From contig JBHLRQ010000017.1 of the NCBI GenBank assembly GCA_048882385.1, positions 1 to 42,366 on the forward strand: a stretch of 42,366 bases of DNA, in the 5' to 3' direction. Source of the DNA: Candidatus Thorarchaeota archaeon. GTDB taxonomy: Archaea > Asgardarchaeota > Thorarchaeia > Thorarchaeales > Thorarchaeaceae. How positions within the stretch are numbered: position 1 is the first letter of the stretch; every line of letters starts with the position of its first letter. Positions 1 through 42,366 of this stretch are shown piece by piece. The position numbers were made by a program, and so were the translations under genes. The notes below the pieces were generated by a model. That model was not told where the DNA came from and ran no database searches. It saw only the letters and a list, made by a program, of their open reading frames with translations.

Positions 1-3000
1 ACATTCACAATACGATTCAAAGGAGGACTTGAAACTGGGGATTCAACTATGTCGCAATGGTCTATAGACGCCACACTATTAAGTACTTGGAATAATATTC
101 CATCAATCGATGCCCAACCTATGATTTCCAATATTGATGATGGAAGCTTCATGTATGCCCGAGCTAGGGACTATCTCATAACTGCAAATGTATCTGATCA
201 AGATGGATTTGCAGATATCCAGAATGTCCGTTTCTCCCTTTATTCTGATGACAGACTCTCCTTGTACTGGAGTGTCGAGTACGATGAAAATACAGATTCA
301 TTTGATGAATATGAAGACTCATTCGATTACATCACTTTGGATACGATTGCGTCAGATTCACTGAAAGTTGGAAACGATATCGACATTACATTTCATATAG
401 CAATTGAATGGAATCATCCAGATATCACTGGAACTGATGTGCAGTGTATTGTTGTCGATAGTAAGTCAGAGAATAGCACGAATTGGTATGAAGTAAATTG
501 GGATATTGAAACCCGTCTGGATATCACTGGCATAAATACTGATGACAATCTCGGCACAGTTGATAGAGGAAGTTTAGATGGTCTATTTTTCACAAGTGGT
601 ACTGTTACATACTATGGTTCAACACTCAATCCACCTACAGATGAAATTGATGTCTGGGTATCAAGTTCAGAGTATGGGACGACAACTGGACCTTGGATTG
701 ACTCTACACTCATATCTGGTCTCTTTAATGTGTCATGCTTTGCAGACGACGAAGTAGGCATAGACACATTGACAGTAAAGGTTGTTGAAGAGGGAACAGG
801 ATCTGGGGGATCGGACCTTCTCCAAACGAGTGTGGTTGATACATACATATCTGACTGCATTGAATTTTATGAGTCTGGAGTCGACGATTCAAGAATAGAT
901 GTTGATACAGTGGGACTTACTTCGTGGAGTGCACGGTATCAGTACGATTCCCTTTCAATCTCTAGTGGATTGACAGCAAGCTTGAACGGCTCGAAAGTGC
1001 TCTCTTGGAATGGTTCTCATTGGATATTTCAAGAGAGCAAAAGCATTGTACAAAAAGTAGGATACTCTATTGAATCAGCTGTAGAGGATTCACATGGAAT
1101 TAGTAAATGGACACAGACAGCAGCTAATACTACTATCATCTGGGATCGCATTCTAATTTTAACTACCTCTACTCAAAACGGAAGAATAGATTATGGAACA
1201 TCTGCTGATATAAGAGTCACAGCAGAATTGGAATTTGATGGGCATCCCCTTGGAATTGAAGATTCTCTCAACATGAATGATACAGTTATGATATGGGTCG
1301 GTTTATACTACCAATTTCAACCTCAGTTCTTTCAGGTGGGACTATGGGTATTTTTTGTCAATGCAAGCGGAGCTGAGGAACTCACCTATGGAATTACTGC
1401 GATCTCGACTAGTGGGAATCAAATAGATCAAATCTGGGATCGCATCCAGATTCTGACTACCGCTGCTACTGATGGCAGAATTGACTATGGTACTAGTACT
1501 ACTATCAACGTGACAGCTCAACTTGAGTTTGACGGAACTCCATTGGGCAATGAAGATACACTACGAATGAATGATACAGCTATGATATGGGATACAGATC
1601 ATTTCTATTTGGCAACTGGTGCATACTCCATGGTTGGCTTGCTGAATTATTTTGTGAACACAACTGGTGCTCTTGAAACATCCTTTGGAATTACTGTTGT
1701 GGACCCCAATTCAATCGGCTCGAGTGTGATTTGGGATCGTATACTAATCACATCAACTATTTCGCAAGATACTAGAATAGACATCGGATCATTAGCAGAC
1801 CTAAGAATTACAGCTATGCTAGAATACGACGGGCATCTTCTAGGATTCGGTGATACGCTCTTAATGAATAACACAGCTACAACATGGATAAATCCATACT
1901 TCAGATTACAACCACAATTCTTCAAAGTGGGTCTATGGAGGTTCTATGTGAATTCCACAGGTGCGATGGAAAATACATTTCAAATAACTGTAGTCAATCT
2001 TGGTGGTCTCTATATTGATCAAATCTGGGACCGAATAGTTGTCCTTACAACTTCTACTCAAGATGATCGAATTGATTTCGGAACAGCCGCAGACATTAGA
2101 GTCACTGCAAGACTTCAATATGACAACCATCCTCTGGATTCTGTCGATACTTTGTATATGAATGACACTTCAATGGCATGGGTCAGTTCATACTTCCTAC
2201 TGCAACCTCAATTCTCAATGGTTGACAGTTGGTTGTTCTTTGTAAATTCTTCAAACGCCTTTGAAGCAACCTATGGAATCTCTGTCGTGTATCTTGATGG
2301 AAACAGTGTGATTCAGATATGGGATAGAATTGAGTTTTATCAGAGTGGTGTGGTTGACGATCGCATTGATGTTGATGATACTGGAGTCGTCTATTGGAAT
2401 GCCAGATACGAGTATGATGGATTTGAAATAACAGATGGCATTCTAACCGCAGCACTCAATGGCTCAAAAGCTCTTATGTGGAATTCAGTTAATCTCCGTT
2501 GGGAGTACTCTGAGTCGAGGAGCTTTGTGCAACTTATCGGGTATGAAATATCGTCCGCGTCAGAAACAACGTATGGTCTCTCATCTTGGGTCCAGAATGC
2601 GGATAATCAGTCAGTAATCTGGGACCAGATTGAGTTTTACTCAGCTGGAACGGTTGATGGCAGAATCAATATCAACACAGTTGGTACAACTTGGTGGAGG
2701 GCACGGTACGCATATGATAATGTTGAGATTACATCGAGTTTGAGCGCCATACTTAATGGTACTAAGATACTCTCTTGGAATGGAGTATCAGCATGGTGGG
2801 AATATGGAGAATCTTACTCGGCAGTTCAATCCATGGGTTACGGTCTGGCGAGCGCTTCTGAGTCTCTATATAGTTTAACGGAGTTTATCCAACTTGCTGC
2901 AAATACAAGCATCATTTGGGACAAAATAACTGTCCAGTCAACTACTGTTGACAATAGCCACCTCAATGTTGGCGGAACCGCACAAATTCGAGTGACACTC

Positions 3001-6000
3001 TGGCTTGAGTATGATCATTCGTTCCTCGGAAGCGGAGACACTGTTTTGGTTAATAGCACCGATATGATATGGGATGAAGGTAATAGTTGGTTCACTCTTG
3101 ATGTTTCATTCACAACTGTTGGAAAATGGACCTTCTTTGTAAATTCGAGTCTTGAATCCACAAGTGGAATTAGTGAGGTTGACAGAAATTCACAAAGCAT
3201 TGATGTGATTTGGGACAGAATCCTCATCCTCTCAATCTCAGCAGATGACTCAAGAGTGAATATCGGTGATACTGTTGAGTTGAATATAACTGCCAAATTA
3301 GAATATACTGGGAGCGGTGACCACTTCTTAGGTTTGGGAGATACGCTATATATGGGTGGAGTAGCAATGACTTGGAGTATTCCAAACAACTGCTTTGTCT
3401 ATAGTACTTCTCAATCCTCTGTGGGTCTTTGGGAATATTATGTCAATTCTTCGAACGCTTATGAGGCAAATTATGGCATATCAGTAGTAAACCTAGATTC
3501 GCATATCCAGGATGTTGTGTGGGATCAGCTGGTTATCGATATTCAGGCAGATGTTGAGTATACGCTAAACAACCAACAGGTTAACTTCACTCTAAGTGTC
3601 ACCTATGATTATGATCAAAGTATTTGCACAACCTATGAGATATTGATTGCTAGGAACAATACCGATTGGTTTACATTTGACTTTCTGAATAGAACGCGTT
3701 TCAATGATACAAATTCAGATGTGTTATATCAATACAACGCATCATCAGTACTATCCGAAACGATGTATGGCATCATCTTGTATATAACAAATACAGAAAC
3801 TGTCAATTGGACAGATTACATCCCGATAGTACCTGTCAATGAAGCTCCTCCAAATCTCCTCAATCCTGATGATACAGACAACATGTACGCACGACTTCGA
3901 TATTATATGATAACGACCAATGTTTCGGATGAAAATGGTTTCCAAGATATTCGGCTAGTGTCATTACTTCTCTTCAGCGATGATAGAGCTACAAACTATT
4001 GGACTGTGATATTCACTACAACAAATTCCTCATTCTCTATCAAGAACGGTTCATCTTACATTTCTCTTGGATCATGCACATTTGAACAAGGAGGGACGTG
4101 GTTGAATATTACTTGGTACATCAAAATCTCTTGGAATCATCCAAACCTTGTAGATATTGATATGAAACAATATGTCAGCAACACATTCACAACGGCAAGT
4201 GATTGGTACGAGTCTAATTGGGACGTAGAAACGCGGTTAGATTACTCATCAATCCCATTCTTGAGTTCAACACGAGGGGACGTTAATACAAACAGCTTGG
4301 TAGCTCAAGGGGTGATTGTCTATTACGCATCCACTCTATATCCGTTGACCAACGAAACAGATTTTTGGATTATTCATGATGTATCAGGATCTTGGCTTGG
4401 AGAGGTGGATGGCTTCGGAAACCTCCTAATTACTGCAATTGGTTCTTCAGCATCGGTTAGAGTAAATACCTACACATTCAAGATGGTAGCACAAGGAGAT
4501 GGATCCTCGGGAAGTGATCTATACTATGATACATCACCCACAGACACATTCATCACTGACCGAATAGAGTTCTATATTTCCGGAGTCGATGATGGTAGAA
4601 TAGATGTTGGAGAAATAGGAACCACATACTGGACAGCAAGATATGACTACGATGATGTAGTGCTATCATCTGGACTCACAGCGTTCCTTACGGGATCAAA
4701 ATCACTCAGTTGGAATGGGACGCATTGGGTCTATTCAGAAGCCAGAGCAGGAATCGAGCTTCAGCAATACGGAATACTCTCCGCTTCTGAAACATTGTAT
4801 GGATTAACTACATGGATCCAAGCAACTTCAGATGCATCAATTATCTGGGATCGTATATTGATAACTTCAACAACAGCAAATGACAACAGGGTCAACATCA
4901 ATTCTAATGTCGAGCTTTATGTCACAGCCCAACTGGAATATGACGGTCATCTACTTGAATCACTAGATACACTCTTTATGGATGACCTTCAGATGATATG
5001 GGATGGAGGGAATCTTCGATTCGATCTAGTGAGGACACAGGGATCAGTAGGCTCTTGGAGATTCTTCGTTAACATATCTAATGCATTAGAATCAACTTTC
5101 GGCATTACAGTTGTCAATCAAGATGGGAAGTTCCAAGATATTATCTGGGACAGAATATCAGTACAAATGACTTCTCCTGATGATAACAGAGTCAATGTCA
5201 ATGACATTGTCCAAGTCCGTGTTTCCCTTAAGCTGGAGTATGACAACACCTACTTGGGTTCAGGAGATACTGTTATTCTTGCAGATCAGGTTATGTCTTG
5301 GGATGAGAGTAACTCGTGGTTCGAATTAGATGTGTCAAATTCAGATGTTGGATTATGGACATTTTATGTCAATTCCAGTAGCATGACTGCCTATGGAATA
5401 ACTGAGCTGTTTCTGAATAACACTCAGACAGATGTTGTTTGGGATAGGATTAGAATACTTTCCACATCCGCAGAAGATAATCGCATTGATTATGGTACAT
5501 CGACCACTATTTCTGTAACTGCTGAACTTGAATACGATGGTTTCCTTCTCGGTTTAGGAGATGCCCTTTACATCAATGATACTCAGATGACCTGGAGTAC
5601 CGATCACTTTGAGTCGGTCACTGGAACTTACTCGATGATTGGACAAATCACATATTTTGTCAATATCTCGAGTGCACTTGAATCAACATATGGTATCTCT
5701 TTGGTCAATCTCAACAATCAAGCATCTGTGGTCATATGGGATCGTATCAGGATTGTAACTACAACAACTGTAGATGGACGAATAGACTTTGGAACTGCAG
5801 CAGATATCCGTGTTACTGCTCTTCTCGAATATGATAGCCATCCCTTAGTGTCTGGTGATGTTCTGTATATGGATGGTCAGGTCATGAGCTGGGTTTCCAC
5901 ATATTTTCAATATCAACCAATCAGGAACGAGGTAGGTTCATGGATATATTTCGTTAACTCATCCAATGCCCTTGAGGCAACATATGGAATTTCTGTGGTG

Positions 6001-9000
6001 AACCTGGATAGTAAAATGATAGAACAGATATGGGACAGAATTCTAATCATCACAACAACCACTCAAGATGGGCGAATAAATTATGGTGCCCAAGCAGATA
6101 TTCGAGTCACAGCACAACTCGAGTTTGATGGCCATCCACTTAGTGCAGATGACACACTCTACATGAATGGCACTCAGATGACATGGGTCAGTTCATATTT
6201 CCAGTTACAGCCTCAGTTTACATATGTAGGCAAATGGGCATTCTTTGTTAATAGTTCAAACGCACTCGAGGACACATATGGTATTTCATACATTAATCGA
6301 GCAGGAAATATGGTAGAACAAATATGGGACCGCATTCAAATCTCGACCACTATTGCAGATGACAATAGAGTCGATCTTGGAACTGTAGTGACAATTTCTG
6401 TCACAGCGCAACTCGAATTTGATAGTCACTCTCTTGGAGATAGTGATACAGTATATCTTGACAACACGCAAATGAGCTGGAACATTGATCATTTCGAATA
6501 TCAAACCTCCAAATTAGCAGTAGGTTTATGGAGGTATTATGTCAATTCTTCTCTCGCAAGTGAGATCACATATGGAATTACATCTATGAACCCCTCAATA
6601 ATTTGGACAGATGTTGTCTGGGATCGAATTTTCATTCTAACTGCAACCACCTCAGATGACCGTCTCGATTTTGGTGCATATGCTACAATATCAGTTATAG
6701 CTTTGTTAGAGTATGATAACCACCCTCTTGGATCAGCTGATGTACTGTACATGGACAATACAGGAATGACTTGGAACATAGACCATTTCGAATATCAAAC
6801 CTCCAAATCAGAGATTGGTTTGTGGCGGTATTTCGTGAATAGTTCCAATGCTCTAGAATCCAGTTATGGAATCACACTTCTTAACCTGAATTCAAACTTC
6901 AATGATATTATCTGGGACCGTATTGAATTCTACCAGTCAGGCGTTTTGGATGGACGAGTTGATGTCAATTCAATTGGTGAAACTTGGTGGAGAGCACGCT
7001 ATGAGTATGATGGCATTGAGATAGACGATACCAAAGGGTTCTCTGCTCTGCTTAATGGTTCGAAGACCTTACTATGGGACAGTGTTTCAGTTCGATGGAG
7101 GTATCAAGAAAGTTCTGTGAGTGTTCAAAAAATCGGATATAAGATATTTTCAGCTTCTGAATCGGTTTATGATCTTACGCAATGGATTGTTACATCAACA
7201 AACACCTCAATCATTTGGGATCAGATACTTGTCATAGCATACTCCGCAGACGATTATAGGATTGATATAGACACTGCATCGTCTTGCCAAGTCACAATAA
7301 TCTTTGATTTCGATGACTCCTTTGTAAGCGATGGCACAATTTCGATTAATGGAATTAGTGCGGCTTACTCGGGTTCAAATGGTGTTTGGAACTTTGATGA
7401 AATAAAAAGTGTAGCTCAGCTGGTCACATATAATACGGTTGCAGCATCTTCGAATGTCCACGGAATAACTGCAGTGAACCAAAACTCTCAGACACTGATT
7501 ATTGTTTGGGATTCCTTAACAATCACAATCACAGTAACTGATAGTAGAATTGATGTAGAAACAATTGCGACAATCGTGCCAACTGCTGTCTATGACTACG
7601 ATGGTTCTTCATACGATGGAACTCTTCAACTAAACGATACAATCTTTCAACAAGACACACCTAGCTATCGAGGTTATACAGTTCAATCAGCTTCTGGCGA
7701 TTCTCACGGAATCTCAGTAATTAGACAAAATATGGAAGTTAGTTGTATTTGGGACTCTCTTACCGTTACAATTACTGTGGTTGATTCACGAATTAATGTA
7801 GGTGCTACTGCATCTATATCTGCAACAGCTGTCTATAATTTCGATAACACGCCTTTTGATGGTACATTATCTCTTAACGACACGACTCTCCAACAGGTAT
7901 CTGTTGGTGCTAGAGCCTATAAAGTAGATTCAGCAAGCGGCGACACCCATGGAATCACTGTGATAGGTAACAATGATGTGAAAGTAGTAATCTGGGATAG
8001 ACTACGAGTTCTTAGTTACTCAGTAACTGATGCAAGGTGCGATTTAGGTTCCATTCAAGAAGTCACAGCTCTCATAATAAGGGAATATGACAGTGTCTTG
8101 TTCACAGGAACCATGGGGGCAGTATTCCTAAATGGATCAGCCATGTCTTGGGATTCCGTTGACCTCAGGTGGACCCAACTCAGAACATCCAGCATCGTGT
8201 CACGACTGACTTTCAGGGTTAATGTAATTACAGATTCGCAATATGGAATAAGTGCAATAAACACACCATCTGGTCCCTCAATAATCTGGGATGCCCTTTC
8301 CGTTTCAATCTCAGTGTCGGATAACAGGATAAACATTGGAGATTCAGCGTCCATCATTCCTGAAGCGACATATCTCTACGATGGTGCAACATATGATGGT
8401 ACTCTCATCCTGAATCACACTGTATTCATGTATGATACCGCACAACGACGCAACTATACAGTCAACTCTGCAGTCGGAGATGATAGTTATGGCGTTACAG
8501 TTATTGAGATCAACGACGAGGTGTTCTGTATTTGGGATAGCATTACCATCTTGATAAATGGACCATCAGATAAAAGGATTGATGTGAATACTAATGCATC
8601 AGGGATTGTCGTGAGTGCGATATACGACTACGATAGTACTGATTACGATGGTTCACTTGTTCTGAATGATACTGTATTCAGCTATAGTTTTGCACAAAAA
8701 CGAGGATACAAAGTGTTATTTGCTGTGGGGGATGACTCTTTTGGAATCACAGCTATAAGACAAAATTCAGAAACGTATTGCATCTGGGATTCACTCAGTA
8801 TCTCTATTACAGATCCAATTGATCAGAGAATAAACATAGGTGAAAATGCATCAGGGATTGTGGTTAGCGCCACATATGATTTTGATGGAATGCTCTATGA
8901 TGGAACACTAGTCTTGAATGATACCCAGTTTCTATACTCAATAGTGGGCAAACGTGGATATAGGGTTCTGATAGCAAGTGGTGATGATTCCTATGGTATT

Positions 9001-12000
9001 ACTGCAATATCAAGCTTTGATGACACATTCTGCATATGGGACCAGCTTAGAATTGAAATCCTAGTAGATGGTGCATCAATATACAATGGACAACAAGCAA
9101 ACTTCACAGTAACCGTTAGATATGATTACGATTTCACCTTCTGTACGACTTATGAATTAGTAATAGCACGAAACCTAACAGTTTGGAATGTATTCACTAA
9201 TTCTAACAAGACACTCTTTAAAGACATCAATTCAGATGCAGTCTATTATTATAATGCCTCATATGTCAACTATGAAACTCAATATGGAATTACCGCCTTC
9301 TTCACCACTACTCAAAAGGTGACTTGGTCTGAAGCTCCTAATCAGGTCCCGATCAATATCACCGACTTCCCAGATATGCTTGAGAATCCTGATGATTCAG
9401 ACAACCTGTATGCAATGTATAAGTTCTATGTGATAACGACCAATGTTAGTGATGGAAATGGATATGGTGAAATCGAGTACGTGGAGATCTCCTTATATGA
9501 CAACTTCCGAACCCAAGCAGTTTGGACTATTAGGTACACTGTAATAACGGACACATTTACAATCGAAATAGGAACAGATTCCATTATTCTAGCTTCAGGG
9601 TCTTCGGCTGTGGGAGTTGGAAATCAGCTTGAAATAAAATGGATTATCAAGATAACATGGGATCACCTGGATTTGACAGATATTGACATGATGCAATTTG
9701 TAACAGATGGGATTGATACCGACGAAGATTTCTACGAAGTGAATTGGGATGTTGAAACCCGTCTTGAAATTACTAATCTTACTATTTCAGATGGATTTGG
9801 TACAGACAACAGAGGCGAACTTGATGGAAGCATAACAGTGACTGGAACACTTGTATACCTCGGGTCTGGAGATGATTACCCACTATCAAATGAAACTGAC
9901 GTTTGGGTGTCGAGCTCCCAATATGGGTCCTTTGTAGGACCTTGGAGCGATCTTACGTTGCTTTCTGGTCAATTCAGCTTGACAGTGTATGCAGACGATA
10001 CAGTAGGCCAAGATATCTTAACGATCATAGCTGTTGAAGAAGACTCAGGCAGTGGCGGCGAGGATCTTCTATCCATTCCTAGTCAGAGTTCATACATTGT
10101 CGATAACATTTTGGTTCAATCATATTCAGCTGATGACTCTAGAGTCAATATCAATGATATTTTGAATCTGGATGTAACACTTACATATGCGTATGATTTG
10201 AGTCCAGTTTTGGATGGATCAGTAACAGTCAACTCCATTGTTGCGACTCATATAGGTAGTGGAATCTGGAGAATATCTGTGTCTAGTTCATTTGTACAAG
10301 AGATAATCTACAATACAATCGCATATACTGGTGGCGCTCACGGTCTAACTCAAGTTAATCAAAATGGGAAGTTTCAGAATATCATCTGGGATAGTCTTAC
10401 AATAGCAATTACTGATCCGATTGATAACAGAATCAACATCTTTGAGAATGCATCGGGAATAGTTGTTTCAGCAACCTATGATTTCGACAACGCAGCTTAC
10501 GATGGGAGTCTTGTTTTGAACAATACAGTCTTCAGCTATGACTCAGCTCGAAAAGAGGGATACAAAGTCCTTTTCGCCTCTGGAGATGACTCCTATGGAA
10601 TCACTGTAATAAGACTTAACGCAGAAACCTTTTGCATTTGGGATTCATTGACAATCTCGATATCTGATCCGTATGATCAAAGAGTAAACATTGATACTAA
10701 CGCTTCGGGCATTGTTGTTACTGCAGTATATGATTATGATAACTCACCATTTGATGGTACACTTACTCTTAACAACACCCAGTTTACTAGTGCAATCACA
10801 CAGAGAATTTCATATGGAATACAGAGTGTTTCAGGGGGAATCCATGGAATTTCTGCAATTTCGAGCGATGATGAAACATACTGCATTTGGGATGGCATCA
10901 TCATCTCAATAACGAACCCATCAAATCAAAGAATCAATGTGAACCAAAATGCCTCAGGAATTGTTGTCACTGCATGGTATGATTATGACTATTTGATATA
11001 TGATGGAACGATAACACTTAATGAAACGTCCTTTGTTTCAACAGATGTTACTAAGAGAGGCTATACAGTTCTTAATGCAGTGGGTGATGATTCTCACGGA
11101 ATCACGTATATCCTTTCAAATTCTGAAACTTGGTGCATATGGGACCAGATAACTGTTCTTTCATATCAAGCAAGTGATTCCAGAGACAACGTTGGGGATT
11201 ATATCTGGGTCGATGTGAACTTGAAGTACGAATATGATGATACACCAGTTGACGATGGATTTGTGACCATAAACGGATTCATCTTTCAACATATTGCAGG
11301 AGGTGTCTGGAGACACAACCGATCAGAATCAATTGTTTCAGATATCATATTTGACTCAGTTTCTTGTTCTGACAACATTTATGGAATTCAAGAAGTGAAT
11401 CAAAACTCTCAATCTCAAGTGATCATATGGGATATGATCGCGGTGTCAATCTCGGTTGATGATAGACGCATAGATGTTGGAAGCACAGCCTCAATCCAAA
11501 TGAGTGCAACTTACGTTTACGATGGAGAGCTCTTTGATGGTATTCTGACTCTTAACGATACGGTCATCCTGCATCAAGACGTTGGTCGATGGAACTATAC
11601 AATAATTTCAGCATCTGGAGATTCATATGGAATATCTTTGATAGGTTCAAACGATGAAGATTATGTGATATGGGATAGGCTGCGTATTGTTTCGTACTCT
11701 ATTGACATGGATGACAGTCGCATCAATGTAGATGAAGTTCAGAACGTGTATGTTGAAGTAATCTATGAATATGACTCAATCGTCTTTCAGGGTATTTTTG
11801 GTTTCGTCTATATGAATGGGTCAGCAATGACTTGGGATCCCGGGAATCAATATTGGTACCGTAGTTATTCGTATAGTAGTCCAGTGGGTAATGTCTTTCA
11901 AGTTTCAGAGATTACAGATTTAATCTATGGATTAACTGTCGTAGTTGAAGATGTCAGTCCAAAGTTCATCATCTGGGATAAGTTAAACGTTGTAATTGAA

Positions 12001-14079
12001 GCCAATGCTTCAATAGCATACTTTGGGGATATCGTGAGATTCACTGTTACTGCAACACGACAATACGACAATAGCAAGGTCGCCATATTGACCACTGAAA
12101 CTTTGAGGAATGGTACACTTCTATTTCCGAACAATTTCACTGATACATGGAATGGACCTGGAGATACTCATCTGCAATACCTTGTTGTTGACGCTATTGA
12201 TGGGGTCTATGGAATTACGGAATTTGATTCTTTAATGGTAGAAGTGTTCTGGACAGATGCTCCAATAATAAGTATCAATCCTGCATTCACTAGTGATCCC
12301 GATGGTCGTACAAATATTGGAACGGTAGTCACTGTCTATTTCCATTGTCTATGGTTGGAAAATTCCAGTGATGTTGACTCTGGACTGCTATATATCAACG
12401 ATATTCCATATTCGATGAACGAAACAGGATGGGTCGTTTTTACTGATTCCAGTTCAGATGTCATTATCCGGTGGTGGAATGTTACAGGCGTCGATGCATA
12501 TGGAGTAACACTTCTGGCAACTCCTGTTCCTACGCTAAATATGATATGGGATGCAATTGCAATTACGAAAATGGAGGCTGAAGATTATCGTATAAATATA
12601 GGCGAAAGAATGGAACTCGCCTATGATGGTGTGTATATGTATGATGGCACACCCTATGATGGAATTTTGGCACTTAATGATACAAACTTCCGCTACGGTG
12701 ATGTTGGTCGGAGAGGATATACCATTGAATCTGCATATGGCGATACAACATATGGCATTTCAGTTATTCTAGTGAATAACCAAACGAGTGTCATTTGGGA
12801 TGGACTCATTATTAACCTCTCAGTTGAAAATAACCGAGTAAGTATTGGTACAACAGTAACTATTCAGAACTCAGCGACCTATGCATTTGATGGAGCTATT
12901 TTTGATGGGTTATTGCATTTGAATGACCCTACGGATTCATTGCCCTTTGTTGGGATGCGTGTTTACACGGTCCTACCGGAACTAATCATTCCGGGATCTT
13001 TCGGAATCAAAGCTGTTGTTACCAATGATGAAATTACTGTTATCTGGGATGCCCACGAGGTTTCTTGGAGTGGCATAGAACGTGAACGCTGCGACTTAGG
13101 TGATTCAGTCCAGGTTAGATTTAGAGTGATATACGCATATGATAGTGTGCTGTTTACAGATCTTGAGGGAACTCTAACGATAAACGGTAGAGAGGCAACT
13201 TATGACTCATTCAATCAATACTGGTATATCTCAGTATCACAAAACGAACCCGGTCAATTCCAATATCAGGTCGATAATGTAACAGACTACACAACAGCTG
13301 TGAAAACTCTTATTCATACCGCTGAATATGTCACTGCTAGATTCGACAGTGTTTATGTGTGGCTTGCGGGAGTTAGCAACTCAGAGAGAGATGCTATTGC
13401 TCCTGTCACCTTGAATGCTACAGTAGGAAGCAACATCATCGTTTACTTCCAGCTGCGGTATATGTCAGACAACACTTCCCTTGATGGTTCAATTGCGACG
13501 GTCTTCATCAATGGTGAAGAGGCGATATTCAACACTGCAACCCAGCGATGGGAAGCAACATTTGTTGGGACTGGTATTGGTATTGTGATTTATCACATTG
13601 ATTCATTCCAAGACCAGTATGGACTAACTCAGGTGGACCATAGGAATAAAGCACCTAGTGTGAATTGGTACATTCCACCTATTCCACAAGATGTTCTATA
13701 CATTGGCACTTTTACAATAGCTAGTCTCGCTGTTGTATTATTTATCACTAGAACTAGGAAACGAGTTACCAAACTTGAGCATGCACTCTCACCGGAAGAG
13801 CTCCTCTCTCTGGAAGAAGTTGGTATTTCGAGTAGTATGAGAGAGCAAATCATCACTCAACTTGAGTGGTTGCGAGATTTATCTGAGGATATTCCATTCA
13901 CAGGTACTGCTGTTCTCACGGTACTAAATGAAGAATTAACGAAGGCTAAACAAATGTACATTAGGGCATTTGAATTAGAACCCCCTACAGAACCTGCTGG
14001 TAAGCGATTGAAAGAGATGCTACTCGAACGTATTGATTCAGTCCTGAAGGCAATTGAAAAAGAAATGGAACGTCGCTAA
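1..14079 (+). CDS. Giant repetitive cell-surface (adhesin/S-layer-like) single-pass membrane protein, 5'-truncated by the window edge
   Basis: Frame is open from base 1 (TFTIRFKGGLETGDSTM...) and there is no signal peptide after M49, so the real start is upstream. About 35 '[IV]WD' junction motifs spaced ~100 aa apart, beta-strand-rich Ser/Thr/Asp composition, many N-x-S/T sequons, a C-terminal TM helix (VLYIGTFTIASLAVVLFI followed by TRTRKR) and a ~105-aa cytoplasmic tail. Confidence 0.9.
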   Translation, partial: TFTIRFKGGLETGDSTMSQWSIDATLLSTWNNIPSIDAQPMISNIDDGSFMYARARDYLITANVSDQDGFADIQNVRFSLYSDDRLSLYWSVEYDENTDSFDEYEDSFDYITLDTIASDSLKVGNDIDITFHIAIEWNHPDITGTDVQCIVVDSKSENSTNWYEVNWDIETRLDITGINTDDNLGTVDRGSLDGLFFTSGTVTYYGSTLNPPTDEIDVWVSSSEYGTTTGPWIDSTLISGLFNVSCFADDEVGIDTLTVKVVEEGTGSGGSDLLQTSVVDTYISDCIEFYESGVDDSRIDVDTVGLTSWSARYQYDSLSISSGLTASLNGSKVLSWNGSHWIFQESKSIVQKVGYSIESAVEDSHGISKWTQTAANTTIIWDRILILTTSTQNGRIDYGTSADIRVTAELEFDGHPLGIEDSLNMNDTVMIWVGLYYQFQPQFFQVGLWVFFVNASGAEELTYGITAISTSGNQIDQIWDRIQILTTAATDGRIDYGTSTTINVTAQLEFDGTPLGNEDTLRMNDTAMIWDTDHFYLATGAYSMVGLLNYFVNTTGALETSFGITVVDPNSIGSSVIWDRILITSTISQDTRIDIGSLADLRITAMLEYDGHLLGFGDTLLMNNTATTWINPYFRLQPQFFKVGLWRFYVNSTGAMENTFQITVVNLGGLYIDQIWDRIVVLTTSTQDDRIDFGTAADIRVTARLQYDNHPLDSVDTLYMNDTSMAWVSSYFLLQPQFSMVDSWLFFVNSSNAFEATYGISVVYLDGNSVIQIWDRIEFYQSGVVDDRIDVDDTGVVYWNARYEYDGFEITDGILTAALNGSKALMWNSVNLRWEYSESRSFVQLIGYEISSASETTYGLSSWVQNADNQSVIWDQIEFYSAGTVDGRININTVGTTWWRARYAYDNVEITSSLSAILNGTKILSWNGVSAWWEYGESYSAVQSMGYGLASASESLYSLTEFIQLAANTSIIWDKITVQSTTVDNSHLNVGGTAQIRVTLWLEYDHSFLGSGDTVLVNSTDMIWDEGNSWFTLDVSFTTVGKWTFFVNSSLESTSGISEVDRNSQSIDVIWDRILILSISADDSRVNIGDTVELNITAKLEYTGSGDHFLGLGDTLYMGGVAMTWSIPNNCFVYSTSQSSVGLWEYYVNSSNAYEANYGISVVNLDSHIQDVVWDQLVIDIQADVEYTLNNQQVNFTLSVTYDYDQSICTTYEILIARNNTDWFTFDFLNRTRFNDTNSDVLYQYNASSVLSETMYGIILYITNTETVNWTDYIPIVPVNEAPPNLLNPDDTDNMYARLRYYMITTNVSDENGFQDIRLVSLLLFSDDRATNYWTVIFTTTNSSFSIKNGSSYISLGSCTFEQGGTWLNITWYIKISWNHPNLVDIDMKQYVSNTFTTASDWYESNWDVETRLDYSSIPFLSSTRGDVNTNSLVAQGVIVYYASTLYPLTNETDFWIIHDVSGSWLGEVDGFGNLLITAIGSSASVRVNTYTFKMVAQGDGSSGSDLYYDTSPTDTFITDRIEFYISGVDDGRIDVGEIGTTYWTARYDYDDVVLSSGLTAFLTGSKSLSWNGTHWVYSEARAGIELQQYGILSASETLYGLTTWIQATSDASIIWDRILITSTTANDNRVNINSNVELYVTAQLEYDGHLLESLDTLFMDDLQMIWDGGNLRFDLVRTQGSVGSWRFFVNISNALESTFGITVVNQDGKFQDIIWDRISVQMTSPDDNRVNVNDIVQVRVSLKLEYDNTYLGSGDTVILADQVMSWDESNSWFELDVSNSDVGLWTFYVNSSSMTAYGITELFLNNTQTDVVWDRIRILSTSAEDNRIDYGTSTTISVTAELEYDGFLLGLGDALYINDTQMTWSTDHFESVTGTYSMIGQITYFVNISSALESTYGISLVNLNNQASVVIWDRIRIVTTTTVDGRIDFGTAADIRVTALLEYDSHPLVSGDVLYMDGQVMSWVSTYFQYQPIRNEVGSWIYFVNSSNALEATYGISVVNLDSKMIEQIWDRILIITTTTQDGRINYGAQADIRVTAQLEFDGHPLSADDTLYMNGTQMTWVSSYFQLQPQFTYVGKWAFFVNSSNALEDTYGISYINRAGNMVEQIWDRIQISTTIADDNRVDLGTVVTISVTAQLEFDSHSLGDSDTVYLDNTQMSWNIDHFEYQTSKLAVGLWRYYVNSSLASEITYGITSMNPSIIWTDVVWDRIFILTATTSDDRLDFGAYATISVIALLEYDNHPLGSADVLYMDNTGMTWNIDHFEYQTSKSEIGLWRYFVNSSNALESSYGITLLNLNSNFNDIIWDRIEFYQSGVLDGRVDVNSIGETWWRARYEYDGIEIDDTKGFSALLNGSKTLLWDSVSVRWRYQESSVSVQKIGYKIFSASESVYDLTQWIVTSTNTSIIWDQILVIAYSADDYRIDIDTASSCQVTIIFDFDDSFVSDGTISINGISAAYSGSNGVWNFDEIKSVAQLVTYNTVAASSNVHGITAVNQNSQTLIIVWDSLTITITVTDSRIDVETIATIVPTAVYDYDGSSYDGTLQLNDTIFQQDTPSYRGYTVQSASGDSHGISVIRQNMEVSCIWDSLTVTITVVDSRINVGATASISATAVYNFDNTPFDGTLSLNDTTLQQVSVGARAYKVDSASGDTHGITVIGNNDVKVVIWDRLRVLSYSVTDARCDLGSIQEVTALIIREYDSVLFTGTMGAVFLNGSAMSWDSVDLRWTQLRTSSIVSRLTFRVNVITDSQYGISAINTPSGPSIIWDALSVSISVSDNRINIGDSASIIPEATYLYDGATYDGTLILNHTVFMYDTAQRRNYTVNSAVGDDSYGVTVIEINDEVFCIWDSITILINGPSDKRIDVNTNASGIVVSAIYDYDSTDYDGSLVLNDTVFSYSFAQKRGYKVLFAVGDDSFGITAIRQNSETYCIWDSLSISITDPIDQRINIGENASGIVVSATYDFDGMLYDGTLVLNDTQFLYSIVGKRGYRVLIASGDDSYGITAISSFDDTFCIWDQLRIEILVDGASIYNGQQANFTVTVRYDYDFTFCTTYELVIARNLTVWNVFTNSNKTLFKDINSDAVYYYNASYVNYETQYGITAFFTTTQKVTWSEAPNQVPINITDFPDMLENPDDSDNLYAMYKFYVITTNVSDGNGYGEIEYVEISLYDNFRTQAVWTIRYTVITDTFTIEIGTDSIILASGSSAVGVGNQLEIKWIIKITWDHLDLTDIDMMQFVTDGIDTDEDFYEVNWDVETRLEITNLTISDGFGTDNRGELDGSITVTGTLVYLGSGDDYPLSNETDVWVSSSQYGSFVGPWSDLTLLSGQFSLTVYADDTVGQDILTIIAVEEDSGSGGEDLLSIPSQSSYIVDNILVQSYSADDSRVNINDILNLDVTLTYAYDLSPVLDGSVTVNSIVATHIGSGIWRISVSSSFVQEIIYNTIAYTGGAHGLTQVNQNGKFQNIIWDSLTIAITDPIDNRINIFENASGIVVSATYDFDNAAYDGSLVLNNTVFSYDSARKEGYKVLFASGDDSYGITVIRLNAETFCIWDSLTISISDPYDQRVNIDTNASGIVVTAVYDYDNSPFDGTLTLNNTQFTSAITQRISYGIQSVSGGIHGISAISSDDETYCIWDGIIISITNPSNQRINVNQNASGIVVTAWYDYDYLIYDGTITLNETSFVSTDVTKRGYTVLNAVGDDSHGITYILSNSETWCIWDQITVLSYQASDSRDNVGDYIWVDVNLKYEYDDTPVDDGFVTINGFIFQHIAGGVWRHNRSESIVSDIIFDSVSCSDNIYGIQEVNQNSQSQVIIWDMIAVSISVDDRRIDVGSTASIQMSATYVYDGELFDGILTLNDTVILHQDVGRWNYTIISASGDSYGISLIGSNDEDYVIWDRLRIVSYSIDMDDSRINVDEVQNVYVEVIYEYDSIVFQGIFGFVYMNGSAMTWDPGNQYWYRSYSYSSPVGNVFQVSEITDLIYGLTVVVEDVSPKFIIWDKLNVVIEANASIAYFGDIVRFTVTATRQYDNSKVAILTTETLRNGTLLFPNNFTDTWNGPGDTHLQYLVVDAIDGVYGITEFDSLMVEVFWTDAPIISINPAFTSDPDGRTNIGTVVTVYFHCLWLENSSDVDSGLLYINDIPYSMNETGWVVFTDSSSDVIIRWWNVTGVDAYGVTLLATPVPTLNMIWDAIAITKMEAEDYRINIGERMELAYDGVYMYDGTPYDGILALNDTNFRYGDVGRRGYTIESAYGDTTYGISVILVNNQTSVIWDGLIINLSVENNRVSIGTTVTIQNSATYAFDGAIFDGLLHLNDPTDSLPFVGMRVYTVLPELIIPGSFGIKAVVTNDEITVIWDAHEVSWSGIERERCDLGDSVQVRFRVIYAYDSVLFTDLEGTLTINGREATYDSFNQYWYISVSQNEPGQFQYQVDNVTDYTTAVKTLIHTAEYVTARFDSVYVWLAGVSNSERDAIAPVTLNATVGSNIIVYFQLRYMSDNTSLDGSIATVFINGEEAIFNTATQRWEATFVGTGIGIVIYHIDSFQDQYGLTQVDHRNKAPSVNWYIPPIPQDVLYIGTFTIASLAVVLFITRTRKRVTKLEHALSPEELLSLEEVGISSSMREQIITQLEWLRDLSEDIPFTGTAVLTVLNEELTKAKQMYIRAFELEPPTEPAGKRLKEMLLERIDSVLKAIEKEMERR
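860..13400 (+). repeat. Tandem ~98-100-codon protein-domain repeats (several subtypes) within the giant gene
   Basis: Recurring IWDRI...D.RI..G....I.VTA.LE[FY]D.H.L...D.LYM..T.M.W, IEFY.SGV.D.RI.V...G.T.W.ARY.YD and WDSL.I.I....RIN...NASGIVV.A.YD.D...YDG.L.LN.T units. A 25-bp exact DNA repeat (CATTTCGAATATCAAACCTCCAAAT) occurs at 6490 and 6784, 294 bp apart. Confidence 0.9.
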
Positions 14080-14081
14080 TT

Positions 14082-15128
14082 CTACTCGGTTTCAGTTACT
14101 TCAACCGTTAGGTTTCTGAAGGTCTTTTCAAGCAGGAGATCGGCTTCTTGTTGGACTTTGTCACTCAGAACTTTTCCATGCCAATTTTCGGGCGGACAAA
14201 TCTCAAGAAATCCTTTGAGAAAATTGCTTAAAGAAATCCTTGCCATGAAATTCTCTTTGTCAGCAATTAATGCTCCCATGTATTCACCTTGGTGTTCCAT
14301 GATGATTGTCTTTCCCTCATGTGTTAAAGATCTAATCCTTCCTGCATCTGGAAATAACTCAATACCAACTGAAGTGACTGCAGAGAGTAATCCGTATACC
14401 AGTAAATCAGCTTTTTGAAGTATAGTATTGAAATCATAGGTATAGATAGGAAGACCGTCCTTTGGTTTCATTATCACGAGTTGATAGAGCTTCACAGGAA
14501 CCACAATAGGTTTTCGTGATAGCTCCATCTCCATGAGCCTAGCAAAGACTCCAGGGATCTCTTCCAAACTTTCTTCAATATCTAATTCTTCCAACTCACT
14601 CCTTTCCGATTCAAAGGGAGGTCTCTCTAGACCTTGAACTTCCTTTATCTCTCGATTAATCACATTTACAACACTGGTGAGATTATTCTCAAGTGCCAAT
14701 GTTTTTGCCCTCAGCAAATCATGCTTGGCTCCAACTAGATCTTTTGCAGTTCTTTTGAGGATTGCTCGGAGGAGTAATGATTCAACCATTCCTGGTCCAA
14801 GATTCTGTTCTTCAGCAATTTGAGTCAGATTCTCAGAATAGTTGAAAGCAGCTTTGTAGTCTTTTTCTTCACCATGAATCTGGTATCTTTTCAAATGAAC
14901 TGATGCGAGCTGAACTTGTGATTTAATGACATAATCAAACATGTCACCTATAACCGCCATATTAAGCGCTTTTTCAAGTAGTTTAATTGCATCGTCTAAA
15001 TTCATTCGTTGGTGTAGTATAACACCCCTAGTATAACTCATAATGACGTTCCCTGCATCAAAGGCTTTTTCGCCTTCGCTCTTTTCAAAAAGAGGGCTAC
15101 TGGAATCGTCAGTCACGAGTATTTTCAC
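14082..15128 (-). CDS. TPR-like helical repeat protein with C-terminal longin/roadblock-like domain
   Basis: N-terminal half has TPR-like helices (AIKLLEKALNMA; AKHDLLRAKTLALE). The C-terminus (LVIMKPKDGLPIYTYDF...LLVYGLLSAVTSVGIELF...IRSLTHEGKTIIMEH..YMGALIADK) matches the pattern of Asgard longin-like domains as I recall it. GTG start. Confidence 0.7.
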   Translation of the reverse strand: MKILVTDDSSSPLFEKSEGEKAFDAGNVIMSYTRGVILHQRMNLDDAIKLLEKALNMAVIGDMFDYVIKSQVQLASVHLKRYQIHGEEKDYKAAFNYSENLTQIAEEQNLGPGMVESLLLRAILKRTAKDLVGAKHDLLRAKTLALENNLTSVVNVINREIKEVQGLERPPFESERSELEELDIEESLEEIPGVFARLMEMELSRKPIVVPVKLYQLVIMKPKDGLPIYTYDFNTILQKADLLVYGLLSAVTSVGIELFPDAGRIRSLTHEGKTIIMEHQGEYMGALIADKENFMARISLSNFLKGFLEICPPENWHGKVLSDKVQQEADLLLEKTFRNLTVEVTETE

Positions 15129-15253
15129 TCCGATTTAATTTTGAAACTCCTATTAGAATAATATAGAAGGAAGTATGACAAAAAGTTATTCCAGATTGGT
15201 TTTTTCTATTGCGATATTGCGGGATTCTCAGCAAATGTACATTCACGCCTTCT

Positions 15254-16474
15254 TTACTCCGATGATTCAATTCTCCTACGTAGAACTGAGATGAACAAAA
15301 GCATGATTATTGAAACCCCCAGTATTGCGAGATACAGAGAAGGCATTCCCAAATGAAAGAATGGTTCGTAAATCATCGGTATAAGAGCAACACCGAAGAA
15401 AGATGCTGATGTAACAATTCCAGCTAACGCCCCTCTACGCTCAGGAGAAAGAACTTGACTGAATGTGATCATCAGAGGAAAAAGAACTCCTCCTGCCCAT
15501 CCCATTAATGCAAGTGCAAGAGCAACAAATGGAATTGAATTTGCAGCAGTTATATCACCAATGAGGAGGAACAGTGAAAGTGATGTGAAGAGGGGAATCG
15601 CACCGATTGCAATTGAGAAGCCAATTCCTTTTTCTCGAATTATTCTTCCAAGTGAAATTCCAGCAACTGCTCCTAGGACACCTGCGATAAGGAGCATAAT
15701 TCCTGTAGTGGTTTCACTTGCGGCCCCTGTCAATCCACGTGAAGTCCAGACGAGTGTTCCAAGATATGTCAGAGTGATTAGAAAAGTTGTTATCAACATC
15801 AGTAAGACAACAGACTTTCTTAGTTCAATTTTCAGATTGATAACTAATTGTCGTATTCCTGAATCAGGTGGAGTTCTTTTCGGAGGTCTTTTCGCGAGGG
15901 AGAGTGCTACAAGGCCTAGAAAAGCAATTGAGAGCATAAGAAGGTAATAATACTCCCAACCTAGAAGTGCAACCTGTCCAGCAATGAACGGTCCTAGTCC
16001 AACTCCAAATGACGCTAGACCAGAAGCAATTCCCATCCTTTTTGGAATATCTTGAGGATTTGCACTGTCAGACAGCAATGCAAGCAGAACAGGATTCACA
16101 AATCCAAATCCAATTCCAGCAACCAAGTGTCCAAAAGCGAACATTGTAATGGATGATGAAAACGATATCAGGAAGAGTCCTGCCAAGAAACCAATGAGAC
16201 CACATACAATAACTGGCACTCTTCCATAACTGTCGGATAATGCTCCTGAAAAGAGCTGGAAAGTAGCAAAGGGGAACATGAATGAGGGAATCGAAATCAG
16301 AACTGCTGTAGGATCCACAAGGAAATCTGCAGCCACTGGACCTAGAAGGGTCAAAACTGCATTCCCAACTAGGGGTCCAATCCCAAACAGGATATATGAA
16401 ACCAACTCGATTGTTCTGAAGCTCTCCGGCTGTCCGAATTGGCGTTCAATGGGTTCTACTTCATGTTCACTCAT
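15254..16474 (-). CDS. MFS transporter (drug:H+ antiporter-like)
   Basis: About 12 hydrophobic segments, MFS motif A (GALSDSYGRVPV) and a motif C-like GVGLGPFIAG. Confidence 0.9.
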   Translation of the reverse strand: MSEHEVEPIERQFGQPESFRTIELVSYILFGIGPLVGNAVLTLLGPVAADFLVDPTAVLISIPSFMFPFATFQLFSGALSDSYGRVPVIVCGLIGFLAGLFLISFSSSITMFAFGHLVAGIGFGFVNPVLLALLSDSANPQDIPKRMGIASGLASFGVGLGPFIAGQVALLGWEYYYLLMLSIAFLGLVALSLAKRPPKRTPPDSGIRQLVINLKIELRKSVVLLMLITTFLITLTYLGTLVWTSRGLTGAASETTTGIMLLIAGVLGAVAGISLGRIIREKGIGFSIAIGAIPLFTSLSLFLLIGDITAANSIPFVALALALMGWAGGVLFPLMITFSQVLSPERRGALAGIVTSASFFGVALIPMIYEPFFHLGMPSLYLAILGVSIIMLLFISVLRRRIESSE

Positions 16475-16511
16475 GATTTTGTGACCACCTGCTCAAAGAA
16501 GTTAACCATTG

Positions 16512-17378
16512 TTAAATGCTTTGGTCTGTTGAATAGTACCTGTAAAAACTAACCTTCAACTTCTGTAGATAGCTTTCCAACCATCTCTTTGCCGTACTCT
16601 TCTCCTTGTGAGTCTCAAGAACAGAATAAGCTTGTTTGATGAGTCCTATGTCAGGAAGGTCAATAGCATCAATTGATTTCCCGTCCTCAATCTCAGAAAT
16701 GATGAATTCATGGAGCTCCTTGAAGAATTTGATCTGGACATCTAGGTGTTTATCAGCATCATGAATCACATCACCGTGACCAGGAACGATGATCTTGACT
16801 TTCATCCTCTTGAACTTCTCAAACGCAGCAATATGTTCTGCAGGGTTGCCATCACTCTTGGGACGGTTTTGATAGAAACCCATGAAGGGTAGTCCAAAGT
16901 TGGCACTCCTTTCAAAGATGAGATCACCCACGAATAAGACTTTGTCTTTTGGAACTAACGCAACACTTGAACCAATCGTATGACCACCGACATGTTGAAG
17001 TTCCAGCTGATTGCTTTCTCCAAGAATAAGCATATCGTCGAATGTTTCAACATTCCACTTTCCCAATTTGACACTTCGAGGAATATCTTCGTAACATTTT
17101 GTACTAATAACGAGAGTGATGTCCTTGAATGCGCTCATTCCTTTTCTATGATCAGGATGAGTATGTGTCAAAAACATATGACTCACAGGAAGATCGAAAT
17201 GAGTTTCTAATGCACAACGCATTGATTTACCAATTTCAGGGGAGTCGCCTGATTCAATTGCCACAGTACTTTTTCCAATAGACACCCCACCAAGAGTTGA
17301 ACATCGCCGTTTCCTTTGAGTTGATGTATCCACTACAACTCCTGATGTCAGTTCATCAAATTGAACCATCTGAATCAT
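16512..17378 (-). CDS. Metallo-beta-lactamase fold hydrolase (glyoxalase II/cyclase-like)
   Basis: THTHPDH (HxHxDH), GGHT, LFVGDL and VPGHG metal-binding motifs. Confidence 0.9.
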   Translation of the reverse strand: MIQMVQFDELTSGVVVDTSTQRKRRCSTLGGVSIGKSTVAIESGDSPEIGKSMRCALETHFDLPVSHMFLTHTHPDHRKGMSAFKDITLVISTKCYEDIPRSVKLGKWNVETFDDMLILGESNQLELQHVGGHTIGSSVALVPKDKVLFVGDLIFERSANFGLPFMGFYQNRPKSDGNPAEHIAAFEKFKRMKVKIIVPGHGDVIHDADKHLDVQIKFFKELHEFIISEIEDGKSIDAIDLPDIGLIKQAYSVLETHKEKSTAKRWLESYLQKLKVSFYRYYSTDQSI

Positions 17379-17545
17379 GGAGTCAGAGAATCATGGACTA
17401 ATAAGTAACTTCCATTTAATTCTTGAAAACTGAGTAGCTTATCTTTAACCTCTGTTAATGCCTAGCATTAGGTGTGAGAGGTACTTTCTATACTGCACTC
17501 ATGTAATTATTTCGCATTCATGGCGTTCATTCTCTCAGGGAAGTC

Positions 17546-17806
17546 CTACTCTTCTAGCAGCCTGTTGATGTCGTCTACTTTTATCTCAAGTGCTGATAAT
17601 CTCTCTCCCATGTTCTCCATCTTTGCCCTCATTTCAGCTCCCATTTCTCCTCCCGGATCTTGTTTAATTATGGTTCCAGTGAGGACAAGGGTCAATATGA
17701 TGACTGGGATGGAAAATCCAGCATAGTCCCCGAAATAGCTAAGGACACCGATGATGATCGCACTTCCGATCCAGACGCCAGCTATCGCTGTTCCTCTATA
17801 ATCCAT
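17546..17806 (-). CDS. Small membrane protein (2 TM helices plus C-terminal coiled coil)
   Basis: Two hydrophobic segments, then a heptad-like tail (MENMGERLSALEIKVDDINRLLEE). Overlaps the 3' end of the upstream ArsR gene. Confidence 0.75.
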   Translation of the reverse strand: MDYRGTAIAGVWIGSAIIIGVLSYFGDYAGFSIPVIILTLVLTGTIIKQDPGGEMGAEMRAKMENMGERLSALEIKVDDINRLLEE

Positions 17807-18110
17807 TCATTTCTTTTCTCCTTTTTAATGCACTAGGTGATATTTCGATGCGGAATTCCTTCAACTTGTAGTATCTCAGGGCTCTAGCCTCGTCTTCTAG
17901 AAGTACTGTTCTTGTTTCGACTAGGTCTGCTTTTTGGAGTTTGTTGAGGTGAACCTTGGCGAGTGCTCTGCTTATGCCGACCTCCTTAGCTATCTCGCTG
18001 AGATATTTCTCACCGTCAATCAGGGAGGTAAGTATCTTGAGTCGATACTCGTGGCCCAACGCGCTCAGCTTTTCTATGAGGTCTGTGTATTCCACATTCT
18101 TCACCGACAA
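17796..18110 (-). CDS. ArsR/SmtB family winged-HTH transcriptional regulator
   Basis: LSALGHEYRLKILTSL...YLSEIAKEVGISRALAKVHLNKLQKADLV...RYYKL pattern. TTG start about 25 nt below a TTATAT box. Confidence 0.88.
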   Translation of the reverse strand: MSVKNVEYTDLIEKLSALGHEYRLKILTSLIDGEKYLSEIAKEVGISRALAKVHLNKLQKADLVETRTVLLEDEARALRYYKLKEFRIEISPSALKRRKEMNGL

Positions 18111-18138
18111 TTACATGTAATAAAAAAATTACATATAA
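18110..18138 (-). promoter_or_regulatory. Probable autoregulatory operator and TATA box of the ArsR unit
   Basis: Palindrome ATTACATGTAAT (18110-18121) overlaps the inverted repeat ATGTAAT-N6-ATTACAT (18115-18134). Minus-strand TTATAT at 18133-18138. Confidence 0.65.
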
Positions 18139-18402
18139 GTATCTCTAACCCAGCAATGGATACTTTCATCAAGGCAACAGCAGTCTTCTAACTTGGTCAC
18201 TATCCACTGAACCGACGCGCTTATCTGTCACCTTCACCAATGCACACCTTTGCGTGTGAGGTCAGGAGGATGTGCAAGCACTACGAAACATCCGACGATG
18301 TGTTCGTGGACAGCTTTTCTGGTATTGGTGGCCATCATACCTATCAAAAGGACCTTCTTCTAACTGATACAATCGGAAACATGCATACAATTTATTCGAA
18401 GT

Positions 18403-19050
18403 CTATGCGTAGTACAATCGAACCCTGAGATGCGCTCTTGTATCTGTAGGCATCTCTCGCGCTTTCTTGACCTCTGGATTCTCAAGGGCGTCCTCCATGG
18501 TGAGTCTAAGATCTTCCTTTGATACGCTCAGTTGGACTTTGTCACCTACTGAAGCTACAACGTTTCCGGGCACAAGAATGTCAACATCAGATTTTAGACC
18601 GACCGCCTCAAGTGACTCCTCAATGAAACCCCCACCTGCTATCAGACAGACTGCATCAGTATCAAAATCGACGTCAACTGCATTCCCGACTTTTTCACCG
18701 TCTTTATCGACAATGTCCAGCTTTGTCAGGTCAGACCATCGAATCTCATCTGGTTTTATAGCACCCTTGTCTAGAGTGGTCTTCAGACTATTCACATTGG
18801 TGTTCAATTGAACTCTGTCACCAATCACACTGATGAGTGTTGCATCAAGAACAGGATCCTTATCCGGTTTAATCTTTGCAGATTCGAGGAACTCCTCCCA
18901 TCTAGAACCAGCAAGAATGAATTGAGATAGTTTGAGTTTTCCATCAAAGATAAAAGTCAGATCATTGATCCTTCCTACTTTTTCTCCACTAGAATCAACC
19001 ACATCGCAATCCCTCAATTGCTTGCAGTTTATTGGTTTTAGAACATCCAC
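18403..19050 (-). CDS. Tandem PRC-barrel domain protein
   Basis: Two homologous halves: QLRDCDVVDSSGEKVGRINDL...VIGDRVQL and DLTKLDIVDKDGEKVGNAVDV...SVGDKVQL. Start moved to the GTG at 19050, which follows an SD-like AGGTGTGA. Confidence 0.85.
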   Translation of the reverse strand: MDVLKPINCKQLRDCDVVDSSGEKVGRINDLTFIFDGKLKLSQFILAGSRWEEFLESAKIKPDKDPVLDATLISVIGDRVQLNTNVNSLKTTLDKGAIKPDEIRWSDLTKLDIVDKDGEKVGNAVDVDFDTDAVCLIAGGGFIEESLEAVGLKSDVDILVPGNVVASVGDKVQLSVSKEDLRLTMEDALENPEVKKAREMPTDTRAHLRVRLYYA

Positions 19051-19290
19051 GAATGTCACACCTTTGTTGGGACTATTCAGAATCCAAATTAAACCCTTCG
19101 AATGAGTCCATTCTATGATAGGTCTTCTAGTCAATGGTTAAAGTCACCTCATGCCGGTTTTGTCTAACGTTTGGCGCTGACCAAACACCTTATATAGATT
19201 TGTGACAGTGGAACGATAGGGAAAAACGTAACGTTCCGGAAATACGGAATGAATAACTGGAGCGTTAAGGTATTCGCAAAGGTGTAAACA

Positions 19291-19638
19291 ATGCTCAAAC
19301 CAGGTTTCAAAACAGACGATGAAGTTACAATTACTTCAGCAGAACCGGTATTCTCACTCCAACGAGTGATTGCAGGTAGATCAGCACGCCTACTAGTTGC
19401 TCTTGCAGGTGCCATAGGATTGTTGTATCTGGTTGCATTGATGCCCGGGTTATTCCTCCTTGTTCTTCCAGGTGAGATCGCTGCACTAGGAAAAGTGTAT
19501 GATGAAGCACGCATCATCAGGTATCTCAAGTATGGTGAGCCACTACAACCAGAACACTGGGAGGACACTGAAACTATGACTGAGAGAATAAGGATCAGCG
19601 CATCTGACAATCATGATGCATTGGAGTTCTCAAGATGA
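19291..19638 (+). CDS. Hypothetical small membrane protein
   Basis: 115-aa ORF with a central hydrophobic stretch (LLVALAGAIGLLYLVALMPGLFLLVLP). Co-oriented with the downstream operon. Confidence 0.55.
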   Translation: MLKPGFKTDDEVTITSAEPVFSLQRVIAGRSARLLVALAGAIGLLYLVALMPGLFLLVLPGEIAALGKVYDEARIIRYLKYGEPLQPEHWEDTETMTERIRISASDNHDALEFSR

Positions 19639-19678
19639 GAATCAAGAAGTCTCTCTACTTAGCACTGTCTATCTCCAC

Positions 19679-19721
19679 GGTGGCCCCACGTACTCCGAGT
19701 GGGGTCACCCCCATTCTTTTT
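19679..19721 (+). terminator. GC-rich hairpin plus U-tract (terminator/attenuator-like)
   Basis: 11-bp stem GGTGGCCCCAC / GTGGGGTCACC (one G-U pair) with a 9-nt loop, followed by TTCTTTTT and immediately by the SD GAGGTGA of the 19733 gene. Confidence 0.6.
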
Positions 19722-19732
19722 GAGGTGAAATA

Positions 19733-20692
19733 ATGAGTTGGCCAAGTAATTATCCAGACACGCCAGATGAACCCGTTGAAAGAAAACCTTCTAGTCCGCC
19801 ACCACAGCCAGGAGGTCTTTTGAAAGATTTCGCTGTTGGTTTCAAACTCGCAGCGAAGAACTTTCTTTCTTATGCCCTAGCCATGCTTGGAGTCATATTA
19901 GTGACATTTGTTCTTCTAGTAATAATTCTCCTCTTCATTGTACTTCCAATAATCCTCACATTTGGTATTCCGTTCCTGATCAGCCTACTGATGTTCATAG
20001 AAGAAACCTTCACAACAGCAACTCAGCTAAGTCTAGTTGGGCTTATTCTAGTCCTGTTCCTCCCAATTCTTGGACCATTCTTTGTTGCTCTAGGATCACT
20101 ATTTGGAATGTCGAGAGAGGTTGTTGAAAGTGATGGAACATATGCAGAATCAGCCTTCTCTTGGTATGGAAAGAAAGCATTGTCTCTAGTTGGAGGAGGA
20201 ACGATTCATTTTCTAGTGACTCTCGCTCCGTTTATTGTTGCTTTCATAGGGATAGCTTATCCAACATGGAATCCTCCCACGAATGAAAGTCTTCGACTCA
20301 TAATCCCAGCAGCTGTTCTCTGGGTCTTTCTGAGCAATGGAATGCTATCATTGACATTCCCAGGAATAATTGATGGATATTCAGCAGTTCGTGCAGCAGC
20401 AAGATCTGTAAGACTTACCGCTCAGTTTCCAGGACGAGTTCTTGGTGCATGGACCATAATGTTTCTGATAATAGGACTTCCCGTATTCTCTCTGATCAAC
20501 GAAATTGCATTCATCTTTCCACCCTTCATTCCCATTGGATTATTCGAGCCCTATGCGGGATTGATCACCCTTGTCCTAGTGTTCTATGTAATTCCAGCAT
20601 TTTCCATTGTGCTCACAAGGATCTACATGATACTGACCGCGCGGGTAGATGCAACGTATACAGTTGACAGCGAAGGAGGCGATACTCTATGA
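19733..20692 (+). CDS. Multi-pass integral membrane protein with Pro-rich N-terminus
   Basis: About 6-7 hydrophobic helices and a strong SD (GAGGTGA). ATGA overlap with the next gene. Confidence 0.8.
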   Translation: MSWPSNYPDTPDEPVERKPSSPPPQPGGLLKDFAVGFKLAAKNFLSYALAMLGVILVTFVLLVIILLFIVLPIILTFGIPFLISLLMFIEETFTTATQLSLVGLILVLFLPILGPFFVALGSLFGMSREVVESDGTYAESAFSWYGKKALSLVGGGTIHFLVTLAPFIVAFIGIAYPTWNPPTNESLRLIIPAAVLWVFLSNGMLSLTFPGIIDGYSAVRAAARSVRLTAQFPGRVLGAWTIMFLIIGLPVFSLINEIAFIFPPFIPIGLFEPYAGLITLVLVFYVIPAFSIVLTRIYMILTARVDATYTVDSEGGDTL

Positions 20693-21330
20693 ATCCTAAA
20701 GTATCCACAGAACCAATCAAGGAATTTGTGGTTGTCACAAATCCCAAAATCATCAAACTACTATTGGACGCAACACGAAAAGAGATTGTGTTCAACTATC
20801 TCGTAAACGAACCTATGACAGTAAAGCAGCTTGCTGATGCGATGAAGAAGAAACCAGGCACAGTTCTTCATCATGTTCAGAAGCTTAAGAACGCAAATAT
20901 CATCAAACTTGTCGAGACTCGAGAAACTACAAGAGGGATAGTTGAGCGATACTATCGTGCCGTAGCTAGAGAGTTTCGCCTAGGTATCAGCGAGAGAATG
21001 AGCTCATACGATGAAGCCCCCGTATCTAGGGACAGAGTCAAAGCTGCTCTCTTGGCAATGTCTACATTGGGAGTTCATATCCCTGAAGCCCAACTTGATC
21101 ATGCAGGTACATTACTCCGAAAACTGATGGATATTGAAGAACAAGTTGCACGAGCATACGACAATCCTGACAATCATGCGTATCAAGCATTGCCGCCCGC
21201 CACGCGAAACGACATTTCAACAAGGATGTCACAATATCTGTTGTCTCGGAACGCAACTTATCAGAAAACTCTCAACGAGTGGAATGAGATCTTGGGATTC
21301 CATCTCAAGAGACTCACAGTTGTGGAGTAA
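20689..21330 (+). CDS. ArsR-like winged-HTH transcriptional regulator with C-terminal extension
   Basis: LLDATRKEIV...EPMTVKQLADAMKKKPGTVLHHVQKLKNANII...GIVERYYRA. Confidence 0.85.
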   Translation: MNPKVSTEPIKEFVVVTNPKIIKLLLDATRKEIVFNYLVNEPMTVKQLADAMKKKPGTVLHHVQKLKNANIIKLVETRETTRGIVERYYRAVAREFRLGISERMSSYDEAPVSRDRVKAALLAMSTLGVHIPEAQLDHAGTLLRKLMDIEEQVARAYDNPDNHAYQALPPATRNDISTRMSQYLLSRNATYQKTLNEWNEILGFHLKRLTVVE

Positions 21331-21336
21331 TGAACC

Positions 21337-22581
21337 ATGTCAAAAAAGCATGCCGTATTAGTCATCAGTAGCATTCTCTTGCTACTGATGACATCTTTCT
21401 TTCCAGTCCAAGGGAATGGAATCATTCCAAGTCAATCATCATCTGAACGTGACTATTGGCCAACAAATGGTTGGCAAAACGCGACTCCCGAAGAAGTCGG
21501 GATGGATTCAACCAAGCTTGAAGATATGATGGACAGAATTGACGAAAATGGGATACTCATCGATTCTCTACTAATTGTGAGAAATGGCTATCTGGTCTTC
21601 GAGAAATATCCAAGATATTATGATGAAGATTCAAGGCACATCATCCATTCTTGCACGAAGAGTTACACTTCAGCCTTGGTTGGAATTGCCCTTGAAGAAG
21701 GCTACATTGATAGTGTAGATGACAAGTTAATTGATCTACTACCAAATCGGACAATGGAGAATCTTGATGCTAGAAAAGAGGCCATCACGCTTGAACACCT
21801 TCTGACTATGACTGCAGGGTTTGAGTGGGATGAATGGACTGAACCCTACAGTTCGTATTTGAATAGCCATTATCAAATGTGGACTGCCAGTAATAATGTG
21901 CAGTATATTCTTGATTTACCAATGGCATATGACCCAGGGGATGTGTGGACATATAGTTCAGGTGCATCTCACCTCTTGGGTACTATAGTAACTGAGGCTA
22001 CTGGAATCGACCTCTTCGACTACGCCATAGAGAAGCTGTTCACTCCACTGGGTATCCAAGCGTCTGATATATTCTGGCCCTCGGATAATCAAGGACAATA
22101 TTGGGGAAGCGGCGGAGCAGAAATGATTCCTCGAGATATGGCTAAATTTGGATATCTCTATCTTAACAATGGAACATGGGATGGTGAACAAATCATTCCA
22201 TTGGATTGGGTTGAGAAATCAGCTGACACTCAAGTCGAGTTTAATGATTTCAGTGGCTATTCCTATCAATGGTGGACTTACCCAACTGATATTGTCAATG
22301 TATATGCTGCACAGGGATATCAGGGACAGTTCATTTTTGTAATTCCAGAACTAGATATGGTTGTGGTATTCACTTCTAGTGTACCACCATATGAATCCTA
22401 TCCACCACCAACGATCCTCTTTGAATACATCATTCGAGCAGTGGGATCTGGACAAACACAGCTAGGTATGTTTGGAAGTACAATTGCATTTCTGTCACTC
22501 GCACTCACAGCACCAATATTACTCGCAGGTGTATTCTATCGAATGATTGTAAGAAAATGGAATAAGGAGTTGAGAAGATGA
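21337..22581 (+). CDS. Exported, C-terminally membrane-anchored serine hydrolase (beta-lactamase class C / NylB-like family)
   Basis: Signal peptide, SxxK (SCTK), LLTMTAG, YSS, PRDMAKFG, AQGYQGQ and a C-terminal TM helix with basic tail. Confidence 0.9.
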   Translation: MSKKHAVLVISSILLLLMTSFFPVQGNGIIPSQSSSERDYWPTNGWQNATPEEVGMDSTKLEDMMDRIDENGILIDSLLIVRNGYLVFEKYPRYYDEDSRHIIHSCTKSYTSALVGIALEEGYIDSVDDKLIDLLPNRTMENLDARKEAITLEHLLTMTAGFEWDEWTEPYSSYLNSHYQMWTASNNVQYILDLPMAYDPGDVWTYSSGASHLLGTIVTEATGIDLFDYAIEKLFTPLGIQASDIFWPSDNQGQYWGSGGAEMIPRDMAKFGYLYLNNGTWDGEQIIPLDWVEKSADTQVEFNDFSGYSYQWWTYPTDIVNVYAAQGYQGQFIFVIPELDMVVVFTSSVPPYESYPPPTILFEYIIRAVGSGQTQLGMFGSTIAFLSLALTAPILLAGVFYRMIVRKWNKELRR

Positions 22582-23513
22582 TTCAATTACTCGAAATCGC
22601 AGCTGACCAAGCTATTATCATTGCAACTGCAATACCAATTGTTACAGCCTGTCTATTCATCCTGATCATCCCGTGGTTAAGGAAAGGATCACAAACTAGG
22701 ATGAGAAGGTATCTATCGTATTTAGTCAAACCACCTCGCATAGGTCCCCTCAATTCACAGGACCCGAATATAGAGCTCAGAAGTAATTCCTTGTGGAGAG
22801 AGATCAAAGTCAGACTCTTTTTTGTCTACTTGGCAATCGGACTCTTCCTAGCCTGCTTCATGATTAGTGAGCTCTATGAAGTCATATTTGACATTACACT
22901 CCCAGTTTCACAAGGTAGCACTGGAGAAATGAGAACCGTCAGTTCTGTTGCATTCATGAGCATCTTCAATGCAGGATGGATTGGAGCACTACCATGGTAC
23001 GGGCAATTACCTGCTCCTTCAATTTTAGGTACATACCACGATTCATGGGGTTGGATATTCTTCACATCTGCAATCACGGATAATCCTAATTTCTTTACAA
23101 CTATGGTCTTCATACTGCTTTTGATGTCATTTGCATCAGGTCTCGTATTTATGGCGCCACTGATTAGCAAGACAATACGTGAATCATTCTTACCCTCTAT
23201 GTTCTTCTACATGACTAGTCTATTGGTCTTCACAAAAGCAGCCATTGGTGCAAGTGCACAAGTATTATCGCTTCTATTAGGAGGTTCAATTCGATATGGA
23301 CTTTGGACAATCACAGGAGAGATGATTCCTAGGCTTTACGAAGGATTGCTGTATGGCTTACCAATACTTCTTGCTATGTTCAGCTTGTTCATGTTCCTAG
23401 GAAGGAAACTATGGCAGGTTCACTATTCAGACCTGAAATCAAAGAGATGGTTTATGGTCTTTGTTACTCTGATATTTTGGCTAAGTCTTTTCATCTCGAT
23501 GAGCGGGATATGA
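22578..23513 (+). CDS. Multi-pass membrane protein (paralog A)
   Basis: About 7 hydrophobic segments. ATGA-coupled to the upstream hydrolase. Shares the motif YEVI.D..LPV.QG.TGEMR...FNAGWIG.LPW.G with the next gene. Confidence 0.8.
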   Translation: MIQLLEIAADQAIIIATAIPIVTACLFILIIPWLRKGSQTRMRRYLSYLVKPPRIGPLNSQDPNIELRSNSLWREIKVRLFFVYLAIGLFLACFMISELYEVIFDITLPVSQGSTGEMRTVSSVAFMSIFNAGWIGALPWYGQLPAPSILGTYHDSWGWIFFTSAITDNPNFFTTMVFILLLMSFASGLVFMAPLISKTIRESFLPSMFFYMTSLLVFTKAAIGASAQVLSLLLGGSIRYGLWTITGEMIPRLYEGLLYGLPILLAMFSLFMFLGRKLWQVHYSDLKSKRWFMVFVTLIFWLSLFISMSGI

Positions 23514-23544
23514 TTCAGATGCTAGGGAAGGAGTTGACATCATT

Positions 23545-24408
23545 ATGATTCAGATACTTGAACTTACAGAAATTCAAGCGAACATTATAGCGATAGTGCT
23601 CCCACTCATCATGGTAAGTGTGTTCATCTTAATCATACCAAGCCTAAGAGATGGATCTAGTAGTACGTTTAGGAGATATCTCTCCTATTCGGTCAAACCT
23701 CCAAAAATTGGTTCAGACAAAGCGAAACTCTACTTCTATTATTCTGGAATTGTATTGTTCTTGGTCAGTTTCATGGTTAGTGAATTTTACGAGGTGATTC
23801 TTGACCTAATTCTCCCCGTCACTCAAGGCAATACTGGAGAGATGAGAGAAATCTCAACTATAGTCTTCCAAAGCCCATTCAATGCAGGGTGGATTGGATC
23901 ATTACCATGGTTAGGAAGAATCATGTACCATGAAACTTGGAACTGGGTCTACTTCACTGCAGCTTTCACAGACAATCCAGACTTTCTCGGAACATTGAAT
24001 GCATATCTGACGTTATTTTCGATTGGGGTAGGGATAGTTTTTCTAGCCCCCCTAGCTATTAAGACAATCAGACATTCTTTCCTCGCATCAATGAGCTTCT
24101 TCACAATCGGGATGGCTATATTTGTAAAAGCTTCTGTCAGCAGTCTAGCCTACGCGATTGCACTCGCTTTCTTGAATGCAGAATTAGAGTTTATCACTAT
24201 TGTTGCTACAGGCAGCATGATTCCAGATCTCTGGTTTACGATAGTAGTGCAATCTCTGATAGTCCTTGCTATGTTTGGGTTCTTCGCTGTTCTTGGTCGA
24301 AAATTGTGGAGAATATACTATCCAGACTCTCAATCAAGAACTTGGTTCACAGGTTACATAGCTCTGAACTTCTTGCTAGGAGTCATCATTACAATTCTGG
24401 TGGTGTAA
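23545..24408 (+). CDS. Multi-pass membrane protein (paralog B)
   Basis: Homologous to 22578..23513 over its whole length (MIQ.LE..., RRYLSY.VKPP.IG, TDNP.F, LGRKLW). SD-like AGGAG upstream. Confidence 0.8.
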   Translation: MIQILELTEIQANIIAIVLPLIMVSVFILIIPSLRDGSSSTFRRYLSYSVKPPKIGSDKAKLYFYYSGIVLFLVSFMVSEFYEVILDLILPVTQGNTGEMREISTIVFQSPFNAGWIGSLPWLGRIMYHETWNWVYFTAAFTDNPDFLGTLNAYLTLFSIGVGIVFLAPLAIKTIRHSFLASMSFFTIGMAIFVKASVSSLAYAIALAFLNAELEFITIVATGSMIPDLWFTIVVQSLIVLAMFGFFAVLGRKLWRIYYPDSQSRTWFTGYIALNFLLGVIITILVV

Positions 24409-24410
24409 TA

Positions 24411-25604
24411 ATGAAACATATTGCGACATCAATCATCATTGTTCTATCAATTCTATTGAGTGTATCAATAATTCCAACTCATGCATATTCGGTTGCTCAA
24501 GGTGATATTGTCAGAAACTATTGGCCAACAAATGAGTGGCAGAACACGACACCTGAAGATCAGGGATTGGACTCAAACATTTTGAACCAAATAGATGAAA
24601 TGATTGTTTTGGAAGATATCGAAGTCGATTCGGTCATTATTGTCAAGAATGGCTACATTGTATATGAGAAATATTATGGCCTTTGGTCACAATACATCGT
24701 GCATACTATTCAGTCATGTACTAAGAGCTTTATGTCAGCTCTTATCGGTATCGCTATCGACCTGGGGTATATTGACAATGTGAGTCAACCAATTCTCGAT
24801 TTCTTCCCTAACTATACTATTGACAATTGGGATCCAAGAAAGGAAAATATCACCTTATTTAACTGCCTTACTATGTCAACTGGATTAGAATTCCATGAGG
24901 TCGATATTCCTTATTCAGATCCAGAGAATGACCTGTTTGCTATGTATAGAAGTGGCAATATGTGGCAATATGTCCTAAATCGTCCAATGGAATATGACCC
25001 TGGAACACACTGGTCTTACAACTCCGGGGGGATTGAACTACTCGGGGGTGCTATTGAATATGCCACTGGTTATTCGGTAGCAGATTTTGCTGAGGAGTTC
25101 TTGTTTGAACCTATAGGTATTGATTATTTTCAATGGTGGAAAGAACCAGCAAGCAATCAATATGGTTGTGGAGGTGGATTACACCTTAGACCAAGAGACA
25201 TGGCTCGATTCGGTTATCTCTATCTGAATCAGGGAAATTGGAATGGCACTCAAGTCGTTTCATCAGAATGGGTCAATGTATCAACACAAATGTACTTCGA
25301 TACAGGTGGCTGGTATCTCTATGGCTATACTTGGTGGGGAGTTCCTGAACAACCTTTCTACGAAGCAACTGGACACTATGAACAGAAGATCTATGTCTTG
25401 CCTGATCACGACACCGTTTGTGTTTTCACCGGTGATATTGCAGATGAAGACTGGCATCCTACAGATTACTTCGTGATGGAATATGTTTTACAAGCCGCGG
25501 CAGGCGCAGACGCTAAAGACACAATCTTGTTGGGTCTATACATATCAATTCTAGTCATCTTTGTGGCTCCGATGCCAATTATGATGGTGAAACACCGACG
25601 TTAA
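24411..25604 (+). CDS. Second exported, membrane-anchored serine hydrolase (beta-lactamase class C / NylB-like family)
   Basis: Start moved to the ATG at 24411 (MKHIATSIIIVLSILL signal peptide). Contains SCTK, YNS, PRDMARFG and a C-terminal TM helix. Paralog of 21337..22581 (R.YWPTN.WQN.TPE..G.DS). Confidence 0.9.
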   Translation: MKHIATSIIIVLSILLSVSIIPTHAYSVAQGDIVRNYWPTNEWQNTTPEDQGLDSNILNQIDEMIVLEDIEVDSVIIVKNGYIVYEKYYGLWSQYIVHTIQSCTKSFMSALIGIAIDLGYIDNVSQPILDFFPNYTIDNWDPRKENITLFNCLTMSTGLEFHEVDIPYSDPENDLFAMYRSGNMWQYVLNRPMEYDPGTHWSYNSGGIELLGGAIEYATGYSVADFAEEFLFEPIGIDYFQWWKEPASNQYGCGGGLHLRPRDMARFGYLYLNQGNWNGTQVVSSEWVNVSTQMYFDTGGWYLYGYTWWGVPEQPFYEATGHYEQKIYVLPDHDTVCVFTGDIADEDWHPTDYFVMEYVLQAAAGADAKDTILLGLYISILVIFVAPMPIMMVKHRR

Positions 25605-25605
25605 A

Positions 25606-26226
25606 TCACTGAATCTTTCGCTGAAACTTCAAAGTAAAGTAGGAAACAAATCCTACAAAGACAAGTGCACTAAAAACCGTAAACCACTCTACCAACGGAC
25701 CTCCAATGTAAATTGCAAAAACCAAACTAAGTAATGTAACCACTAAACCGTAAATGGCAGCTGGTTTTGAGAAATACGGATGAACTAGAAGTGAAAGGCT
25801 GATCAGAATCAATGTAAAGAAATTCAATTCGAAAAAGAGTGAAGATGCCTGCATATGCGGTGCTCCAAGATCCTCAGAATATACACCAATCATGATGAGA
25901 GCAACTGCTGCAACTAGTCCAATTATTTGACCAATAATGAGGAAATACCTTGCTGATGACTTCTCCTCATAGTACCAGTCTTTGAGTCCTATGAAGAATG
26001 GAACGAGTGCTACTCCTGTCAATATACATCCCCAATTATAGAAATAGGCTCCAAAAGGACTATAGTTGAAATTTCCTAGACGACTCAGATAGTGAGTAGC
26101 TGGTCCATAGGGATCAGGATAGAAAGCCCAAGATATCAATGTGAATGCGCAATATAATACAATAACAAGAATACCACTTAAAGTTGACAAGGGCCATTTA
26201 GTAAATTGCTTAGCCAAAATTCTCAC
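25606..26226 (-). CDS. DUF998-like membrane protein
   Basis: About 6 TM helices with YLSRLG, FN.G.ILTG, IGVYSED...H and EW motifs typical of DUF998. Confidence 0.7.
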   Translation of the reverse strand: MRILAKQFTKWPLSTLSGILVIVLYCAFTLISWAFYPDPYGPATHYLSRLGNFNYSPFGAYFYNWGCILTGVALVPFFIGLKDWYYEEKSSARYFLIIGQIIGLVAAVALIMIGVYSEDLGAPHMQASSLFFELNFFTLILISLSLLVHPYFSKPAAIYGLVVTLLSLVFAIYIGGPLVEWFTVFSALVFVGFVSYFTLKFQRKIQ

Positions 26227-26430
26227 TACTATTCAAGTGTCATTACTCACTTATGAATACAATTGGAAGAGATGGCTAAAGACATAGCATTTCACACCTA
26301 AACTTCCACACCAAACACCAGTGAGATGAAAAAACTGACTGATGATGACATGAATTATTGAAGATTCCACTCATTTTTCAAATAATGAATTGAAAGCAAA
26401 TGAATCGTTGATACTTTTGAAATTTGATGC

Positions 26431-26473
26431 AGAAAAAAAGAAAGATTTTCGGGCTCCCCTAGCAGGAAGCCCG
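26431..26473 (-). terminator. Hairpin plus poly-U terminator downstream of SSB copy 1
   Basis: Minus strand CGGGCTTCCT-GCT-AGGGGAGCCCG followed by AAAATCTTTCTTTTTTT. Confidence 0.7.
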
Positions 26474-26499
26474 GTATGATGAATAATTAACTTCTATTG

Positions 26500-27048
26500 C
26501 TAATACCTGCGACGCCTGTCACGGTTACCGTAGCCGCCACCACCGCCACGTCGATCTCTACGGTCTCTTCCACCGTATCCACCGCCGCCGTAGCCACCGC
26601 CACCGCCACCACCGTAGCCTCCACCACCATAACTGCGACCACCGCCACCGCCGTATCGTCGACGACGCTCGTCTTCATGCTCTTCAGCACTCATATCAAC
26701 TTCTTCGTTGACTTCTTCGATAGCTTCCTCAGCCTCCGCTAGTTCTCCGTACTTACCAATGTTAAGTCGTAGATTACCACGGAATAATCCGGTGTAGCCA
26801 TTTTTCAAAAGGTAGGTGGTACCAGGTTTCATCTCATCGATGCTGTTGTCCCAAAGGGGTACTTGAACACAACCAGTTGAGTCCCCGACAGTTGCGTCGG
26901 CAACACGGTGAGTCGCCCCATCATTGCGGGACGTGACCTCACGCTCTTCTCCAATAGCAACCACTTTGAAAGCAATTGTAACATTCTTCATTCTCGGCTT
27001 TAGCTCAGCCACTGTAGCCTCAATAGGCTCACGTTCTTGATAACTCAT
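26500..27048 (-). CDS. ssb: Single OB-fold single-stranded nucleic-acid-binding protein (crenarchaeal SSB / hSSB1-like) with Gly/Arg/Tyr-rich tail, copy 1
   Basis: VAELKPRMKNV...VADATVGDSTG.V.VPLWD...GTTYLLKNGYTGLFRGNLRLNIGKYG OB-fold signature, then an acidic linker and a YGG/RGG tail. Confidence 0.85.
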   Translation of the reverse strand: MSYQEREPIEATVAELKPRMKNVTIAFKVVAIGEEREVTSRNDGATHRVADATVGDSTGCVQVPLWDNSIDEMKPGTTYLLKNGYTGLFRGNLRLNIGKYGELAEAEEAIEEVNEEVDMSAEEHEDERRRRYGGGGGRSYGGGGYGGGGGGGYGGGGYGGRDRRDRRGGGGGYGNRDRRRRY

Positions 27049-27221
27049 CGTATATTCTCTCGCTTCTGCGATAGCAGGACAATAAAAACTGGGTGTTCTT
27101 CAATGGGTATGTGTGCGAATTCGTGTAGACCCCGCCAGACCACGTCTCGAAGGCCGCATGCTTGTATCTGCCTGCACATTTTTGCTGAGTATGTTCCCTT
27201 AAGAACTTGTGTACAGTGGCT
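27049..27221 (-). promoter_or_regulatory. Conserved promoter plus long 5' leader of SSB copy 1
   Basis: CTTAAGAACTTGTGTACAGTGGCT is identical upstream of both SSB copies (minus strand TTCTTAAG is TATA-like). Several leader blocks are also conserved. Confidence 0.6.
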
Positions 27222-27240
27222 ATTGACCCTTAAACAATGT

Positions 27241-27282
27241 AAAAAGAAAAAGAGAGTTTAACGGACCAAAAAAAGAGTCCGT
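27241..27282 (-). terminator. Hairpin plus poly-U terminator downstream of SSB copy 2
   Basis: Minus strand ACGGAC-TCTTTTTTTG-GTCCGT followed by a TTTTTCTTTTT tract. Confidence 0.65.
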
Positions 27283-27308
27283 ATAGATTCTGGTTGGGCT
27301 AAAGTCGA

Positions 27309-27854
27309 CTAGTATCTGCGACGATTGTCACGGTTGCCATAGCCACCGCCACCACGACGATCTCTGCTTCCGCCACCGTAGCCGCCGCTGTAACCACCGC
27401 TGCGGCCATATGAACGACCGCCACCACCACCGCCATAAGAACGACCACCGCCACCATAGCTACCTCTACGACGATCATCTTCGTGTTCCTCAGCGCTCAT
27501 GTCAACCTCTTGATTGACTTCTTCAATCTCATCATCAGCCTCGGATACTTCTCCGTATTTTCCGATGTTGAGTCGAAGATTACCTCGGAATAGTCCGGTG
27601 TAACCGTTCTTCAGAGTGTAGGTTGTTCCAGCTTCAATGTCATCGATGGAAGAGTCCCACAATGGAACTTGAACAGTACCTGTCGAATCACCGACTGTTG
27701 CATCTGCAACACGATGAGTGGCTCCATCACTTCGTGATGAAACTTCACGTTCTTCGCCTGTAGCAACCACCTTGAAGGTAATTGTTACATTTTTCATTCG
27801 TGGCTTCAATTCAGCCACTGTAGCCTCAATAGGCTCACTTTCTTGATAACTCAT
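27309..27854 (-). CDS. ssb: Single OB-fold SSB-like protein with Gly/Arg/Tyr-rich tail, copy 2
   Basis: Start moved to the ATG at 27854 (MSYQESEPIEATVAELKP), matching copy 1. Near-identical OB fold, divergent low-complexity tail. Confidence 0.85.
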   Translation of the reverse strand: MSYQESEPIEATVAELKPRMKNVTITFKVVATGEEREVSSRSDGATHRVADATVGDSTGTVQVPLWDSSIDDIEAGTTYTLKNGYTGLFRGNLRLNIGKYGEVSEADDEIEEVNQEVDMSAEEHEDDRRRGSYGGGGRSYGGGGGGRSYGRSGGYSGGYGGGSRDRRGGGGYGNRDNRRRY

Positions 27855-28030
27855 GGTATATTCTCTCGCTTGTGCGATTAACAGGTCAAGCAAAAACAGG
27901 GTGTTCTTCAGTGGGCATGTGTGTAATCGTATTGACCCCTCACCGGGCCACATCTCGAAATCGCCTTGGAATTGATATTCCTGTGTGTGTTCGCTGCGAG
28001 AGTTACCTTAAGAACTTGTGTACAGTGGCT
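27855..28030 (-). promoter_or_regulatory. Conserved promoter plus long 5' leader of SSB copy 2
   Basis: Aligns to 27049-27221 (GGGTGTTCTTCA, TATATTCTCTCGCT, TCTCGAA and CTTAAGAACTTGTGTACAGTGGCT blocks). Confidence 0.6.
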
Positions 28031-28103
28031 TTTTCATTTTAGAATCTTCACTATTGTTCCGTAATAGATAATAAAGCCAGAATACATCTGTTTCAAGAAT
28101 AAA

Positions 28104-29087
28104 GTGAATGACAAACACAAGATGCTTGCAGGAGCCCTAACAATAGTGGTTATTCTAGTTGTTACATTCATTGTTATAGCTCCTCCACTAGAACCAACAG
28201 TCGTTTCTTCAGAGTTTCCAGATTTCATCACGAAAAATGATGACTACTTTATAACACGTATTGGATCTGTTCCAAGTATAGACCGGGAAACCTATCGGCT
28301 TGAGATAACAGGACTAGTTGATAATCCTACGAACTTCTCCTTGCAAGAATTACAGTTAATGAATCTGACTGAATTACCCCTCACCGTTGAGTGTATTGGT
28401 AATCCAGCAAATGGACCCTTGGTAGGAACTGCAGTGTGGAAGGGTTTCATTGTCCTTGAGCTGCTAGAATCATTGGGCATCTCCGAGAATGCTACTGGAG
28501 TCAAATATCGTGCTGCAGATGGTTACTATGCTTCTCATACCTTGTCACAACTAGAGAATAACGGAGTCCTTGGAGCTCTCTACATGAATGGAGTTGAAAT
28601 TCCACCTGTGCATGGTTTTCCTCTTCGAATCTTAAATCCTGGATACTATGGTGTCAAACAACCAGCTTGGGTAACTGAAATTACAGTAATTGATACTCCC
28701 CTTCAAGATTATTGGCAGGATCGTGGATGGGATACTTCACCACCAATGGAAATTGACACCAAGGTATTCTTCCCTGCTAATAATTTTGTAATCAATATGA
28801 GCCAAATTCTTAGTGTGGGAGGATGTGCATTTGGAGGAACTCGTGTCAAGCTTGTGGAATACACAATTGATGATGGAGAAACCTGGAACAATGCAACAAT
28901 CGTTCAACAGATTGATGCTGACAATGTCTGGGTATTCTGGCAGGCTAATGTTAGTTTTCCTGTAATAGGTCAGTTTGTTATTCAGATAAGAGCGACTGAT
29001 ATTCACAACCATGCACAGAGTCAATATGATATCGATGCTCTTGATGGAACCAGTCTATGGTCCCGACTAAATATCAACGTGATATGA
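28104..29087 (+). CDS. Molybdopterin-dependent oxidoreductase, sulfite oxidase family, with N-terminal TM anchor and C-terminal Ig-like dimerisation domain
   Basis: YRLEITGLVDNP, TVECIGN (Mo-ligand Cys), GTAVWKG, ADGY, HGFPLRILNPGYYGVKQPAW, and C-terminal VEYTIDDGETW...IRATD. Confidence 0.9.
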   Translation: MNDKHKMLAGALTIVVILVVTFIVIAPPLEPTVVSSEFPDFITKNDDYFITRIGSVPSIDRETYRLEITGLVDNPTNFSLQELQLMNLTELPLTVECIGNPANGPLVGTAVWKGFIVLELLESLGISENATGVKYRAADGYYASHTLSQLENNGVLGALYMNGVEIPPVHGFPLRILNPGYYGVKQPAWVTEITVIDTPLQDYWQDRGWDTSPPMEIDTKVFFPANNFVINMSQILSVGGCAFGGTRVKLVEYTIDDGETWNNATIVQQIDADNVWVFWQANVSFPVIGQFVIQIRATDIHNHAQSQYDIDALDGTSLWSRLNINVI

Positions 29088-29113
29088 TTGGACCTCATTC
29101 CGAGTCTTCTCAT

Positions 29114-32100
29114 CTAGCGATATTTTTTCTTGCAATGACTGAAGCTATACCAGTGCCAACATTTCTTATGCCACCAGTGAGGACGCCAACCTTTTGTTGC
29201 ATCATAGATTTGACCATCGTCTACAGGCATAACAAAAGCACATCTCTTCTTATGATGCGGCACATATACGAATACAGAGCCGATTGTTTCACCACCTCTA
29301 CCATCTGCCGCGAGGAAAGTTATCTCATAGACCCTACCATTGCCACATCCAGACCTCTCTGCTCTCAACCAAGCGATGTTTGACCCAACACCATATGCAT
29401 CGGGGCACCATCCCACAAACTCATCACTTGTGATGTTCAATATTGTAATGAGCACGTCATCGCCATCTGGATCTGATACTCCCTCTATCCATATTGGCAC
29501 AAATTTCCCATTTGGAGGCCACAAGAACTCAATGCTTGGAGTTGCAAGTGTAACATTTGGTGGCCTGTTATATGGTTCAGCTCCAGCTCCAAATAGAGAG
29601 AGATGTTTTACGTAAGCCCAAACATATCCAGCATATCCTTGACCGTAAAGCACCACATCTGTGGTGTTAACACCACACTCCAACACCCAATCCAAGTCTT
29701 CAGTAAGCTTCGTCCACATTCCTGTTGATTCATCGAAGCAATAGAGCCCGATGGTAGATTCATCTAGATCATCGATATCATTTGCCAGTCCATCGCCTGT
29801 TCTATCGAGACAAGCAAGCTTGTAGTAAAGTTTGATCAACGTGACGTTTATCATGTCTGGTGTTCCATCTTCCAAAACCAAGTCTGTATCAAGATAGGTT
29901 CCAAGTGAAAATTCGTATTGCATGAGCCCAGTTGTACTATTCAGACTGTGAGGAGTTGACTGCTCATCGAATCTAGTAATGGTCATGATTGGTGTGACAG
30001 ATTGATCTAGTGAAACATAGATGATAGAATCTGTGCGCTTTAGAGTATCGATGTCATTTACGAGGAAATAGATACTATATTCGCCATTTGCATACTCAAA
30101 CGCAGGAATAGTCTTGTACTCTAGGAACACTGAATCAGGAGATACCGTTACATTCTTTCTATTGAAGATATTAATCACTCTAAAGACATCTTTTGCCTTG
30201 GCTTCTGAAAGCATGATTATCGTTTGTGTTTCGTTCCAGACTCCATATCTGACTACATAGTCAAGTTCAGGAGTAGCTAGTCTTTCTACAGTATCTCCGC
30301 AGTCGACAAGAAGGTCAGCTATCAGAGAACCAACAGTACCTTGTGAGTCGTATGGATTTCCAATCAGAACCATCCGGCTAAAGTTTCTATAGTTAGCAAA
30401 GAACTCCTCAACCGTGACGTTGGACACAACCATGTGGTCAGAGAGCAAACCTGCAAACTGCAGAGATCCGGGATTCCCATCATGCACAACGACAACTTCA
30501 GCCTCAGCTAATGCTGCACCAACGCTTTCAGGATTACTATAGTTGCTCAGAGGACTCGTTCCGAAATCCAACTCAATGCCATCAGGACTCCCGTCACTAT
30601 CTGTGTCATTTGATAGAGGGTTCATCATCATGAGAACCTCTAATCCATCAGTTACATTATCGTCGTCAGAGTCCTCATCCATCGGATTTGTTCCAATACG
30701 GACCTCAGCAAAATCCAGCAACAAATCCCCATCTGAGTCATTGCTCCAAGGATCTGTACCTAGATCAAACTCGGTTCCATCAAAGATGAAATCTCCATCT
30801 GAGTCTGGTGACAATGGGTCGGAACCCGCATCATACTCCTCTTTGTCACTTGCACCATCTCCATCCGTATCATTATTTCGCGGGTCCGTTCCAAGTTGCA
30901 GCTCCAATGGATCCAATAGTTGGTCATTGTCTGCATCTGGGCTCAATGGATCACTTCCAAAGTTGAGCTCAGTCCCATCATCTAATGTATCTAGATCTGA
31001 GTCATAGTGAATGATGTTCAGCCCAAGGCGGAGCTCGTCTGGATCCAAAACACCATCCTCATCAGAATCAACGCTCTGGGGATTGGAACCTAGCAGCCAC
31101 TCGTCATAATCTGAGATGGTATCAAAATCACTATCAGTTAGATAGATGGAGCTATTCACGTGGACATCTGTCCCATGCGCTGTTGTGATTGTGATGGTCC
31201 AACCATTGGACTCGGTAGTATCTGTCAATGAGTCTTGGTCCCAATCTGTGACGTCATCCTCGAGGTCAGGTCTCATGATGATCAGGGTTTCATTGAACTT
31301 GATGACATGAGTTGAATTAGCTACATAGATGATGCCCTCATCATCGACATCTATTGCTAATGGATTACCTACCTCAAGAGATGCCTGCCAGATGAGTTCG
31401 TCATTAAACTTCAAAATACGATTGTTTCCAGTGTCAGCGACATAGATGTTCCCATCCGCATCCACTGCAACATCTGCAGGTCCATTGAGTGGTGTACCAT
31501 CAGCTGAATATATTGGAGGTAAACCATCTGCAATCACGCCGCCAGAATCAAATATGTACACTTTGTTAGCAGGGTTATCAGCAACATAGATGAGACCATA
31601 TGAACCAACATCAATACCTTGTGCCCCCTCCAACTCAGCCCAACCGAAACTATCCCGAAGATATCGAAAAGTAGAATCATATTTTCGAATGCTAGACATT
31701 CCCATATAGTCAAATGAGAGATAGACAGAGCCTTGATTATCAGCAGCCATTCCTTTGATTGGACTACTATATGATAATCCATAATCGACTATGTTTTGCG
31801 AGTAGATAGGTGTCCCACTGGGGGTTGCTTTAGTGATACGCTGCCACGGTGCACCAGAATTGTATTCTGCTATAAACTCAATTGTGATATGATTTCCGGA
31901 AGAAGGAATGAAATAACTCCCACTACCACTCCATACGATTTCTCCATTGCTACTGATCTCTAGTACCTGCCCGAAACGATTACCTAGATTATTATCAGGA
32001 TTCACAATAGGACAAGGATTCAAGATCCTAGATAGCAACTTCCAAGAGCTACCGATTTTCTCAAAGACAAATACAGCTCCCATATTTGAATCGAATCCAG

Positions 32101-35100
32101 GAGCACCCACTGCAACAGTATTCCCAGAGTTGTCTATGGCAACTGAATATCCGAACTCGGAATTATCCGGTAGGCCAGGAACCTCCAAAGGAGTTTCCCA
32201 CCAAGTACCACCACCATACTCGTAGATATACGCATATCCAGGTGCTGAGTCTACTCGTTCATTGAATCTTACTGCATGTTCATGGTAAGGTGCACCTACA
32301 ATGTATGTATCCGAACCAGGTATATAATCGATTGAAAATCCAAACTCGTCATAGGCCATTTGACCTGGACCGATTGGAGGGCGCTCTATTGTCCAACCTT
32401 CATAATAATCTGGCCAATAATATGGATAACTATAGGAATCAAGGAGGGAACCGTCTGGATTGTTGTAGTGCCATTTGTAGTTCCACCTTAGATCATATAC
32501 GCGTACGATGCCCTTATGAGCTGCTGAGTTCTGATGAGCAGTATCATCGTAGTTGTATGCGCTGACAGACAGACGTATTGTGTTCATATAATCTATTTTT
32601 GGTCCGGTATCAACTCTCATAGAAAGTATCCACCGTCCTTTTAGTTCAGGATCGGGAAGTATTCCATAATTGGGATTCTGAGGGAAACGATTTGCACCAC
32701 CAATCCAAGCATGTGGTTCGAATTTGTTGTCGTAATCTTGCCACAACCACTCAATGATGGAAGAACAGGTGTCACCCTCTGTATCCCAGTATCGAAGGGT
32801 AGCAAAAATCCTGTACTCATTGTAACTGCGACTCGGTAGATCATGATGTCGCTCATCAATCGCAACACAACATCCCATTATACCATATTTTGATGGGCCG
32901 CCAAGATTACCAACTCGTGTCCATCCCGCCATTCCTCGTTGGAAGACGAATACAGCACCTGTTTGCGTGGGGGTATGATCGAAGTCCTGAAGACCCCACC
33001 AGAAGGGATATTGGCTTGATGGGTAGTATGACATCGTGGGTGCCCCAACAACAATAATATTTCCACTTGGGGAAATCGCTACTGAATAACCAAACATAGG
33101 CCAACCTGCTTCACCATTTGGATCTACATTTATGCCACAATCGATGTATGTTTGGTAATCCCAGTGTCGCCCATTTTTCACAAAGATCTGTGCAATATTG
33201 CGCCAAGGATCACCTATCACCATTGTCGCACCAGCAGCATCTATGGCAACTGAAGGAATACCGTTCCGAATTCTATTTTCCGGCGTATTCATGTTTGATG
33301 TAGAATATGGAGTAAACGAGTATGAATCCTGATTTGAAGTCCACTGCGTAATTCCAAGATTACCATCTGGTAAAGTAGTTTCAGCACAGGGTACAACAGA
33401 TTCTGTACTTGGATTATAGATTCCAACCGGTGTTCCGTCTGAAGCATATTTTATAATTTGATTTGAATCTGCGACATATATATTCCCAGTCTCATCAACA
33501 GTAATGTCAAATGGATCAGAAGATGAGCTAAGACCAACAGCCCACTCTTCTTCGAACTCAATGTAACTAGCAGGACCCTCTACATCTATGACCCCATCAC
33601 CATTTGTATCTTGGGAACAAGGATTCAAGCCATCTCGTCGCTCAATGAAATCACCAACACCATCGGAGTCTGAATCATTCATTCTTGGGCTAGAGTGTGC
33701 AATTATTGTGAAAGGCAAGAGTGGGTCGTTCAGGTAATTGAACTGAATTGTATCACCAGAAATTTCCAAGTAGTCGCGGACGCCATCGAAATCTGAATCA
33801 GGATTTGTGAAATTTGTGTGATAGACAAGCTCGTATTTGTCGTTCAAACCGTCCATGTCAGAATCGGCTAGAAGAGGATTAGAACCGATTTCCAGTTCGA
33901 ATTTGTCACTGAGTGAGTCTCCATCAGAGTCAAATTTTACAAAATCTGTTACGGTTTCCTCGGAGTTTAGAAGTCCATCACAATCGAGATCGAGAGGAGT
34001 AATGAGTCGCCAAGCAGCAAATGATTCAATAGTGTCAGGAAGAACATCGATGTAAATAGTAAAGCTGCCTACATCATCATACGACTCTTGGTGACTATGA
34101 TGAGTAATTGGGACGCAGAATAGCCAGTATGTCCACTCGTAGTAGAGTTGCGTAAATGTCTGCACTCTGATGTTCATTGGAAAATTAGGCATAGCAGTAT
34201 TTGGTATGGCCCATACACCAGAATCATATTCTACACTACTGTAGTATAACATTGCTCCAGTTGAAGCATCAGACCAGTCTGCAGTCTGTCTGCTACTTGG
34301 AATTGGCAGATAGACGTTCTCCCAATTGTAAATGATGCCTGCTACGAAGATTGGATCGTAGAGCAGGCCTACATCTGAAGATGAACCAAGAGGAGTTTCG
34401 ATGAGATAGTATGGATAGACATCACTCTTTTCAACATCACCTTGATGCTTGCCATACCAGAGCCCACGGAGAATTCCTCTGAAAGTTAATCTATCACCCA
34501 CAGTCACTCCGTTGTTCGTCCAATCATCGATAATAAGTTCTTGATCTTCATCATATTCAAGGAGTGGATAGACCTGCGAATCAACTGAAGAGATAGCATC
34601 AATGATTTCATCAAATAGCATACCAATTAGGTCGGATAGAGTGGTAGTTCCACACCACCCAAGTATAATATCGATAATAGAAAAGATAGCAACAAAAGCT
34701 GCACCATACGGATTTTGAGAGATAGCTATCAACATCAAGTCTTTGATGTATCCCATGAGTGTCTTGAATAAAGCTTGAGTGAGCTGAAGGGGATTCAATC
34801 CGCCCTGTGTAATTGCAATGACTCCATAGATGGTCACCCCCACGTCTATAGCTATCGCAGCAATATCGAAAATACCACCTATACTCTTCCAAGTCTTCAT
34901 CAAGCTGGTTTTTGCTTTTCCAATTGATTTGAACGCAAGTTTCCATTCCTTAAAGACACTCGTGGCTGCTTGCTTTCCCTGAATGGAGACCCTCCAACCT
35001 GCTTTTATCATGCTATGAAAACTTTCAACGGATCGCTGTGCTATCCTATAAGCTTCAATTGATCTGACCAGACCCTTACGAATCAAAGTAAATACTGAGA

Positions 35101-37099
35101 TACTAAAATCAGTAATTGCATGAGCCCAATTGACCAAGTCCTCTAAGGGGATACGATAATCTAAATTCACTGAAGATAAATCAGTTGCAACATTTTCTCC
35201 TGATAGCCAGTAGAGTGAAAGGCTCATGACAGTAGCTAGAGTTTCATCATCCAGACCCCAGCTCTCGATTTCCTCCATAATTTCAGGGGTATCCAAGGAT
35301 TGATACAGGACTTCACCATCAATTATTATTCGGTATTGCCATATGGTCTGCTTGACTTTTTGTGATGTGATATTAACAGCACTTGTTATCCCAGTGAATG
35401 AATCACCAACCTGATTAAAATCAGATAGATCTAGAATTCTGACATAACTCTCCAAGCATGTGATAAAGGGATAAGGTCTATCCAATACAAGTGAATCAAG
35501 AGCAGTTGGTATCATGTAATTAGCAATACTAGAAAGTGCTTCATCCTTCTGATTGAAAGATTGGGTAATGTTATGAATATCCCGACCAAGACGAGTAAGT
35601 TCGGATTTTATGTCAAAGACTCCGATGCTCGCATTCCTGAGAAATATCATATCAATAAGTGGTTCTGCGAGTGTAGTGTTCTGAGGTTCCTCACAATGGA
35701 AAATACCTGCTTCAGCACCATAGTCTTCTTCTAACAACAAGCCTGTAAGCATGAATGAATCATCGTATCTAGCTAGTTCTCTTGTTTCCGGAATAAAACC
35801 AGCATTTAGCAAATCAAAGACGCAAACGACTCCACCATCGTTTGTAGTCAATTGCCAGTCAACATTCGGTTCTGTAAGAGCTAGTGGTGAATTTGAAAAA
35901 TCAGATACAAGGGTGAAAGTTCCTAGACTAGAATCATCTTCAATAACTGTGAACATTTCATTAGGACCAATGTCCTCACCATTTGCCGCTACAGTTCCTT
36001 CATTATCCACTGACAAATAGTTCCCGTTGAAAAGCTTGATTGCAACCTTGTCATTTCCAAGGTCAATCCATTGAAATGATTGAATTCCGCCCGTACCAGC
36101 TTCATTGACGTATACTCGACCATCTGCAGCAACAGAAAGATTTCGAGAGAGGTTTACATCAGCAAGCGCAGAGGCATTTTGATCCGATTGACCAAAGACT
36201 TTCCAGATGAGTTTCGCAGTGATGCTAAGTTCGGACGGAGTAAATTCAGGATAAACTAATCTTCCACTATATGCAACAATCTTGCCATACTGTTCTACCG
36301 GAAAGAGTGGAAGTTCAATTCCTTCCGGAGTGATACTGATACCATATTTGATGACATCAATTTGTTCAGGAAGATTGGATACACTAAGTTGAAGCATGGG
36401 AACAATGAACACATCAGAATCTGGTTGCCTATGAACGTCCATCATATTACCATGAATATCATAAGGCCAATCCCAGGTTTGGGATATGAGGCTGAGATGA
36501 GCTGGATCATCTGGCACTAACTGGAATGTCATATACATTGGATTCCCATTTGTTTCAATATCAAATGACATTTCTTCAAAACAGTCAGTACTGGTGAATG
36601 GAGAAAGGTCAACATTATCTTCAACACCATCACCATCATTGTCAAAGTCCCAACCGTTGACAATGTTGTCATTGTCTATGTCTTGAGAGATGGAACCAAA
36701 CAGCTCATGATTGTCTGGGATGCCATCAAAATTCGTATCGGGCTCCAGAGGGTCGAGATCATTGTAGATTTCGAAGTCATCACTCAATTGATCAAAATCA
36801 GTATCATTGTTCATCCAGTCTGTCCCGATGACTCTCTCGACAGGATCGTAGATGGAATCCTCATCATAATCCGTCCTATTGATTAAAGGTGTAACTTCTT
36901 GCAATTGTTCGACTAGATGCCTTAGTGAGAATGCTTCTCTGGGAGGATTTGTGTTTGCAGGTAAACTATTTTCTACAACATTTTGACCTTCTTGTGTCAT
37001 CATTTCCGTCCAATATTGAACATGATAGATTTCTGCAACCAAGAACATCCCAATGAATAACAACGCAATAGCTGCAGCTGTAGGTTTCCGCCTTTGCAT
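29114..37099 (-). CDS. Giant secreted mosaic protein: TSP3-like DxDxDG Ca-binding repeats, fascin-like beta-trefoil, hydrophobic helical block, NHL and FG-GAP beta-propellers, C-terminal Ig-like domain
   Basis: N-terminal signal/anchor (MQRRKPTAAAIALLFIGMFLV). Three clusters of D[ST]D.DG..D..E...G.[DN]P repeats. FG.SVAI...G..[IV].VGAP repeats. P.D[IV].VD..GNIYVAD NHL repeats. LWPPNGK...GVSDPDGD...LRAERSG.GNGRVYEITF C-terminal domain. Confidence 0.88.
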   Translation of the reverse strand: MQRRKPTAAAIALLFIGMFLVAEIYHVQYWTEMMTQEGQNVVENSLPANTNPPREAFSLRHLVEQLQEVTPLINRTDYDEDSIYDPVERVIGTDWMNNDTDFDQLSDDFEIYNDLDPLEPDTNFDGIPDNHELFGSISQDIDNDNIVNGWDFDNDGDGVEDNVDLSPFTSTDCFEEMSFDIETNGNPMYMTFQLVPDDPAHLSLISQTWDWPYDIHGNMMDVHRQPDSDVFIVPMLQLSVSNLPEQIDVIKYGISITPEGIELPLFPVEQYGKIVAYSGRLVYPEFTPSELSITAKLIWKVFGQSDQNASALADVNLSRNLSVAADGRVYVNEAGTGGIQSFQWIDLGNDKVAIKLFNGNYLSVDNEGTVAANGEDIGPNEMFTVIEDDSSLGTFTLVSDFSNSPLALTEPNVDWQLTTNDGGVVCVFDLLNAGFIPETRELARYDDSFMLTGLLLEEDYGAEAGIFHCEEPQNTTLAEPLIDMIFLRNASIGVFDIKSELTRLGRDIHNITQSFNQKDEALSSIANYMIPTALDSLVLDRPYPFITCLESYVRILDLSDFNQVGDSFTGITSAVNITSQKVKQTIWQYRIIIDGEVLYQSLDTPEIMEEIESWGLDDETLATVMSLSLYWLSGENVATDLSSVNLDYRIPLEDLVNWAHAITDFSISVFTLIRKGLVRSIEAYRIAQRSVESFHSMIKAGWRVSIQGKQAATSVFKEWKLAFKSIGKAKTSLMKTWKSIGGIFDIAAIAIDVGVTIYGVIAITQGGLNPLQLTQALFKTLMGYIKDLMLIAISQNPYGAAFVAIFSIIDIILGWCGTTTLSDLIGMLFDEIIDAISSVDSQVYPLLEYDEDQELIIDDWTNNGVTVGDRLTFRGILRGLWYGKHQGDVEKSDVYPYYLIETPLGSSSDVGLLYDPIFVAGIIYNWENVYLPIPSSRQTADWSDASTGAMLYYSSVEYDSGVWAIPNTAMPNFPMNIRVQTFTQLYYEWTYWLFCVPITHHSHQESYDDVGSFTIYIDVLPDTIESFAAWRLITPLDLDCDGLLNSEETVTDFVKFDSDGDSLSDKFELEIGSNPLLADSDMDGLNDKYELVYHTNFTNPDSDFDGVRDYLEISGDTIQFNYLNDPLLPFTIIAHSSPRMNDSDSDGVGDFIERRDGLNPCSQDTNGDGVIDVEGPASYIEFEEEWAVGLSSSSDPFDITVDETGNIYVADSNQIIKYASDGTPVGIYNPSTESVVPCAETTLPDGNLGITQWTSNQDSYSFTPYSTSNMNTPENRIRNGIPSVAIDAAGATMVIGDPWRNIAQIFVKNGRHWDYQTYIDCGINVDPNGEAGWPMFGYSVAISPSGNIIVVGAPTMSYYPSSQYPFWWGLQDFDHTPTQTGAVFVFQRGMAGWTRVGNLGGPSKYGIMGCCVAIDERHHDLPSRSYNEYRIFATLRYWDTEGDTCSSIIEWLWQDYDNKFEPHAWIGGANRFPQNPNYGILPDPELKGRWILSMRVDTGPKIDYMNTIRLSVSAYNYDDTAHQNSAAHKGIVRVYDLRWNYKWHYNNPDGSLLDSYSYPYYWPDYYEGWTIERPPIGPGQMAYDEFGFSIDYIPGSDTYIVGAPYHEHAVRFNERVDSAPGYAYIYEYGGGTWWETPLEVPGLPDNSEFGYSVAIDNSGNTVAVGAPGFDSNMGAVFVFEKIGSSWKLLSRILNPCPIVNPDNNLGNRFGQVLEISSNGEIVWSGSGSYFIPSSGNHITIEFIAEYNSGAPWQRITKATPSGTPIYSQNIVDYGLSYSSPIKGMAADNQGSVYLSFDYMGMSSIRKYDSTFRYLRDSFGWAELEGAQGIDVGSYGLIYVADNPANKVYIFDSGGVIADGLPPIYSADGTPLNGPADVAVDADGNIYVADTGNNRILKFNDELIWQASLEVGNPLAIDVDDEGIIYVANSTHVIKFNETLIIMRPDLEDDVTDWDQDSLTDTTESNGWTITITTAHGTDVHVNSSIYLTDSDFDTISDYDEWLLGSNPQSVDSDEDGVLDPDELRLGLNIIHYDSDLDTLDDGTELNFGSDPLSPDADNDQLLDPLELQLGTDPRNNDTDGDGASDKEEYDAGSDPLSPDSDGDFIFDGTEFDLGTDPWSNDSDGDLLLDFAEVRIGTNPMDEDSDDDNVTDGLEVLMMMNPLSNDTDSDGSPDGIELDFGTSPLSNYSNPESVGAALAEAEVVVVHDGNPGSLQFAGLLSDHMVVSNVTVEEFFANYRNFSRMVLIGNPYDSQGTVGSLIADLLVDCGDTVERLATPELDYVVRYGVWNETQTIIMLSEAKAKDVFRVINIFNRKNVTVSPDSVFLEYKTIPAFEYANGEYSIYFLVNDIDTLKRTDSIIYVSLDQSVTPIMTITRFDEQSTPHSLNSTTGLMQYEFSLGTYLDTDLVLEDGTPDMINVTLIKLYYKLACLDRTGDGLANDIDDLDESTIGLYCFDESTGMWTKLTEDLDWVLECGVNTTDVVLYGQGYAGYVWAYVKHLSLFGAGAEPYNRPPNVTLATPSIEFLWPPNGKFVPIWIEGVSDPDGDDVLITILNITSDEFVGWCPDAYGVGSNIAWLRAERSGCGNGRVYEITFLAADGRGGETIGSVFVYVPHHKKRCAFVMPVDDGQIYDATKGWRPHWWHKKCWHWYSFSHCKKKYR
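30550..31250 (-). repeat. Cluster of tandem ~22-aa Ca-binding (thrombospondin type 3-like) repeats
   Basis: DSDEDGVLDPDELRLG, DSDLDTLDDGTELNFGSDP, DTDGDGASDKEEYDAGSDP, DSDGDFIFDGTEFDLGTDP, etc. Smaller clusters at about 33590-33990 and 36600-36870. Confidence 0.85.
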
Positions 37100-37406
37100 C
37101 TCTCCCTCACCAACTCACGCGATGAATATTGAATGATATCTCTCTCCACGATATCACAAGTGATCCCGCAACATCACCTGAATATATCAATATTCAAATT
37201 ATCGACCGAAAGCACATTGAATCATAATGATAAAGCTATTGTGAAATTCCTTTTTCGAGAAGACTTTCTATTTATTGTGAGAGTTGACACAAAAACAGTG
37301 TTCAAGATTTCTTCTATCTAAAGAAATGGTGGAAATGCCTTTATGCAAAGACAAGGAATCTAGATGAATTAGTGAAAATGCAGTTTGACATGAGTGTGCG
37401 GCACAA

Positions 37407-39137
37407 ATGGCTAACATATTTCATCGAGCACTAAGTATCTCAGACTTGAACTCAGAAGCTCAGCAGTTCATATCTCGAGCCACAAGCCTGATGCTTGTTT
37501 ATTCTTTCGCAGTCATGTTAACAAACACATTTCTGATTCTCCAAGCTTTGGAATATGTATCGTTGTCGGAACTATCCCTGATATTGGCATTTCAGTTTGC
37601 CATTCAGGCAGCAGCCAGCTATCCAGCTGGTGCCATAGGTGACTGGATCGGACAACGATGGGTCCTCTTTGCTGCAGCGCTATCATATGGCGTTGGGTTT
37701 GTCATCCTTTCCCAGTCTTTTGATTTCTTGTCTGTCTTAATCGCTTTTGCTTTTGTAGCCTTTGCGCAAAGTCAGGAGGCAGGAACTTATATCGCGTGGT
37801 TTGATAATAACTACAAACTCTATGCAGCAGAGGATAAAGATAGGCGTACATACTCACAATTCTATGGTAAGTACACTATGTTCAGAGAGGTCCTGACTGC
37901 TGTTTCTTTTATCTTGGGCGGAATCTTTTTGGCTTTCATAGGTCGCCAGCTCATGTTCATTGTCCAGGGCTTTTTGCTCCTTTTCGTTTCCTTGATACTT
38001 CTGAGATTTATGAGAGACCATAAGAATCTCAAACGTGACAAAGTGGATTTCAAAATGTATTTCCGTTATCTCAGAGGCGGGTTGACATCAGTAGCTCGAA
38101 ACAAAACTCTTCGACTAATGATCCTCGGTCTCATGATTTCAGGAGCAAGTTGGGCAATCTGGAGTGGCTTAATCCTCTTTCCATTCTATGCTTCATATGC
38201 TTTCACTGATGCAGGAACAGCATTACTCCGTTCAAGTATCTTCATTCTCGGTGCACTATGTGCAGGAGTAGCTGGAGTTGTTTCCAAACGAATTGGCAAA
38301 TTACAGAAATGGCTCGCACTTGCCATCCTCACAACTGACGTTGTGTTTTTCCTTGGAATCTATTCAATGGTGATGTTCAATCCAGCTCCATCGACATTTT
38401 CTCTCATGTCATTTGTTTTCGTTATTCTAACGTTCACAATCGCATTTGGACCACGATATATTGCTGATGTCTTAAGACCTCGTTTCTACCTTGATGTTAT
38501 TCCAGATGAGAATCGAAATGCAGTTTATTCCCTTATTCCAACATTGATAATGATTGTCAGCATTTTTGCTGTACCGATAGGAGGAGTTCTGATAGAAATA
38601 TGGGGACAGAGTACGATATTGCTGATTCTAGCACTCAATGGTTTGTTTGGGTCCAGTATAACTGCATTCGCAATCTACAGACACAAAGTGGAGAAGGAGA
38701 TAAGCGCAGAGACTATTGACCTATGTTGTCCAATTTTCCCGAGTAAAATGATTGACACTCAGACAATAGTCCCACTATCTCTTCCATGCTGTTGGTCATT
38801 TGATCCCATTACGGAATATATCTGGAATCAACTACGAGAAACTGCATTATCTGACCATCTGATTACAAAAGAGGAAGGAGAGCTCATAGATAGAATCGTG
38901 CTAGACGTTAGAGCATATGGTGAAGTTCTCAAGCAAGCACTCGAGGACGGGAAAATCGACGAGAAGGACCAACAGTCACTGATACAAGCACGAAACCGGA
39001 TTTGGATTGAAGCGAATAACACCGTGGTTCAACCAAACGAATTGAGTGACGATGCAAAACAGATTCTCTCTACATTGACAGAACTTCTAGAATTCATAGA
39101 CGCAAAACGTATGTTCCAGATATATGATAAAGAATAG
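37407..39137 (+). CDS. MFS transporter with ~150-aa C-terminal cytoplasmic extension
   Basis: Motif A-like PAGAIGDWIGQRWV and about 12 TM segments. Tail carries two CC pairs and two D..I...[ED] (TerB/EF-hand-like) motifs. Confidence 0.85.
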   Translation: MANIFHRALSISDLNSEAQQFISRATSLMLVYSFAVMLTNTFLILQALEYVSLSELSLILAFQFAIQAAASYPAGAIGDWIGQRWVLFAAALSYGVGFVILSQSFDFLSVLIAFAFVAFAQSQEAGTYIAWFDNNYKLYAAEDKDRRTYSQFYGKYTMFREVLTAVSFILGGIFLAFIGRQLMFIVQGFLLLFVSLILLRFMRDHKNLKRDKVDFKMYFRYLRGGLTSVARNKTLRLMILGLMISGASWAIWSGLILFPFYASYAFTDAGTALLRSSIFILGALCAGVAGVVSKRIGKLQKWLALAILTTDVVFFLGIYSMVMFNPAPSTFSLMSFVFVILTFTIAFGPRYIADVLRPRFYLDVIPDENRNAVYSLIPTLIMIVSIFAVPIGGVLIEIWGQSTILLILALNGLFGSSITAFAIYRHKVEKEISAETIDLCCPIFPSKMIDTQTIVPLSLPCCWSFDPITEYIWNQLRETALSDHLITKEEGELIDRIVLDVRAYGEVLKQALEDGKIDEKDQQSLIQARNRIWIEANNTVVQPNELSDDAKQILSTLTELLEFIDAKRMFQIYDKE

Positions 39138-39210
39138 AAATTTCAATTTGATCTCTACGATAGTTTATTGTAGCTGGAGTCTACCAACAGCAGAGGGAGC
39201 TGAATCCCGA

Positions 39211-39675
39211 ATGGCAGAAAGAACGCGTGAACAAAGATTCGATGAAGTTTTTCAGATGATTCTGATTGTCGTAGCTCTTTCATTTGACATCCTCTGGACA
39301 GCAGGACGATTTCCTATAGCTGAAATTGCTGTTTTCATCTGGATACTTGCATTCTGGGCTTACGGAAACCTCAAAGGAGGCATTTGGGAGTATCCTCTGA
39401 AAGTTGGCAGTTTCAATCTTGCTATAATTTTGATGACTAATTTCTACATCGTAGGTATCTTTGGCGACCTTACAACCCTCGGTCTGCTAGAGATTTTACT
39501 CGCAATAGCCGCGTTGCCAATCCTATGTTTGATTATATCACTAGTTTTAGTATCCTATCTCAGAAACGTAGTAAATCTCACTATTGCTTTGCCAGTCTTG
39601 ATTGGCGGAACTCTGGGCTATGCGTTTTCAATGTGGGCTGTCCTCTCTCTTGGAAATGCATTAATCACACTTTGA
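39211..39675 (+). CDS. Hypothetical multi-pass membrane protein
   Basis: Start moved to the ATG at 39211 (MAERTREQRF), after an SD-like GAGGGAG. About 5 hydrophobic helices. Confidence 0.7.
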   Translation: MAERTREQRFDEVFQMILIVVALSFDILWTAGRFPIAEIAVFIWILAFWAYGNLKGGIWEYPLKVGSFNLAIILMTNFYIVGIFGDLTTLGLLEILLAIAALPILCLIISLVLVSYLRNVVNLTIALPVLIGGTLGYAFSMWAVLSLGNALITL

Positions 39676-40362
39676 GAAAATCAATACATGCCGGAATGGA
39701 TTGCCAATTTGACGCTTTAATTTAAATCCAGCCTGTTCTGCCCATTTCACAACAGTCTTTCTTAGTGGAAAATCAGGATCTAACAAGAACTCATAATTAG
39801 CAAATAATCCATCATCCTTCAAGAGTCGTTTCACCTGAAACAATGCTTTAGGTGGATCTGGAATCTCGGGTAAGACTGCAACAGAATAGACTGCATCAGC
39901 AATCCCATCATCCAATGGTATGTAGCCTTCAGCATCAGCAAGAACCGGAATTATGTTTTCAACTCCCTCACGTTCCATCCTAGCCTTCAACTTGTCAAGC
40001 ATTCCCTGCTGGATGTCAACAGCGAATACTAACCCTGCAGGTTGAATTGCCCTCGCAACTGCAACAGTGTAGAATCCAGAACCGCAACCAAGCTCTACTA
40101 TCTCCATCCCTGGTCTCACATTCAGAGCTTCAATAATCAGCGAAGGCGGTTGTACACGGGACCTATAGGGACCAGCAGCTATCATATTACCCATTCTTGC
40201 AGGCATAGGGAATTTCCAGAAATATCGAATCGATCGGACACACACACATACCCATAGAAACAGAATTAGAAAGATGATGAGAAGGACTTCAATGACCCAG
40301 TGAACTCCAGGGAGCAAGAAATCTTCAAGCGTAAATTCACGCAGGACCAACATCGTCACCAA
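39661..40362 (-). CDS. Class I SAM-dependent methyltransferase (UbiE/Methyltransf_31-like) with N-terminal TM helix
   Basis: Motif I IVELGCGSG, VFAVDIQ, ADA..IPL.D...DAV, RLLKDDG. Start uncertain (TTG 40362 or ATG 40353). Confidence 0.88.
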   Translation of the reverse strand: MVTMLVLREFTLEDFLLPGVHWVIEVLLIIFLILFLWVCVCVRSIRYFWKFPMPARMGNMIAAGPYRSRVQPPSLIIEALNVRPGMEIVELGCGSGFYTVAVARAIQPAGLVFAVDIQQGMLDKLKARMEREGVENIIPVLADAEGYIPLDDGIADAVYSVAVLPEIPDPPKALFQVKRLLKDDGLFANYEFLLDPDFPLRKTVVKWAEQAGFKLKRQIGNPFRHVLIFSKCD

Positions 40363-40372
40363 ATGAATTAAA

Positions 40373-40392
40373 TAACTAACAAACGTTAGTTA
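40373..40392. promoter_or_regulatory. Probable TetR operator in the divergent promoter
   Basis: Perfect inverted repeat TAACTAAC-AAAC-GTTAGTTA in the 57-bp gap between the divergent methyltransferase and TetR genes. Confidence 0.75.
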
Positions 40393-40419
40393 GTTTGTTG
40401 ATATATAGGTTGCGATGGA

Positions 40420-40998
40420 ATGTCTAGAGAAGAGTCTACAAGAAGGCAGATACTCGATTCAGCTTACAAGCTGTTTGTTAAGAAGGGATATCGAGGAAGT
40501 TCAATGAGGGACATTGCAGATGATGCAAGCATAAAAGCAGCCTCCATCTACAATCATTTCGAAGGAAAGGAGGCCATTTTTGAAGAGGTCTTCATGGAGA
40601 AACATCCTCTGTTTAGAATTCTTGAAATCTTGGACAGTGTCAAAGGTGAAACTGCAGAAGATTTGCTTACTAAAGCTGTGAATCAGCTTGACAAAGAACT
40701 AAAGGGTGAGCCAGAACTCCTCAATCTATTTTTCGTTGAGCTGGTCGAGATGAATGGAAAGCATATTCCACCCGCGATTAAGGCTAATTTCCCCCATGAC
40801 TCATCATTCATTCGCCAGATATTCGAAAAGAAGTCAGAACTTAGGGAAATTCGAGAACCAGTTCTTGTGCGATCACTAATCGGAACTGTTTTTGCAAACA
40901 TCATGTTTAGTTGGTTCATTGGAGAAAGTAAACCGAAGAGGTGGGGGTCTCCAGAAGAAATGACTGATGTTCTATTACGCGGAATTCTCAAAGACTAA
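40420..40998 (+). CDS. TetR/AcrR family transcriptional regulator
   Basis: TRRQILDSAYKLFVKKGYRGSSMRDIADDASIKAASIYNHFEGKEAIF N-terminal HTH. Confidence 0.95.
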   Translation: MSREESTRRQILDSAYKLFVKKGYRGSSMRDIADDASIKAASIYNHFEGKEAIFEEVFMEKHPLFRILEILDSVKGETAEDLLTKAVNQLDKELKGEPELLNLFFVELVEMNGKHIPPAIKANFPHDSSFIRQIFEKKSELREIREPVLVRSLIGTVFANIMFSWFIGESKPKRWGSPEEMTDVLLRGILKD

Positions 40999-41095
40999 TG
41001 ATTAGAGCTTTTGCTCGTTTTGTAAAGTCATAAATTGAACTTAGGAACTGCATTCTGGATGTATGTGAAATAGAGGTCAGAGGAGGTGAAAAAGA

Positions 41096-41341
41096 ATGAA
41101 GTATCTAATTGAATGGAGGATCAAACCAAAGTATAGGAAAGAAGCAGCTAAAGCGATTGAAGATTTTAAACAACCTAAGGAATTGAAGACTGTCTTTGCA
41201 GCTCACAATTGTGTTGCATCAAATAGAGGAATTGCTGTTGTTGAAGTAGAAGATATTCGGGTGATTCAGGAAACGTTCAATCCTATGCTTGATTTCACTG
41301 ATTTCACTGTTACTCCAATTTTACCAGTTTTCCCGGAATGA
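41096..41341 (+). CDS. Small DUF3303-like ferredoxin-fold protein
   Basis: MKYLIEW...RGIAVVEVED...DFTVTPIL pattern, strong SD GGAGGTGA. Confidence 0.7.
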   Translation: MKYLIEWRIKPKYRKEAAKAIEDFKQPKELKTVFAAHNCVASNRGIAVVEVEDIRVIQETFNPMLDFTDFTVTPILPVFPE

Positions 41342-41366
41342 AAGGAAAATAAGAAGAAAGGAGATA

Positions 41367-41726
41367 TCAGATCTCCTTTCGTGCATAGATGTATTCCCTG
41401 TTTTCATCTCCCACAATCTCAACTTGATTCCACTTGATAAGAGCCAATAGATTTTCCAGAATGTAATCCTTCTCCATCTTAGTAGCTCTTGCAAGCTCTG
41501 TGATAGTGGCAGGACCATCACGAATCGCCCTGAGTATATGACTTCGATCAATTTCTTCTCTGACTGTCTGTTCCATCAATTCTTGGAGCCGATCAGGTGT
41601 GAGGTCACCCCTCTGAACCAATACGTCACCTTTGCCTATCAGCCATCTCAGACGCTCATCAGAAAATGCATCTGAGGCTGCTTCGGCTTTTTCTAGGGTT
41701 GCAGTTTCTTTCATTTCACTCATCAC
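41367..41726 (-). CDS. Small helical plus winged-HTH protein, coupled to the hdrA-like gene
   Basis: ILRAIRDGPATITELARATKMEKDYILENLLALIKWNQVEIVG..REYIY winged-helix pattern preceded by RLRWLIGK. Overlaps or abuts the hdrA stop. Confidence 0.7.
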   Translation of the reverse strand: MMSEMKETATLEKAEAASDAFSDERLRWLIGKGDVLVQRGDLTPDRLQELMEQTVREEIDRSHILRAIRDGPATITELARATKMEKDYILENLLALIKWNQVEIVGDENREYIYARKEI

Positions 41727-42366
41727 TCTCCAGTGTGGTCGGTTGTAGGAATGCCTCCACCATAGTCATGATTTGTTCATCAGTTGAGTGTCTCATGGTT
41801 ATAGCATTGCTTGGACATCCGCTCGCGCAAGTTCCACAACCATGGCATTTGGCTTCTGTCACAAATGCTGTAGGAGGGTCACCTGGTCCAGTCAAGGCAA
41901 TTGCACCATAGGGACATGCTTGGATACAAGTTGCGCATGATGAGCACAAAGTTTCATCAACAAATGAAACCGTGGATTCTATCTCAACATTCTTACGTGC
42001 CATAAGAGATGTTGCCTTTGCAGCAGCTCCACTTGCCTGAGTTGCACTATCGGTTGCATCCTTTGCAGATTGAGCAGTTCCAGCAATCATGATGCCAGCA
42101 GTGTGTGTTGTCAGTGGTGCCAATTTGATATGCTCCTCGTTGAAGAAGCCATCAGCTGAGCGAGTCAGACTAAATAGCTTAGCTACTTCATCTGTACCTG
42201 CTGGTGGAACCATGGCTGTTGTGAGAACCAGCAAATCTGGTTCAAACGCACAGGGAGTGTCAGATAGAACGTCTTTCCACTTTACGACTATTTTATCATC
42301 AATGAGAGAAACCTTTGGTTTCTTTGAATGTTCGAACTTGGAGAACATCACATGCTTGTTGCGAGC
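41716..42366 (-). CDS. hdrA: Heterodisulfide reductase subunit A-like flavoprotein, C-terminal part (5' end outside the window)
   Basis: DLLVLTTAMVP, DGFFNEEHIKLAP, GIMIAGTAQSAKD..DS..QASGAA, and two 4Fe-4S motifs (CSSCATCIQACP, CHGCGTCASGCP). Frame stays open to the window end. Confidence 0.88.
   Translation of the reverse strand, partial: ARNKHVMFSKFEHSKKPKVSLIDDKIVVKWKDVLSDTPCAFEPDLLVLTTAMVPPAGTDEVAKLFSLTRSADGFFNEEHIKLAPLTTHTAGIMIAGTAQSAKDATDSATQASGAAAKATSLMARKNVEIESTVSFVDETLCSSCATCIQACPYGAIALTGPGDPPTAFVTEAKCHGCGTCASGCPSNAITMRHSTDEQIMTMVEAFLQPTTLESDE

Follow-up and report, generated by a model that had tools for sequence, protein, structure and literature searches.

Tandem single-OB SSB-1/NABP-type paralogues with basic Gly/Tyr/Arg tails and a conserved leader in an Asgard archaeon are candidate nucleic-acid chaperones

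A tandem gene pair of the SSB-1/NABP family

The window examined here is a stretch of 42,366 nucleotides from Candidatus Thorarchaeota archaeon (assembly GCA_048882385.1, contig JBHLRQ010000017.1), and it holds two maintained tandem paralogues which represent the single-OB SSB-1/NABP family in its Asgard form. Both genes lie on the minus strand, with the following parts (gene coordinates include the stop codon, and the basis for each call is given in brackets):

26500..27048, minus strand: gene A, SSB-1/NABP-type, 182 aa (ORF, PF21473, AF2 model)
26746..27048, minus strand: OB fold of gene A, residues 1–101 (alignment, AF2, Foldseek)
26668..26745, minus strand: acidic post-OB segment of gene A, residues 102–127, net −14 (composition, model)
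26503..26667, minus strand: disordered Gly/Tyr/Arg tail of gene A, residues 128–182, net +12, end RDRRRRY (composition, pLDDT)
27309..27854, minus strand: gene B, the paralogue, 181 aa (ORF, PF21473)
27552..27854, minus strand: OB fold of gene B, residues 1–101 (PF21473, alignment to A)
27474..27551, minus strand: acidic post-OB segment of gene B, 26 aa, net −14 (composition)
27312..27473, minus strand: Gly/Tyr/Arg/Ser tail of gene B, residues 128–181, net +11, end RDNRRRY (composition)

The sequence-only reading of this DNA had described tandem paralogues with near-identical OB folds, an acidic linker and tails of about 55 aa, and this was confirmed by the ORFs listed above and by the comparison of A with B, in which 117 of 139 aligned residues are identical (84%) across the OB fold and linker. 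The start of gene B was taken as the conserved MSYQE at 27854; a longer ORF of 214 aa from 27953 was rejected, as its in-frame ATG lies within the leader described below and is not conserved. The assignment to an hSSB1-like OB family was also upheld: PF21473, the Ssb-like OB family of Sulfolobus SSB and human hSSB1 (SSB-1/NABP), matched gene A (E 6.7e-15, 55.5 bits) and gene B (E 3.1e-14, 53.4 bits) above the curated cut-off of 24, and among solved structures the nearest relatives are those of Sulfolobus SSB, an Arabidopsis protein (1wjj) and hSSB1. Neither protein reached the equivalog level of NCBIfam PRK06461 (the best model, NF005049, scored 133.8 bits for A and 129.1 bits for B against a cut-off of 188), and with a single OB fold only, the pair fall outside the RPA class, whose members combine several OB folds with a zinc ribbon and the Rep_fac-A C-terminal domain.

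The protein is widely distributed: 84 of 87 genomes of the class encode it, mostly in several copies each, and so do 143 of 201 genomes sampled across the phylum. At least six other genomes carry tandem pairs. The B-type copies group in one clade with support of 97/84 and carry Ser-rich tails, a flavour that gene B has in common with its orthologues, and the duplication therefore predates speciation.

The OB fold and the acidic post-OB segment

In a PDB sequence search the E-values were 2.5e-14 for 2mna/1o7i, 3e-13 for 1wjj and 1.7e-11 for hSSB1, and a profile search gave 4.7e-26, 1e-21 and 7e-19 for the same structures, so that the human and plant proteins score slightly below Sulfolobus SSB when relative closeness is judged, as here, by E-values and alignment extent. 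The AF2 model of gene A has pLDDT >90 in 103 residues (roughly 11–110), and its best Foldseek matches were 1o7i, 4oww_B and 1wjj (1o7i_A: E 7e-10, TM 0.79 by target; 4oww_B: E 4e-9, TM 0.87). W66, Y85 and F89 of gene A align gap-free to W56, W75 and F79 of Sulfolobus SSB, and W66 is invariant among 76 sequences; substitutions W56A and F79A in SisSSB reduce binding according to excerpts of PMC10684826.

The acidic segment carries the motif EVN..VDMSAEEHED in gene A, was modelled with pLDDT of about 89–94 as far as approximately residue 120, and is predicted by the model to pack onto the OB fold. S120 of this segment is invariant in the 76 sequences and the linker motif DMS.EEH is kept in 120/120 best homologues. 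Profile alignment with hSSB1 and the Arabidopsis homologue reaches query residue 126–131, whereas that with Sulfolobus SSB stops at 108. Judged from these alignments, the post-OB motif is common to the plant and human homologues and absent from the Sulfolobus SSB alignment, which is a new observation here.

The Gly/Tyr/Arg tails

Tail A (55 aa) is made up mainly of Gly (28), Arg (15) and Tyr (7), and tail B (54 aa) of Gly (24), Arg (13), Tyr (7) and Ser (6); residues 132–182 of gene A have pLDDT <50 in the AF2 model. Both end in a basic RRRY (RDRRRRY and RDNRRRY), as the sequence-only reading had noted, in contrast to Saccharolobus SSB, whose end is acidic (RGGRRQENEEGEEE), and in the pair it is the acidic block that comes first and RRRY last. 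SisSSB also ends in ENEEGEEE (excerpts of PMC10684826), and the pair do not have the acidic tip of a crenarchaeal SSB.

The further description of these as RGG/YGG tails stands for its tyrosine part and is loose for its arginine part. There are 5 and 6 [G/S]Y[G/S] motifs in the 55 and 54 residues, in a region of pLDDT <50, which agrees with a FUS-like repeat, and such motifs are far more numerous in FUS. The definition of an RGG box (di- or tri-RGG) asks for two or three RGG no more than a few residues apart, and neither tail contains such a box, as each has a single literal RGG; three RGG are present in some homologues. No match was found in this genome to the arginine methyltransferase families PF05185 and PF22528; the control for PF22528 matched no genome, and the result for that family therefore carries no weight.

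Among the 120 best homologues, G plus R make up at least 50% of the last 40 residues in 119, and 106 have a C-terminal Y, F or W after at least two R or K. Because the linker motif, the G+R content and the tip are all kept across these homologues, the tail is not a chance low-complexity run, and an architecture of this kind is usual in the family. Tail length among homologues varies from 27 to 80 residues while composition is conserved, and in the tail-coding DNA of contigs from other populations the length differences are multiples of three. Tails rich in R, G and Y and ending RRY or RRF were found in six other Asgard families, and on this sequence comparison the basic-aromatic C-terminal tip recurs family-wide, which is likewise new here. 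Conservation of the tail in orthologues, which the sequence-only reading had set as its own test, is thus seen for composition, yet there are also natural tail-less paralogues of 126–131 aa within the same class.

Putative promoters and terminators and a conserved leader

The non-coding features of the locus are as follows:

27197..27221, minus strand: putative promoter box A, 25 nt, TATA-like TTCTTAAGG at 27197–27205 (identical in both genes)
28006..28030, minus strand: putative promoter box B, TATA-like element at 28006–28014 (identity to box A)
27049..27178, minus strand: leader A, ~127–130 nt, from GCAGG (27171–27175) to the ATG, with proposed helices P1–P7 (alignment, covariance model R1)
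27855..27987, minus strand: leader B, ~130 nt, from ACAGG (27980–27984) to the ATG (R1)
26430..26474, minus strand: terminator-like hairpin A, 10-bp stem at 26450–26473, T-runs at 26430–26445 (folding)
27241..27282, minus strand: terminator-like hairpin B at 27261–27282, followed by two T5 runs at 27241–27256 (folding)

That each gene has its own promoter and terminator, as had been claimed, is supported at the level of sequence by the 25-nt box and by the hairpins with their T-runs. The duplicated unit extends ~175 nt upstream of each ATG and includes the identical box, and the TATA-like element of gene A sits 21 nt before GCAGG. Hairpin A folds at −20 kcal/mol (z −2.46). Hairpin B (z −1.74), whose loop contains T7, is placed between genes A and B and is retained in other tandem loci with changed stem letters. 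The hairpins came from folding; a sigma-70 and intrinsic-terminator scan is unsuited to archaea and its sole terminator match was on the wrong strand.

A conserved leader of ~130 nt precedes both genes, which had gone unmentioned in the earlier reading and is new here. The covariance model R1 scored leader A at 103.5 bits and leader B at 128.3 bits, matched only these two genes in its own genome, and gave 126 matches in 64 of the 87 class genomes. An SSB-type ORF begins within 24 nt after 64 of 65 distinct leader copies, and the remaining copy stands before an SSB N-terminus that is truncated where its contig stops. The leader is conserved in 33/33 aligned loci and also precedes tail-less paralogues; as far as sequence features can indicate, each paralogue, tailed or tail-less, has its own putative promoter and conserved leader. 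Rfam 15 has no family for the leader (the only match, to sR41, lies inside the CDS and scored 19.9 bits where the gathering score is 54). We rejected a small upstream ORF, as neither leader has an ATG that is kept over the 33 loci and the conservation shows no codon periodicity.

Beyond these matches, R1 scored no better than marginally in genera g2, g7 and g10 and in genome G027, where the likeness is by eye, and it did not detect the leaders of a second Asgard family (f12), in which a related leader was also recognised by eye. The f12 genes have a TATA of the type TTT[TA]A[AT]A at 130–135 nt before the ATG in 21 of 25 SSB genes scanned (in a 22nd gene the match is off by 70 nt), which by eye reads CTTTTTATA and is followed by a CAG...CCUG clamp. 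This canonical TATA is at the same distance as the TTCTTAAGG element of gene A. One contig from an RNA library (record 23, run X20) covers 131 nt of CDS and 75 nt of leader A and weakly supports the leader. It is the only informative record of that run, in which most pieces are short GGN-repeat matches from other organisms, and such contigs cannot reveal transcript starts or levels.

The leader is probably a folded RNA, with good pairing and moderate covariation in the alignments. Helix P1 can form between its 5' end and a CCUG(C) element that lies ~25 nt ahead of the AUG, with G-C, G-U and A-U pairs occurring in P1 across copies, and P7 is a small hairpin directly upstream of an invariant GAGAG. 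Pairing is seen in 79% of cells of the unfitted alignment A6, compared with 38–49% when partners are slid, and the covariation score of 0.161 (0.07–0.10 when slid) was reached by 0/500 shuffles, a control which is inflated by related sequences. Covariation in the 33-sequence alignment was not above that of slid controls (10 pairs versus 7–11), P3, P5 and P6 pair in just 49–62% of cells, and the apparent covariation of P5 may in part be a one-column register shift between two paralogue classes. Single-sequence stability is unremarkable (z −0.46 and −0.26 for the two leaders), and for leader B the fold of lowest energy is not the consensus one. On our reading, GAGAG does not match a standard anti-Shine–Dalgarno sequence. 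The leader may control the expression of its gene.

Discussion

In the literature searched we found no paper on the tails or leaders of Asgard SSBs, and several better-known systems offer points of comparison. Saccharolobus/Sulfolobus SSB (1o7i, 2mna, 7wcg) is like the pair in its single OB fold, in the positions of its aromatic triad, in a flexible Arg/Gly-containing C-terminal tail and in having no Csp alongside. Unlike the pair it has no Tyr-Gly repeats, and the post-OB motif EVN..(D/N)(M/L)S..E(H/Y)E does not align to it; we know of no leader for these genes. Human hSSB1/NABP2 (SOSS-B1; 4owt, 5d8f) and Arabidopsis F20O9.120 (1wjj) belong to the same Pfam family as the pair and align over the OB fold and post-OB motif, after which both have a long disordered C-terminal region of unlike composition, and hSSB1 acts within the SOSS/Integrator complex with INTS3 (PDB entry titles). 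E. coli-type SSB shares the order of OB fold, Gly-rich disordered linker and short conserved tip with an aromatic last residue, but is of another OB subfamily, forms a homotetramer and is an essential replication factor. Its tip is also acidic and that of the pair charge-inverted, which suggests a different partner or self-interaction logic. The cold RNA chaperones CIRBP/RBM3, plant GRP7 and cyanobacterial Rbp combine a small binding domain with an RGG/YGG-type tail, although the domain is an RRM and not an OB fold, and the likeness to the non-homologous pair is architectural only.

It is plausible that the pair are not the replicative SSB, since the genome has a separate RPA (599 aa, multi-OB, with Rep_fac-A_C, on contig C9 beside PolD DP2) and none of the genes in the neighbourhood inspected around the pair is related to replication or repair. 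A role as RNA chaperones or cold-shock analogues instead is plausible by analogy, as it fits with the lack of a cold-shock gene, the restriction of TRAM to a larger frame and the crenarchaeal SSB-1 precedent. The cold-shock domain (CSD) gave no match in this 95.3%-complete genome (the control matched in 10 of 14 genomes) and was not found in 83 of the 87 class genomes, and the only TRAM match in the genome lies within a 443-aa frame, with no stand-alone TRAM. Csp was present in 0 of 64 genomes with a leader match and in 4 of 23 without, but this exclusivity is anecdotal as it rests on one genus: the four are genus g15 (3/3) and G027, and G027 keeps RGG-tailed SSBs as well.

As to the precedent, excerpts of the 2023 study PMC10684826 describe an RNA-chaperone and cold-adaptation role for Saccharolobus/Sulfolobus SSB, with SSB-1 melting RNA and substituting for Csp in E. 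coli, where the OB core alone complemented Csp loss and the full-length tailed SSB did not. The same excerpts leave cold up-regulation of crenarchaeal SSB open and name bacterial 5' UTR thermoswitches as a model, citing the cspA UTR. The cspA-family 5' UTRs (thermosensing, cold box) are like the present case in that a long conserved leader is common to paralogues of a single-strand-binding chaperone.

For bacterial cspA, both feedback of the protein on its own leader and temperature-dependent refolding are known mechanisms, and the phage T4 gene 32 leader provides a case of autoregulation. Neither has sequence or structure likeness to the Asgard leader, and the mechanism proposed for the latter is inferred. 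We suggest that the OB groove would bind single-stranded RNA or DNA with no sequence preference, that the +12 tail would contribute unspecific affinity and multivalency, and that the −14 segment may compete with nucleic acid for the tail, either intra- or intermolecularly. These properties would therefore suit the proteins to work, in large amounts, as chaperones of single-stranded nucleic acid in general and of RNA above all, the role published for crenarchaeal SSB-1 in archaea that lack Csp, with the separate RPA serving replication. The leader would then be a cis-regulatory RNA setting SSB output after transcription start, either through feedback by SSB on the leader of its own gene, in unfolded or folded form, or through temperature-dependent refolding. 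We lean, by a little over even chances, towards this reading of the pair as predicted chaperones, chiefly of RNA, with a cis-regulatory leader.

The pair could alternatively be genome-maintenance SSBs like hSSB1/NABP2, coating ssDNA at damage or stalled forks and recruiting repair partners through the tail and tip, with RPA reserved for bulk replication. The alignment of the OB fold and post-OB motif further into hSSB1 and the Arabidopsis protein than into Sulfolobus SSB would suit such a role, and there is a precedent in bacterial SSB, which recruits partners through a conserved C-terminal tip. Tail-less SSBs of Korarchaeota and Heimdallarchaeota also favour ssDNA according to excerpts of PMC10684826, but these report as well that deletion of the Saccharolobus orthologue caused no DNA-damage sensitivity. 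The neighbourhood lacks repair genes, and the multiple copies and elaborate shared leader are a better fit for an abundant, dosage-controlled protein, and we regard genome maintenance as unlikely, though a serious alternative.

It is improbable, on composition, that the tail serves mainly to form condensates with RNA through Tyr/Arg stickers and the −14/+12 charge blocks, giving an archaeal compartment like an RNP granule. The sticker rule for FUS-family proteins involves Tyr and Arg, and the predicted disordered tails offer 7 Tyr and 13–15 Arg in 54–55 Gly-rich residues next to a block of opposite charge, with composition kept over the range of tail lengths. E. coli SSB itself condenses, driven by its Gly-rich linker (abstract of PMC12143593). 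Against this, there are few literal RGG boxes, and the leader and OB fold are common to tail-less paralogues, and so the family works without a tail.

We think it very unlikely that the upstream 130 nt are a DNA-level control region of transcription-factor operator sites with no functional RNA, since despite two palindromes (TGTACA and CTTAAG) that the 25-nt box holds 5' of the TATA-like element, the ordinary stability of the leader and its moderate covariation, conservation starts sharply ~21–25 nt downstream of the TATA, at the expected transcript start, after an unconserved spacer, complementary segments ~100 nt apart co-vary (the P1 pairs), there is no TATA close to the ATG, and the RNA-library contig joins leader and CDS.

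Returning to the pair as predicted chaperones, a wider and rather doubtful possibility is that they are part of an Asgard OB-fold cold-shock and RNA-chaperone system in which tail-less, short-tailed and long Tyr/Arg/Gly-tailed SSB paralogues are all governed by one shared structured leader sensing temperature or free SSB and the long-tailed ones condense with RNA, and that they stand at the prokaryotic root of hSSB. The post-OB motif common to plant and human NABP would make the Asgard SSBs the prokaryotic root of the hSSB lineage, and such a system, if real, would parallel bacterial cspA and foreshadow eukaryotic RNP-granule proteins. The leader before SSB paralogues across an Asgard class provides a concrete, testable object for the question of SSB cold-regulation. 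The paralogues with tails of ~55, ~35 and ~5 aa on near-identical OB folds also form a natural deletion series which can reveal the contribution of a Tyr/Arg/Gly tail to a chaperone of nucleic acids, and this in the archaea most closely related to eukaryotes.

Two tandem SSB paralogues with a post-OB motif

Genes A and B are arranged in tandem and encode single-OB proteins of the SSB-1/NABP type, and each gene is followed by a terminator-like hairpin:

26450–26473, minus strand: hairpin after gene A, 10-bp, then T-runs (z -2.46)
26500–27048, minus strand: gene A, 182 aa
26668–26745, minus strand: acidic segment of A with the post-OB motif
27261–27282, minus strand: hairpin after gene B, 7-bp, its loop containing T7, then two T5 runs (z -1.74)
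27309–27854, minus strand: gene B, 181 aa
27474–27551, minus strand: acidic segment of B with the post-OB motif

The proteins are identical at 117 of 139 aligned residues, and both consist of a 101-aa OB part, a 26-aa acidic segment (net charge -14) and a disordered tail of 55 aa (A) or 54 aa (B) which ends in RRRY. This agrees with the sequence-only reading, which had described paralogues with near-identical OB folds, an acidic linker and ~55-aa tails with a basic RRRY end. Tail A contains 28 G, 15 R and 7 Y (net charge +12) and tail B 24 G, 13 R, 7 Y and 6 S (net charge +11). The earlier 'RGG/YGG' label suits these tails in part, as [G/S]Y[G/S] occurs five times in A and six times in B but a literal RGG only once in each, and 'YGG/RDRR tail' is therefore a more apt name than 'RGG box'.

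A mechanical ORF of 214 aa extending gene B to 27953 was rejected because its start is an in-frame ATG inside the leader which is absent from other loci; this codon may lead automatic annotation to make the gene too long (27855–27953). Short plus-strand ORFs across the tail DNA were also rejected, since they mirror the GGN repeat. Genes next to the pair encode a serine hydrolase, a DUF998 membrane protein and a molybdopterin oxidoreductase. The window also encodes a PRC-barrel protein, an ArsR-type regulator and two beta-lactamase-family serine hydrolases (18403–19134, minus strand; 20689–21330, 21337–22581 and 24306–25604, plus strand), none of them obviously connected with the SSB pair, and the region is flanked by giant ORFs at 1–14079 (plus strand, 4692 aa, open at the window start) and 29114–37099 (minus strand, 2661 aa, with Asp-rich calcium-binding-like repeats).

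Both proteins match the Ssb-like OB family PF21473 (55.5 and 53.4 bits, cut-off 24), and neither reaches the NCBIfam equivalog cut-offs. Among proteins of solved structure, the strongest sequence matches are Sulfolobus SSB (E 2.5e-14), Arabidopsis 1wjj (3e-13) and human hSSB1 (1.7e-11), and Foldseek placed 1o7i, 4oww_B (hSSB1 in SOSS1) and 1wjj at the top ranks. The AlphaFold2 model, built on a 76-sequence alignment, has pLDDT above 90 for 103 residues, is confident into the acidic segment up to about residue 120, and falls below 50 for residues 132–182. W66, Y85 and F89 correspond to W56, W75 and F79 of Sulfolobus SSB in a gap-free alignment. The post-OB motif, E-V-N-x3-[DN]-[ML]-S-x2-E-[HY]-E, in which S120 is invariant (76/76 sequences), is covered by the family-profile alignments with the plant and human NABP proteins (query 5–126 and 8–131), whereas the alignment with Sulfolobus SSB ends at 108. 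The earlier description 'hSSB1-like' is apt in one respect, the reach of the alignment through this motif.

Tail conservation and paralogue history

The sequence-only reading had listed a tail not conserved in orthologs among the points that would count against it. Homologues with a source name come from Thorarchaeota and related Asgard bins. Judged from the best 120 homologues, the tail is conserved in composition and ends and variable in length (27–80 residues, median 53): DMS.EEH is kept in all 120, G+R make up at least 50% of the last 40 residues in 119, and 106 end in Y/F/W after at least two R/K, with RRRRY as the end in 84. In a wider set of 99 representatives of 115–260 aa from a 50%-clustered library, 42 have a Y/F/W end (preceded by two or more basic residues in 28) and 22 are rich in G+R; a few Sulfolobus-type acidic tails were seen by eye, and a composition filter flagged one. 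We note that tail DNA in contigs from other sediment samples differs by 3 or 6 bases only, as in-frame indels in the GGN repeats (26593–26602 and 27420–27432).

The SSB protein is present in 84 of the 87 genomes of the class Thorarchaeia, mostly in multiple copies, and tandem pairs occur in at least six genomes besides this one. Of 201 genomes sampled across the phylum, 143 match; the copies inspected from six further families carry R/G/Y tails with RRY or RRF ends. The class also has tail-less paralogues of 126–131 aa (L070–L089, e.g. L071:1001–1520 and L072:898–1420), frequently in tandem pairs, which consist of the OB fold and acidic segment and end ~5–11 residues past the latter, with an R-x-R-Y or RRY end in 6 of 21 and an aromatic end in 9 of 21. 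A tree of 54 rows based on the OB part plus linker separated tail-less from long-tailed proteins (support 100/100) and put the second copies of three further genomes together with gene B (97/84). Members of this group have 4–9 Ser per tail, compared with 0–3 in other copies of the genus (g1) and 3 and 7 in two copies belonging to different genera within the family. Since these second copies group together and share Ser-rich tails, the gene duplication and tail flavour predate these species.

The assembly (3.7 Mb, 95.3% complete) contains other paralogues and OB proteins:

Contig C3: SSB paralogue, 159 aa, shorter R/G/Y tail
C12:49765–50082 (L004), contig end: SSB paralogue of the tail-less class, stopping directly after the acidic segment (...SRPRY)
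L005:1351–1944, contig C30: SSB-like gene, PF21473, 30%-identical, with a basic, Gly-poor tail of another kind
L006:931–1785, contig C77: GNAT acetyltransferase–Ssb-like OB fusion, 285-aa frame
RPA, 599 aa: multi-OB with Rep_fac-A_C, adjoining PolD DP2

A conserved leader upstream of the SSB genes

The duplicated unit extends ~175 nt upstream of each ATG, and with a hairpin and T-runs after each gene this supports, at the level of sequence, the earlier statement that each has its own promoter and terminator; the gene B hairpin is also present in the tandem loci of other genomes, where its stem letters differ. Across 33 loci of the class, a conserved box terminates in a TATA-like element (TTCTTAAGG or ATAATAAGG) followed by an unconserved spacer of ~21 nt, and conservation restarts at GCAGG and continues for ~127–133 nt up to the ATG. 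Of 25 SSB genes scanned in another Asgard family, 21 carry a TTT[TA]A[AT]A-type TATA box 130–135 nt before the ATG (CTTTTTATA by eye), one has a match 70 nt out and three have no match to the pattern; CAG... follows the box, and then CCUGA ~25–30 nt before the ATG. The likely transcript start of the SSB genes is fixed by this layout.

Rfam was searched with the leader and returned no match. Our covariance model of it, R1, found only genes A and B in this genome (the C3 paralogue had no match at E up to 1), and 126 matches in 64 of the 87 genomes of the class. In 20 regions examined, which contain 23 matches not adjoining a listed SSB match, all 23 precede SSB-family ORFs, 21 encoding complete tail-less proteins (126–131 aa) and two running off the contig end. 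The tail-less paralogues carry a recognisable version of the same leader. An SSB-type ORF lies within 24 nt downstream of 64 of 65 distinct leader copies, and in the 65th the contig ends after MSYEEREPIEATVA.

Averaged pairing probabilities describe a rod of helices P1–P6 closed by GCAGG/CCUGC and a hairpin, P7, preceding an invariant GAGAG. In the 33 sequences of alignment A2, which was not fitted to the model, 85% of cells were paired (35–49% with partners slid), and 10 pairs had changed on both sides (7–11 when slid). Alignment A6, of 65 sequences including leaders of tail-less paralogues and also not fitted, had 79% of cells paired (38–49% slid), 67 cells changed on both sides against 36.8 in shuffles (reached by 0/500) and a covariation score of 0.161 (0.07–0.10 slid). 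When 65 sequences were fitted to the model (A4), 77% of cells were paired (37–47% slid), 21 of 33 pairs had changed on both sides against 15.1 in shuffles (reached by 0/500), and the score was 0.182 (0.06–0.10 slid). Pairing is firm in P1 and P7, with 87–89% of cells paired, and weak in P3, P5 and P6. The single sequences speak against a stable fold, with unremarkable energies (z -0.46 and -0.26) and, for leader B, a best fold that departs from the consensus. A contig from a metatranscriptome library (209 nt, 6 differences) spans 26918–27123, covering CDS and 75 nt of leader A, and is a weak hint of a joint transcript because such libraries can contain DNA.

Possible function

Xiao et al. 2023 (PMC10684826) describe the Saccharolobus SSB as dispensable for replication, increasing in level at low temperature, melting dsRNA and RNA/DNA hybrids, and rescuing an E. 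coli csp mutant as the OB core; in that study the same applies to the SSB-1 proteins of Crenarchaeota lacking Csp, whereas the tail-less SSBs of a Korarchaeote and a Heimdallarchaeote, both with Csp, do not behave in this way. Neither a CSD gene nor a stand-alone TRAM was found in our genome. CSD occurs in four of the 87 genomes of the class, in all three of genus g15, where the genes are clustered with 2–3 within ~2 kb (G078:C2:14505–16189, G079:C9:55587–56773 and G077:C143:22107–24225), and in G027, which retains tailed SSBs. Genus g15 has no leader match, even with filters off, and its SSB has a Lys-rich tail with an AESTD end. The distribution of Csp and leader-bearing SSBs is consistent with mutual substitution, yet represents one evolutionary event.

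A role as a repair-type SSB is possible but doubtful, and condensate formation as the primary role is improbable; both are compatible with a chaperone function. The opposite charge blocks suggest that the acidic segment might compete with nucleic acid for the tail. Given the functions published for Saccharolobus SSB and a genome in which CSD and stand-alone TRAM were not found, we lean slightly towards these proteins being general RNA/ssDNA chaperones which would act beside RPA and whose dosage may be controlled through the leader.
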